In this document: piece by piece, positions 1 to 64,000 of the stretch | Position numbering within the stretch: the first letter of the stretch is position 1 | How the letters are laid out: each line of letters begins with the position of its first letter | NCBI GenBank assembly: GCA_965235115.1 | Contig: OZ249444.1 | Location: 25,606,001-25,670,000, forward strand | DNA: 64,000 nt | Direction: 5' to 3' | Source of the DNA: Laetmonice hystrix | Lineage: Eukaryota | Notes under the pieces: generated by a model | Seen by the model: only the letters and a program-made list of their open reading frames with translations | Database searches by the model: none | What the model was told of the DNA's origin: nothing | Made by a program: the position numbers and the translations under genes

Positions 1-1081
1 CTTGGTTTCTCCCGCGGAGAGAGCCCTCCCTCAGGCTCTGGGAGACACCCACAGGACTCTCGAGAATAATGGCCGCTCCCCATTGTAATTGTGATGTAAA
101 TAACGACCGGTCCCCCCATCAACGCTGACCTCTGACCCCTGGGGGTGTGAGGTGTCGTGCTTGTGATGGGTGTTTATGGATGGGTTAGTAGGGTTGAGGG
201 TGAGGGTGAGGCTGCCTCACTCCCGGGTAGGTGTCGCCCTTTCGCTGGCCAGAAAGGTTGGTCCGAATGATGTGGTTCGGAAGATAAAATTGTTCGCTCC
301 CCTCTATCTCCGACCTGATCGTCATACGGTTTATACAGTAAGAGCAACCAATTATGGAGATGAAAACTGCAGTCTTTGCACAGTTTGAATTCAGCATCGA
401 AGAATGAATCTATTATTGATCAGTCATTTAGAGAATAGACTTTTAGACTTGGGGTTAACTTTGTGGTTTGTTTGGCCCCTCACATCTCCGTGTGCCAATT
501 TCTGGTCCCTTGAACACGTTGAAATACCCGGAAAATGTCATTAAAATCTGGGTAACCCCCAGAGCTGAAGGGTACGGAAATTCACCCCCCCCCCCCCATA
601 AAGGGGATAAATCACCCCCTGTGACCTTGGGCAGGAGATCCGATCCCTCCTGTTCAAATTGGTGACGGTTGGCCACGTCTGAAAGGTGTGCAGTGTTCCA
701 TCTCCCAATGTACTGAAGGCCTGCGGGAGGTGGGTAGAGGTTCCGTCTGCCGGCAGATGGTCCCAGGTACCTGGGTAGTCTTCTGTTTATGGCCGTGGGT
801 CTAACAATTATAAAACATCTGTTTAAGGTAAATATAGAAACATTTACAGTGAATTCGATGAGTTCAGTGCCTGTGGTGGGTTGTGATTTAGTCGATGGTG
901 TTGGTGCAGATGCTGGGCTACAGAATGTTAAAATTCTGACACTCAACCACCTTGGACCTAACCCCGAACCCAAGGCTGGAATCTGTTCGGATCCAAGGGG
1001 TGGGTTGTGGGTGCCAAGGGGTGGGTTGTGGGTGCCAAGGGGTGGGGGTGGGTGCCGAGGATCGGGGTGTGAGTGCCAAGG

Positions 1082-1578
1082 ATTAGGGTGTGGGTGGCAA
1101 GGATTGGGTGTGGGTGGCAAGGATTGGGTGTGGGTGGCAAGGATTGGGTGTGGGTGGCAAGGATTGGGTGTGGGTGGCAAGGATTGGGTGTGGGTGGCAA
1201 GGATTGGGTGTGGGTGGCAAGGAGTGGGGTGTGGGTGGCAAGGATTGGGTGTGGGTGGCAAGGATTGGGTGTGGGTGGCAAGGTTTGGGTGTGGGTGGCA
1301 AGGATTGGGTGTGGGTGGCAAGGATTGGGTGTGGGTGGCAAGGATTGGGTGTGGGTGGCAAGGATTGGGTGTGGGTGGCAAGGATTGGGTGTGGGTGGCA
1401 AGGATTGGGTGTGGGTGGCAAGGATTGGGTGTGGGTGGCAAGGATTGGGTGTGGGTGGCAAGGATTGGGTGTGGGTGGCAAGGATTGGGTGTGGGTGGCA
1501 AGGATTGGGTGTGGGTGGCAAGGATTGGGTGTGGGTGGCAAGGATTGGGTGTGGGTGGCAAGGATTGGGTGTGGGTCC
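1082..1578. repeat. Minisatellite, 20-bp unit GGGTGTGGGTGGCAAGGATT, about 25 copies
   Basis: Visible directly; explains the repetitive ORFs between 455 and 2249. Confidence 0.97.
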
Positions 1579-1721
1579 CAAAGGGAGGGTCGTCTCGAGC
1601 ATGTTTGGATTGAACCTTTCGAGCAGAAAGAAATCACTTTGGGTGATTGCGACTCCATACCCGCCACTGAAACCTCAGATATATCTGTTGGAAATATCGA
1701 ACTTTTCTTTGCCAGTCGTTT

Positions 1722-2172
1722 GCAGAGTTGGGGGCCGTGGCCATAGTGTCGTTTGTAGAGTTGGGGGCCATGGCCACAGTGTCGTTTGAAGAGTTGGGGG
1801 CCATGGCCACAGTGTCGTTTGAAGAGTTGGGGGCCATGGCCACAGTGTCGTTTGAAGAGTTGGGGGCCATGGCCCCAGTGTCGTTTGAAGAGTTGGGGGC
1901 CATGGCCACAGTGTCGTTTGTAGAGTTGGGGGCCATGGCCACAGTGTCGTTTGAAGAGTTGGGGGCCATGGCCACAGTGTCGTTTGTAGAGTTGGGGGCC
2001 GTGGCCACAGTGTCGTTTGTAGAGTTGGGGGCCATGGCCACAGTGTCGTTTGTAGAGTTGGGGCCATGGCCACAGTGTCGTTTGAAGAGTTGGGGGCCGT
2101 GGCCACAGTGTCGTTTGTAGAGTTGGGGGCCGTGGCCACAGTGTCGTTTGTAGAGTTGGGGGCCGTGGCCAT
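1722..2172. repeat. Minisatellite, 33-bp unit GGCCACAGTGTCGTTTGWAGAGTTGGGGGCCRT, about 13 copies
   Basis: Visible directly; 11-aa periodicity in the ORF track. Confidence 0.95.
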
Positions 2173-4005
2173 AGTGGCGATATATTTGAAATGTTGTCCC
2201 TGTAATGTGGCAACCAGAGCTGACCAGCGTACTGACTGCCCCAGGTCAAGTGGGCCGAGCTGAGGTAACATGGCGGCCCATACCGCTCGACCAGAGCCAG
2301 GGTCTGTGGTCAGGAGGCAATGTTGTTACTCCACCTGATAGGATCAGGGATCAGTCACATGGCGACAGGATCAGTCACGGGGATACGTTCAGTAGCACGG
2401 AGCGGTATAAGACGTTACGTAACGTTACAAAACGTCCGAATGTTCCGTAACGTATTGTGACGGTACGTGCTGTGTACTGAACGCACCCCTGGTGGACAGT
2501 GGTCGAGGTCAGAATATGATCCCGTCTGACACAGTGGTCAGGGTCAAATGTCAGACAACAGACCATGAGTCATGTGACGTGCTGGCCCCTTCTCGATGAC
2601 CTGGGATAATACATAAATCACGTGTACTGTACATATAGTGGTACTTACTGCAATTCATGGGAAAGTTTACCCCGATTCTTGTTAGTTGTGAATAATTTTC
2701 ACCCCCCACAAAATTCATGTCTGTTTTCTAAAGGGCACAACCCTGATGCTGATAAACTGGGTTGAGTGATGGGGCAGCGTCGGGGCTATCTGACCTAAAC
2801 CTAAAAGTGTATCCCACGGTGGCCATAAATTTAACATTGACTTGCAAATTGATTTTTAACAATATGACCCATTATTCATTATTAGGGGCTCCCCCCCCCG
2901 TGACGTGGCAGCGTGTGGGGTTTGGCAAGGTTTGAGGAGGAGGGTGACCGTGTGTGTGTGTGTGTGTGGGGGGGTGACCGTGGGTGGGTGGGGTGGGCTA
3001 CAATCAGTCAGCTGACTACCTCGCAGGTGAGAGTGGTTTAGCCGTACCTGACCACACTCACATTTCTCACCTGAATACCCTCGGGGCATCGTTAGGGTGG
3101 TCAGTGGCGGCTGATGTCGTTCAACTCAAATTACACACTTGGTTAGCTCCAGGGTTTGCCACTGTGAGGCAGGGGGCAGTGGTCCGACCGTCCGAGGGCT
3201 GGCTGGTCTCATACAAAATGTGAAAATGTCCGGCGCAATCACGAGTTAGGCAGGATGTTTTGATCTGGGATTAGGGATTGACGCGTCGGCAACAGTCAAG
3301 GTCAAATCAGGGTGGTCGGTTTTAGAGGTGACGAAAAGTTGGCAAACCGTCTCACGTGTGACCAAGAATTCGATAGATACAGGGAGAGGTTTATGGAGTT
3401 GAGATAATTGATAAATACCCACACCTGAGAACTGTGGCCCTGGGACGCCAGTGTATGGGATTGAGACTGGTCTCTGTGTACTAACAGATCAACAAGTTGG
3501 CCTTACGGAGCTCCAAATACCCTATTGTACCCAATCACCCCACAATCCTCTCTGCTAGGGATAATTTCATTCTTGACATTCTAGTCAAGGTAATAAAAGA
3601 GACAAATCTCCAGAAACCCCCACCAAAACGTTTCCCGGGAAGATGTATACATAAGCAATGGTTGAGTTGGACACACCTGGTTGACCAGGTGTGCCTGTCT
3701 CATTGTATTGGCCCAGGTGTTACATCCAGCCGGTGGTGTGAGCGTGTCGTACAGAGGGTGAGGGACACGTCCACGGTCAACACACTGCTTCTAATCCAGT
3801 AATCAGAACGGCCGTACGCTGTGGATACAGCGTGGGAGGGTTTACTGGGCGGTCCTTGTATAAACCGCTTCTCTTTGTATCTCTCACCTTTCTCAGAGAA
3901 CATCCCTCATAGAGGGTGTTACCGTACTGTAGTAATTATCCACCGGGGTTTAATACCGTTATTTAAACACCTGAGCTAGAAGTAGAGATCTCGTTTGAAG
4001 CCTCG

Positions 4006-5347
4006 GAGACTCTGCGGTGAGGACAGTGTTCAGAGAGCCCTGCCCGTGCCCAGACTCTGCGGTGAGGACAGTGTTCAGAGAGCCCTGTCCAAGCCCAGAC
4101 TGTGGTGAGGACAGTGTTCAGAGAGCCCTGTCCAAGCCCAGACTCTGCAGTGAGGACAGTGTTCGGAGAGCCCTGTCCGAGCCCAGACTCTGCAGTGAGG
4201 ACAGTGTTCGGAGAGCCCTGCCCGAGCCCAGACTGTGGTGAGGACAGTGTTCGGAGAGCCCTGCCCGAGCCCAGACTCCGCGGTGAGGACAGTGTTCAGA
4301 GAGCCCTGTCCGAGCCCAGACTGTGGTGAGGACAGTGTTCAGAGAGCCCTGTCTGTGTTCAGAGAGCCCTGTCCGAGCCCAGACTCTGCGGTGAGGACAG
4401 TGTTCAGAGAGCCCTGCCCGAGCCCAGACTCTGCGGTGAGGACAGTGTTCAGAGAGCCCTGTCCAAGCCCAGACTCTGCAGTGAGGACAGTGTTCGGAGA
4501 GCCCTGCCCGAGCCCAGACTCTGCAGTGAGGACAGTGTTCGGAGAGCCCTGTCCGAGCCCAGACTGTGGTGAGGACAGTGTTCAGAGAGCCCTGTCCGAG
4601 CCCAGACTGTGGTGAGGACAGTGTTCGGAGAGCCCTGCCCGAGCCCAGACTCTGCAGTGAGGACAGTGTTCGGAGAGCCTTGTCCGTGTTCGGAGAGCCC
4701 TGCCCGAGCCCAGACTCTGCAGTGAGGACAGTGTTCGGAGAGCCCTGCCCGTGCCCAGACTCTGCAGTGAGGACAGTGTTCGGAGAGCCCTGCCCGAGCC
4801 CAGACTCTGCAGTGAGGACAGTGTTCGGAGAGCCCTGCCCGAGCCCAGACTCTGCGGTGAGGACAGTGTTCGGAGAGCCCTGTCCGTGTTCGGAGAGCCC
4901 TGCCCGAGCCCAGACTCTGCGGTGAGGACAGTGTTCGGAGAGCCCTGTCCGTGTTCGGAGAGCCCTGCCCGAGCCCAGACTCTGCGGTGAGGACAGTGTT
5001 TGGAGAGCCCTGTCCGAGCCCAGACTCTGCGGTGAGGACAGTGTTCAGAGAGCCCTGTCCAAGCCCAGACTATGCGGTGAGGACAGTGTTCAGAGGGCCC
5101 TGTCCGAGCCCAGACTATGGTGAGGACAGTGCTCCGAGAGCCCTGTCCGTGTTCGGAGAGCCCTGTCCGAGCCCAGACTCTGCGGTGAGGACAGTGTTCA
5201 GAGAGCCCTGTCCAAGCCCAGACTGTGGTGAGGCCAGTGTTCAGAGAGCCCTGTCCGTGTTCAGAGAGCCCTGTCCGAGCCCAGACTCTGCAGTGAGGAC
5301 AGTGTTCGGAGAGCCCTGTCCGAGCCCAGACTCTGCGGTGAGGACAG
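4006..5347. repeat. Minisatellite, 45-bp unit (43-bp variants and 19-bp sub-duplications), about 30 units
   Basis: Unit GTGAGGACAGTGTTCRGAGAGCCCTGYCCGAGCCCAGACTCTGCR. Confidence 0.95.
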
Positions 5348-5685
5348 ATGTCGTTTGAGGTCGACTCAGTGAGGCTGAACTAATGAGGACCTCAGGTTTG
5401 AGCAGGGTTCACCAAGCCGATAATTTAAAGGTTCCCCCGGAGACAACAGCTAGACCAGTAATGTTAACGGTGAGACAGGAGGCGGGGCTGGGGTCATTTA
5501 CAGACACGGGAACCCTGCTCCGGACCGTCACCATAAAAGGCATTTCTTGGGACGCTCTTGGACCTCAAGGTCAATGATGTCAAAGGCCATGATGTTGTCA
5601 AAGACCAAACCGGATATTGTCAATGCTTAGGGCCACACCGAACATAGATTTGAACACTGCTCTTTGGCCAGTTTGGGGACTACAG

Positions 5686-5949
5686 GGCCCGTTTTTTTTG
5701 TTTACTTTTCCACCGTGAGCAAGGGTGAGCTGAGCTGAGCAAGGGTGAGCATGAGCTCATTCTCACCGTTTTCGTGTTTTTTTGGTTGCTTTTTTTCCAT
5801 GAGGCGTGCTCGTGGTGAGCAAGCTCACGGAAAAACACCCCAAAAAAACGAAAACAGTGAGCAAAACGGTGAGCATGAGCTTCTGCTCACCCTTGCTCAG
5901 CTCAGCTCACCCTTGCTCACGGTGGAAAAGTAAACAAAAAAACCGGGCC
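5686..5949. mobile_element. MITE, 264 bp, about 70-bp terminal inverted repeats starting GGCCCG, CAG target-site duplication
   Basis: GGCCCGTTTTTTTTGTTTACTTTTCCACCGTGAGCAAGGGTGAGCTGAGC at the left end and its reverse complement at the right end; CAG at 5683-5685 and 5950-5952; second copy at 30847. Confidence 0.9.
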
Positions 5950-8900
5950 CAGAACTGTAAACAAGCTGAAGTAAAAACCGTAATAAAATTACTCGGTTTC
6001 AAATTGGTTTTGTCATGAGAGACAAGATCTTTTCAAGCCTAATTGCATTGGCCTTTTGAGAAGGTGCCAAATTAGGATACCACTCTACTGTATAAATAAA
6101 CCAAAGCCAGCAAGAGTGCGTCTGGAGGTATGTCCTTGTTAAGGTAATAATATGTTTTAGGAGAAAATCGTTGCTCCAAGTGTCAGACCTGCATACACAA
6201 GGCAAACAAGTGAAATATTTGCCAAATTCTTTTTTTCTACTTTATTCCTGTAGATTCAATGCGTTCTGTGGTTTACATAAGGCAATGCAAAACATTTGAT
6301 CATGCGACCTCTAAGTAAACGGACAGCCAAGAAAAAAAACAAGTACTCTGTGCAAGGAAAGATTTTCCGTTTCAGTGAAAACCCTTTGCCGTCAGTAATA
6401 TACTCTCTATAGTTTATACAGGTCGTAAACTCTGATCTTATTTAGGATTTCTCCCTCCCTGCCAAACCTTATAATTATTCTAGAGGATGTGAGGATGCTG
6501 AGACGAGAAAATGTACTTGGATCAGAATGTGGGTGTGAGTAAGCTTAGGAAAATGTCAGTAAACCATGTGGTATGATTATACATAACGTTGACATCATTG
6601 TAGACATCAGACGACCTCACCATGTGGGGTTCAGGAAACAATAGGCCCTATTACCATCAGACTGTAGGACAGTTTACAAATATTCTCCCAAAGAGACATG
6701 TGCAAGTCTGGTATGACAATAAACTCAGTCATCCAAACAGCTTCACAACGGAGCATCCTCACTCCTTCAAATTCTTGTAGAGAGACCCGTGCACATCTGT
6801 TGTAACAATTGTCGCGTTTTCTGACTCCTCGGAATATAAATGTATCACTCTGTTATAGAAGCGTCAGTCACCTTGAGACAGCTGTTTCTGTTCGCAGCTG
6901 TATCTGCCTCAGGTTGCCGTCTGTTCTCGGCTGACAAAGGCTGACAAAGGCTGACAAAGGCCACACGCCAGACCAGATTAGAACGGTCACTGGGGGCCAT
7001 TTCAAAACTCCGGCTGTGTCTAAACTATCGTTGTTACATAATCACGGAGCTGTGACGGTATTAGCGGAGATAGAACTGACTGGTCTAGATAACGCCGCCA
7101 ACAATTACAGGGTCGGTTCTCAGACTGTGTTCTCTACTCTCACACGTTTATTGTCCGCAAAGCTTGATTCAGATGGATTGCTGGAAAATGCTTGGGGAAC
7201 TCTTGATCACAACTTGTGGGTTATATGACCTGTTGGTTAGTGTTTCCTTTGATCCGTTGTGAGTAAAGATGGCACATCAGTGAAAGTTCTGAGTTTATTG
7301 AAATGTTGATTTTGTCAAGACAGGATTCTTGTTTGATTGAAAGATTTCAAACAAATAATTCTTTATACATAAAACATACGATTTTCGTGGGAAGTTTACC
7401 TTGGGGGAATAGCCGCCTGTATTTACTTAAGAAATCAGCAGATGTTTGAAGAGGTTATTTTTTGGGTCTGGAACAAAGGTGGACGTTGAGTGGTGAAACT
7501 GGCAGGTCCAGGTGTGAGGAAACACATCACAGGCGGCGTGGGCCTGGTCATCATGGTAGTGGTCAGCCTGGGGGTGGGGGTCGGGACGGGGTGTTGTCTG
7601 GTACCCCTGAAGGGTGACCAATCCACCCCTCACTCCCCGGGACATCCCACTGCCAGCATCACCTGGTGGCCACGTGGCTTAAATGTTCCAATTTCAACAG
7701 TACTTATATATTAGGTAAATATATATTCAGGGAAACGGAAGATTCCAATTTAGTGTTTGAGTAATTTCATAAAGCTGACAAAGAACGCTATGTACAATAA
7801 TAGTGTATTGAATACTAAGAATATATAATCTAATAAATGGCTTAATTAAGGCGAAAAATTAAGAGTACATAAGGAGGTCTGACTCTGGGAATGCCTTCAA
7901 GTAAGGGGGTGGGGGGATGGGGAGGCTGGGGGGAGGGGACGAGGGGTTATTATAGGGATTCCCACGAGTCCCACAAATCGAAAACAAACACATTGACACA
8001 TATTGCTGACTTACAAGTTTGTGCAGTTCAGTTCGGGAAACTCGATCTTAGAAAGTATCAGGGAACCCATTCAAGTGATCAGCATTTGTTAGGGGTGATA
8101 AGAGTCACCCCAGGGGTGATAAGAAGCACCCCAAGTGGCAGTAATGGACCCGACCGTTGTGACCGTGATTTAGCGACGCGCGACCTTTGATCTGTAGGGA
8201 TCCCATTATCACACCTGAGTCTGGGTAATTACACCGATAAACTGATCTCTTCCCAACCCTCCTGGTCGGGTACTCACCCTCCATCAGGGGGGTAACAAGC
8301 AGAACCCCATTCACTGTCCAGGTCACAATGCCATGGGCCGTGTGGTGGGGGTAATAATAGTAGGTGTTGGGTTACCCCTTTGGTCACCCTGTTGTGGTGT
8401 TACAGGGAGATATGCCTGTGAAAGGGTCCGGTTGTGTCACCTGTTGTGTCCAGGTTATATGGTGGGCAAGGTCCCAATACATCACGGTCATAGGTCAGAG
8501 GTCAAGGACATAATGATTCACGCCTTATCTCTGAACTATGCAGTGTTCACGGACTTTGAACAGGTTAACCTTAAGTGCCCCTGCCGTTATTTACCATATA
8601 AACCTTCCAAGTGTTATTTTAATACACGCTTTCACTTTGATCTGGTAATCTAGATAAGAAACGACATTCCAGGAGAAGATAGCGATCTCACTCTGAGATT
8701 TAATGGATGCGTATTTCTATGATCTTCACTCAGAGTCGGCGTCCTCCCCTACACCACCGCCAGTCAGGGGCACAATGTTACTTTGTAAGAGTTTCAATCA
8801 AAACTCTGGTCAATCAGACCGAATTCCTGGTAACTTTGGAAATTGTATGAAATCATTTTGTCAAATTCATTCTGATTTAATTTTCCAAATTTACACAGTA

Positions 8901-9160
8901 ATTTGAACCATGACGTTGACGTCAGTGTAAAGTCCAGAGTGAGTTCCAGACATGGGCCGTACTGTGCCCAGAGATCTTGACATCCTAGTACCACCATCTC
9001 TGCTGTGCCTGTAGGCGAGTTGCAGTATGTGATGGAATGTTGAGATACACAGGACAGTTTAACATGGAGACGTTTAACCCAGCAGACCGTCCCTGGTATA
9101 GTCAATGTTGACATTAATACATGATTGATGAAACAAGCTAAATCAGGGCCTTGATTTATG

Positions 9161-10562
9161 TTGGAAGGTACAAACATCTGAAAGACGATCAGAACTCGGT
9201 GGTTGAATGAACCGTGTATTGTGGGTTTTAGGTTGGAAGGTACAAACATCTGAAAGACGATCAGAACTCGGTGGTTGAATGAACCGTGTATTGTGGGATT
9301 CAGGTTGGAAGGTACAAACATCTGAAAGACGATCAGAACTCGGTGTAGATGTTGAATGAACCGTGTATTGTGGGATTCAGGTTGGAAGGTACAAACATCT
9401 GAAAGACGATCAGAACTCGGTGGTTGAATGAACCGTGTATTGTGGGATTCATGTTGGAAGGTACAAACATCTGAAAGACGATCAGAACTCGGTGGTTGAA
9501 TGAACCGTGTATTGTGGGATTCAGGTTGGAAGGTACAGACATCTGAAAGACGATCAGAACTCGGTGGTTGAATGAACCGTGTATTGTGGGATTCAGGTTG
9601 GAAGGTACAGACATCTGAAAGACGATCAGAACTCGGTGGTTGAATGAACCGTGTATTGTGGGATTCAGGTTGGAAGGTACAGACATCTGAAAGACGATCA
9701 GAACTCGGTGGTTGAATGAACCGTGTATTGTGGGATTCAGGTTGGAAGGTACAAACATCTGAAAGACGATCAGAACTCGGTGTAGATGTTGAATGAACCG
9801 TGCATTGTGGGATTCAGGTTGGAAGGTACAAACATCTGAAAGACGATCAGAACTCGGTGTAGATGTTGAATGAACCGTGTATTGTGGGATTCAGGTTGGA
9901 AGGTACAAACATCTGAAAGACGATCAGAACTCGGTGTAGATGTTGAATGAACCGTGCATTGTGGGATTCAGGTTGGAAGGTACAAACATCTGAAAGACGA
10001 TCAGAACTCGGTGGTTGAATGAACCGTGTATTGTGGGATTCAGGTTGGAAGGTACAAACATCTGAAAGACGATCAGAACTTGCTGTAGATGTTGAATGAA
10101 CCGTGTATTGTGGGATTCAGGTTGGAAGGTACAAACATCTGAAAGACGATCAGAACTCGGTGGTTGAATGAACCGTGTATTGTGGGATTCAGGTTGGAAG
10201 GTACAAACATCTGAAAGACGATCAGAACTCGGTGGTTGAATGAACCGTGTATTGTGGGATTCAGGTTGGAAGGTACAAACATCTGAAAGACGATCAGAAC
10301 TCGGTGGTTGAATGAACCGTGTATTGTGGGATTCAGGTTGGAAGGTACAAACATCTGAAAGACGATCAGAACTCGGTGGTTGAATGAACCGTGTATTGTG
10401 GGATTCAGGTTGGAAGGTACAAACATCTGAAAGACGATCAGAACTCGGTGGTTGAATGAACCGTGTATTGTGGGTTTTAGGTTGGAAGGTACAAACATCT
10501 GAAAGACGATCAGAACTCGGTGGTTGAATGAACCGTGTATTGTGGGATTCAGGTTGGAAGGT
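9161..10562. repeat. Minisatellite, 72-bp unit (77-bp variant), about 19 copies
   Basis: Unit GGTTGGAAGGTACAAACATCTGAAAGACGATCAGAACTCGGTGGTTGAATGAACCGTGTATTGTGGGATTCA. Confidence 0.97.
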
Positions 10563-10768
10563 GGAAGAGGTGATGTGGGGGTGCCGGTGTATGTATGCGG
10601 AGGGGGGGGGGGGGTCCCGAATTTCTTTATTTTCTGGGGATTCTTCCATGGGGGAACCCGGATTTACGTAACACTATATCTGAAGGGGGCCTTAGTCTAG
10701 CACGAAATACACACGATGTGATTGTGCGGGTGTGAGTCTGGCACCCAGTCTCGTTGGTCTGACCGTCT

Positions 10769-11545
10769 GACAGGGCAGTGCAGGTGACACAGCGATTTAC
10801 AGGGCAGTGCAGGTGACACAGCGATTTACAGGGCAGTGCAGGTGACACAGCGATTTACAGGGCAGTGCAGGTGACACAGCGATTTACAGGGCAGTGCAGG
10901 TGACACAGCGATTTACAGGGCAGTGCAGGTGACAGCCATTTACAGGGCAGTGCAGGTGACAGTGATGTACAGGGCAGTGCAGGTGACAGCGATTTACAGG
11001 GCAGTGAAGGTGACAGTGATGTACAGGGCAGTGCAGGTGACACAGTGATTTACAGGGCAGTGCAGGTGACACAGCGATTTACAGGGCAGTGCAGGTGACA
11101 GCCATTTACAGGGCAGTGCAGGTGACAACCATTTACAGGGCAGTGCAGGTGACAACCATTTACAGGGCAGTGCAGGTGACAACCATTTACAGGGCAGTGC
11201 AGGTGACAGCCATTTACAGGGCAGTGCAGGGGACAACCATTTACAGGGCAGTGGAGGTGACAACCATTTACAGGGCAGTGCAGGTGACAGCCATTCACAG
11301 GGCAGTACAGGGGACACAGCCATTTACAGGGCAGTGCAGGTGACAACCATTTACAGGGCAGTGCAGGTGACAGCCATTTACAGGGCAGTGCAGGGGACAC
11401 AGCCCTTTACAGGACAGTGCAGGTGACAGCCATTTACAGGGCAGTGCAGGTGACTACCATTTACAGGGCAGTGCAGGTGACAGCCATTTACAGGGCAGTG
11501 CAGGGGACACAGCCATTTACAGGACAGTGCAGGTGACACAGCCAT
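10769..11545. repeat. Minisatellite, 27/29-bp unit ACAGGGCAGTGCAGGTGAC(AC)AGCSATTT
   Basis: Visible directly. Confidence 0.95.
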
Positions 11546-12221
11546 TTCACAGCCAACCACAGTCAGACAGGAGTCAATCTATCTCAGCTTTAATTTGGAC
11601 AAGACTTGCTTGAAGGGAGAGTTTGTCATAAAAAATAACACTCCTCTCGCTCTTGTGAGGAACATCAGATAGTAGATGGGGAAGAAGGTATGTCTGAAGA
11701 CTTTGAAATAAAAAGAAAACACAGAAAATAGCTGGCAGGTGAGTCAACTTTTTGTGTGTCCAGGTGTTGGACTGGCAGCGTGTCTGGGATGTGAGGGGGG
11801 AGGGGATGTCTCCACAAAATGGAGGGAGGGGGGGGGGGTTAAAAACACTAAACATCTACCCCTCGCCCTAACATGAACATTCACCCGTACTCCTATACTG
11901 GCGGGAGTATTACTATGAGATGACTAGGGCCACAGCCGGGGTACTCATTCTGTATGCGGGACACGAACGACGTGCCCAGATCCCGGGGTGGTGGGAATGC
12001 TTGGGGTAAATAACTCTGGGGGTGACTTCAGTGGGGGTTGGGGGGTGACGACAGCAGTCAGGGGGTATGGACGCCCAGACCTGTCATGGCTCAAAGACAT
12101 TCGTGTGCTCATCTCAACACCTATTCCAATGAAAATCTCATTCATCTTAATAAATCGTTCAACTTCGTGAAAATCCCATGCTAAAGGGATTTTACAATCA
12201 TTATCCATGCAAGGAGGGCCA

Positions 12222-12530
12222 GGATGTCTCCACGACCCATACAATGAGGGCAGGTATCTCCCCACTCTATATGAGGGCCGAGTATCTCCACGACCCATAC
12301 AATGAGGGCAGGTATCTCCCCACTCTATACAATGAGGGCCGAGTATCTCCACGACCCATACAATGAGGGCAGGTATCTCCCCACTCTATATGAGGGCCGA
12401 GTATCTCCACGACCCATACAATGAGGGCAGGTATCTCCCCACTCTATACAATGAGGGCCGAGTATCTCCACGACCCATACAATGAGGGCAGGTATCTCCC
12501 CACTCTATACAATGAGGGCCGAGTATCTCC
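12222..12530. repeat. Minisatellite of alternating ~30-bp subunits (ATGAGGGCCGAGTATCTCC / ATGAGGGCAGGTATCTCC)
   Basis: Visible directly. Confidence 0.9.
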
Positions 12531-12876
12531 CATTCCCACTCACAATCCTCATACAGACATTCGAATACTGGTGAGAATTTTGTGTAAAATAAATGTTCCA
12601 TTCCACTGAAGGTTACCGGGGTACTGTGATAAAAGTGGCAGTCACTTTGATCTAAAAAAAGGTCTGAACCTCTGCCAACAACAGTTTGACTAGGACGGAG
12701 TGGAGTAAACATTTTTCTGCATCAGTTACGTTTGTGCAAGCAATGACTGTCACAAAAAAAGCCCAGTAAAAAAAAAGTTTTAGAAGGAGAAGGGGAGGAT
12801 GGGAGTTGGCAAAGTTGTGTCAGTGTTAGAACGCCATGCCAGTTTTTGTTATTCTCCGATCAGGTCTGATGGTTGA

Positions 12877-13157
12877 CAGATGTATGGTTTATGGTGACCT
12901 GCATGATGACTTGTAAACGTTGTGGTGGTGATTGCAGGTCGTAGCCAACAGATGTATCGGTTTATGGTGACCTGCATGATGACTTGTAAACGTTGTGGTG
13001 GTGATTGCAGGTCGTAGCCAACAGATGTATGGTTTACGGTCACCTGCATGACGACTTGTAAACGTTGTGGTGGTGATTGCAGGTCGTAGCCAACAGATGT
13101 ATGGTTTATGGTACCCTGCATGACGACTTGTAAACGTTGTGGTGGTGACTACAGGTC
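12877..13157. repeat. Tandem repeat, 72-bp unit, about 4 copies
   Basis: GATGTATGGTTTATGGTGACCTGCATGATGACTTGTAAACGTTGTGGTGG repeated. Confidence 0.9.
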
Positions 13158-13381
13158 GGCTGAGGCTAAAGTCTGCCTTCACATGAATACTTCAAACATT
13201 AACCGTCATGTATATTGAACCAGAGATTATTATGAATGTATGTCACAGTTAGTTGGCATGACTTCAGGAGCGTTAACTTAAGAGTAAATTTTATTATGAA
13301 AATATCAGTTTAACATAAACATGGATATAAAAGTGTAAAATATTATTCTTAATTTTTCTTCTTGTCTTTCTCTGTTTTCAG

Positions 13382-16300
13382 AAATTATGCAAACAAGCAA
13401 GTTTACAGTAGTAGTCCAACTGATCGGCGGCTGACTAAACTCCTGAGGGCATATTTTAATCGCTTTGGATTCGATAGCGTAGAAGTGAGGAAAGCAAATG
13501 AAAAATATGACGTCTTGCTCTCACTACCCGATGTTGACAATCCTAACAGTGTGAAAATTGTAGGAAGAAATGGCCAAGTCCTGCATGAAGACACAAGTCT
13601 CGTTCTGCCAAAAATCCCACCAAATATACCGCCAGAGGGCGCTCATAGCCAGCAGTTTGGTGCCCACAAGGTGGAGCCACCTGTAGATACCATCCCGGAC
13701 AGTGCCAGCGGACAACCTGACGAAGGAATTACACCGGGATTAGCTGATGAGGGAATTATACCAGGATTACCGAATACTACACCAGATGGCGCTGAGAGTG
13801 CCGAGGAGCGGAGGAAGCGGGAATCATCTCGAGAGATTGATGAGGATATTGCGAAGGAGATCATAGATTTTGACAACATTCCATTAGAGATGATCCAGCA
13901 GTTGAAAAAGCTTGCCCAGAGGCCGATGCCTACACCAATACCTGATCTACCACCCTTCGTGGCTTACTCCGCGGCAGGCCAAGTATCGGTAAGTCTGAAT
14001 TAGTATCCGTTATGCTGTGCCATCGAACACCGAGGTACTCTGTGTGAGAATACAATACTTCCCTGAGCAGGCCGGTCATTTGCCAGGTTTTCAGGATTTC
14101 TTTACCTGGAAAGCTTAAAGGCCTGCCCCGAATATATAAGTTATTATAACGATCAAATTGTGCCCTACCAGTATGAATCAGCTTTACTCATTATCTGTAA
14201 CTTGGAGTTCAAAAAATTACCAGTGAAAAAAAGCCAAACCAAAACGCGCAGAGACCAGTGGCACCTCAACTAGTCACTAATAATTCCCTGAGCAGGTCAT
14301 AGTAACGGCTAGACCGTCGAACCATGCCTATATACGAGGGCCCCGTTACCATATATAGGCATGGTTCCATGTCTAATCAACGACGCGATGTCTCAAAATG
14401 TAAACTCTGCAGGCTGTAGGGTTCTGTATCGGAGACCTACTAGTTCATTTTTCTCACACACGACGAGTGCATGATCATCATTATGTATACATGTACATCA
14501 TATGGCTAGGGGTGAAAGGTATCTTGTTTATATATTTGGGGTGGACCCTGTGTGATCAATTTTCAGGAGTTTCAATCAAGAAATGACCAAATTGGGGAAA
14601 TCCTATCCTTGATGACACCCCTCAGCTTTTAACACAGAATTATTTTGAAAGTCAGACCAGTATTTGAGTAAGCACTCACACACAAATTTATTTTGAAAGT
14701 CAGACCGTAAGCACTCACACACGGGTTGAGAAGAGTGGGTGTTTCATAGAATGGAGGAAGGAGTGCCGATTGTGTGCTTTATGTATAACAAGAATTCCAT
14801 GGTAATGACCTGGATTTCTGAGACTCACTACAGAATATTACAAGATTCTCGAATCATAGGCTTATTCTAGTATGATTCTAGTATGATTCTAGTATGATTC
14901 TAGTATGATTCTCGAATCATAGGCTTATTCTAGTATGATTCTAGTATGATTCCAGTATGATTCTCGAATCATAGGCTTGTTCTAGTAAATGTGAAAATAA
15001 TCAGTTTTGTATTCCATGGAATGACAATGAGTGCAAGAAGTGAATTCACATTGATTTTATTACAATCCTGGTGAATTAAATATTATCTTGGGGTAGAACA
15101 AAAATACGGGATCAGTTTACACAAGCACATGACTCCGAAATGTTGTTCCACCCAGTATACATGTCTGCCCAGTGCGCGTGTACTGAGGCTGGGAGCTGGT
15201 ATCAGGTTACACTGACTGGTGGATCCATTAATCGCTGCCAATGCTATCATAATAATAGTACCAGCACGGTGGCAAACATTCATGTTTTTAAAACCTTTTT
15301 ATTTTGTGAATGTGCAATCGGAATAATTCTATGTTCGTTAACTTCGTTCCAAAAGAAAGGTAGTGTCGTGTCTGGAAGTGCATTTGATGCCATTTAAAGT
15401 ATTTAGTTAAATATATAAACCAATTTGAAGTTGGGAATGTAGCAATGTTAGGGTTTACGGTATCACAAGGCATTATGACTGGGCCAGGGGCCGGCTTGGT
15501 GAAGTACAGCTGTACCCGGCGTCTCACCCCCCAATATAACCTACCCGCAGTAAACGGGGTGCTTCTCCCCCGGAACTTGTGCCATATCTCTCCCCCTGAA
15601 CCTGTGCCATATCTCTCCCCAGAACTTGTGCTATATCTCTCCCCCAGAACTTGTGCTATATCTCTGCCCCAGAACCTGTGCTATATCTCTCCCCCAGAAC
15701 TTGTGCTATATCTCTCCCCAGAACCTGTGCTATATATCTCTCCCCTTGAACCTGTGCTATATCTCTCCCCCTGAACCTGTGCTATATATCTCTCCCCCAG
15801 AACCTGTGCTATATCTCTCCCCCTGAACCTGTGTCATATCTCTGCCCCAGAACCTGTGCCATATCTCTCCCCCTGAACCTGTGTCATATCTCTGCCCCAG
15901 AACTTGTGCCATATCTCTCCCCCAGAACTTGTGTCATATCTCTGCCCCAGAACTTGTGCCATATCTCTCCCCCCAGAACTTGTGCTATATCTCTCCCCCC
16001 AGAACTTGTGCTATATCTCTCCCCCAGAACTTGTGCTATATCTCTCCCCCCCGAACTTGTGCCATATCTCTCCCCCAGAACGTGTGCCATATCTCTGCCC
16101 CAGAACTTGTGCCATATCTCTCCCCCTGAACCTGTGTCATATCTCTGCCCCAGAACTTGTGCCATATCTCTCCCCCCAGAACTTGTGCTATATCTCTCCC
16201 CCCAGAACTTGTGCTATATCTCTCCCCCAGAACTTGTGCTATATCTCTCCCCCCAGAACTTGTGCTATATCTCTCCCCCTGAACTCGTGCTATATCTCTC

Positions 16301-19300
16301 CCCCAGAACTCGTGCTATATCTCTCCCCCAGAACTTGTGCTATATCTCTCCCCCCAGAGCTTGTGCTATATCTCTCCCCCCAGAACTTGTGCTATATCTC
16401 TCCCCCAGAACTTGTGCTATATCTCTCCCCCCAGAACTTGTGCTATATCTCTCCCCCCAGAACTTGTGCTATATCTCTCCCCCAGAACTTGTGCTATATC
16501 TCTCCCCCCAGAACTTGTGCTATATCTCTCCCCCAGAACTTGTGCTATATCTCTCCCCCCAGAACTTGTGCTATATCTCTCCCCCAGAACTTGTGCCATA
16601 TCTCTCCCCCCAGAACTTGTGTCATATCTCTCCCCCAGAACTTGTGCCATATCTCTCCCCCTGAACCTGTGTCATATCTCTGCCCCAGAACTTGTGCCAT
16701 ATCTCTCCCCCTGAACCTGTGTCATATCTCTGCCCCAGAACTTGTGCCATATCTCTCCCCCCAGAACTTGTGCTATATCTCTCCCCCCAGAACTTGTGCT
16801 ATATCTCTCCCCCAGAACTTGTGCTATATCTCTCCCCCCAGAACTTGTGCTATATCTCTCCCCCTGAACTTGTGCTATATCTCTCCCCAGAACTCGTGCT
16901 ATATCTCTCCCCCAGAACTTGTGCTATATCTCTCCCCCCAGAACTTGTGCTATATCTATCCCCCCAGAACTTGTGCTATATCTCTCCCCCAGAACTTGTG
17001 CTATATCTCTCCCCCAGAACTTGTGCTATATCTCTCCCCCCAGAACTTGTGCTATATCTCTCCCCAGAACTTGTGCTATATGTCTCCCCCAGAACTTGTG
17101 CTATATCTCTCCCCCAGAACTTGTGCTATATCTCTCCCCCAGAACTTGTGCGATATGTCTCCCCCCAGAACTTGTGCTATATCTCTCCCCCTGAACTTGT
17201 GCTATCTCTCCCCCTGAACTTGTGCTATATCTTTCCCCCAGAACTTGTCAAGTTGTGCTATATCTCTCCCCCAGAACTTGTGCCATATCTCTCTCCTCTG
17301 AACTTCTGCCGTACCCCCCCCCCCCCCCCCCCAATTTGTGAGCAGTGATAATGGGGTTAGGCCAGGAAGAGCCCACCCCCTGGGCAGACAATTACAGGGT
17401 GCCCACGCTCGGTGACATATTAACATAAACGTCACCAAGCAAAGTGACAGTTGACACGCAAGGTGTGTCACCCCTGCAGGTATACGCTGCGTGTAGTGTG
17501 GCAGGCAGACTGCACTGATGCTATCTCTACAAGGGTCCACTCATGGAATGTATTGTACAGCATCTTCGGTAAGGAGGCAGGCTATCCATAAACCCTGGCC
17601 CTGGGTGCATGTTAACATTCAGTGTACCTGTGGAATACCAGGTGAAACATTTCAAATCGTTGACTTTGATTTAAAGACAAAAATGACCTATTTTTAAAAT
17701 TCTGCTGTGCATAGTTTAAGAACAATGTCACATTTAATGCCCCGCCATGAGGACTATACAGCTATTCTCTTTACGGATATGCTGAAAGTAACTGCATCTG
17801 AAAGATATGGCACAATTAGCAAGTGCCAGGATGACCTTTAGCTTAATGGTGGAATGTTCCGGAGAAATCATGTGTATCTTTTATAACATCTAGGAAAGCA
17901 TGGATTCCGGGGGACGTCTCGTCTCGGAAGGATGTGTGTAGGGAGGAGGGTCCATTGTCCTGCTCGACCACCAAAGGTTTCTTTACAGTGGCGGTGGTCG
18001 AGTGGATGCTAGATGCGACTGGGTGCAGCAATCTTGGGGCCGGGGTTCAGGGAGAGGACTTTGTGTCTGAGGTCACTGACGGCAGTGGCCAAGGTAATGT
18101 CCACATATCAGTGGTAGCAGTAGTCGCCAGGTTGACTGTAACTGTAAGGTCATGTCCACATATCAGTGGTAGCAGTAGTCGCCAGGTTGACTACCTGTAA
18201 CTGTAAGGTCATGTCCACATATCAGTGGTAGCAGTAGTCGCCAGGTTGACTGTAACTGTAAGGTCATGTCCACATATCAGTGGTAGCAGTAGTCGCCAGG
18301 TTGACTACCTGTAACTGTAAGGTCATGTCCACATATCAGTGGTAGCAGTAGTCGCCAGGTTGACTACCTGTAACTGTAAGGTCATGTCCACATATCAGTG
18401 GTAGCAGTAGTCGCCAGGTTGACTACCTGTAACTGTAAGGTCATGTCCACATATCAGTGGTAGCAGTAGTCGCCAGGTTGACTACCTGTAACTGTCAGGT
18501 CATGTCCACATATCAGTGGTAGCAGTAGTCGCCAGGTTGACTGTAACTGTAAGGTCATGTCCACATATCAGTGGTAGCAGTAGTCGCCAGGTTGACTACC
18601 TGTAACTGTAAGGTCATGTCCACATATCAGTGGTAGCAGTAGTCGCCAGGTTGACTGTAACTGTAAGGTCATGTCCACATATCAGTGGTAGCAGTAGTCG
18701 CCAGGTTGACTACCTGTAACTGTAAGGTCATGTCCACATATCAGTGGTAGCAGTAGTCGCCAGGTTGACTGTAACTGTAAGGTCATGTCCACATATCAGT
18801 GGTAGCAGTAGTCGCCAGGTTGACTGTAACTGTAAGGTCATGTCCACATATCAGTGGTAGCAGTAGTCGCCAGGTTGACTACCTGTAACTGTAAGGTCAT
18901 GTCCACATATCAGTGGTAGCAGTAGTCGCCAGGTTGACTGTAACTGTAAGGTCATGTCCACATATCAGTGGTAGCAGTAGTCGCCAGGTTGACTGTAACT
19001 GTAAGGTCATGTCCACATATCAGTGGTAGCAGTAGTCGCCAGGTTGACTACCTGTAACTGTAAGGTCATGTCCACATATCAGTGGTAGCAGTAGTCGCCA
19101 GGTTGACTGTAACTGTAAGGTCATGTCCACATATCAGTGGTAGCAGTAGTCGCCAGGTTGACTACCTGTAACTGTAAGGTCATGTCCACATATCAGTGGT
19201 AGCAGTAGTCGCCAGGTTGACTACCTGTAACTGTAAGGTCATGTCCACATATCAGTGGTAGCAGTAGTCGCCAGGTTGACTGTAACTGTAAGGTCATGTC

Positions 19301-22300
19301 CACATATCAGTGGTAGCAGTAGTCGCCAGGTTGACTACCTGTAACTGTAAGGTCATGTCCACATATCAGTGGTAGCAGTAGTCGCCAGGTTGACTACCTG
19401 TAACTGTAAGGTCATGTCCACATATCAGTGGTAGCAGTAGTCGCCAGGTTGACTGTAACTGTAAGGTCATGTCCACATATCAGTGGTAGCAGTAGTCGCC
19501 AGGTTGACTACCTGTAACTGTAAGGTCATGTCCACATATCAGTGGTAGCAGTAGTCGCCAGGTTGACTACCTGTAACTGTAAGGTCATGTCCACATATCA
19601 GTGGTAGCAGTAGTCGTCAGGTTGACTACCTGTAACTGTCAGGTCATGTCCACATATCAGTGGTAGCAGTAGTCGCCAGGTTGACTACCTGTAACTGTAA
19701 GGTCATGTCCACATATCAGTGGTAGCAGTAGTCGCCAGGTTGACTGTAACTGTAAGGTCATGTCCACATATCAGTGGTAGCAGTAGTCGCCAGGTTGACT
19801 GTAACTGTAAGGTCATGTCCACATATCAGTGGTAGCAGTAGTCGCCAGGTTGACTGTAACTGTAAGGTCATGTCCACATATCAGTGGTAGCAGTAGTCGT
19901 CAGGTTGACTACCTGTAACTGTAAGGTCATGTCCACATATCAGTGGTAGCAGTAGTCGCCAGGTTGACTGTAACTGTAAGGTCATGTCCACATATCAGTG
20001 GTAGCAGTAGTCGCCAGGTTGACTGTAACTGTAAGGTCATGTCCACATATCAGTGGTAGGAGTAGTCGCCAGGTTGACTGTAACTGTAAGGTCATGTCCA
20101 CATATCAGTGGTAGCAGTAGTCGCCAGGTTGACTACCTGTAACTGTAAGGTCATGTCCACATATCAGTGGTAGCAGTAGTCGCCAGGTTGACTGTAACTG
20201 TAAGGTCATGTCCACATATCAGTGGTAGCAGTAGTCGCCAGGTTGACTACCTGTAACTGTAAGGTCATGTCCACATATCAGTGGTAGCAGTAGTCGCCAG
20301 GTTGACTGTAACTGTAAGGTCATGTCCACATATCAGTGGTAGAAGTAGTCGCCAGGTTGACTACCTGTAACTGTAAGGTATGTTCGTCCGTTGTCACCTG
20401 GCGTGTTTACCTGGCGGCTGTGACCATCTTCCAAGTGTGTGTGGTACATATCTTACCTGAGTGACGGTCAAACCATTCCTAGCATCATGTACGCCGCCTA
20501 CCGGCGACCACAGAAATCTAGGGGTAGGAATAACGTAGGGAAACACAGGAGGTGAATGTTCAGTCGGTGGATGGGTGGGGTGGTATGGGGTGGGAGGTTT
20601 TGTTGAACCAGAAAGATGAGGAGGTGATGTAATACCAAATGAAGAAACAAACTCGGAGTAAGTCGTATCTGGTGAATGAGTAAAGGTTTCATTTTACGGT
20701 AACTGTGGGTGTTTGATGTGACTGTAATAATATAGAAATACTCCAGATCCCACACCCCTTGGACCACAGTGTCAGTAGAAGCCCCAGCTGAGGGGAGCTC
20801 CCCAGGTTGAGAGTAAAGGTTCGAGTTGACGGTAACTGTGGGTGTTTGATGTGACTGTAATAATATAGAAATACTCCAGATCCCACACCCCTTGGACCAC
20901 AGTAGAAGCCCCAGCTGAGGGGAGCTCCCCAGGTGGAGAGTAAAGGTTTCAGCTGACGGTAACTGTGGGTGTTTGATGTGACTGTAATAATATAGAAATA
21001 CTCCAGATCCCACACCCCTTGGACCACAGTAGAAGCCCCAGCTGAGGGGAGCTCCCCAGGTTGAGAGTAAAGGTTTCAGCTGACGGTAACTGTGGGTGTT
21101 TGATGTGACTGTAATAATATAGAAATACTCCAGATCCCACACCCCTTGGACCACAGTAGAAGCCCTAGCTGAGGGGAGCTCCCCAGGTTGAGAGTAAAGG
21201 TTTCAGCTGACGGTAACTGTGGGTGTTTGATGTGACTGTAATAATATAGAAATACTCCAGATCCCACACCCCTTGGACCACAGTAGAAGCCCCAGCTGAG
21301 GGGAGCTCCCCATGAGAGTTTTAAAGGGGGCAGAGGCCCCCTTGCCCCCCCCCCTGTTCTCCAGGCCGTGTGAGTTCCCGGAATGATGTGAGTCTGAGTG
21401 TGAGAGAAATATTAGTCGTACTGTCACCGCTATAAACACGAGCGGAGGAGGCGGGATGTGGGGGAATGTTGGCAGTGTGGGGAGTTACCTGGCCAGCATC
21501 GCGTGTTAATAGTCGAGGTAAGGTGACAGATGATGGATCTGATCTCACCATGCACAGATTGGGGCGAAAAATTTAAATAATAAAAATAACGTGGATGGGA
21601 AACTTTTCAAGTTCAAGCATTCCACAGTTTGTTGAAACATTTAGGAATTTCAGTGTTATGAGTGTGCGAATTCTAGGGAACAGTCTAATTAGGTCCTTGG
21701 ATTTTTATGAGTGTGCGAATCCTAGGGAACAGTCTAATTAGGTCCTTTTAGATTTAAACATGAATTGTGACATGAAAAGTGTAATTTTATGTTGAGAGCA
21801 GACTCTCCCGACACACCACTGATACTGCTTGTGTTGTGAACAGTAGCACAGGTACATGATTGAAGAGCTTTAAGGCAACATTTACATAATTTCCTAAATA
21901 TTCATCAAGTATTTTACACCTGCGCCTTGCTCATTGAATATTCATGATATAAGAAAGACGGGACGGCTACAAATTTTGTTATTATTTTCTTTTTATGACT
22001 TTCAAAGCGTTTTTGTTCAGTAAACCTTGCCAATTATTGTCAAAGTCAAAGCCTGCCGATTCCAAAGCTCGACTCTTGCAGGTGGTATGTGGTGCCCCTG
22101 TACAAACTCTCCATGTTAGTCATGTCCGAACTCGGTGAGGGACTAGACTGTGGCCCGGGTCATTAGGCCGACTTTGTTACCTTTGATCAGATTCACCTAG
22201 TGGCCGCTTACAACAACATCAAACACCCCAGGAGATTGCCATCGCTTCAGGCCTGTAATTAAAGATGTTTGTCATGCCAGTAAGGCACGAAGTGAACTCA

Positions 22301-25300
22301 GTGTTCTGAAATAGACGGAGTGATACCTTAGCATACACAAGTAGTTTGATGGTGGCTGCTAGGTATAATTATCACAACTTAGTCACTCACTGGGGCAACC
22401 GGCTCTTGGAAGTTCTTCATAAATATAAATTCTTCACACTTTATAATTGGCAGCAGGTTGAGACTGGCCAGAGATTTAGATGTGTATCTAGAGAGAACAG
22501 ACTCTGGGTTTAAACCGCCACTGATTGTATATGGCATCAGTAATCCCACAGTTGTATTTATAAGTAAGCATTAGGTTTTAGACCGGATCTTATCTTCAAC
22601 AGGTGCCATTGTTCCGATGAAATTGTTTAATTGGATTGTTCTCCCTTTGTTGATTGAGTTGGAGGGTGGGTGGGGGGAGTGGAATATACATGTGAGCTAT
22701 TTACACATTGGTTCACCAACTTTCAAAGTCCTTAAATCTGTGGCACAATGACCATACCATGACTGTTTTATACCATGATCTGGCACAGATGGGAACCATG
22801 GTATAAGTTTAACCTTCACTTTATTAAAAACATTTCCTGGAAGCGTGAATGTGTTGCGTTATCCCTCCTCTAACCAAGGCCAGTGTTTGTAACCTGTTGA
22901 CGACGTCAGGAGTTTCTCTCAGCCGGTGGCTCCCTCTGTTGTAGGGCGAGATAATCTACGTGAACTATGGCGGGCCTGAGGAGTACGGCATTCTACAGGA
23001 GGCGGGAATTCCCGTCAGGGGGCGCCTCGCTATGGCCAGGCTGGGCGGCCTCACCGTTCAGGAGAAGGTAAGAAGACTTCACTTAGAATATTTATTTGGC
23101 CAGTTTGATTTAACACGTAGTTTAGTGTCACTTTAGGAGACAATTTTTTGGGTAACATAAGTGGATGATCTGAACTACTAGTATGCCCTTTAGATTAAGG
23201 AAACTGCAGCCCCCCCCCCCCCCCCACTTCAGGGACTTGTACAATTAATATATTCATGTTCACTGGTGGTGAGACTGGCCCCGTTCCGCAGATGTTAAAC
23301 AACTGTTTCCATCGCCTCCAGGTTCACCAAGCCCAGGAGAATGGTATCATCGGCCTACTCCTGTACCTCGACCCTGGAGATAACTTCATCACTCCATTCA
23401 AGGGTTGTACCAACACCCCGCTCTGGGCGAACGCCAACGATGACGGCAATGGTGACCCTCTCACTCCTAACTTCCCGGCCATTGGTGAGATTGTTTGAAA
23501 CAGTTGGGGTGTGATTTAAGTGTGCTGAGGATCTGAAGTGTTGAAAAGGTGCAGCGACATGCTTATATTCGGTCACATTTTTTAAATATTTTTTGATTAA
23601 ATTGAAAAAAAATACAACAAATTATGTAAAAAAGAGAGAGAGAAAGAGAAATGTAAAATATTGGTTATGTTAAAATTCCAGACGGGATGACGAGACTGAA
23701 CGTTCAGGACGCTCCCCTTCCCAAGATTCCTGTTCAGACAGTGTCGTGCGCGTTCGCCGCCAAGATCCTGGAGGCGATGACCGGCGAGGTTGCGCCAGAG
23801 AGATGGACGGGCGGTATCAATGTCACTTACCACATTGGCAGGAAGACGGACAGTAAGTTCTGTTTTACACGCCCTGGGTGTTATAGGTGTAATACACTCT
23901 AAATCTCTTAGTGAAAGGATATGGTGTCCAGCATATTTTGTATCGTAGCAAAATGAAGGAATTGGGGAAAAGAACTTTAAAAAGGGGTTTTCAATTGAAA
24001 GTAAATAAAAATACATAGCATTGCAAGGAAATTGGAGAATACAATGGATGCCGTCACTAGAGAGTCAGTTTGTCACGAGGACAGAGGAGTTCACGAATGT
24101 TTGACATTTCGGTCCAGAATAAACAGTAATGGTGTCAGGTAGAGAGCACGACAGTTAATGACGTCATACACTCAGCTTACAATGTTCACTGACGTCATCA
24201 TTGTAGCTGGGACGTTGCCATGGGAACTAAAGATGGAAGTACGTAACAAACAGGAGAGACGCCCAGTGTATAATGTGATAGCCACACTGACAGGTCAGGA
24301 AGATCCCGGTAAGTAAAGTTCAGAGAGTGAACACATATATTCTTCTAAACATATGTGGGGGCGGAGGGGAATGTGAGAATATTTTTATTTTATAGAAATG
24401 ATTGAGTTCTTCCTGTGTCAGATCAAACTGACGGATGAAGTGATACTTCTGTTCCAGATAATTACGTTCTTATCGGAGCAAATCGCAACAGTTTTGGACT
24501 TGGTCCGTTTGGTGGAATCTTTGGCACGTCAGCTCTCGTGGAATTGGGCCGAAACCTTGGGATGTTAGTGAACAGAGAACAGTGGCGCCCCAAGCGGACG
24601 ATTAAGTTATGTTCGTGGGGAGGTGGAGACTATGGCGACATTGGATTGGTAGAATACTTACAGGTAAAATCATTCTGAGCATCGCAACGTTTGGTATTTG
24701 GTGGATTAATACTTCTATGAAATAGGGTGAAAAGACCCATGTCCACATAGGCGATTGCCCCTGCGACGTCCATGCGATTCTAACATTATTTGACTGTGAT
24801 TTTGAGGTTAAAGGATGGAACCCATTTCCAGAAACAGGGAAGGCCATCCCAGAAAAATTGCAGAGTGAAATTCCACCACGAAATCAAAAATCGCAAGTCA
24901 AATCACCTTAGTGGACATGGGCGTTAAGATTTAGGGGCTGGAGGGATTAGTGTTTTGGGGAGGTCTGGGGATCTGGGCAGGCGGGTATGGTTGGGTTTTG
25001 GCTTTGTAAGAATAGTGAGGGATCTTTAGGTATTTCCACCAAGTTATGGAGAAGTTTTCATGGAGGATATACTGAGCTCGAACAAACCTCTCCGAGAAAT
25101 TCAAAAAGTTTGTACCACGACTCGAGACATTTCAACACTTTGATACTTGATGATATTTTTGGCCGTTAATATTTTTAGAAAGATTACAACATTGATTAAC
25201 TAAAAAGACTAGTTCCTAGTTTGTAATGTTCCTTGTAACATGTTGATGTAATGTTTTGATTCAGGAGTACGGCGATGTAGTGAATGGTCGTATTGTGTCG

Positions 25301-27645
25301 TACATCAACCTTGACCAACCTGTAATGGGAAACCACACACTGACAGTCGAGTCGAGCCCTACTCTCCACGATATCATCTATAACGCTGCAGAAAGGGTCA
25401 GTACGAGTTACTTCTTCCAAGTCTCAATCAAAATACAAAATACAGCTGAATTCTTCTGACCAGGATTTCCAAAGAGGCCACTCGTATTTGGGGTAAAAAT
25501 GGACGATTCGAAGAAGTGAACTGTTTATTTAGAAAGCGGATCTTAGGAGAAAGTGCTTCCAATGAAAGCAGGGTTTTAATTCTCTTTACTGAAAACTGAA
25601 CGGTCCATGTTTCCTGCCCCCTCCTGACTTCAGGCCAGTAATTGAAGCCCATTTTTTGTCCAATTCTTTGTGACAATGTTCTGGTAACTTGCTGCAGGTA
25701 CCCAGTCCAGATGACCGTCAGTCCATGCTGTACGACACATGGTATGACCGGTTGAGGGAACAGTTGCCCGGTCAGAAGCCGACCATCCTTGAACCTATGG
25801 ACCCACGCCTCATGTCTCTCCCTAACCCATTCTTCAAGAAACTCGGCGTTCCCACAACCCACATCCAGTACATGCCTAGAACCAACAAGGTAGGTCGTCT
25901 TCCTGATATATACCGAACTCAAACAGTGTGTTAAGTGATCAATATCTGTGGCTATTTCTATTAATTAAAAAAGCCAGGTGTGGCCCTTCTAAGTATATCA
26001 GAAATGATCAATCTCCTACAAGAACTGAAGAGGGTGAGATATCAATAATAAATCGTGAAGAATACAAAGTATGGTGTGATCTAATAGGCTAATGTTAGCC
26101 ACCTGGTGGGATATATGTTAACTACAAGATTTACCTATATTTTGGCATACATTAGGTTGAGTTACAAGTTTGATGGTGGGTGTGTATCTCAAGTGTGATT
26201 TGATTCTGTGACAGGCCTTTGACATGTCGCTAATAAACGCATACATTAGGTTGAGTTACAAGTTTGATGGTGGGTGTGTAACTCAAGTGTGATTTGATTC
26301 TGTAACAGGCCTTTGACATGTCGCTAATAAAGGATGAGATGGCACACCACTGGCGATACCACACGGCGGTCAACCGGATGTCAGGCCTACTCGCCCTCTC
26401 ATTGGCTGACGCTTCCATACTGCAGTACGATCTGGTAGCCATGGCAACCAGTCTGCAGGGGAAAGTTTCTGATTGGTTGAGGAACAACAAATATGTACAG
26501 AATGATACAGCAGGTGAGAAGGAAGGGGAAACCATGGAAACAGGCTGGATCCCTCTCTGCGGGACTTCTTCTATAACTACAGACCAGATTATGAGCCACT
26601 GATTATATGTCTCAGAGATATGGCAATTAATAAGGAAAATTATCTTTCGTCAGAGAAAAATAACATAACATACAAATGATTGGCGTTATTTATTTTGCGA
26701 TCAAATCAAGGCCCTAATATGGGGTCATTGAATTAGCTATTATAATAATGTTATCAGTGGAGAGCTGTCATGTTAATTTAATCTAATGGTTGAATTGATG
26801 TTCTTGGCAGCTTCACTGAAGGAAGCGACGGGATCTCTGGTGACGGCTACCAACTCTGTGCACAGCTTTATCATGAACCAGGTTGACTTTGATCTGTATT
26901 CGGAGAAACGGCTAATCAACGAACGACTTGTCAAGTCAGAAAATCTCATGGCCAAAACCTTCTTTCACTTGAAGGTGCTGAGGTAAGTCGAGTTCAGTGT
27001 GGCACAGTTTGTGTTTTCATACCGTATGTACCGTACTGTTTGTGAGTTTAATGGTGAGAGGGTGGGAGGAGAGAGGGTGCAGTGTGTATTGACAAGTTTT
27101 GTGGCAGGTTTTGGGTCACACGTGTGTGCACTGTCAGATTTTTGTTCTAGACCTATGTAAGTTACTGGTAATCAAGTCTCAGTTAAATAATTAATTTGAT
27201 ACCGTGAAATCAGAAATGTTTTAATCTGACATTATAAAAAATGTTATATTTTCTAATCCTTTGATTTTGATCTGTTTTCAGTGTGAAGCTCCTTGTGATC
27301 AACATGTTGTCAGTGAGCCAGGCCGAGCTTCCCGCCAAGAGACGCCAGTATCAGGTGGAGCTGAACAAGCTGCAGGGGCAGCGTTCGCAGCTCGTGACGG
27401 AACGTAAACGTATCATGGAAGAGGAGCAGGACTCCCCAGAGAAACGATTAAAACTACGGAGACTGAATGAGGGACAGAAACAGCTCATCCAGCCAATAAA
27501 AGACCTCAAGTATGAGCTGTTTAAGATCCAGCAACAGGAACTGACTTATGAGATACTTTCAGTGGCCATCTTTACACCGGACGATTTCTGTACACTGTTA
27601 CACTCACTGCGGTCTGCCAAGGAAGTCCTCCGTACCGAGTTATGA
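13382..27645 (+). CDS. M28B family (glutamate carboxypeptidase II / NAALADase / transferrin receptor-like) protein, predicted catalytically inactive; multi-exon, 5' exons not resolved
   Basis: Phase-compatible GT-AG exons read by hand: 13382-13988, 22945-23067, 23322-23484, 23682-23852, 24207-24308, 24458-24663, 25265-25396, 25698-25889, 26309-26513, 26811-26982, 27282-27645 (TGA). Family motifs: YDVLLSLP, PPFVAYS..GEIIYVNYG (PA domain), GNGDPLTP, LPKIPVQTVS, YNVIATLTG, WRPKRTIKLCSW, YINLD. Confidence 0.9.
14310..14375. other. Short hairpin / fold-back element
   Basis: GAACCATGCCTATATA...TATATAGGCATGGTTC forms a 16-bp perfect stem, with outer TAGAC/GTCTA pairing. Confidence 0.6.
15571..17304. 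repeat. Minisatellite, ~25-26-bp unit GAACTTGTGCTATATCTCTCCCCC(C)A, over 60 copies
   Basis: Visible directly; variable C-run; lies in the intron 13989-22944. Confidence 0.97.
18093..20378. repeat. Minisatellite with interspersed 55-bp and 59-bp variants, about 40 copies
   Basis: Unit GTAAGGTCATGTCCACATATCAGTGGTAGCAGTAGTCGCCAGGTTGACT(ACCT)GTAACT. Confidence 0.97.
20686..21312. repeat. Tandem repeat, 127-bp unit, about 5 copies
   Basis: Period is 127 (e.g. 20949 to 21076); the unit contains the palindrome GGGGAGCTCCCC. Confidence 0.93.
24736..24921. mobile_element. MITE-like element with short TIR CCCATGTCCAC..; inverted-orientation relative at 35401-35599
   Basis: CCATGTCCACATAGGCGATT pairs with AATCACCTTAGTGGACATGG; the internal GCGACGTCCATGCGATT recurs reverse-complemented near 35555. 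Confidence 0.75.
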
Positions 27646-28633
27646 TTGATACCTTGAGACGTGCCTGTCTCCATGAACTATTGGTGCCTTATTACGTATG
27701 TGGAGGTGATTGTGTTAGAGGTGAGGCCTGCACAGTTTGCTAGATTGATTTATTACGTATGTGGAGGTGATTGTGTTGGAGGTGAGGCCTGCACAGTTTG
27801 CTAGATTGATTTATTGATTGTGGTGTGAGTGAGTGTGTAACTGGGCTGAATGTGGGCGGGCAGAGATATTTTCATAGTTTGGTAAGAAACATTGTTTATA
27901 TTGATTGAGTGGAAGTTTTTACTGGCTTCCCATTCTCAGAGTATCCTAGGTAGAATAGTCATTGTCTGATAGTCCTGTCTACTTTGAAAAGGTTGTGATA
28001 TTGATATTATTCAGACAACGTTTGTGCCTGCTGTCCAGTAGAAAATAACCATGCGAGACAATTGCTTTGACTTGATGATCAGTGACGTCTTCTGATTAAA
28101 CTAATAGGAATATTTGGAAGTTCCTTTAGTGCCAGTCACTGTGAAGATAGTTTTGTGTAAATTTTTATTAGTTAATTTATATACGTGGTTACAATGAATG
28201 AAACAACCACTGATTAGTGTGATTTGTGAATCACTGAAAACCTGTATTGACTAATCATGACTTGGATGTTCTTTTCTGTAATTATCTTAGTTTTTTTTTC
28301 TCATTTCATGGATGACAACCTCTTTAGCGTCAAGATTAGAGTATATGTTTGCAGGTTTTGAAATGATTGTCGTTAACCCGTTGTCAGAACATGATATTAT
28401 GTGCCAAAGTGTATTGTGACACCTGTAAAGTTTAATATATCAGCCTTTCAGAGGAAAAATGTTTCAGAAAAAGCGTCTTGAGCTATTGATGACATTAGAT
28501 GGGTCGCTGAGAATAATGTTGACAGCACTGCACTGTTATAATACTACTAGGTATAACAGCCGTGATATGGGGTACTTCAGTAAGAAAGTGTAAGAAAACT
28601 AGTCTGAAGTATATGTATCTGACATATTATTGT

Positions 28634-29500
28634 GTGTGTGTATGCCTGGAATGATCCTGACAGGGTGTAACAGAGAGCTCCTCAGTCACGGTCGGTGTGT
28701 GTGTGTACGCCTGGAATGATCCTGACAGGGTGTAACAGATAGCTCCTCAGTCACGGTCGGTGTGTGTGTGTACGCCTGGAATGATCCTGACAGGGTGTAA
28801 CAGATAGCTCCTCAGTCACGGTCGGTGTGTGTGTACGCCTGGAATGATCCCGACAGGGTGTAACAGATAGCTCCTCAGTCACGGTCGGTGTGTGTGTGTA
28901 CGCCTGGAATGATCCTGACAGGGTGTAACAGATAGCTCCTCAGTCACGGTCGGTGTGTGTGTGTACGCCTGGAATGATTCTGACAGGGGGTCACAGATAG
29001 CTCCTCAGTCACGGTCGGTGTGTGTGTGTACGCCTGGAATGATCCTGACAGGGTGTAACAGATAGCTCCTCAGTCACGGTCGGTGTGTGTGTGTGTACGC
29101 CTGGAATGATCCTGACAGGGTGTAACAGATAGCTCCTCAGTCACGGTCGGTGTGTGTGTGTACGCCTGGAATGATCCTGACAGGGTGTAACAGATAGCTC
29201 CTCAGTCACGGTCAGTGTGTGTGTACGCCTGGAATGATCCTGACAGGGTGTAACAGATAGCTCCTCAGTCACGGTCGGTGTGTGTACGCCTGGAATGATC
29301 CTGACAGGGTGTAACAGATAGCTCCTCAGTCACGGTCGGTGTGTGTATGCCTGGAATGATCCTGACAGGGTGTAACAGATAGCTCCTCAGTCACGGTCGG
29401 TGTGTGTGTGTACGCCTGGAATGATCCTGACAGGGTGTAACAGATAGCTCCTCAGTCACGGTCAGTGTGTGTACGCCTGGAATGATCCTGACAGGGTGTA
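28634..29500. repeat. Minisatellite, 61-67-bp unit with variable (TG)n, about 13 copies
   Basis: Unit ACGCCTGGAATGATCCTGACAGGGTGTAACAGATAGCTCCTCAGTCACGGTCG(GT)n. Confidence 0.95.
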
Positions 29501-30846
29501 GTCAAGGTCGGTGTGTGTTTCTAGGCCTGGAATGTGTACAGGCGGAAATCGCTAACATAGCACAAAGCTAAGATGTCATATTCCGCATGATTTCTGGATT
29601 GTTAAACATGGTTTTTCAGTTAAATCGATTTGGAAACATTCTTTCCATGAACATATTTCAAACAAAATGGCTCAATTTTGTCTTTTTAAGACTTCTTTTT
29701 TTCCATGTAGTGGGGATTGCTGTGCAGACCTCCATATTTCACAGATAGATTTGACTGGATAAGATTCGTGACCTGTCCATTGAAGTACAGTATAATTATG
29801 CAATAATTATATACGAAAAAGATAGCTTTTTCATAATCGTTAAGGATTATGACACGGAAGTATACATGATTGTAAATAGATAATTAGGGTGTAAATGCCA
29901 TGATAATTGATTAGATAGTGTAAATTATGTGCAGTTATAAGTGAAGGGAAGTCGGGCAGTAGACTGGACTTAAGACCTAGGCAGTTCGGAGTCCAGTCGT
30001 CAACCGTTGGTTAACATGATGGCGACCTTAGTGGGAGCTACTGTCACCCTTTATACACGCCAAGGTAAAGTCGTAATGTACCAAGAAACGTTACACATCA
30101 GTTCATGATGCTGTTTTCATGAAGCCTGGACACACTAAAGTATGTGACCTCATTGCTTGTGTCACCATTCTTGGATTGACTTCTAGTGAACCGATCGAGC
30201 CCGATCAAGACAATGTCATGAAGAAAGTGTCTGTTGTATTCCAATAAAAAATTTAGGTTTCCTGATTTGTACTGAAGTTTTCGCAGTTCATTTTTATTTT
30301 TACTTTTTTCAATCTCCTTACCCCCCCCCCCCTCCCTCCCCCATCTCGTCGTGTCTTTCTCTCAGTCTCTTCCTCTGTCTCTTTGACGGACAGAAAGGTT
30401 TGCATTTATTAGAGTCATTGAAATGAGATAATCGAAGACTCTGAGCCGCAACTCATTCATTCCGGGAGACAGCTGCAACTTGGAACAGTTTCCGGTGGTG
30501 CTCATCAAGGAAACCCTACACTACACTACACTTGATCAATGCTACAATCAATGGGCATGAGCTCATCCCCCTTCATGGTCGTCATGTGATTCTGGAAAAC
30601 CCATCAGAAAACAAACCTATGTCATAGTTGGGGGTAGGCTAACCCAAGAATCGATACAACATGGGAGGCGAGCTGAAACCATGGGAGGCGGGCTGAAACC
30701 ATGGGAGGCGGGCTGAAACCATGGGAGGCTGGCTGAAACCATGAACCATGAAACCAGATATTGCATAACTAAAGGGATAACTTGGCCGGCTGAGAGCAAG
30801 AATATTGTACATGTGTATCTGCTAAATGGTTTAATGGAGCATTCTG

Positions 30847-31030
30847 GGCCCGGTTTTTTTGTTTATCTTTCCACCGTGAGCAAGGGTGAGCTGAGCTGGA
30901 CAAGGGTGAGCATGAGCTCATTCTCACAGTTTTCGTGTTTTTTGGGTTGCTTTTTTCCATAAGGCGTGCTCATGGTGAGCAAGCTCGCGGAAAAACACCC
31001 CCAAAAAACGAAAACAGTGAGCAAAACAGT
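30847..31030. mobile_element. Truncated copy of the 5686-5949 MITE (right TIR missing)
   Basis: Colinear with 5686 to about 5870; preceded by CTG at 30844-30846. Confidence 0.85.
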
Positions 31031-32452
31031 GTGCAAAACATTAAGGTGGTATGATGTGTTGCAGAGTAGGTATTGTATCTCCAGAAAATGGAATTTGTTT
31101 TGAGCAATAATGCCAATTCTCAAAACATAGTTTTTGCACTTACCATATTCTTGCTCGACTTGTCATAGCGCCGAAACTGGAGGGCAAGGGTAGCAAACTT
31201 GACACCACCACTCCCCCCCCCCCGCAATCTGAGACAACTATGAAAGCCTTTGAGCCTACCCCCTATCGGGTATCAGAACTGGGACTGCCCCCTAACTCTG
31301 AATATTCTCCGGCGCCGGCTCTATCGTATGCTATTACAGGAGTCATCATAATTTTTTGAGCCCCCTCCCTTTGGTGTCAAGATTTTCTCTAAATTTTTAA
31401 TTTTCTCTTTCCGTTTCGTAAGACATCTTCAACAAGGCTGAATGCCTGATCATTAGATTAACAAACTCTTCCAGCGCCCTAATATAACATCACTCAGGCC
31501 GAATGGTGGCCAAGGCAAAGGTAGATCTCTATACGTGTGTCGCTGTGAGTTATTTATATACACATGTACATTGAAGTGAGCCCAGTGGATGACATGCCCC
31601 CCCCCACTCCAACTATACCGTATACGTCGGTAGATTACAGGTGGCGGTAGGCAAAGGGGAACACCATAACCAGTCGCTGGACCGTACACATACTTGGGTG
31701 GGAGGGCTGATATTATATTCCAACCATACTGTTTTGTATGAATGTTCTCGTTATGAAGATGACAAACATTTACCACATGAATGAATGAATGAATGAAATA
31801 GGCCTATCCCAAGGGCATAGCCTATATTTCACAGTGGAGTGGTCAGCAGGCTTCAATCTACTGCAGTGGAGTTTGACGTTGTTTGTCCTAACCCGCCACC
31901 TTTCGTAGTCTGTCATCACTTGCTGCTGGTAAAGGTTGTTAGAATCGGGCAGTCACTGTTCATACAGTTAAAACTGTTCATTGGCCATACAGACTAGGGG
32001 GCAGTGTGTCCCAGAGAGGAGGGGCAATGTACGGGGCTGTTCGGCAAGGGTTCCTCCTCGCTCCGACTTCCGGCATCCTGTGCCAAAGATGCTTATAGAT
32101 GTCACCAGTGGGTAATCATGTGTTGTTCAGACGCCAGATTCGGTGGTCAGGGAAGTAGGTAGCCGAGAGAGTGACAGTGGAGTCGAACAATCGAGGAGGA
32201 GGCCATAATAACAAACTAACATCACAGAGACCATGTGCGGGACAGGCGTTTGGTATTATGGATTGTAGTTGCTACAGAATGAATGTCACAAAAGCAAGGA
32301 ATGAGGATTCAGACATGTATAGACATTGCAGCAAGAACCACAGAATAAAAAAATGTCATAAACCAATAAAATAAACCTTGATAATCAACAAAAAACCTGG
32401 AAAGGTTAAACAATCCCAAGTAAGACTACTGACGTGAAGTCGTCACTCAAAT

Positions 32453-33206
32453 CCAGCAGGTGGCAGGGTAGTCGGTCCGAGATAAAAACGGAATCGTTAA
32501 ACAATTTGGTGTCATTGGTTATGTTGTAAACAACAAGGTATGAAGGACCGCAGTATAAAGACAAACGGTAAAACAATAAAATGAACCTAAACAAAATACG
32601 ATGCCACCAAGTTAGCAAGACTACCGACGTGATGTCATGGATGAAATCCAGCAGGTGGCAGGGTAGTCGGTCGTGCATTAATTCTGCCCAGGTGCGACAT
32701 CTATTTTAAGAGCGACACTACACTCAGGCAGGCGTCTTGATACCAAAAGGCTACGTAAGCCATCCTCTAGTAGGTACCCAATAAAAAACTACTGCACAGT
32801 AGACTTCCTCTGAGGGTTTTGTCATTATTCAGTGATCATATTTAACAAAGTCCACCGCCTTGTTTTCCTTAGCAAACGAGTTGAAATCTAAAATGAATAC
32901 AGTAGACTCTAAGCCTAGCGGATCTGGTAGGGGCGGTGCGAGGGGGGGGGGGGGGTGATGAGTTGGGAACCGTAATGTTAAAGTGTTTATTAAAAGGCAC
33001 TGGCAAAAGGTCACGGTTTAATGGATTCTGTTGTCAAGGGTCTATTTATTCTGTTGTCCTGATAAACAAAAACCCCAATCTCCCATAATGCAGAGGGGCT
33101 TGCTCCACTACCCCTGTGCCACACCTCACTTTTTACGGCGACGATCTCTGTCCGGAGAGTGCAAAAAACCCACAATGGACCATGGATCATATCCAGCAGG
33201 TGGCAG
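32453..33206 (+). promoter_or_regulatory. Three same-orientation CTCF-like motifs CCAGCAGGTGGCAG
   Basis: Exact copies at 32453, 32648 and 33193, each followed by GGTAGTYGGTC; they fit the consensus CCASYAGRKGGCRS. Binding is not demonstrated. Confidence 0.45.
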
Positions 33207-35400
33207 GGTAGTTGGTCCAAGAAAAAAAACGGCCTCATTAAACCATTGAAGATGATGGTTAGTAGGCCCCTACCCGGTATAAAGTCATCGCAGGAAGGGC
33301 CACATAATAAGCAAAAATAATAACCTTTATTAATAAACAAACGCATGCATTTCTAGTCTTTCTGGTCGACAGCGACATCTAGGCCTACTAAGAGAGGATG
33401 ACACTAACTCATGTGGAGTTTTTGATCCAGAACGAGGACACTCAGAACACGGACTATGCTTCTGATTGGCTCTTTCTAGGTCATATCCGGAGGCGAACTC
33501 GCCTCGGATTAAACTAGTTGTCAAACTGCGCATGCTTGAAGCAACCTCTGGTGAAAGTTTGCTCGGATGTATGAAGCGGCCATTCCCCCAGGGTTTGCGC
33601 AAAGTCGTGTAAAGCAGTATCGCGGATGCAGAGATGAGCAGTAAATAGTCTACCGTAGAGGCAAAACAGTCGGCGGCACTGTGGGACTTTCAGTTTGCTG
33701 TTGTCTACATCCAGGCCACTGATCTCGACCTTGAAATTTATCAAAAATATTTTGCAAACGGATCAATCTTCAATTGCTATCTGACTGAAGCAGCATTCGG
33801 AAAAAGTGATTCCAATAATGCAGGTCAAATTGTTCCTATAAAGAGCCACTCTTTGGCTACATATTTCGAAAAATCAAGACGGAGATGCAATTTAAGGGTT
33901 ACCTTATTTGACGTAGGCTAGACGTATGTCTGATTCAGGTACATGGTGATTAATACCTAGGTAGGCTACCTATAACGGGGACCACTATAGAGACAACTTA
34001 TGGACGTCATTTTTTTCTGTTTGTGCATGTTTTTGTGAATAATGAATTTCAAACGAACAAAACTAATGTTGGCCCACACTTGTCTTTAATATCACCGTAT
34101 ATCACTGTACATTTTCTACCAAAAATATTTTTCTACAAAAACGTGTCATGAGCTCTTCATATACCAGTATCTGTACACTGCTTGTCACGATCACAATACA
34201 GCCATTGTTCAGCTTACTGTAAACAAGAAGATGGTAAAGACTTGGTCCCCATTCTGACTGAAACTTGTTTCTTTTATAACGTTGAGGCCTGGTTTTGAGG
34301 ACATAGTTGTCGATGTGACTCGGTCTCTGTGATATGTAGACGCCTGTCCAATGAGACAGAAGGTCAGGTAAAGTGTACGAGGGGGAAAGTATATCTCCAA
34401 TTGTTTGGTGAAGATTAAGTATATCTCCAATTGTTTGATGAAGATTAACGAGTTGTACGGTGACGTTTACCATTGTTAGCAAAGAGGGAAACTCCCGACA
34501 GTGACGTCATATTGTAAGATGTTATAAGAAGTAGAAATCTGTAGATCAGATAAAAAGAACCAGAAAAAAACCCTGACAAATCAAAATGTGTTCAAATACA
34601 ATGTATTATCTTCTGCTGATACGTCCGTACCCGACCTAGTGTCGTGAAGTGACGAGTTTTAACCAATCAGGGTCACTGTTACTTCCACTCGATTCGAGCG
34701 ACCTATGATCACCGTCAGAACTTCGTACTGAGTTCTACATCCTCCAACCACCCACTGTTATGTGAGATTTCTGCTGAGTAATTCTTTGTTTAGTCAAACA
34801 ACTATAAATTCTGGGTTTGGGGCGACTATAACCTACACTTTCGTTTGGGAGATTATATTTTGATGACCTTTGATATTGGGATGACCTTGGGTATGCATCC
34901 AAAGTGACTGCTTTCACCCCCCCCCCCCCCCGGAGTAATTATTTAATATAATTTTCCCTATAGGCTAAACCTAGCTTCAACATATTCTACCTTTCACACA
35001 CTGTACAACTGGAACAGACCACTATTTAAAATGATCCCGACATTTTGTATCCTTGGCCTCAGTCATGCACGCTATCAGCAATCTACAAACATCGGATTGA
35101 AACTACCCTGCATGTGGTCTCTACATCACCCCGACATATCATGCCCTGTTCCCAGCTGGCACAGCAGCTGACATATCGTCGTAAGTAACTATGGACACAA
35201 TCGGTCACAAAAGACCAAGGCACAGCAACCATCAGCTACCACCTCCAGCACTTGTAACACTCCCGTCATTGGGTTTGGCGCAGGACGCTTGCGGCTAGCC
35301 ATGACCTCGAACTCTAACCGTACAGGAAGTCTCCAGTTGTGTATGAATTATGGGAAATCACTGACGTCATTATCAACGGCGTTCTGTTTTCAAATGTAAA

Positions 35401-35599
35401 GGTCCATGTCCACCAAGGCGATTGTCCGTGTGACGATTTTTGATTTAATGGTGGAATTTTACTCTGTCATTTTTCCTGGCTGGCCATCCCTCTTTCTGGA
35501 AATGGGTTCATGCTTTAATCTCTAAATCACAGTAAAACAAAAGGGAGATGTTAAAATCGCATGGACGTCGCAAGGAAAATCGCCTTAGTGGATCAGGCC
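35401..35599. mobile_element. MITE-like element, relative of 24736-24921 in opposite orientation
   Basis: CCATGTCCACCAAGGCGATT...AATCGCCTTAGTGGATCAGG, with internal homology to the 24736 copy. Confidence 0.7.
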
Positions 35600-36710
35600 C
35601 TTCACTACTCCACCGGTGGTGTAGTCGGATATCGGGTAAGTGCATGATCATCATATTTATACATCATATAGCTAGGGGTGAAAGGTATGTTATAGTACAT
35701 GATCATCATATTTCTACATCATATAGCTAGGGGTGAAAGGTATGTTCTTTGTCGTCGTTATTTTTGTGTGGACCGTTAATTGTACAACGCATATATCCAG
35801 AATGAAATTCACATGACCTGCGACCTAGATAGAATATAGAGCCTTTTATTATTTACAAAAACATTTCGAAAAATAACAAGCAACAAAACAGATATACTGT
35901 CTAAACTGTCAAATTACTTTTGTCACTCTCCTAACAGAAAATGTCTAGATGTCGAGGGATCAGATCACCATGTATGCACTGTCTAATATCAAAATGTAAG
36001 CCTTTCATTGCACAACTACCGTGCATTTGATACTGTTTGATACCAGCACAGAAACCGTGCACTCAATACCGTTTACTGGGACCGATACTAGCACAGAAAC
36101 CGTGCATTCAATACCGTTTACTAACACCTAGATAGCACTATCATCTCTTACTTTTGGCGCCTAGTATTTCCTTTCACTTGCCTTGTATCTTTCTTGTATC
36201 CATCTTTCTCTAAATCTGATGCTGCGTTATATTAAGAACCTAATTAATTCAAAGAATTAATGTTAACCTACAAGCAAGGTCTAGCTCAATTTTTAAAGCT
36301 TCTAATATCAGATCTACTATTTGCTTCAAAACATTAAACTTGAACCTTCGTAACTTATAAATTCCCATGTCGTCAGTAAATATATAGATTTATACAAATA
36401 GTAGATCTTCCATCGTATGACCACTTGATCCGCACTAACTGTACGCTTGGGTCATCATAATAAGGACTTCACACTGGCCATGAGAAGCCTTGGCCTGTCC
36501 TGCTCTACCTTCATATTAAGGACTTCACACTGGCCATGAGAAGCCTTGGCCTGTCCTGCTCTACCTTCATCTTCACAACATATTAAGTACACAATCAGTC
36601 CTAACTCGGCTCGACCAACAACCTTTATTGTGCAGGCACGTATTTTTGTGTGACCAGGATTCAGTATTTTGTACTCTATTCACATACATTTCTCTCATTA
36701 AAGTTACACC

Positions 36711-37004
36711 AAGAATTCCTCAGATACTGAATTACCTTTGAACCCCATGGACCATGTTAAAAGTTCAGGGTCGAGCGATAAGCCAAAGTATATTAAAAGC
36801 GGAATGGAACCGTTGGTTTCCACGCCGATTCCGCTGCCAAACGCGGTGATCTATAGATTACCGCTAGTTCTCAGCTTGAGAAAATAACGGATGGACGGTT
36901 GGGCAACTCGGAATCTTAACATAACTCATGTTTCGCTTACCGCTCGAACCTGAAATTTTAACATGGTGTCCCTGGGGTTCAAAGGTAAGTCTCTGGGGAA
37001 TCTT
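36711..37004. mobile_element. MITE with long imperfect TIRs (about 70 bp)
   Basis: TTACCTTTGAACCCCATGGACCATGTTAAAAGTTCAGGGTCGAGCGATAAGC pairs with GCTTACCGCTCGAACCTGAAATTTTAACATGGTGTCCCTGGGGTTCAAAGGTAA. Confidence 0.8.
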
Positions 37005-37117
37005 CGGGACTTTAAGTTATCTCTATGACTTTATTATGTACTGGACAAAGATTTCACTGTGATAGTACTTTGATTATCACACGGGAAGCACTTATCTTTA
37101 CTTGTTATCGTGGGGCC

Positions 37118-37389
37118 TAGCCTGGTTCCCCTGCCCGGCGCTCCGCTCCTTGGCGCTGATAGTCGCTCGCGATATCAGCGCCAAGGAGCGGAGCGGCGGG
37201 CAGGGGAACCAGGGGTGCGTTTCTGTAAAGCCCAAAAGACTCTTTGAGACCCTCGCTGAACCCAAAGAGTCTTTGGTGCGACGTGGTGTTTCTATAACAC
37301 TCTATTCTTTAACAGTGGTTTCGAAAAGACTCTTTTGAAAGACTCTTTGTGCAAAGACATCTTTCCTTACAGAAACGCACCCCAGACTA
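37118..37389. mobile_element. Fold-back hairpin element interrupted by a 170-bp MITE (37213-37382, TIR GGGTGCGTTTCTGTAA, CAG TSD)
   Basis: The outer arms TAGCCTGGTTCCCCTGCCC..CTCCGCTCCTTGGCGCTGATA and TATCAGCGCCAAGGAGCGGAG..GGGCAGGGGAACCAG(ACTA) are complementary. The inner element is flanked by CAG at 37210-37212 and 37383-37385. Confidence 0.85.
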
Positions 37390-38042
37390 CATGGGGCCTC
37401 GATCGTCATTGGCCGACTGTAGAGTTTTGTATCTGTTAACTAATATCATTACTCAGTCGACCAAACTATCTGTGTGAATGAAGATGTTTTCATCATTCCA
37501 ATATTAATCCTAGGTACGACCAACGTGCCAGGTCTATGACATACACCAGCATAAATATACATTATATTATACATACCTAAAAAAAACCACAAAAACCCAA
37601 GCACCCCTCCCCTTCCCCCGGGTACGCCACTGTACCATATAATCCAGTGTATATCGGTTGGCTAAATAACATGCTAAAACACTCAGCTGAACAATTTGAT
37701 TAGTGTAGCATTTTTAAACCTAAGCGCAATAGTTTCATTAAAGACAGGCCATCCTACTCGCTGGAGTTCCTATTTTAACATTATTAGTAATAATTAATGG
37801 ACAATAATTACAATTGTAGCACTTGGCATTTCGTTACGGAACCAATTAAAACATGACAGGTGCTAATGATATGCGGATGCCTTTTCATGATGTAGATTTT
37901 GTACTACATCTCTGAGTCTGTGCTTGATTCATACACTTATAAACACCGTCAGCAAACTCCTCCTCAGCAGTTTATAAGATACAGATGATTAAATGTGGCT
38001 GCATGACACCCTCATGTCTTGAACATCACTGGCGTGTAACTC

Positions 38043-38704
38043 TAGGTACACTGAACCAGTTACTAGTCGCGATACGTTGTAACAATTCTATTGTAGGTAC
38101 ACTGAACCAGTTTCTAGTCGTGATATGTTATAACAATTCTATTGTAGGTACACTGAACCAGTTACTAGTCGCGATACGTTATAACAGTTCTATTGTAGGT
38201 ACACTGAACCAGTTACTAGTCGCGATACGTTATAACAATTCTATTGTAGGTACACTGAACCAGTTACTAGTCGTGATATGTTATAACAATTCTATTGTAG
38301 GTACACTGAACCAGTTACTAGTCGCGATACGTTATAACAATTCTATTGTAGGTACACTGAACCAGTTACTAGTCGCGATACGTTATAACAATTCTATTGT
38401 AGGTACACTGAACCAGTTACTAGTCGCGATACGTTATAACAATTCTATTGTAGGTACACTGAACCAGTTACTAGTCGCGATACGTTGTAACAATTCTATT
38501 GTAGGTACACTGAACCAGTTACTAGTCGCGATACGTTATAACAATTCTATTGTAGGTACACTGAACCAGTTACTAGTCGCGATACGTTGTAACAATTCTA
38601 TTGTAGGTACACTGAACCAGTTACTAGTCGCGATACGTTGTAACAATTCTATTGTAGGTACACTGAACCAGTTACTAGTCGCGATACGTTATAACAATTG
38701 TATT
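38043..38704. repeat. Minisatellite, 51-bp unit, about 13 copies
   Basis: GTAGGTACACTGAACCAGTTACTAGTCGCGATACGTTATAACAATTCTATT; explains ORF 37985-38719. Confidence 0.97.
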
Positions 38705-39544
38705 GGTATCCCTGCTTGACCAGCAGACTGTTTTAACTTGGACTTTGGCTTAGAGTATAAGCCAAACTAGGTAACCGGCATAACTCATTTTGTAACAGTC
38801 GATATATGGACTCTTTGAAACAAGTACTGTATCAACTCTCCATTCTGAGAGGACAGGTTGACTATAATCATATAACTTACACCTATTACCTTACCTTATA
38901 CTTTTAACACATACTTCTTGCTCAAACTCCTAACTCACACTTCTAACTCTCTAACTCACTGTACTCTTCACTTGTCTGCTAATGTCTTGTAATATCAATA
39001 ATTCGTAAACGATTTCGTTTGAGTGGATATTGAGCCGAACTAAATACTTGAGCTCCACATCTGAACGCCCTTTTCAACAAACACATCTAGCACCCATTTC
39101 AAATTATGTTAACAAATTATTGAACATTTTGGCCAGATGAGTTCCTATTCTACATCATTCTATTATAACAGGAAGTTGTAATTGCATCAATTATTTCATC
39201 CGATCAGACAGTAAACACGTTTTCATATTTACATCCCTCACATGTTTCTAACATTCTGACAGAGAGCGTATGTCGTCAGTGATGTCTGCATTAATTATTA
39301 CCTTTCGTATCATCTTCCAATTTGAAGGATTGTGAAGGACAAAGTATTCAACATTCTATACATCACTGGGGTGGTGCTAGCAATACTTCTGACACGTTAT
39401 GTCACAGTAACAGAGTTATTAAACCGTTAAGACGTGAATAATTATGGTCCCTGACCTTTTTGGTAGTTATGGAGTTTTATAAACAGTCAAAGATAACAGT
39501 GCTTCTATCAACGAATCACGGCTGACTGGCATTTACTCTCACAC

Positions 39545-40320
39545 TCTCTCAGTCATTACACATATATCAACATACCCAGGGCTAACTCTCTCAAAATACC
39601 AACAGCATGGGTTGACTCTCTCAGTCATTACACATATACCAACACACCCAGGGCTAACTCTCTCAAAATACCAACAACATGGGTTGACTCTCTCACTCAG
39701 TCATTACACATATACCAACATACCCAGGGCTAACTCTCTCAGTCATTACACATATACCAACATACCCAGGGCTAACTCTCAAAATACCAACAAGCATGGG
39801 TTGACTCTCTCAGTCATTACACATATACCAACATACCCAGGGCTAACTCTCTCAGTCATTACACATATACCAACATACCCAGGGCTAACTCTCTCAGTCA
39901 TTACACATATACCAACATACCCAGGGCTAACTCTCTGTCATTACACATATACCAACATACCCAGGGCTAACTCTCTCAGTCATTACACATATACCAACAC
40001 ACCCAGGGCTAACTCTCTCAGTCATTACACATATACCAACATACCCAGGGCTAACTCTCTCAAAATACCAACAGCATGAGTTGACTCGCTCACTCAGTCA
40101 TTACACATATACCAACATACCCAGAGCTAACTCTCAAAATACCAACAAGCATGGGTTGACTCTCACTCATTACATAATACCAACAAGCATGGGTTGACTC
40201 TCACTCATTACATAATACCAACAAGCATGGGTTGACTCTCTCACTCATGTATAGTATCAACATACCCAGGGCTAATTCTCATTACATAATATCAACATAC
40301 CATAGGTTGACTCTCTCACT
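39545..40320. repeat. Complex minisatellite (about 42-bp core) just downstream of the TMTC4 stop
   Basis: CTCTCAGTCATTACACATATACCAACATACCCAGGGCTAACT with interleaved CAAAATACCAACAGCATGGGTTGACT units. Confidence 0.9.
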
Positions 40321-40338
40321 GTTTACATGTTGTCATAA

Positions 40339-43300
40339 CTATGACACAGGTTTCCCCATCTTACGCCGCAACATGACAAGGTTGTCATAGGTTGTCTGAG
40401 ATGACGGGTCGAGTTGTAGCGCCCTCTGGTAGGCTACCGCAGCCTTCTCCAACTTTCCCCAGCGATGGTAGAGCACACCTACAATACCAAGTCGGTGGAT
40501 ACCTCAGTGGATTATCTTGGTCTTGGAACAGATTTAAGTCTGGTTATAACCATGGCAGTCATATTAACACAGAGATTAGGGTTCAAGAACTCACCAATGT
40601 TACTGTAAAAACTTGGGTTGTTTGGGGCCAGCTCAAGGGCCCTGAGAAAGTGAGCTTCACTCTCAGAAAACCGACCAGATTTTCCCATAGCATTGGCGAT
40701 ATTGTAGTGAATGGAAGGCTCCTGCGGCAGATGTCGCTGTGCTTCCTTGGCCACAATTTCTAGCTCTCCAATCCGACCTGTAATAAATGACACTTTTTTA
40801 AACACCAAGAGTGATATAAAATATATTTAACACGACAAAACACAAGTAGCAGGAGTCTGTAGTGAGGGCGAGGCAGGCAATGACTAAAGTTGTGGAGTGG
40901 CGGAATAATGCTGCTCTAAGTGCTGCCTTGGGTGACCTTTAGACCGGTTGGGTTAGGGTAAGGGCTAACTAATTAATGTTATTAAAACACTCGCAAAGAG
41001 ACTGACCCAGGTTGTCGAGCAGTAGTATCATGTTGCTCCAAGCACTGACATGGGTTGGCTTTAGAAGGGTAGCATTACGCCAAGCAGTCAACGCCTCCTG
41101 GTGGTGGTGCATGTCAAGATACTGGAAAAGATACCACAAAAATAAGATTAAGATTCCCCAGTTATGCTACAATGAGACAGACCAGGTTTCTCAGTTAATG
41201 TTACAATGAGACAGACCAGGTTCCCCAGTTATGTTACAATGAGACAGACCAGGTTCCCCAGTTATAATACTGTTACAATGAGACAGACCAGGTTCCCCAG
41301 TTATAATACTGTTACAATAAGGCAGACCAGGTTCCCCAGTTATGTTACAATGAGACAGACCAGGGCCCGGTTCACAAGCAAAGTCAAGTCAATTTTAATT
41401 GACTTGAAGTCAATTTTACTTGAATCTGATTGGTTAAACTGGATTTCAAGTTAATTAAAATTGACTTGACTTTGTTTGTGAACCGGGCCCAGGTTCCCCA
41501 GTTATGTTACAATGAGACAGACCAGGTTCCCCAGTTATGTTACAATGAGACAGACCAGGTTCCCCAGTTATGTTACAATGAGACAGACCAGGTTCCCCAG
41601 TTATGTTACAATGAGACAGACCAGGTTCCCCAGTTATAATACTGTTACAATGAGACAGACCAGGTTCCCCAGTTATGTTACAATGAGACAGACCAGGTTT
41701 CCGAGGTTGTAGTAACAGTCTGGATACTTCTTGCGGTGACGGAGAGCCATGTGGTAACTGTATTCTGCTGAAGTGTTCTTCTTCAACGCTGCCTGCACAA
41801 TACCAAGGTTCATCCAGGCAGCAGCAAACTCTGGTCTGGAAAAATCATTTCATCAATCCCTCACTCATAGATAACCAAATTCATCCAGGTAGCAGCAGAT
41901 GACTTCAATCTAACAGTTCATAAGAGTTGAGGCAGTGTTATGGACCCTTTGGGAAGTGTTTGGGACCCTCTGGGCTGGGTTGGGGTCCCTCTGGGCAGTG
42001 TTTGGGACCCTCTGGGCAGTGTTATGGACCCTTTGGGCAGTGTTTTGGACCCTTCATGCAGTGATAGGGTCCCTCCAAGAAGAGTTGAGGTCATTCCAGG
42101 CAGACTGACCTGATGCTGGTGGCCTGGACCAGGAGAACTTCTGCCTCCTGCAAGTCTCCCTGCTCCTTCAAGATGTTGGCCAGGTTGTTCATGGCTTGAT
42201 CGTACTCCGGATGTAACCTAGGCCCGATAAAAGATCAAATTACAATTCTCATTTCTTAAGTAATATTGCCTGAAACTTACTTACTGAAGAAAATAACACA
42301 GACAACAAAACTTGTTAGTGAAATCATTTCAAAAAACAAAACGCATGGAAATTATTTTCTCTCCTGTATGCAGATGATAAAAGATAATATTATTCTTAAA
42401 ATGTAGCAGCTTGCATACGTTATATTTCTCCAATTTTTTTCATACCCACCTGATGGCTAGTCTGTATTCCTCAATGGCATAGTTGACATCCCCCGAGTCA
42501 CCATAGATCTTAGCAATGTTATAATGTACCTGCCAATTATAGATAACATTACTGAAAACTGAAAACCCCAGACAATAGAGAAAAAATGCTAAGGCATCTC
42601 AATGGCAATGGAAGGGGGGTGTGTGTAAAACTCTTGGACTCCCCCCTCCCCAACTACAAGTGTGATGTCAGTTAGATAGTCGTAGGAACTTACCTTGGCA
42701 TTGTTAGGGCACACGTCGAGCCCGGTCTCAAACAGTTGTTTCTCTGTCCTCCAGTCGTTACTCCGCTGAACAATTCAAACATTTCATGATATTCAGGACA
42801 AGTTGCCTGTCCAGGAGCCATATTGTACCCAGTATGTCAACCCACATTCCACAATTCCCACATTAATAATTTGTGGCCTTTTTTGCTTGATCCTTGGAGT
42901 TGTCTCAAATACATTGGTACATCAACTCTGATTCTAACTCGGAAGAGAGGGTTTTTGATTTCTAAGTTGTGAACTTTGGATCCTGAAATTCTGTCAGATA
43001 TAATATAGTAGCATGAACAAAAGATGTGGACAATCTTTAATCTTGACCTACCTGGACAGACCTAACCATGAAGGAGAGGATGATGAAGATGATGAAAGCT
43101 TGTATCACCTGGCAGAGAAATTTACTTACATCATACAGTACTTAATCTTTGTTTGAAATCAGCTTAAAATGTGAATACACACATGCCACTCAAGTAAAAC
43201 CAGGCCATGAACAAATATAAACCATTTCTAAGTGAGTTTGAAGACGTGTTACAAGATCATTGTATGAACCGAGCCATGAACAAATATAAACCATTTGTGA

Positions 43301-46300
43301 GTTTGAATATGTGTTACGAGATCGTTGTATGAACCGGGCCATGAACAAATATAAACCATTTCTAAGTGAGTTTGAAGACGTGTTACGAGATCGTTGTATG
43401 ACCCGGCCATGCACAAATATAAACCATTTCTAAGTGAGTTTGAATATGTGTTACAAGATCGTTGTATGAACCGAGCCATGAACAAATATAAACCATTTCT
43501 AAGTGAGTTTGAATATGTGTTACAAGATCTTTGTATAAACCGGGCCATGCACAAATATAAACCATTTCTAAGTGAGTTTGAATATGTGTTACAAGATCGT
43601 TGTATGAACCGAGCCATGAACAAATATAAACCATTTCTAAGTGAGTTTGAAGACGTGTTACGAGATCGTTGTATGAACCGAGCCATGAACAAATATAAAC
43701 CATTTCTAAGTGAGTTTAAAGACGTGATACGAGATCGTTGTATGAACCGGGCCATGAACAAATATAAACCATTTCTAAGTGAGTTTGAAGACGTGATACG
43801 AGATCATTGTATGAACCGGGCCATGAACAAATATAAACCATTTCTAAGTGAGTTTGAAGACGTGTTACGAGATCGTTGTATGAACCGGGCCATGAACAAA
43901 TATAAACCATTTCTAAGTGAGTTTGAAGACACGATATGCGATCGCTGTATGAACCGGGCCATGCACAAATATAAACCATTTCTAAGCGAGTTTGAAGACA
44001 TGACACGAGATCGTTGTATGAACCGGGCCATGAACAAATATAAACCATTTCTAAGCGAGTTTGAAGACGTGATACGAGATCATTGTATAACTTACCTCCT
44101 TCCTCCTGAAGGTGACACTCATACAACGAATGCCCACCACGATTAGCATACAAAAACCTGCACTTGACAGATACAAAATTCTCTCTGCGATAACAAATCC
44201 AACCCGGAAAAAGATATTGGTGGCTGGTAGGAAGGGTACGACTAGTAGAGCCAGGGACATGATGAGGACTCTGGAGAGAAAGAACATCACGTCACTGCCA
44301 ACCTACATACAAATGTAGATCAGGTCACTGCCAACCTACATACAAATGTAGATCAGGTCACTGCCAACCTACATACAAATGTACATCATGTCACTGTCAA
44401 CCTACATACAAATGTACATCAGGTCACTGCCAACCTACATACAAATGTACATCATGTCACTGCCAACCTACATACAAATGTATATCAGGTCACTGCCAAC
44501 CTACATACAAATGTACATCATGTCACTGCCAACCTACATACAAATGTATATCAGGTCACTGCCAACCTACATACAAATGTACATCACGTCACTGCCAACC
44601 TACATACAAATGTACAAACTTAATGACCCTCAAAATAACTATGCTTCACTGTGATAATTAAAAACTCATAATCTGCCCCATAATCCCTAAGGATAGCACC
44701 AACCTGCAGTTCGTCTCAGAGCTGCCATAAAAACATCGAATGATCAAAGCAGCAAGGATACACCACATGACGAGCGGAGCTACTATCCTTCCATCCAGCA
44801 GTGTTGTAATTACTGGGATACACCCCATTGACCAATCAAAGCATAGCCACCAGGGGTTGAGGAGCAACCAGAAGTCAATGGCATATATATAGTTATAATT
44901 AATGGCCTGAAACAATAATATATAACTGATTAATTTTTCCAAACTCTCAACATGTAAGTAAAAATATCAATCATTGTTCCAAAATCAAACTGAAAAATTG
45001 TCACTGATATACAATGAATGTAGAAGAAACATATATTTGTCATGCTAAAATGTAAATTCCATTATAAAAACTGAAAATATGAGGTAATATTTCTAAAATC
45101 TAAATCTACAATACTGCAGTACCGTCATACAAAATGTTGTTTATTTAATTGATTAGCAAACTCACACGTAGAAAAATGTTCCCTGCAAAAGACTGAGGAT
45201 TGTCAACCACTTGAAAAACTGGTGCCGTCGAGCCCATGACACGCCACCGACCCACCAGGATGGCAATGCCTGTCGCGAGTAACACCAGGTGGCGCACTAA
45301 TAGACATCGTACCCAGGATGGGGACTGGAACGACAGAAACCAACATATTTAAAACAGGTCCTGACATCCATAACGGCATTAGTATATTTAAGGTTAGAAA
45401 AAACTTACATGCGTAAATCTCTGTCCAACACTATGAGAGGCAGATATAAAAAATAACATGTCACTCTGATACAACTCTGAAAAGGTTGAGACGATGACGG
45501 ACTACCTCAGAGGAGGGACCTCCATTTTGAAGCGGGCCATGTGAAGGTGAGTGATGACTTGGAGATGATTTAGGAGTTGCTCGTTTTTTGTTATTTTTAA
45601 ACAGGTAGCTAGGCAACTTGATAATGTTGATTTGGCACAAAACTATCACATCATATGCACTGCATATTCCCTGAAAAACAACAAAATCAAAATAACAATA
45701 ACGGCAAGGTTTCTTAACATTTTACGTCGTGGAATATATCTTCATAAAAGGAAGCTATGAAAAGCTAAGTGCAAAACCCATCAGGTTTCCATGACAACTT
45801 ACCAGAACTGTGATGCCTTGTTCCTTGGCCAGCACTGATAAACTACAAAGTGACATACTAAGCGCCAACCAGCGCCATCTGATGGTGGTAGGACAAACAT
45901 TTACGTCCTCACTACCTGTAAATTAGGATATAAACGTAAATAAATAAGGATAAAAACAAGACTGGTGAGAGTAACGCTCGTGTGACTAGTTTACTAGTAT
46001 ACTTTAACTAAAAATGAGATTGATAACGTATCGTTAGAAGTGACTTACCTGAGTGACAGGCACGGACATAACACATAAATGATAGGAGGAAGGTGAGAGC
46101 ACACAGCAGATCAGCACGACCGACTACACCAGCCACCTGGTGGGGAAAAATATAATTACATTCACTCAATCACCTCGGAACTGTGGACCAATTGAAAACA
46201 CTGTGAACTAGTTGAAAACATTGACTTGTGTAGAAACACATTTGGTGTCGATAAGCTGAACACAGACTTACACATTCTGTGTGGACTGGGTGAACGGCAA

Positions 46301-47221
46301 ACAGTAAACCACTCAGCAGAGATGCTCGGGGAGCAGCAAAGATCACATGACTGTTTGCATCTTGAAGCTGACCAGAGAACAGCATGGAAAAGACGAGCGT
46401 AAAGATGACGGATACAACGCCATGAAGGATTATGTTTGTGACGTGAAAGCCCCAAGGGTTTAGCCCATCACTCAGGTAGTAGTTCCACCTGTAAACATAA
46501 AACTCAAACATTAACAAACTTCTGCAATGATAAATTACAGCTGAACATCTGATTCTGAGCTATAGATTATCTATTAAAAGTATCAGAAATACCAGGAATA
46601 CTTAAATGAAACTTAACCACTGAGCTTGGTTACTAAACGTGAACGATGAGTACAGATCACAACTGATAAAAGAGAAATTATCAATGGTGTTTTAAAAATA
46701 ATCTAATGTGGTTATCAAGAAAAGGATTAAATGTTCACATTCTGGCTGTTGAATCCATTGCTCAGTGATGGGACTGACATTTCGTGATAAATCGGCACAT
46801 ATCTACTCATGTTTTTGGTTTACTAAACATGCACTTTGTCTGTCACTTGCCTGAATGTAAGCACTGTCAGAGGCCGGTAGGATTTGTGACTCGTGTTGGA
46901 TGCCAGTTTACTCCCCCAGAAGTCATGGCGGAAGAGATCAGTCAATGGTGTCTCTGGCTTTAAATCACTGTTACTAAGTATCGCCTCGGAGTCATCAAAC
47001 ACAAAATCTGCATCGTGACTGCTACAGAAACAGAGAACCGCAGCCAGGAAGATGATGGCAGACACTATGGGGAAGGGAAGAGCTGGGACTGGAATGTTCC
47101 TGTCCCATGGTCGAGGAGGTGGTGGTTTGGCTGTGTGAACTGGTGTTGACTGTTTGCTGCCGCGAGAACGCGTCGGTGACGGGTGAGCAGGCGACTGACC
47201 ATTCCTGTGCTGTTTATGCAT
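40339..47221 (-). CDS. TMTC4: Protein O-mannosyltransferase TMTC4 (GT-C membrane domain plus TPR repeats)
   Basis: 16 phase-compatible exons: 47221-46851, 46488-46272, 46136-46049, 45915-45803, 45670-45506, 45324-45166, 44906-44704, 44270-44096, 43108-43052, 42765-42694, 42529-42450, 42217-42110, 41835-41694, 41121-41007, 40777-40595, 40478-40339 (TAG). Motifs: [95 protein letters not shown] repeats ([13 protein letters not shown]). Confidence 0.95.
41150..41700. repeat. Minisatellite, 33-bp unit, filling a TMTC4 intron and containing the exon-end/donor sequence
   Basis: On the - strand the unit is GGGGAACCTG|GTCTGTCTCATTGTAACATAACT; the true junction is GGAAACCTG|GTCTGT at 41694. Confidence 0.93.
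41364..41489. mobile_element. 126-bp palindromic MITE (TIR GGCCCGGTTCACAA) inserted in a minisatellite unit, CAG TSD
   Basis: Near-perfect ~45-bp arms; neighbouring repeat units show the empty site CAGACCAGGTTCCCC, so the CAG duplication is directly visible. Confidence 0.92.
43195..44085. repeat. Minisatellite, 69-bp unit, about 13 copies, intronic in TMTC4
   Basis: Starts about 10 nt from the donor at 44095; explains ORFs 43190-44153. Confidence 0.95.
44285..44615. repeat. Minisatellite, 33-bp unit, abutting a TMTC4 splice acceptor
   Basis: CATCACGTCACTGCCAACCTACATACAAATGTA; ends about 13 nt from the AG at 44271. Confidence 0.93.
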
Positions 47222-47727
47222 CCTTCATCTCTGAGACATATCAGTCATGAAAAAAAGGGGGAAAATTAAAACCTTGAGAAACGTCTATCCTGTGCATGGA
47301 ATATGGTAAGATATAAATAGCTCCTTATTCTTGCTTGCATTTATTAGAATATATTTAATTTCTATTTATTTTTTTAATTTTTGTTTGTCCTACTAGGCCT
47401 ACCACTAGGTACTACTACTAGTTTATCGACAGTAAATAAAGTTTCAACCCAAATATCCATATCCACAACTGACACCAGTGACGTATTAAATGCCTGCAAA
47501 ATAGCCCCTGTGAAAAAGGCCGGCTATTATTAATTGTGGTAGGCCGATTTGTGGGCCTGACGCCCCTGAACATGCTAGGTAGGGAGAACAGCCATATTAT
47601 CGCCCACCGTTGACGGTGGCCACCTCAGGACGGGCCGCGGTGGTCGTCACTGACCGCCCCGCCCCACCACAGTCTCTCGTGTGACGCTAACGTCTACAAC
47701 CGTCCACCAACACTCCATGCTACTTAC

Positions 47728-48420
47728 CTCGTGTACGTTACTGCAGAGCAATGTGCGCTGTTCATCGGTTTATGCAGGGCCTACATAAATGACAGCCCAT
47801 CGAACTCCAACCAAAGTTCACTGAGCTCTCGTAACTCGGCGATGGCCGACGATCGTGCCAACTCAGCTGATAGCTTCCTGCTGACTGGTGGCGACATCTG
47901 GTGACAGAGCCGAAAACCAGAGCCTCCTTTATTTAACACCAGAGGTCAGGCTTAATTGCTGTTCAGCGTCGACCGTGCCAGGGTGTAAGCCGGTGATTAG
48001 TCCGTCTGGCGCCGGACCAACCAACCGAACGGCATGGCCAGGGTAGGTCCATTTACACAATCTGACAATTGTTGTTTGTACATAGACAAGTAAAAAAACC
48101 TAGGGCAGTTCTCCGCTTCGCTGACTGCCTTTGACCGGACCTAGCCTAGGCTCTAGGCCTATTTTAGGCCCTATTTCCCCGTTTTGGCACGGGTCCACTG
48201 CTCTCGGGCCCAGTGGGGGTCAATTCATTAGATTCTAAGTTAACACACTTATACCCACAAGATAGTTAACATGCTGATTTCGGTTGTTCATTAAATATTA
48301 TAGGCCTAAGATCTACAGGCGTAGGGCTATAGGCCTAGCCTATATCTCAGGATGCCTAGGCCCTAGCCTACCTCCACTTAAAACTGGCGGTTTCCGCATG
48401 TTTCCGGAAGTGTTCAGCGG
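47728..48420 (-). promoter_or_regulatory. Probable TMTC4 promoter / non-coding 5' exons
   Basis: CpG-rich; ETS-type ACTTCCGG near 48404-48412; candidate donors GAG|GTAGGC at 48372 and GAG|GTAAGT at 47728; acceptor at 47231 just before the ATG. Confidence 0.45.
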
Positions 48421-50578
48421 AGACAGAGTCGGTGCACATGGTCGAAATGCCGGTAGTCGTTTCGCGCCACGCCGCTCATAGTCTCTGACTCTCATCTAGG
48501 GGTAATGTTTTATTTACAAGAAAATCCAATATTTAATAGGGGCCTATGTCACGAAGGTAGATTGTACACTATAGGCCTCTACTTTTACCAAGCTCAAAAA
48601 CAGGCCTATTACTATAATAGTATTAGTCCAACAAGACTAAACGCGCACAATTCGTAGGTAGTGTGTGGGGTAGAAAAAGTCCATGTGCGCGAGTGACACA
48701 GAAATGTGATTGTTCATTCTGACGTTTTGTGGACGTTTTAGTAGGCCTAGTTGGCCTAGGCCTACACGAGAATAATTCTAGAATTCTATAAAAGTGTGTA
48801 GATTTGTCCATACTGGCCCTTTGATACAATGTGTTAGGCCTACTATATTTGTGTGGTTTTGGTAGAGTAGCCTAGTTACTACGCGGTAGTAGGCCTAACA
48901 GAAAGGAGAATTGAACAAAAATGTTTGGTATTTTGTGAAGTACTTTATGAGAATAGGCTACCTATATAGATTTAGATTTGTAAAAAGTTGTTGTTTTCTC
49001 ACTGTTTTCTCACATAAAGTTTTAGGTGCGGTAAGATCTTTTCACCTTGAACTAGCATCTTGAGCGTATTCCAGAGTGACCATTCCAATCGGAGGGAAGA
49101 TCTAAAATCTGAGGTGTCTGGCGGGGTCAAATCAGTGGGTAATTAATTTTATCTGGGCCAAGGGACATCGGCGTTAAGGTAAACTTGGTTTCATGTGGTA
49201 CCTCCTATTTGTTTAAGCCTCCTATTTTTTGCCCCCTATTTTTTTGCCTTTTGCCTCCTATTTTTGGCGTCTTGGGGGCCTATTTCAACCATTTACTTGT
49301 CTGGCACAAGTGAACTTATTTCAAGGTTGACAGTACAGAGAATTTAGAAGTGGTTCTGACTGGTATCCCCAATGTTTGAGCTAGCCCCATGGGTAACTTT
49401 TAGTATTCCCAGGGTACGCACGCAGCTGAGAGTACTCTGCAGAAATGATCCATTTTTCGTATATCCCCTGTGACTCCATACAAGGCCCTGGGATTCCAGT
49501 CTATTAGTTCTGGTTGTTTTATCTACATTAACCACAAAAGAAGGTTATTAGACCTAGCACTAGCCTAGGCCTATTCAGATTGCGATATTCGGGATAAACT
49601 GTGCTAGACAGAAGGAGAGTGCCAGTCCAATATTTGGGATAAACTGTGCTAGACCATATTGATGATATAGACCTACTTTATACGTGTAGGCCTACTAGGA
49701 AAAGGGCGGGCATACATAGGCAAGAGCTGTGGATTTTCTACGGGTATTGCTAGTAGTAGTATAATAGAAGACACATGACAAATGAAAATGTATTTCTCTT
49801 TTCATCACGATTAATTTGTTTTAGGACTATAGTGTTTGTATTAATATACCAGAGAATACAGAAGAAATAAAATGAATTTGTTTTTTATGATTTTATAGGT
49901 TGTTTTAGGAATAGTGTTTGTATTAATATACCAGAGAATACAGAAGAAATCAAATACATGTACATGTGTATATGTTTTCATGATTAGTGTTTTAGGAATA
50001 TAGTGCTTGTATTAATATACCAGAAAATACAGTAGAAATATAATGTATTTGTTTTCATGATTAGGGTGTTTTATGAATAGTGTTTGTGAGACAAAATCGG
50101 GTAAGTAGTGGGTGGGGGGAATTAGGGGGAGGGCTTAAGCCCCATAAGCCCTCAAGAGCGCATTTGCGCAAAAAGTTTTGAACAACCGAGTACGCTGGCA
50201 CGCACCCACGGAAGATAGCTCGGCCCCTGTTGTAGTCTACTTGCCTTTTAACAGATATGACATAGTAAACATTCCTACTGTAACTACTGGGATGCAGTGA
50301 AGACAGCTACCTTAGATTACTAAGACGGTCAGGGAACTATGTGGTGATCTTTGGACATAATTCGTCTCTAAAACGTGGAGGAATTATACTTGAGACTAAC
50401 AAAAGGTAGCAATTTTGCCACCATTTTTTTTATGTTTATATTTGTGACACGTGAGCGGAAGTCCTCCACCCAGGAAGGCGAGAAGATTGGAAAAGTCTGC
50501 AATATGGCCGGCAAGTGTCCAAGTTTTTAGTCCATGCGAATTGTTCCTTTTGTCCTACTTCGGAGATGGCACCAGATT

Positions 50579-53500
50579 TTACTGTACGTCGTAAAGGTCC
50601 GTAGCGTCCGTGACGTCATAATGTTTCTCCGTGTCAGTCGACGCTGTGGTCTGCACGTGGTTGAGAGAACGGCGGGAATTACCGGCAGATATTGGCTCAG
50701 GTCTTTGTCCCATTCTTTGAGATGGTCGGAAAAGTTCTACCAAATATAGGCCAACATATTTTACAGAAGGGTTAGGTTCGACTTGATCGTTTATGAGCCA
50801 AATATCCGTGTAGTCCGAGGGGGCCTGATCTCGGTGGCTGGATTGTGATTGAGACTTTGGGATTACAGGTCGGCCTTCCATTGCTCTGCCGTGTCTCAGG
50901 CGGAAGTCTTGATGAAGGTTTACTTTGCTTGTTTCATCGAACCTCGTCACTTCAGGTTGCTGGAGAGATCTGTCTTCTATAGGATCTTCAATTTGTTGGT
51001 TTATATAATTGGATTTAGGTCCTTGTCTCCTGTATTTTGGGAAGAGTTTGGAGTAGTCTGAGCTATGTTTTGGGAAGGGCTGGGCGTCACCTCGACCAGT
51101 CTGTCGACTATCTTTTGGGAGGAGTTTGGGGTGACCTGGGTTCTGTTTTGGGAGCAGGTGGGGGTGATCTTGGTGATGTTTGGTGTCCCAGTACCCGTCA
51201 CTGTGATCCAGTGTCGCGTGTCCACCAGGTTGTCGCCAGGGTCCCAAGGGTTCGGTAGGGAGCGACCCTCGACTCACCGGCTCACCTGTGGCCCTCAGGT
51301 ATTTGTAATCTGAATCTTTCACTGGTGGGTATCGCGCTCTTGCAGCATTCTTCTGGACTGTAGGTCTAAAGGTCCGCCCGCGGGGATACCTCGAGTCATT
51401 CTCTGGGAGATCGTGAGGATCATTATCAAACCCCCTTTGGTCGCCGAGGGTTAAATCATTATACACCGGAGAATGTTTACCACCAGCTGACGACGGCGGG
51501 CTGTATCGGTGTTCACCGGTGGTCCCAGAGGGAGACGGCGGGCTGTATTGGTGTTCACCGGTGGTCCTAGCTGAAGACGGCTGGCTGTATTGGTGTTCAC
51601 CGGTGGTTCCAGCTGAAGATGGCCGGCTGTATTGGTGTTCACCGGTGGTCCCTGAGGCAGACGGCCGGCTGTATTGGTGTTCACCGGTGGTCCTAGCTGA
51701 AGACGGCCGGCTGTATTGGTGTTCACCGGTGGTCCCAGAGGTAGACGGCCTGCTGTATTGGTGTTCACTGGTGGTCCTAGCTGAAGATGGCCGGCTGTAT
51801 TGGTGTTCACCGGTGATCCTAGCTAAAGACGGCCGGCTGTATTGGTGTTCACCGGTGGTCCTAGCTGAAGACGGCCGGCTGTATTGGTGTTCACCGGTGA
51901 TCCTAGCTGAAGACGGCCGGCTGTATTGGTGTTCACCGGTGATCCTAGCTGAAGACGGCCGGCTGTATTGGTGTTCACCGGTGGTCCTAGCTGAAGACGG
52001 CCGGCTGTATTGGTGTTCACCGGTGATCCTAGCTGAAGACGGCCGGCTGTATTGGTGTTCACCGGTGGTCCTAGCTGAAGACGGCCGGCTGTATTGGTGT
52101 TCACCGGTGATCCTAGCTGAAGACGGCCGGCTGTATTGGTGTTCACCGTTGGTCCCAGCTGAAGAGGGCCGGCTGTATCGGTGTTCACGGATGGTCCCAG
52201 CTGAAGACGGCCGGCTGTATTGGTGTTCACCGGTGGTCCCAGAGGTAGACGGCCTGCTGTATTGGTGTTCATCGGTGGTCCTAGCTGAAGACGGCCTGCT
52301 GTATTGGTGTTCACCGGTGGTCCCAGAGGTAGACGGCCTGCTGTATTGGTGTTCACTGGTGGTCCCAGAGGTAGACGGCCGGCTGTATTGGTGTTCACCG
52401 GTGGTCCCAGAGGCAGACGGCTGGCTGTATTGGTGTTCACCGGTGGTCCCAGCTGAAGACGGCCGGCTGTATTGGTGTTCACCGGTGGTCCCAGAGGTAG
52501 ACGGCCTGCTGTATTGGTGTTCATCGGTGGTCCTAGCTGAAGACGGCCGGCTGTATCGGTGTTCACCGGTGGCCCTAGCTGAAGACGGCCGGCTGTATTG
52601 GTGTTCACGGATGGTCCCAGCTGAAGACGGCCGGCTGTATTGGTGTTCACCGGTGGTCCGAGCTGAAGACGGCTGACTGTATCGGTGTTCACCGGTGGCC
52701 CTAGCTGAAGACGGCCGGCTGTATTGGTGCATGACCTCATACGCATTCTCATGTCGGTCAAGTTCACGAGGCATGCTTTCGCGGTCTTGGACCTCAGTCC
52801 TATCTTGCTTATCATCATTCTGTTGATACAATCTTTCTTTATCACGACTTACATAGTTATAATCTATTGGTTTCGCATGCAATCTCTCTCTGCTGAACGC
52901 TCTGCTAGAATCCTTGAATGTGAGAGTGCTAGCCCCGCCGGAAGGTCCTCTTTCTGCCTGATTATCTGTTTTCGTGATAGTTACACGCTCACTGTCATCA
53001 ACAGAGGCACGCCCAAAGGTTCTGGGACTTAGGGCGGACTCTGTATGTTGCGTATCTAAGCGTCCGGGGCCTGGTTCCAGCACTGCCTTCTGGAAAAACT
53101 CATCAAGATTTTTTACTTTTGGGACGGCACGTAGGCCTACGAAGAACTCAGACTTGCCGTCGGCGGCCGCCAGCTTCTCGGTGGCCAGTGGTGAAGGGGC
53201 TTCCTGGTTGTTGCAGAGTTCGCCCTCACAGAAACAGTAGAGGGAGCCGGCCTGGACGTGGCAACCCAGCTTGTCAGGGTCCACGCCGAACTGACCCGTA
53301 TAGCAGCCGCGGTAAAAATAATTGTTTTCGTCAGTTCGAGTGTAGCAGTTGCTGTCACACGCTGCCGTATCGATGCCATATTGAACAGCTTGGTATCTGT
53401 CAAAAGCCTTGTTACATTTCCCCCATCCTCCACTGACCTTGACGGTCGAGTAAGGAGCCTCGTTCTGGTCTGGATCTCCCCGATTCACGACTATTGTCTT

Positions 53501-53707
53501 TAGTTTGGCGAACGCCAGTTTAGGGCGGCTCCAGGCGCATTGATAACACTGCCGCGTCTTCCCTGATTGGTCCTTATACCGGAAGTCATGTTTCAGTGCG
53601 TCTAGGTCTTCTGCAATATCCTGTACTATGGTCATCTCAGTTTGGTTCACAGCCAGACAAATGCTGACAACAACCGTGATGGTCACAACAACTCTGAGAC
53701 CATTCAT
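50579..53707 (-). CDS. Secreted Quiver/sleepless-like Ly6/uPAR (three-finger) domain protein with long repetitive hydrophilic tail; intronless ORF
   Basis: First ATG of the long ORF is at 53707 and is followed by a signal-peptide-like MNGLRVVVTITVVVSICLA. Ten Cys in the pattern CYQC..C..C-x3-C..RGC..C..CFC-x4-CN, then about 850 aa including about 30 x GEHQYSRPSSARTT. The ORF track extends the start to a GTG at 54109 inside a 30-bp repeat, which I treat as 5' UTR. Confidence 0.8.
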   Translation of the reverse strand: MNGLRVVVTITVVVSICLAVNQTEMTIVQDIAEDLDALKHDFRYKDQSGKTRQCYQCAWSRPKLAFAKLKTIVVNRGDPDQNEAPYSTVKVSGGWGKCNKAFDRYQAVQYGIDTAACDSNCYTRTDENNYFYRGCYTGQFGVDPDKLGCHVQAGSLYCFCEGELCNNQEAPSPLATEKLAAADGKSEFFVGLRAVPKVKNLDEFFQKAVLEPGPGRLDTQHTESALSPRTFGRASVDDSERVTITKTDNQAERGPSGGASTLTFKDSSRAFSRERLHAKPIDYNYVSRDKERLYQQNDDKQDRTEVQDRESMPRELDRHENAYEVMHQYSRPSSARATGEHRYSQPSSARTTGEHQYSRPSSAGTIREHQYSRPSSARATGEHRYSRPSSARTTDEHQYSRPSTSGTTGEHQYSRPSSAGTTGEHQYSQPSASGTTGEHQYSRPSTSGTTSEHQYSRPSTSGTTGEHQYSRPSSARTTDEHQYSRPSTSGTTGEHQYSRPSSAGTIREHRYSRPSSAGTNGEHQYSRPSSARITGEHQYSRPSSARTTGEHQYSRPSSARITGEHQYSRPSSARTTGEHQYSRPSSARITGEHQYSRPSSARITGEHQYSRPSSARTTGEHQYSRPSLARITGEHQYSRPSSARTTSEHQYSRPSTSGTTGEHQYSRPSSARTTGEHQYSRPSASGTTGEHQYSRPSSAGTTGEHQYSQPSSARTTGEHQYSPPSPSGTTGEHRYSPPSSAGGKHSPVYNDLTLGDQRGFDNDPHDLPENDSRYPRGRTFRPTVQKNAARARYPPVKDSDYKYLRATGEPVSRGSLPTEPLGPWRQPGGHATLDHSDGYWDTKHHQDHPHLLPKQNPGHPKLLPKDSRQTGRGDAQPFPKHSSDYSKLFPKYRRQGPKSNYINQQIEDPIEDRSLQQPEVTRFDETSKVNLHQDFRLRHGRAMEGRPVIPKSQSQSSHRDQAPSDYTDIWLINDQVEPNPSVKYVGLYLVELFRPSQRMGQRPEPISAGNSRRSLNHVQTTASTDTEKHYDVTDATDLYDVQ
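51480..52730 (-). repeat. Coding minisatellite, 42-bp unit (GEHQYSRPSSARTT), about 30 copies
   Basis: In frame within the three-finger ORF; no frameshifting indels across the array. Confidence 0.93.
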
Positions 53708-53744
53708 GGTTGTGGCCTCTGGTTCTACTGCCCACTCGAGCTCA

Positions 53745-54119
53745 ACCACGTTGACTTGCAGCGAGGACGAGCTCACCACGTTTACTGGCAGCGAGGACGA
53801 GCTCACCACGTTTACTGGCAGCGAGGACGAGCTCACCACGTTTACTGGCAGCGAGGACGAGCTCACCACGTTTACTGGCAGCGAGGACGAGTTCACCACG
53901 TTTACTGGCAGCGAGGACGAGCTCACCACGTTGACTGGCAGCGAGGACGAGCTCACCACGTTGACTTGCAGCGAGGACGAGCTCACCACGTTTACTGGCA
54001 GCGAGGACGAGCTCACCACGTTTACTGGCAGCGAGGACGAGCTCACCACGTTGACTTGCAGCGAGGACGAGTTCACCACGTTTACTGGCAGCGAGGACGA
54101 GCTCACCACGTAGCGAGGA
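53745..54119. repeat. Minisatellite, 30-bp unit GCGAGGACGAGCTCACCACGTTTACTGGCA, about 12 copies
   Basis: Directly upstream of the ATG at 53707; contains no ATG on the - strand. Confidence 0.95.
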
Positions 54120-54415
54120 CGACTGGACCTTAAATTATAAACGGGCCCTCTCCCTCACCGACCTTTCATAAATTCACTGGAGGAAATGATACAATCGTGG
54201 CACATCTATGTTTTCGACGGTACTTAGATCAACATTTGGCCTGCTGTGTGACAGGATTGGTCATTTTAAGTGATAATAATGACACAAAGAGTGTTCTCAA
54301 AACGAATCATGTTTAGAATTAATTGGCTTGTTACGCCGATAGGAGCGTCATGGAGACGTGCGTTATTAGGGACGTGGTAGATGGGAGACACACGGCATAT
54401 AGCGTGTGTGGAGAC

Positions 54416-54570
54416 AGCCAGTCGTACACGATGTTAGCGTGTCTACAGTCAGCCAGTCGTACACGATGTTAGCGTGTCTACAGTCAGCCAGTCGGATACG
54501 ATGTTAGCGTGTCAGCAGTCGGCCAGTCGGATACGATGTTAGCGTGTCAGCAGTCGGCCAGTCGGACACT
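54416..54570. repeat. Short tandem repeat (~35 bp, about 4 copies)
   Basis: CAGCCAGTCGKAYACGATGTTAGCGTGTC repeated. Confidence 0.8.
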
Positions 54571-55862
54571 ATCGGCAGGTCGGACACGCGGCATGAGAAC
54601 ATCAGGGAAGGACATGAACACAGTGAGACACAATCTGATGTAACAATCAGACATATAAACATGCACACACTCCATGAATAATGACAGGATTGGTTGAATT
54701 TATTTAACTGTGTGTTACTGTTACTAGTTATTCATAGATGAGAACCGCTCAGCCGTTTGTTTCGCATTGTGGCCGTGCATTCAGCTTGAAGTTACAGGTG
54801 GTAAGTTTATGCAGAGTTCTGCAGGTCTTCGCCATACATCTGTAGACTGTATAGTATGCTCTGACATAAGGGCAATGATTGAGACTTTGATTTCCTTCCC
54901 TTTTTTTTTGGGGGGGGGCCTTTACGGATATTTTTATAGTTCTCTAAATTATATTGGGACAGTGAGGTATGACCTCTCAGTTCTCAACCCCGGACCTCAT
55001 GATCAGACTGAGGTATATCTCTTCACGCTATTTTTATTCACAGCCTGACAAGTGCAAGTCTACCGTGGAATTCGGAATGGCCCCTGGGCAGATTGCTACA
55101 CCAGTCTGAGGCCACCCATACTGGCCGATCTCGTTGGATACCCCTGCTGGTCGATCTGATTGGTTGACTGTCTCCCAGTCTGGTCGTGATGTCTGCGCAA
55201 ATGTGCTCCCATCTGAGGTCCGCACCAGACAGACTGACAGTAATGTCTTTTCCATACGTTCTATATCCTACACTCAATTTCGGAATTGCATGGTCCTATA
55301 GGCTTACGTGTTTTGGATGCGATTCCATCATAGATCTTGAACCAAGTTCATCCGTCATGTTGGATCGAATTGGAAGGTTCCTTTGCTAGGGTTGTTAGGG
55401 CCTTTTGGTTCAGACTTATTTGAACTTTTGGGCTGGCTATTAAATATATTTGCAATCTAGTATTCTACTTATTAACAGGTGCTTCGATAGTCTGAAGTCA
55501 TTCGACAATACAACAAGTACCGGTAATTACTAGTAGCAATTTAATGACTGTGTAAACAACAGGGAAAAATGTAAAGGTTTAGGTGACTGTAAAGATAAAG
55601 ATGGAGTGAAGTAAAAAAAAGGTGAAGATTGAAATATTGTGGAAGTGTGCAGTTTATTTGGAATTGTTTTGGTCCTAAGCCTGACGATCTGTACATGTAT
55701 GTAGGATGCAGTGTCAGTTGCCCCGCTCCTCCATGATGGTATAACGGAACTTTTCACACTCCTGCAGCAAGGCCATCCCAATCGGGAACTTCATCAAAGT
55801 TCAGAGGGTCTTCTTTAAATGCGGTTTAGATCCTGAAGTGTGGGAAAGCTTGCTTTGTAAAG

Positions 55863-58800
55863 TTAGTGTTCGAAAGGAATTTTGAGAGGTTCTTGGCTGC
55901 TGTGCAGCATGGGCGACTTGAGAAGTATGCTGGCGCTGCCGACTGTACAGACTGACACGTACAGCCACAGGAAGATCCGGTCGATCACCATAGCAACGAA
56001 CCGCCAATCATCTTTGATCTGAAATAAAACAATTTACAACCGTTTTTTTTCTCTCAGAAAGTTGCCGACTAATATAGTGGTTGAACCGTAGTCCACCCGT
56101 GCTTGTATTATGTTATGACATTTTTGACCCTAATGTGGTGAAAGTTTTCGTTAGGAATTGTCGACGAGGTATAAATTACCAACTACCGTTATATGATTTG
56201 TTGGTTTGATGGGTGTATAATATGAATGAAGTATATACATACCGGTTGTTGCTCATCAACGTCTCTGTGGTATTTTTCTATATAAGCCAGACCCTCCAAC
56301 ATCCTCCTCACGTGACTCTGCTGTGATCGTCTCTCCATCCTGCATGCCGAGCAGAATACGGAATGGTTGGTCTCAGGGAACGCGGTGGTCGTACCAATGA
56401 AAGTACTCACCACGTTTAAACCGCCATATTTGGTTTCCTCGTCCTCGAACACGTGACCGTGCCCTTCAGGCCAGGAACATGTATCATAAAGTGTGAGCTC
56501 GCTCTGGTCTGACCACGAGATGTCTTCCTCCTCTTCCTGCAAGCGGTCGTTAGAACGCCTCATGAACAGTAACCGGGGCAAGATGTTCAGAAAGATTTTC
56601 CTTGTCCAGGCCGGCATGGTACTTGTGGAAGCGGAACGCAAGTGGACGTTTAAGGTCACAACAGATATAAACACAGATAAAGACACTGTAATCATGGTGA
56701 AGAGAATGTACTCTCCCATCATAGGAACGGTGATGGAGGTGGCTGGAATGAGCTCCATCAGGAGAAGTTGGAACATGGAGAGCGACAAGAGAATCGTGAT
56801 ACACAGGGAGATCTTCTCGCCGCTGTCTGGGGGCAGGTAAAAGGTGAGGCACGTCAGCATGTTGATAGAAAGGCATGGTACGAGCAGGTTGATGGTGTAG
56901 AAGAGTGTCTTACGCCGGATGCTGATATTGAAGGTGATGTCAGGAAAGGGCTCCTCACAACACGGATATAATCTGTTGTTCTTCTTGGCGGGCACGGCCA
57001 GCAGGTCCCACTCTGTGGACGGATAAAACTGCTTGATGTCGATTCCATCTTTTACTGCCACCTCTCCGTTGGTTTCCGAGTTAATGTGGCGGATATCGAC
57101 CTATCACAAGGAAGGATACAAAACGGATATAGACCTATCACCAGGAAGGATACAAAACAGATGGAGACAAGGTCAAGGAGAAGAATGAGGATACTTAAGA
57201 TTTGCACACAGAATCGGCCATCAAGCTCAAACCTTCATGCAAAGGAACATAAGTCGGAACTCCGTGACCTACATGTGTCGAGTCATAACTCCAGGAACCA
57301 AATTTCATCTCGCACTGTTGCTCATCAAAGGGGAAGAACTTGACGTTCATGTCACAGTAACTCTTGTAGACAACTGGAGGTTCCCACTTGACAATCCCCG
57401 TGTAGCTCAGAGTGGCCTTCGTCATCCGTGTTACATTGTAGTCTCCGTCGGCGCTGTACAGTGGCGACCATTATTTTACAAATTGTTTGAATTAACAGCA
57501 GGACAGGAAAAATATTTATAAGGTATATCAGGCAGTCAGAGACTTACTTGTTATACAAGACGATATCTGCCAGCCAGAGACTTATACTTGTTATACAAGA
57601 CGATAATTGCCAGCCAGCCAGAGACTTGCTTGTTATACAAGACAATATCAGGCAGCCAGTCAGAGACTTACTTGGTATACAAGACGATATCAGGCAGCCA
57701 GTCAGAGACTTACTTGTTATACAAGACGATATCGGGCAACCAGTCAGAGACTTACTTGTTATACAAGACGATATCAGGCAGTCAGAGACTTACTTGTTAT
57801 ACAAGACGATATCTGCCAGTCAGAGACTTACTTGTTATACAAGACGATATCTGCCAGTCAGAGACTTACTTGTTATAAAAGACAATATCAGGCAGCCAGT
57901 CAGAGACTTACTTGTTATACAAGACGATATCAGTCAGTCAGAGACTTACTTGTTATACAAGACGATATCAGGCTGTCAGCCAGAGACTTATACTTGTTAT
58001 ACAAGACGATATCGGGCAACCAGTCAGAGACTTACTTGTTATACAAGACGACATCAGTCAGCCAGAGACTTACTTGTTATACAAGACGATATCAGGCAAC
58101 CAGTCAGAGACTTACTTGTTATACAAGACGATATCGGGCAACCAGTCAGAGACTTACTTGTTATACAAGACGATATCGGGCAACCAGTCAGAGACTTACT
58201 TGTTATACAAGACGATATCAGGCAGTCAGAGACTTGTTATACAAGACGATATCAGGCAGCCAGTCAGAGACTTACTTGTTATACAAGACGATATCAGGCA
58301 GCCAGCCAGAGACTTACTTGTTATACAAGACGATATCTGCCAGTCAGAGACTTACTTGTTATACAAGACGATATCAGGCAGCCAAATGTCTCCAGAATGG
58401 ACGAACAGTTTCTCCACGCCACCGTATTCCCGTGGATTCCATGACAGACTGAAGTCCTTCCACAACTGGTGGGTGTAACAAAAGACACATGAGCTATACC
58501 GTTTTCTTATGAAACTCACTGAATTAACATTTACCTTTACTGGGGATGTTCCTATTGCCTAACCAGAAATGCAAGCTAATGTTTATGAATAGCAAATGTA
58601 TGCAACGGCCATTGCATAAATTCCCACTCGCTAAAATTGACATTGAAATTCAATGGCAATTTTGGCGAGCGGGAATTTATATGCAACGGCCCAGGCAGTG
58701 GTGTAACCTGATTGCTTCTTGCAGTACCGCACGAAGAATTATTAGGTCGTAAGCAGATGGCACTGCGGTCTACTCCCCGGTGGAGATAGGCTGGCTGTCG

Positions 58801-60661
58801 TGAGGGGAGCGCGGGAGGAGGATGTTCGTGGAGATGTTACGATGTAGGACAGACCGACTTACCTGGATCACCCAAACATTAGTCGTCATGATTTGGTTCT
58901 TCTCATCCTGTAACAGAAAACAGGACTTTGGTGTTGGGCGACAAGCAGGCCTTGGGAGGCAATAGGCGGCCCAGCCTATAAACAGGACTTTGGTGTTGGG
59001 CGACAAGCAGGCCTTGGGAGGCAATAGGCGGCCCAGCCTATAAACAGGACTTTGGTGTTGGGCGACAAGCAGGCCTTGAGAGGCAATAAGCGGCCCAGCC
59101 TATAAACAGGACTTTGGTGTTGGGCGGCAAGCAGGCCTTGGGAGGCAATAGGCGGCCCAGCCTATAAACAGGACTTTGGTGTTGGGCGGCAAGCAGGCCT
59201 TGAGAGGCAATAGGCGGCCCAGCCTATAAACAGGACTTTGGTGCTGGGCGGCCCAACTTTCAAACAGGCAGTGGGTCTTGGGTGGCCCAACATTTAAATT
59301 GCCACTAGTATAGGCCCTGGACCGCCCCACGTTCCGACGTAATTTATGGCCTTTACGAAGGGGCTGTCAACTTTTTCGACAATTTGGGTCTCGTTCTAGA
59401 AAGTAAAAGGTCAACGTAATATAGCACGATGGGATGGCCAGGTAGATGGCCAGGTATAACCCAGACTGTAGGCCACCTCAGGTAGGCGACGGCCAGGTAG
59501 TATAATCAGATAGGCGATAATTTGGACCCGATATAGGCTGGCTTCTCGGGATTGCTGATAGCTTATTTTTTGACGGAGTTGTGTTGTTTCACGCTGAGAT
59601 GTCGCTTATCGACGGGTGTAATTGCCTCGGCCATCGGGGTAATAGAAGTTTGTGTAAAAGAGATATTATTGCAGTACATGACTGATACGAGGCACCCTCG
59701 CTAGTACCGTAATGCTGTTTAAACTACTGGTATTATGACCCACATCCTAAAGTTCTACTTGTCCTATATAGCTTGATATTTTATTCGTTTGGTTACTTTT
59801 TTGACATTTTTTTAACGTGAGTTGCGTGCTCTCTTTCATCTTATTTATTGACACATTTACTTTGCCAGTTTTTATTTAGGTTCGGAGATTGGCGTTAATT
59901 TTTGTTCTGCTGAGGAGTGCAAAGAGAGGAGAAGGCGGCAAGGGAACACCCCCTCGGGCTCCAGGTACTGATTGCCACGGGGTGCCAGGTGTGGTGAGCC
60001 AGGCACTTGCCCTCCAACTTGGACAGGTGTGAAACCCTCCCCCGTACACATGCTACCTGGTTCAACATGAGGGCTAACTTTGTACTTATATCATTACCCT
60101 ACAGCTACCAGTCTTTTCAGCTGAGCAGAATTTTTAACAGAGCTTTCTTTCACTTGCCCTAACTTTTAAAGAAGAATGCAGCAATTTGTGTGTGTGTGTG
60201 TGATAAATACTGATCATTTTATTGTAAAGGGGTTTAGCAAGTACACCAGAAATCAGCATGGTGTCAGCATCTTGCGTAAAGCAATGCCATTTCTACCATA
60301 AATCCTCAATTTCCTTCATCTATTGACAATAAGAATACAAAACTCGACACATAAAGGGCAATTATTTGTTCCAAAGTTTTGTAGTAAAGATAAGAGTTGA
60401 AACAGCCGGTAGGGGTATAGGGAAGTTCTCCATACTTACCACATCTATGAGTTGTGCCATCCGTAACCCAAGCCACACGGTCAGTCCCGAGGTCCTGTTT
60501 CCGACCGGCCGTATGGTCCGGTGGTAATCTTTTAACAGAAGATCGTCGTAGAGGCGCCTCGCATCGTGATTGGCCTGTGATAATTGCGGGACGACTGCCA
60601 TCACCCAGACCCAGGAGAGGACCCGCCAGACGGATCCCTCCGGGTGGGACACCAAAGTCAT
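55863..60661 (-). CDS. Nicotinic acetylcholine receptor alpha-type subunit (Cys-loop pentameric ligand-gated ion channel), complete
   Basis: Exons 60661-60440, 58907-58863 (45 nt), 58465-58356 (110 nt), 57453-57273, 57100-56243, 56018-55863 (TAA), all phase-compatible. Features: signal peptide then [23 protein letters not shown], Cys-loop [19 protein letters not shown], vicinal YPCC in loop C, M1-M3, M4 [16 protein letters not shown]. An in-frame upstream ATG at 60826 is also possible. Confidence 0.95.
57520..58383 (-). repeat. Minisatellite (~38-42 bp, about 20 copies) made of the nAChR exon end plus a GTAAGT donor
   Basis: On the - strand the unit is GGCTGCCTGATATCGTCTTGTATAACAA|GTAAGTCTCTGACT. 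Confidence 0.97.
58915..59250. repeat. Minisatellite, 62-bp unit, about 5.5 copies, abutting the nAChR exon-2 acceptor
   Basis: AAACAGGACTTTGGTGTTGGGCGRCAAGCAGGCCTTGRGAGGCAATAGGCGGCCCAGCCTAT. Confidence 0.93.
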
Positions 60662-62469
60662 TGTCCCAGATCCACGACCAGCAGAGCTGTTAATCGGTAC
60701 CTTAAATGTTTGCTCGTTACAGCTGCACCGATTGAAGAGTTCTCGAATGAAGCGGGACAGAGAGCATTCCAACAGCAGCATGCAGGAACCCGCTCCCAAA
60801 CACCCCGAGGCTGTCGGCCCCGTCATATACTAGTAGCTAAATAGCACATAGGGAGGTAAAGAACTATTAATGGACAGGGGCGGACCACTGATACTCTAGA
60901 GTTCTACCTTTTTTCACTCTCAGCGGTTCCAGTGAAATATGCACGTCGGTACATGGTAGGCCGCCCGTCGACCGCACCCATCTGGCCCGATGGTGATCAG
61001 TTTTCAATTGATGCATGTCTGACTCGGGTACAGGTGAGGTTTGAGCACTGACCGGTATACGACCGAATTGCCGTCACCGTTGTTCGATGGTTGAGGCACG
61101 TGCTATGTTAAGGACTTCGTAAGGTGATCTCAGAGATCAGTCACGACTAATAGTTCCGTGGAAGTAGTTACGATTACCATCGATGTTCTCGCTTGTTCCC
61201 CAGGTCGAGGAACTTGTAGTGTGGTCCATAATCCGATCAGCTTTCAAAACTGGGAGGCAGGCAGAGCAGGCGATCGCATGGCTGAAAGAATTTCCTTAAA
61301 ATCTCGAAGGACAGACCAAGGAAGTAGTCTGTTAGTCCGATGGGTATGCACCCTAACTCTTCACGAAGACGGGTCTCAAACACAAAAGAAACTATAAACT
61401 ATAATCCACCTAACTGTTAGGATATGCAGCAATTCCGGGCAGCTGGTCCCTGATGAGATTTACTATATCCCGAAGGAGCTGAAAACTGGACCACGTGACT
61501 TCTCCAGCACCTCTGGCACGGGGCACCTTTCCCAGGCTGCTGGGGGCCGGGAGAGTGAGCTGGGCGTATTCTACCCCCTCCTGGGCCATCATAAATCCAG
61601 GTGCGTACGCGAGCCGCGTGCGTAGGCTTCAACCACACCCTGATATACACCCCCACCCCCACCCCTACCCCTGGCTCCCCTCCCGGGTGAGACCGACTAT
61701 ACTCGTACACCAACCGCTGCTACCCCTCACCGTGCCCCATTGACCAGACCCCAGCACCCTTTGAAGTACAAGTGGTTATATTTATAGAGGCAATATACTA
61801 TTTAACTTCCCGGTGATTGGTCACTGGGGTTGGGGGTGGGGTTGTTTAGCAATGAATTGAATAGGGCATCAGAGGATGATGTATTGGTGGACGAAAAATT
61901 ATCTGACTGGAGAAAACGAGCAAGCGGCAATCGCAGTCATGGAGCAAGGTGTGTGTTTCAGAGATTTCTATTGTTATGGGGAGGGGACCAGTCACGTCCA
62001 TGAGGGGTACGATGAAACAATGGCGGTGTGAAAGACGGCTGCCGGAATAAGGTTTGGGAAACTACCCCTTTCCCACAGGATACCCGGGTAGATTCTTGGC
62101 TTGTCATAACCTGATGTATTGGATGGATTTGAGCAAATTAGGAGTTATAGTTTATATGATAATATTTCACTTTCAATTTCATGAAGTTTAAGATGCCACC
62201 GGTTAAAAAGGCATTTTGATCTATTCAATTTTTATTCAGTCACGTGACATCAGAGTTGTTCAACTGTACCTCTCTAGGGTGAGGAGCTTGTATCTTCCGC
62301 CCTCTGTGTCCCTCTATCCCCTGGACATTTGGCATAGATAGGACCGCCCTCATATCTACATGCCCCCACAGTAAGTGTAGGAGTTGTTTTGAAGGGTGTT
62401 GAGCATATAAAACAAAGAACGAATGAATGAAAAAAAAAAAAGAAGAAAATAAGAAGGTACAAAAAGTCT

Positions 62470-62660
62470 CAGTTTACAAACACTGTAAATTGGTTTCATA
62501 TAGTTTATAATAACGTCTCAGCTGACAAACACTGATAAGTGGTTTCATATAAATAATTTATACACCGTCTCAGCTGACAAACACTGATAAGTGGTTTCAT
62601 ATAAATAATTCATATTAACGTCTCAGCTTACAAACACTGATAATTGGTTTCATATAATAA
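62470..62660. repeat. Degenerate tandem repeat (~57 bp, about 3 copies)
   Basis: CGTCTCAGCTGACAAACACTGATAAGTGGTTTCATATA repeated. Confidence 0.75.
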
Positions 62661-63139
62661 CTTATATTCACTGTAAATTTATTATGTCCAACGTAAGTAT
62701 GGGCATACTCCATCATCCGACATAATATTATAACGAAGCATTTGTTCAACGCCTTTTGTTTGTTCAACGCCTTTTGTTTGCAATTAGGCCTTATTTTTGA
62801 CCTGCGCAACGGGGAGCACCGCAAGCCACGCCCCTTCCTGACCCCCACTGACCAGCGTTTATAAAGACTCTTCATTCAAACGTCAGGTAGCGTGCAGCTG
62901 CCATTTAATCCATGTAATAAAGTACCTGATGTTAACCTGCTGCTTACAGGTTGGTTGGCCCTTTCAGATGGTGTTGTATCATCCTCGTCACGATAGATGG
63001 AAATTTATACCTTTCAGATCCATAGGTCTACATCGTCACATGACGGTCCTTTGTGGTCCTCTGAAATTGATTTCCCCCCTGTAAAATATCGAATCCTTTG
63101 ATAGCGACTGTTTGTCCGTCCACATCTCAAAGAGGCCGG

Positions 63140-63712
63140 CCGGGGTCAGGCGAGGAGCTCCACCGACTTGTACACCATGGACACGTTCAGGGTCAGGCTC
63201 GGGGCTCCACTGACTTGTACACCTTGGACACGTTCAGGGTCAGGCGAGGAGCTCCACCGACTTGTACACCTTGGACACGTTCAGGGTCAGGCGAGGGGCT
63301 CCACCGACCTGTACACCTTGGACACGTTCAGGGTCAGGCGAGGGGCTCCACCGACTTGTACACCTTGGACACGTTCAGGGTCAGGCGAGGGGCTCCACCG
63401 ACTTGTACACCATGGACACGTTCAGGGTCAGGCGAGGGGCTCCACCGACTTGTACACCATGGACACGTTCAAGGTCAGGCGAGGGGCTCCACCGACTTGT
63501 ACAACATGGACACGTTCAGGGTCAGGCGAGGGGCTCCACCGACTTGTACACCATGGACACGTTCAAGGTCAGGCGAGGGGCTCCACCGACTTGTACACCA
63601 TGGACACGTTCAGGGTCAGGCGAGGGGCTCCACCGACTTGTACAACATGGGCACGTTCAGGATCAGGCGCGGGGCTCCACCGACTTGTACAACATGGGCG
63701 CGTTCAGCAAGA
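63140..63712 (-). repeat. Minisatellite, 47-bp unit, about 12 copies, derived from the last codons and stop of the second nAChR
   Basis: On the - strand the unit is CTGAACGTGTCCATGGTGTACAAGTCGGTGGAGCCCCTCGCCTGACC; the coding end is CTGAACGCGCCCATGTTGTACAAGTCGGTGGAGCCCCGCGCCTGA. Confidence 0.95.
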
Positions 63713-63803
63713 TGCTGGCGCCCCCTACTGTGCAGATGGAGACGTAGATCCAGAGAAAGATTCGGTCGAGAACCCCCGCCACATATCTCCAGTCCTCTTT
63801 AAT
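63663..63803 (-). CDS. Terminal (M4) exon of a second nicotinic acetylcholine receptor subunit; rest of gene lies beyond the window
   Basis: After the acceptor ttgtattccag it reads IKEDWRYVAGVLDRIFLWIYVSICTVGGASILLNAPMLYKSVEPRA*. The intron position matches and the sequence is highly similar to the last exon at 56018-55863. Confidence 0.9.
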   Translation of the reverse strand: MKEDWRYVAGVLDRIFLWIYVSICTVGGASILLNAPMLYKSVEPRA

Positions 63804-64000
63804 CTGGAATACAAATGTAGAATTAGTTATCGCTCACGGTCGAAACTGAAGTGACCATCGCGTTATTTACCGAATCATATCTTTGCGTCTCTTCTCGTGG
63901 AGGTGATGGTGTGGGTGTATGCCTTTATGTGTACTTAGGCATCTGTATTTGTTGGCTCTTCCAAAAATAAGTAGCTAAAAATAAGTAGCTTTGCACCCCC

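Follow-up and report, generated by a model that had tools for sequence, protein, structure and literature searches.

The window analysed here, 64,000 nucleotides of the Laetmonice hystrix contig OZ249444.1, carries on the + strand a gene of at least 11 exons spanning 13382-27645 (Table 1), called WIN in the alignments and trees. The segment 24458-26513, on which the earlier note had focused, holds four of those exons, each with AG/GT borders. The reading frame is intact over 812 codons and the at least 11 exons, with canonical splice sites. Contigs of X4, a contig-level run with spliced, RNA-like behaviour, were compared with the window and support every WIN intron except 25889|26309; GT..AG joints were obtained for eight introns, from X4 only. 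At 23484|23682 the bridging X4 contig reads GT instead of AC, and the aligner therefore reported non-canonical ends. The most upstream exon found was located through a 171-nt loose end of the X4 spliced contig at 22944, which matched exactly at 13958-13987. It codes for the N-terminal part of the peptidase-like domain (..LLRAYFNRFGFDSVEV..YDVLLSLP..) followed by a Pro/acidic insert of ~100 aa and then ..PPFVAYSAAGQVS. At the other end of the gene, the last coding exon gave only weak coiled-coil-type Pfam matches, and the 3' UTR reaches at least 28400. N-terminal exons encoding a cytoplasmic tail and transmembrane (TM) helix were not found in 1-13381 by tblastn and a hydropathy scan, which yielded only one unconvincing TM-like ORF (7490-7711).

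Table 1. Exons of WIN and the tandem duplication, in positions of the window.
Feature	Position	Strand	Content	Support
Exon, most upstream found	13382..13988	+		AG 13380-81, GT 13989-90; tblastn match P0024 120-174
Exon	22945..23067	+	PA (apical) domain start, GEIIYVNYGGPEEY..	X4 joint 23065->23320, GT..AG; tblastn matches
Exon	23322..23484	+	PA domain, ..GIIGLLLYLDPGD..GDPLTPNFPAI	X4 joints; frame continuous
Exon	23682..23852	+	PA domain end, back into peptidase-like domain	X4 joint 23852->24207, GT..AG
Exon	24207..24308	+	..VYNVIATLTGQEDP	X4 joints 23852->24207 and about 24308->24458
Exon	24458..24663	+	degenerate metal site: GANRNSF (H377->N), GPFGGIFG (D387->G), SWGGGDYG (E424->G, E425->D)	HMMER, MAFFT; X4 joint 24663|25265
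Exon	25265..25396	+	YINLD (D453)	HMMER vs GCPII YINAD; X4 joints at both ends
Exon	25698..25889	+	ends ..IQYMPRTNK, directly before the site of the missing YPxYH (H553) loop	X4 joint 25396|25698; alignment
94-bp tandem duplication	26145..26331	+		TRF: 2.0 copies, 97% identical
Exon	26309..26513	+	AFDMSLIKDEMAHHWRYHTAV.., helical domain start	relatives' alignment; X4 joint 26513|26811; 5' junction without RNA support
Exon	26811..26982	+	helical domain; ..KRLINERLVKSENLM.. aligns with ..RxxNDxLMxxEKxFL..	26807-26980 and 27280-28094 linked in one X4 contig
Exon, last coding	27282..27645	+	~55 aa charged coiled-coil-like insert, last helix (..TLLHSLRSAKEVLRTEL), stop	

By its sequence WIN is a member of peptidase subfamily M28B, the family of the GCPII/TfR fold, in which a PA (apical) domain sits inside an M28 peptidase-like domain and a helical domain of the TFR_dimer type comes after it. 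The ectodomain consists of a PA/apical domain, a peptidase-like domain and a C-terminal helical domain; each of the PA, M28 and helical blocks could be aligned with the family, and the best overall profile match was with active metazoan GCPII-like proteins (416 bits). The Pfam family TFR_dimer was not detected at the WIN locus in a genome scan, single WIN exons, which are too short for Pfam, gave no meaningful Pfam match, and phmmer with exon 26309-26512 returned no PDB match. The nearest full-length relative, the Capitella protein P0019, was folded in place of WIN. Its model (pLDDT 83.8) matched GCPII, NAALADL1 and TfR alike with Foldseek E values of ~1e-40.

Active M28B peptidases contain a binuclear zinc site formed by H377, D387, E425, D453 and H553 (GCPII numbering), with E424 as the catalytic base. 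The motif strings quoted in the earlier note were all located in frame on the + strand in exons with AG/GT borders. GANRNSFGLGPFGGIFG and SWGGGDYG lie together in exon 24458-24663, YINLD in exon 25265-25396, and ...PRTNK closes exon 25698-25889, with AFDMSLIKDEMAHHWRYH opening exon 26309-26513. The peptide of exon 24458-24663 was aligned by HMMER, gap-free, with human NAALADL1 (4twe, E 3.8e-10), TfR1 (E 1.7e-8) and GCPII. The substitutions that the note had assigned by manual alignment, H377->N, D387->G, E424->G and E425->D, were reproduced by both HMMER and MAFFT, as was the retention of D453, where YINLD aligns with YINAD of GCPII. A 17-sequence MAFFT alignment gave the same substitution table and placed no WIN histidine in the H553 column. 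Each of the two zinc positions keeps only one ligand out of three, D453 and the Asp replacing E425 respectively. The note had further described the H553 segment as deleted. The loop bearing H553 is indeed gone, although the change is not a plain deletion: it is a 12-residue shortening combined with replacement, with 24 residues from IQY to HHWRYH in WIN versus 36 in an active Haliotis enzyme. Across the related sequences described below the spacing from xQY to HH[FW][RK]YH is 22-27 residues, versus 36 in active enzymes. In an alignment with the Solemya, Pinctada and Logan relatives and active enzymes, HHWRYH of WIN proved to be the counterpart of ..FKYH.. rather than of H553.

The exon junction at the shortened loop deserves separate consideration, since it alone among the WIN introns lacks an X4 contig; the X4 contig stops at 25822 and none covers 25823-26395. 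A 94-bp tandem duplication at 26145-26331 adds a second copy of the splice acceptor and of the opening 23 nt of exon 26309-26513; DNA contigs break there and k-mer depth is approximately doubled. Use of the upstream copy of the acceptor (26214|26215), which lies 94 bp before the other, would lead into a stop, and truncation of the product is a possible outcome. No open AG..GT piece resembling the YPxYH loop was found in intron 25890-26308. Since the Capitella and three bivalve-group relatives are equally shortened and no suitable exon lies inside the intron, the junction 25889|26309 is supported indirectly. The same short spacing occurs in the relative P0101, whose sequence derives from a 2.6-kb intron-free contig.

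WIN lacks, or has exchanged, four of the five zinc ligands as well as the catalytic base, and these are not restored by any missed exon; the view of WIN as non-catalytic is well supported by sequence, in agreement with the earlier note. The residues N, G, D and D, the lack of the H553 loop and the change of E424 to Gly make it a non-peptidase homologue that, judged from its sequence, would be unable to build a binuclear zinc centre or hydrolyse peptides. A metallopeptidase whose ligands have moved elsewhere, such as to the His pair of HHWRYH, or one with a missed exon has in its favour the presence of His near the deleted loop and the junction 25889|26309 that is without RNA proof. However, the ..YH of HHWRYH is also conserved in active enzymes, where it is not a ligand, and in WIN Gly replaces both D387, the bridging residue, and E424, the base; together with the empty intron and the equally short relatives, these findings make residual peptidase activity the most improbable of the readings considered.

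WIN belongs to a clade known so far from Capitella teleta CAPTEDRAFT_222201, Solemya velum, Pinctada imbricata, the transcript-like contig P0101 and many fragments. In the tree built without TfR, the grouping of WIN with Capitella received an SH-aLRT value of 96, and that with the bivalve-group sequences 99. H377, E424 and the H553 loop are absent from every member, and the clade constitutes a small, fast-evolving and undescribed group of dead M28B peptidases in annelids and bivalves. A database search limited by its word index, run with the Capitella protein and with a clade alignment, returned almost nothing, and no named molluscan orthologues or NAALADL2 were obtained in this way. The genome of L. 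hystrix contains three further M28B genes. One (C3a), on contig C3 near 10.19 Mb, is of the fully active type with H, D, EE and H553 present; another (C30) carries E424->Q, and the third (C3b) is a further pseudo-peptidase with D387->S and E424/E425 replaced by G/V.

The eight exonic variants listed for WIN are all synonymous, which shows constraint on the gene. N/G/GD and YINLD are retained in the nearest fragment, P0001, which has 66% identity to WIN. As an expressed and constrained gene, WIN counts as a pseudo-enzyme rather than a pseudogene. Decay of an abandoned copy, with the lost ligands as its symptom, would accommodate the highly divergent sequence and long branch, and the recent duplication of the acceptor could cause mis-splicing; these points are opposed by the intact frame and canonical splice sites, the spliced transcripts, the synonymous variants, and the recurrence of the same substitutions in the 66%-identical relative and throughout the annelid-bivalve clade. 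A decaying pseudogene is accordingly very improbable.

The earlier note had proposed that the protein is either convergent with or related to vertebrate TfR. WIN might be a true member of the TfR lineage, a sister or orthologue of TfR1/TfR2 of pre-vertebrate origin that takes up transferrin, ferritin or another iron carrier. Joint trees grouped the WIN clade with vertebrate TfR1/TfR2 with SH-aLRT values of 99 and 96, both groups have G-[DE] for E424-E425, a GA.R context at H377 and YINLD, and invertebrate NAALAD2-like proteins have been treated in the literature as possible TfR stand-ins (PMC7034838, PMC12896564). Under long-branch extraction, however, the WIN clade branched basally in metazoan M28B and outside the bilaterian clade (98), and TfR fell inside the bilaterian clade; an AU test did not reject the arrangement in which the WIN clade is kept apart from TfR (delta lnL 3.7, p 0.44). 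The sisterhood obtained in a first quick tree was not accepted after these two analyses. On a TfR profile WIN scored 253 bits, mid-range for ordinary GCPII-like proteins, versus the 416 bits on the active-enzyme profile, and the YPxL loop that TfR has kept is lost in the clade. TfR1/TfR2 have a type II membrane topology and a cytoplasmic internalisation motif of the YTRF type; in them an RGD in the helical domain serves transferrin binding, and the TfR1 3' UTR has iron-responsive elements (IREs). WIN reads ATGSL at the columns of TfR ARGDF, and an RGD is present in none of the five clade members in the alignment. No IRE was found at E<=5 in 27600-31000, a region past which the WIN 3' UTR may run, and none of the Rfam families scored up to its gathering threshold anywhere in the window.

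The separate attachment points, the AU result, the ordinary TfR score and the lack of an RGD and an IRE make convergence a better reading than TfR kinship, and of the two alternatives in the earlier note the latter is unsupported. Nothing shows that WIN is a true transferrin receptor, and its membership of the TfR lineage is unlikely. Still less likely is it that the annelid/bivalve clade is the protostome counterpart of that lineage, with WIN as a receptor in the endocytosis of an iron carrier; if it were, the GCPII-to-receptor transition would predate the protostome-deuterostome split. The active site was most likely lost independently of vertebrate TfR, although the deep branching differed between the joint and the separate trees. 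An invertebrate orthologue of NAALADL2, the vertebrate 'inactive' M28B member, was also considered, as both proteins are M28B members without a complete zinc site and the Capitella relative matched human NAALADL2 (Q58DX5) in Foldseek with an E value of 9.4e-39. The match ranked only 28 of 30, at 20% identity, and was no better than those to GCPII, NAALADL1 or TfR; no NAALADL2 occurred among the best 150 matches of the catalytic exon. Orthology with NAALADL2 is quite improbable.

The explanation that we consider likely is that WIN is a functional gene whose product is an M28B member without catalysis. It would be an old duplicate in which catalysis disappeared separately from the loss in vertebrate TfR, and which was kept for a non-enzymatic role. 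Analogy with the family, together with relatives whose sequences have an N-terminal TM helix (P0019, residues 48-72; P0003; P0113), points to a dimeric binding protein with a type II membrane anchor as the probable product. Membrane anchoring of WIN itself is suggested by these relatives only, and we infer a receptor or binding role.

M28B is a textbook example of an enzyme fold turned to use as a receptor, in TfR, and it also includes the orphan 'inactive' NAALADL2. No TfR is currently known from invertebrates. The present results describe a dead M28B group with a signature of its own, loss of the H553 loop plus extra coiled-coil-like inserts, in which a gene is held by selection beside an active paralogue, and they add a case to the repeated loss of catalysis in this family. 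WIN is a candidate for how invertebrates without a recognised TfR take up protein-bound iron, although nothing here ties it to iron. M28 is not treated in a 2024 review of pseudopeptidases.

Compared with active invertebrate peptidases of the GCPII, NAALAD2-like and NAALADL1-like types, including the C3a paralogue, WIN has the same domain order, GDPLTP in the PA domain and WRP[KR]R. Those enzymes have H377, D387, E424, E425, D453 and H553 intact, whereas WIN has only D453 and the conservative E425->D. In its motifs WIN resembles Capitella teleta CAPTEDRAFT_222201, Solemya velum ScPMuIL_017483 and Pinctada imbricata FSP39_006739 (each a 'hypothetical protein'), which have GA[NS]R[NT]xF and SWGG.. 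motifs in common with WIN, have likewise lost H377 and E424, and also miss the YPxYH loop, while being only ~25-35% identical to it. Unlike WIN, the bivalve proteins retain E425 (S-E) and, as judged by alignment, D387; in the Capitella model even the HH.RYH stretch is absent. NAALADL2 resembles WIN as an M28B member of the same fold that is annotated inactive. TfR1 and TfR2 have the M28B three-domain fold and, like WIN, have lost H377, D387 and E424, with E425 changed to Asp and D453 kept in YINLD, and TfR1 matched the model of the Capitella relative with a Foldseek E value of ~1e-42 at 22% identity. In contrast to the WIN clade, which is 12 residues shorter there, TfR keeps the loop (YPxL) that bears H553 in the enzymes, and the WIN clade, unlike TfR, contains the additional coiled-coil-like insert of ~55 aa and the N-terminal insert of ~100 aa.

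The peptides quoted for 24458-26513 in the earlier note were all found in frame on the + strand with AG/GT exon borders, and the span takes in four exons of a + strand gene that extends beyond it. Of the four runs covering this stretch, X4 is the RNA-like one, as GT..AG joints occur in X4 alone and most introns are without X4 depth. In addition to the junctions listed in the table, X4 bridges 23484|23682 with non-canonical ends from the aligner, the contig carrying GT (Ile-Gly-Gly) versus AC at the reference-based canonical junction (Ile-Asp-Gly). The mismatch reflects either a 2-nt shift to a non-canonical splice site or a pair of neighbouring transitions in the individual that supplied the RNA. 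X4 also links the helical-domain exon to the last exon and to ∼750 nt of 3' UTR. One X4 contig has a free end at 22944 that is an exact match to 13958-13987; the upstream exon 13382-13988 was accordingly added past a 9-kb intron, giving a coding sequence of 812 codons unbroken to the stop at 27643-27645. No further 5' exons encoding a cytoplasmic tail or transmembrane segment were found upstream of 13382. Satellite arrays fill the 9-kb intron (13989-22944) and the upstream region 1-13381. The summed k-mer depth of intron segment 24740-24923 was ∼64,000 compared to ∼55 in the flanks in all three DNA runs, which points to a very high-copy repeat; the segment is also present in X4.

Features of the window gene and its surroundings, and other M28B genes of the assembly (G000)
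Feature	Position	Strand	Detail
X4-confirmed junction	23067|23322	+	X4 contigs
X4-confirmed junction	23852|24207	+	X4 contigs
X4-confirmed junction	about 24308|24458	+	X4 contigs
X4-confirmed junction	24663|25265	+	X4 contigs
X4-confirmed junction	25396|25698	+	X4 contigs
X4-confirmed junction	26513|26811	+	X4 contigs
X4-confirmed junction	26982|27282	+	X4 contigs
Tandem duplication	26145-26331		94-bp, 97% identical; copies splice acceptor and first 23 nt of exon
Satellite array	9153-10562		72-bp x19
Satellite array	10770-11552		27-bp x28
Satellite array	15564-17309		25-bp x69
Satellite array	18091-20383		59-bp x40
Satellite array	20678-21312		127-bp x5
Active-type M28B paralogue	C3 near 10.19 Mb		H, D, EE, YPLYH
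M28B paralogue, base replaced	C30 near 5.80 Mb; G000:C30:5794000-5805100 (L020, L023)		H, D, Q-E, D, H
Second, different pseudo-peptidase	C3 near 28.95 Mb; G000:C3:28941000-28952700 (L021, L024)		D387->S; E424/E425 -> G/V

Gap-free alignments of the 68-residue exon 24460-24663 were obtained with human NAALADL1 (4twe, E 3.8e-10) and TfR1 (E 1.7e-8), and the exon also aligned to GCPIII and GCPII. The replacements H377->N, D387->G, E424->G and E425->D read by hand in the earlier note were confirmed by these alignments, with the same table obtained in a 17-sequence MAFFT alignment, and TfR1 indeed reads GAQRDAW and SWSAGDFG. D453 is kept, YINLD aligning to YINAD of GCPII, and the claimed loss of the H553 segment also held, the H553 column lacking His because the YPxYH(S/T)xxD loop is missing. 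One of three ligands is left per zinc position, and the bridging Asp and general base are both Gly. The established mechanism of GCPII employs a binuclear zinc centre, which the window protein would be unable to form; the replaced or missing ligands and base support the proposal that it is non-catalytic, as judged from sequence.

A missed exon restoring the loop would overturn the H553 result, and RNA had been proposed as the check. X4 has no contig over 25823-26395, hence junction 25889|26309 lies outside direct RNA coverage. A likely cause is the 94-bp duplication, which interrupts de Bruijn assembly; contigs of the DNA runs are broken at 26145-26331 too, and k-mer depth is roughly doubled there. 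Among open AG..GT pieces of intron 25890-26308, none resembles the YPxYH loop. The spacing from xQY to HH[FW][RK]YH is 24 residues in both the window protein and Pinctada, 27 in Solemya and 22 in P0101, a relative derived from a 2.6-kb contig without introns, compared with 36 in an active Haliotis enzyme. The shortened stretch common to the relatives and the absence of a loop-like piece in the intron argue, indirectly, against a missed exon. The upstream acceptor copy, if used, would yield AFDMSLINAYIRLSYKFDGGCVTQV followed by a stop, and an in-frame cassette of 63 nt (26215-26277) or 72 nt (26215-26286) is formally possible.

When the catalytic exon was used as query in an exhaustive search of representatives, its close relatives were a small number of full-length proteins, the rest being fragments, and neither H377 nor E424 was present in any of the closest. 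The named relatives, each a "hypothetical protein", come from Capitella teleta, Solemya velum and Pinctada imbricata. GANRNSF, SWGGGDYG and YINLD are all kept in the closest database fragment, P0001 (66% identity). The helical domain can be aligned as far as the family extends and carries an additional charged insert of ∼55 aa, and the eight exonic variants listed for contigs of the sample are without exception synonymous. These variants, the motifs kept in P0001 and the helical domain indicate that this is a real gene. Specific to the window gene is a Pro/Gly/acidic insert of ∼100 aa (13650-13930; ..PPNIPPEGAHSQQF..GITPGLADEGIIPGLP..EERRKRESSREIDEDIAKEII..), which follows the initial strands of the peptidase domain, precedes the PA domain and is without counterpart in the relatives.

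The 627-Mb assembly (35 contigs), in which the window occupies C10:25606001-25670000, holds three other M28B genes. The paralogue on C30 retains all five metal ligands with Gln for the catalytic base E424 (HWDAQEQN), and may bind metal yet be inactive. The pseudo-peptidase on C3 reads SSHHDAW and SWAAGVYG and keeps YPLYH. An intron of the active paralogue (L022:2754-4966; G000:C3:10192754-10194966) contains dozens of tandem copies of the exon end encoding ..GDPLTPGYPSK, spaced mostly 37 or 74 nt, a pattern resembling the tandemly repeated exon end described earlier for an nAChR exon in the window (57520-58383).

The earlier note left open whether the protein is convergent with or related to TfR. 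Phylogenetic analysis placed it with Capitella (support 96) and, together with three bivalve-group sequences, in one clade (99), which in joint trees stood beside vertebrate TfR1/TfR2 (SH-aLRT 99 and 96). Since both are long branches, the pairing was subjected to three checks. Without TfR, the window clade was basal in metazoan M28B, outside a bilaterian clade (98); without the window clade, TfR fell within the bilaterian clade next to other degenerate sequences; and forcing TfR into the bilaterian clade apart from the window clade cost 3.7 lnL (p-AU 0.44). TfR keeps the loop whereas the window clade has lost it, the helical-domain alignment revealed no TfR RGD in the clade, and an Rfam search of the window found no IRE or other family. 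Based on the differing attachment points, the AU result, the lost loop and the lack of RGD and IRE, the TfR-like "G-D" is read as convergent. Kinship was not upheld by the extraction trees, and a sister relationship to TfR is considered improbable. Scores of the window protein on profiles built in this analysis were 416 bits for active metazoan GCPII-like proteins, 344 bits for those of plants, fungi and bacteria, and 253 bits for TfR, the last mid-range among ordinary GCPII-like proteins. The confidently predicted fold of the Capitella relative (pLDDT 83.8, transmembrane helix 48-72) showed much the same similarity to GCPII, GCPIII, NAALADL1, TfR1/2 and NAALADL2, with identities of 18-22%, and NAALADL2 ranked 28th among the structural matches.

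A receptor role and a kinship with NAALADL2 are best called putative. TfR1/2 are regarded as vertebrate proteins, and NAALAD2-like proteins of sponges and a razor clam have been put forward as possible TfR stand-ins (PMC7034838, PMC12896564), both reports citing Lambert & Mitchell 2007. No description of the window clade was found in the literature; the gene is new and lineage-restricted, and represents a kind of pseudo-enzyme that is already well known.
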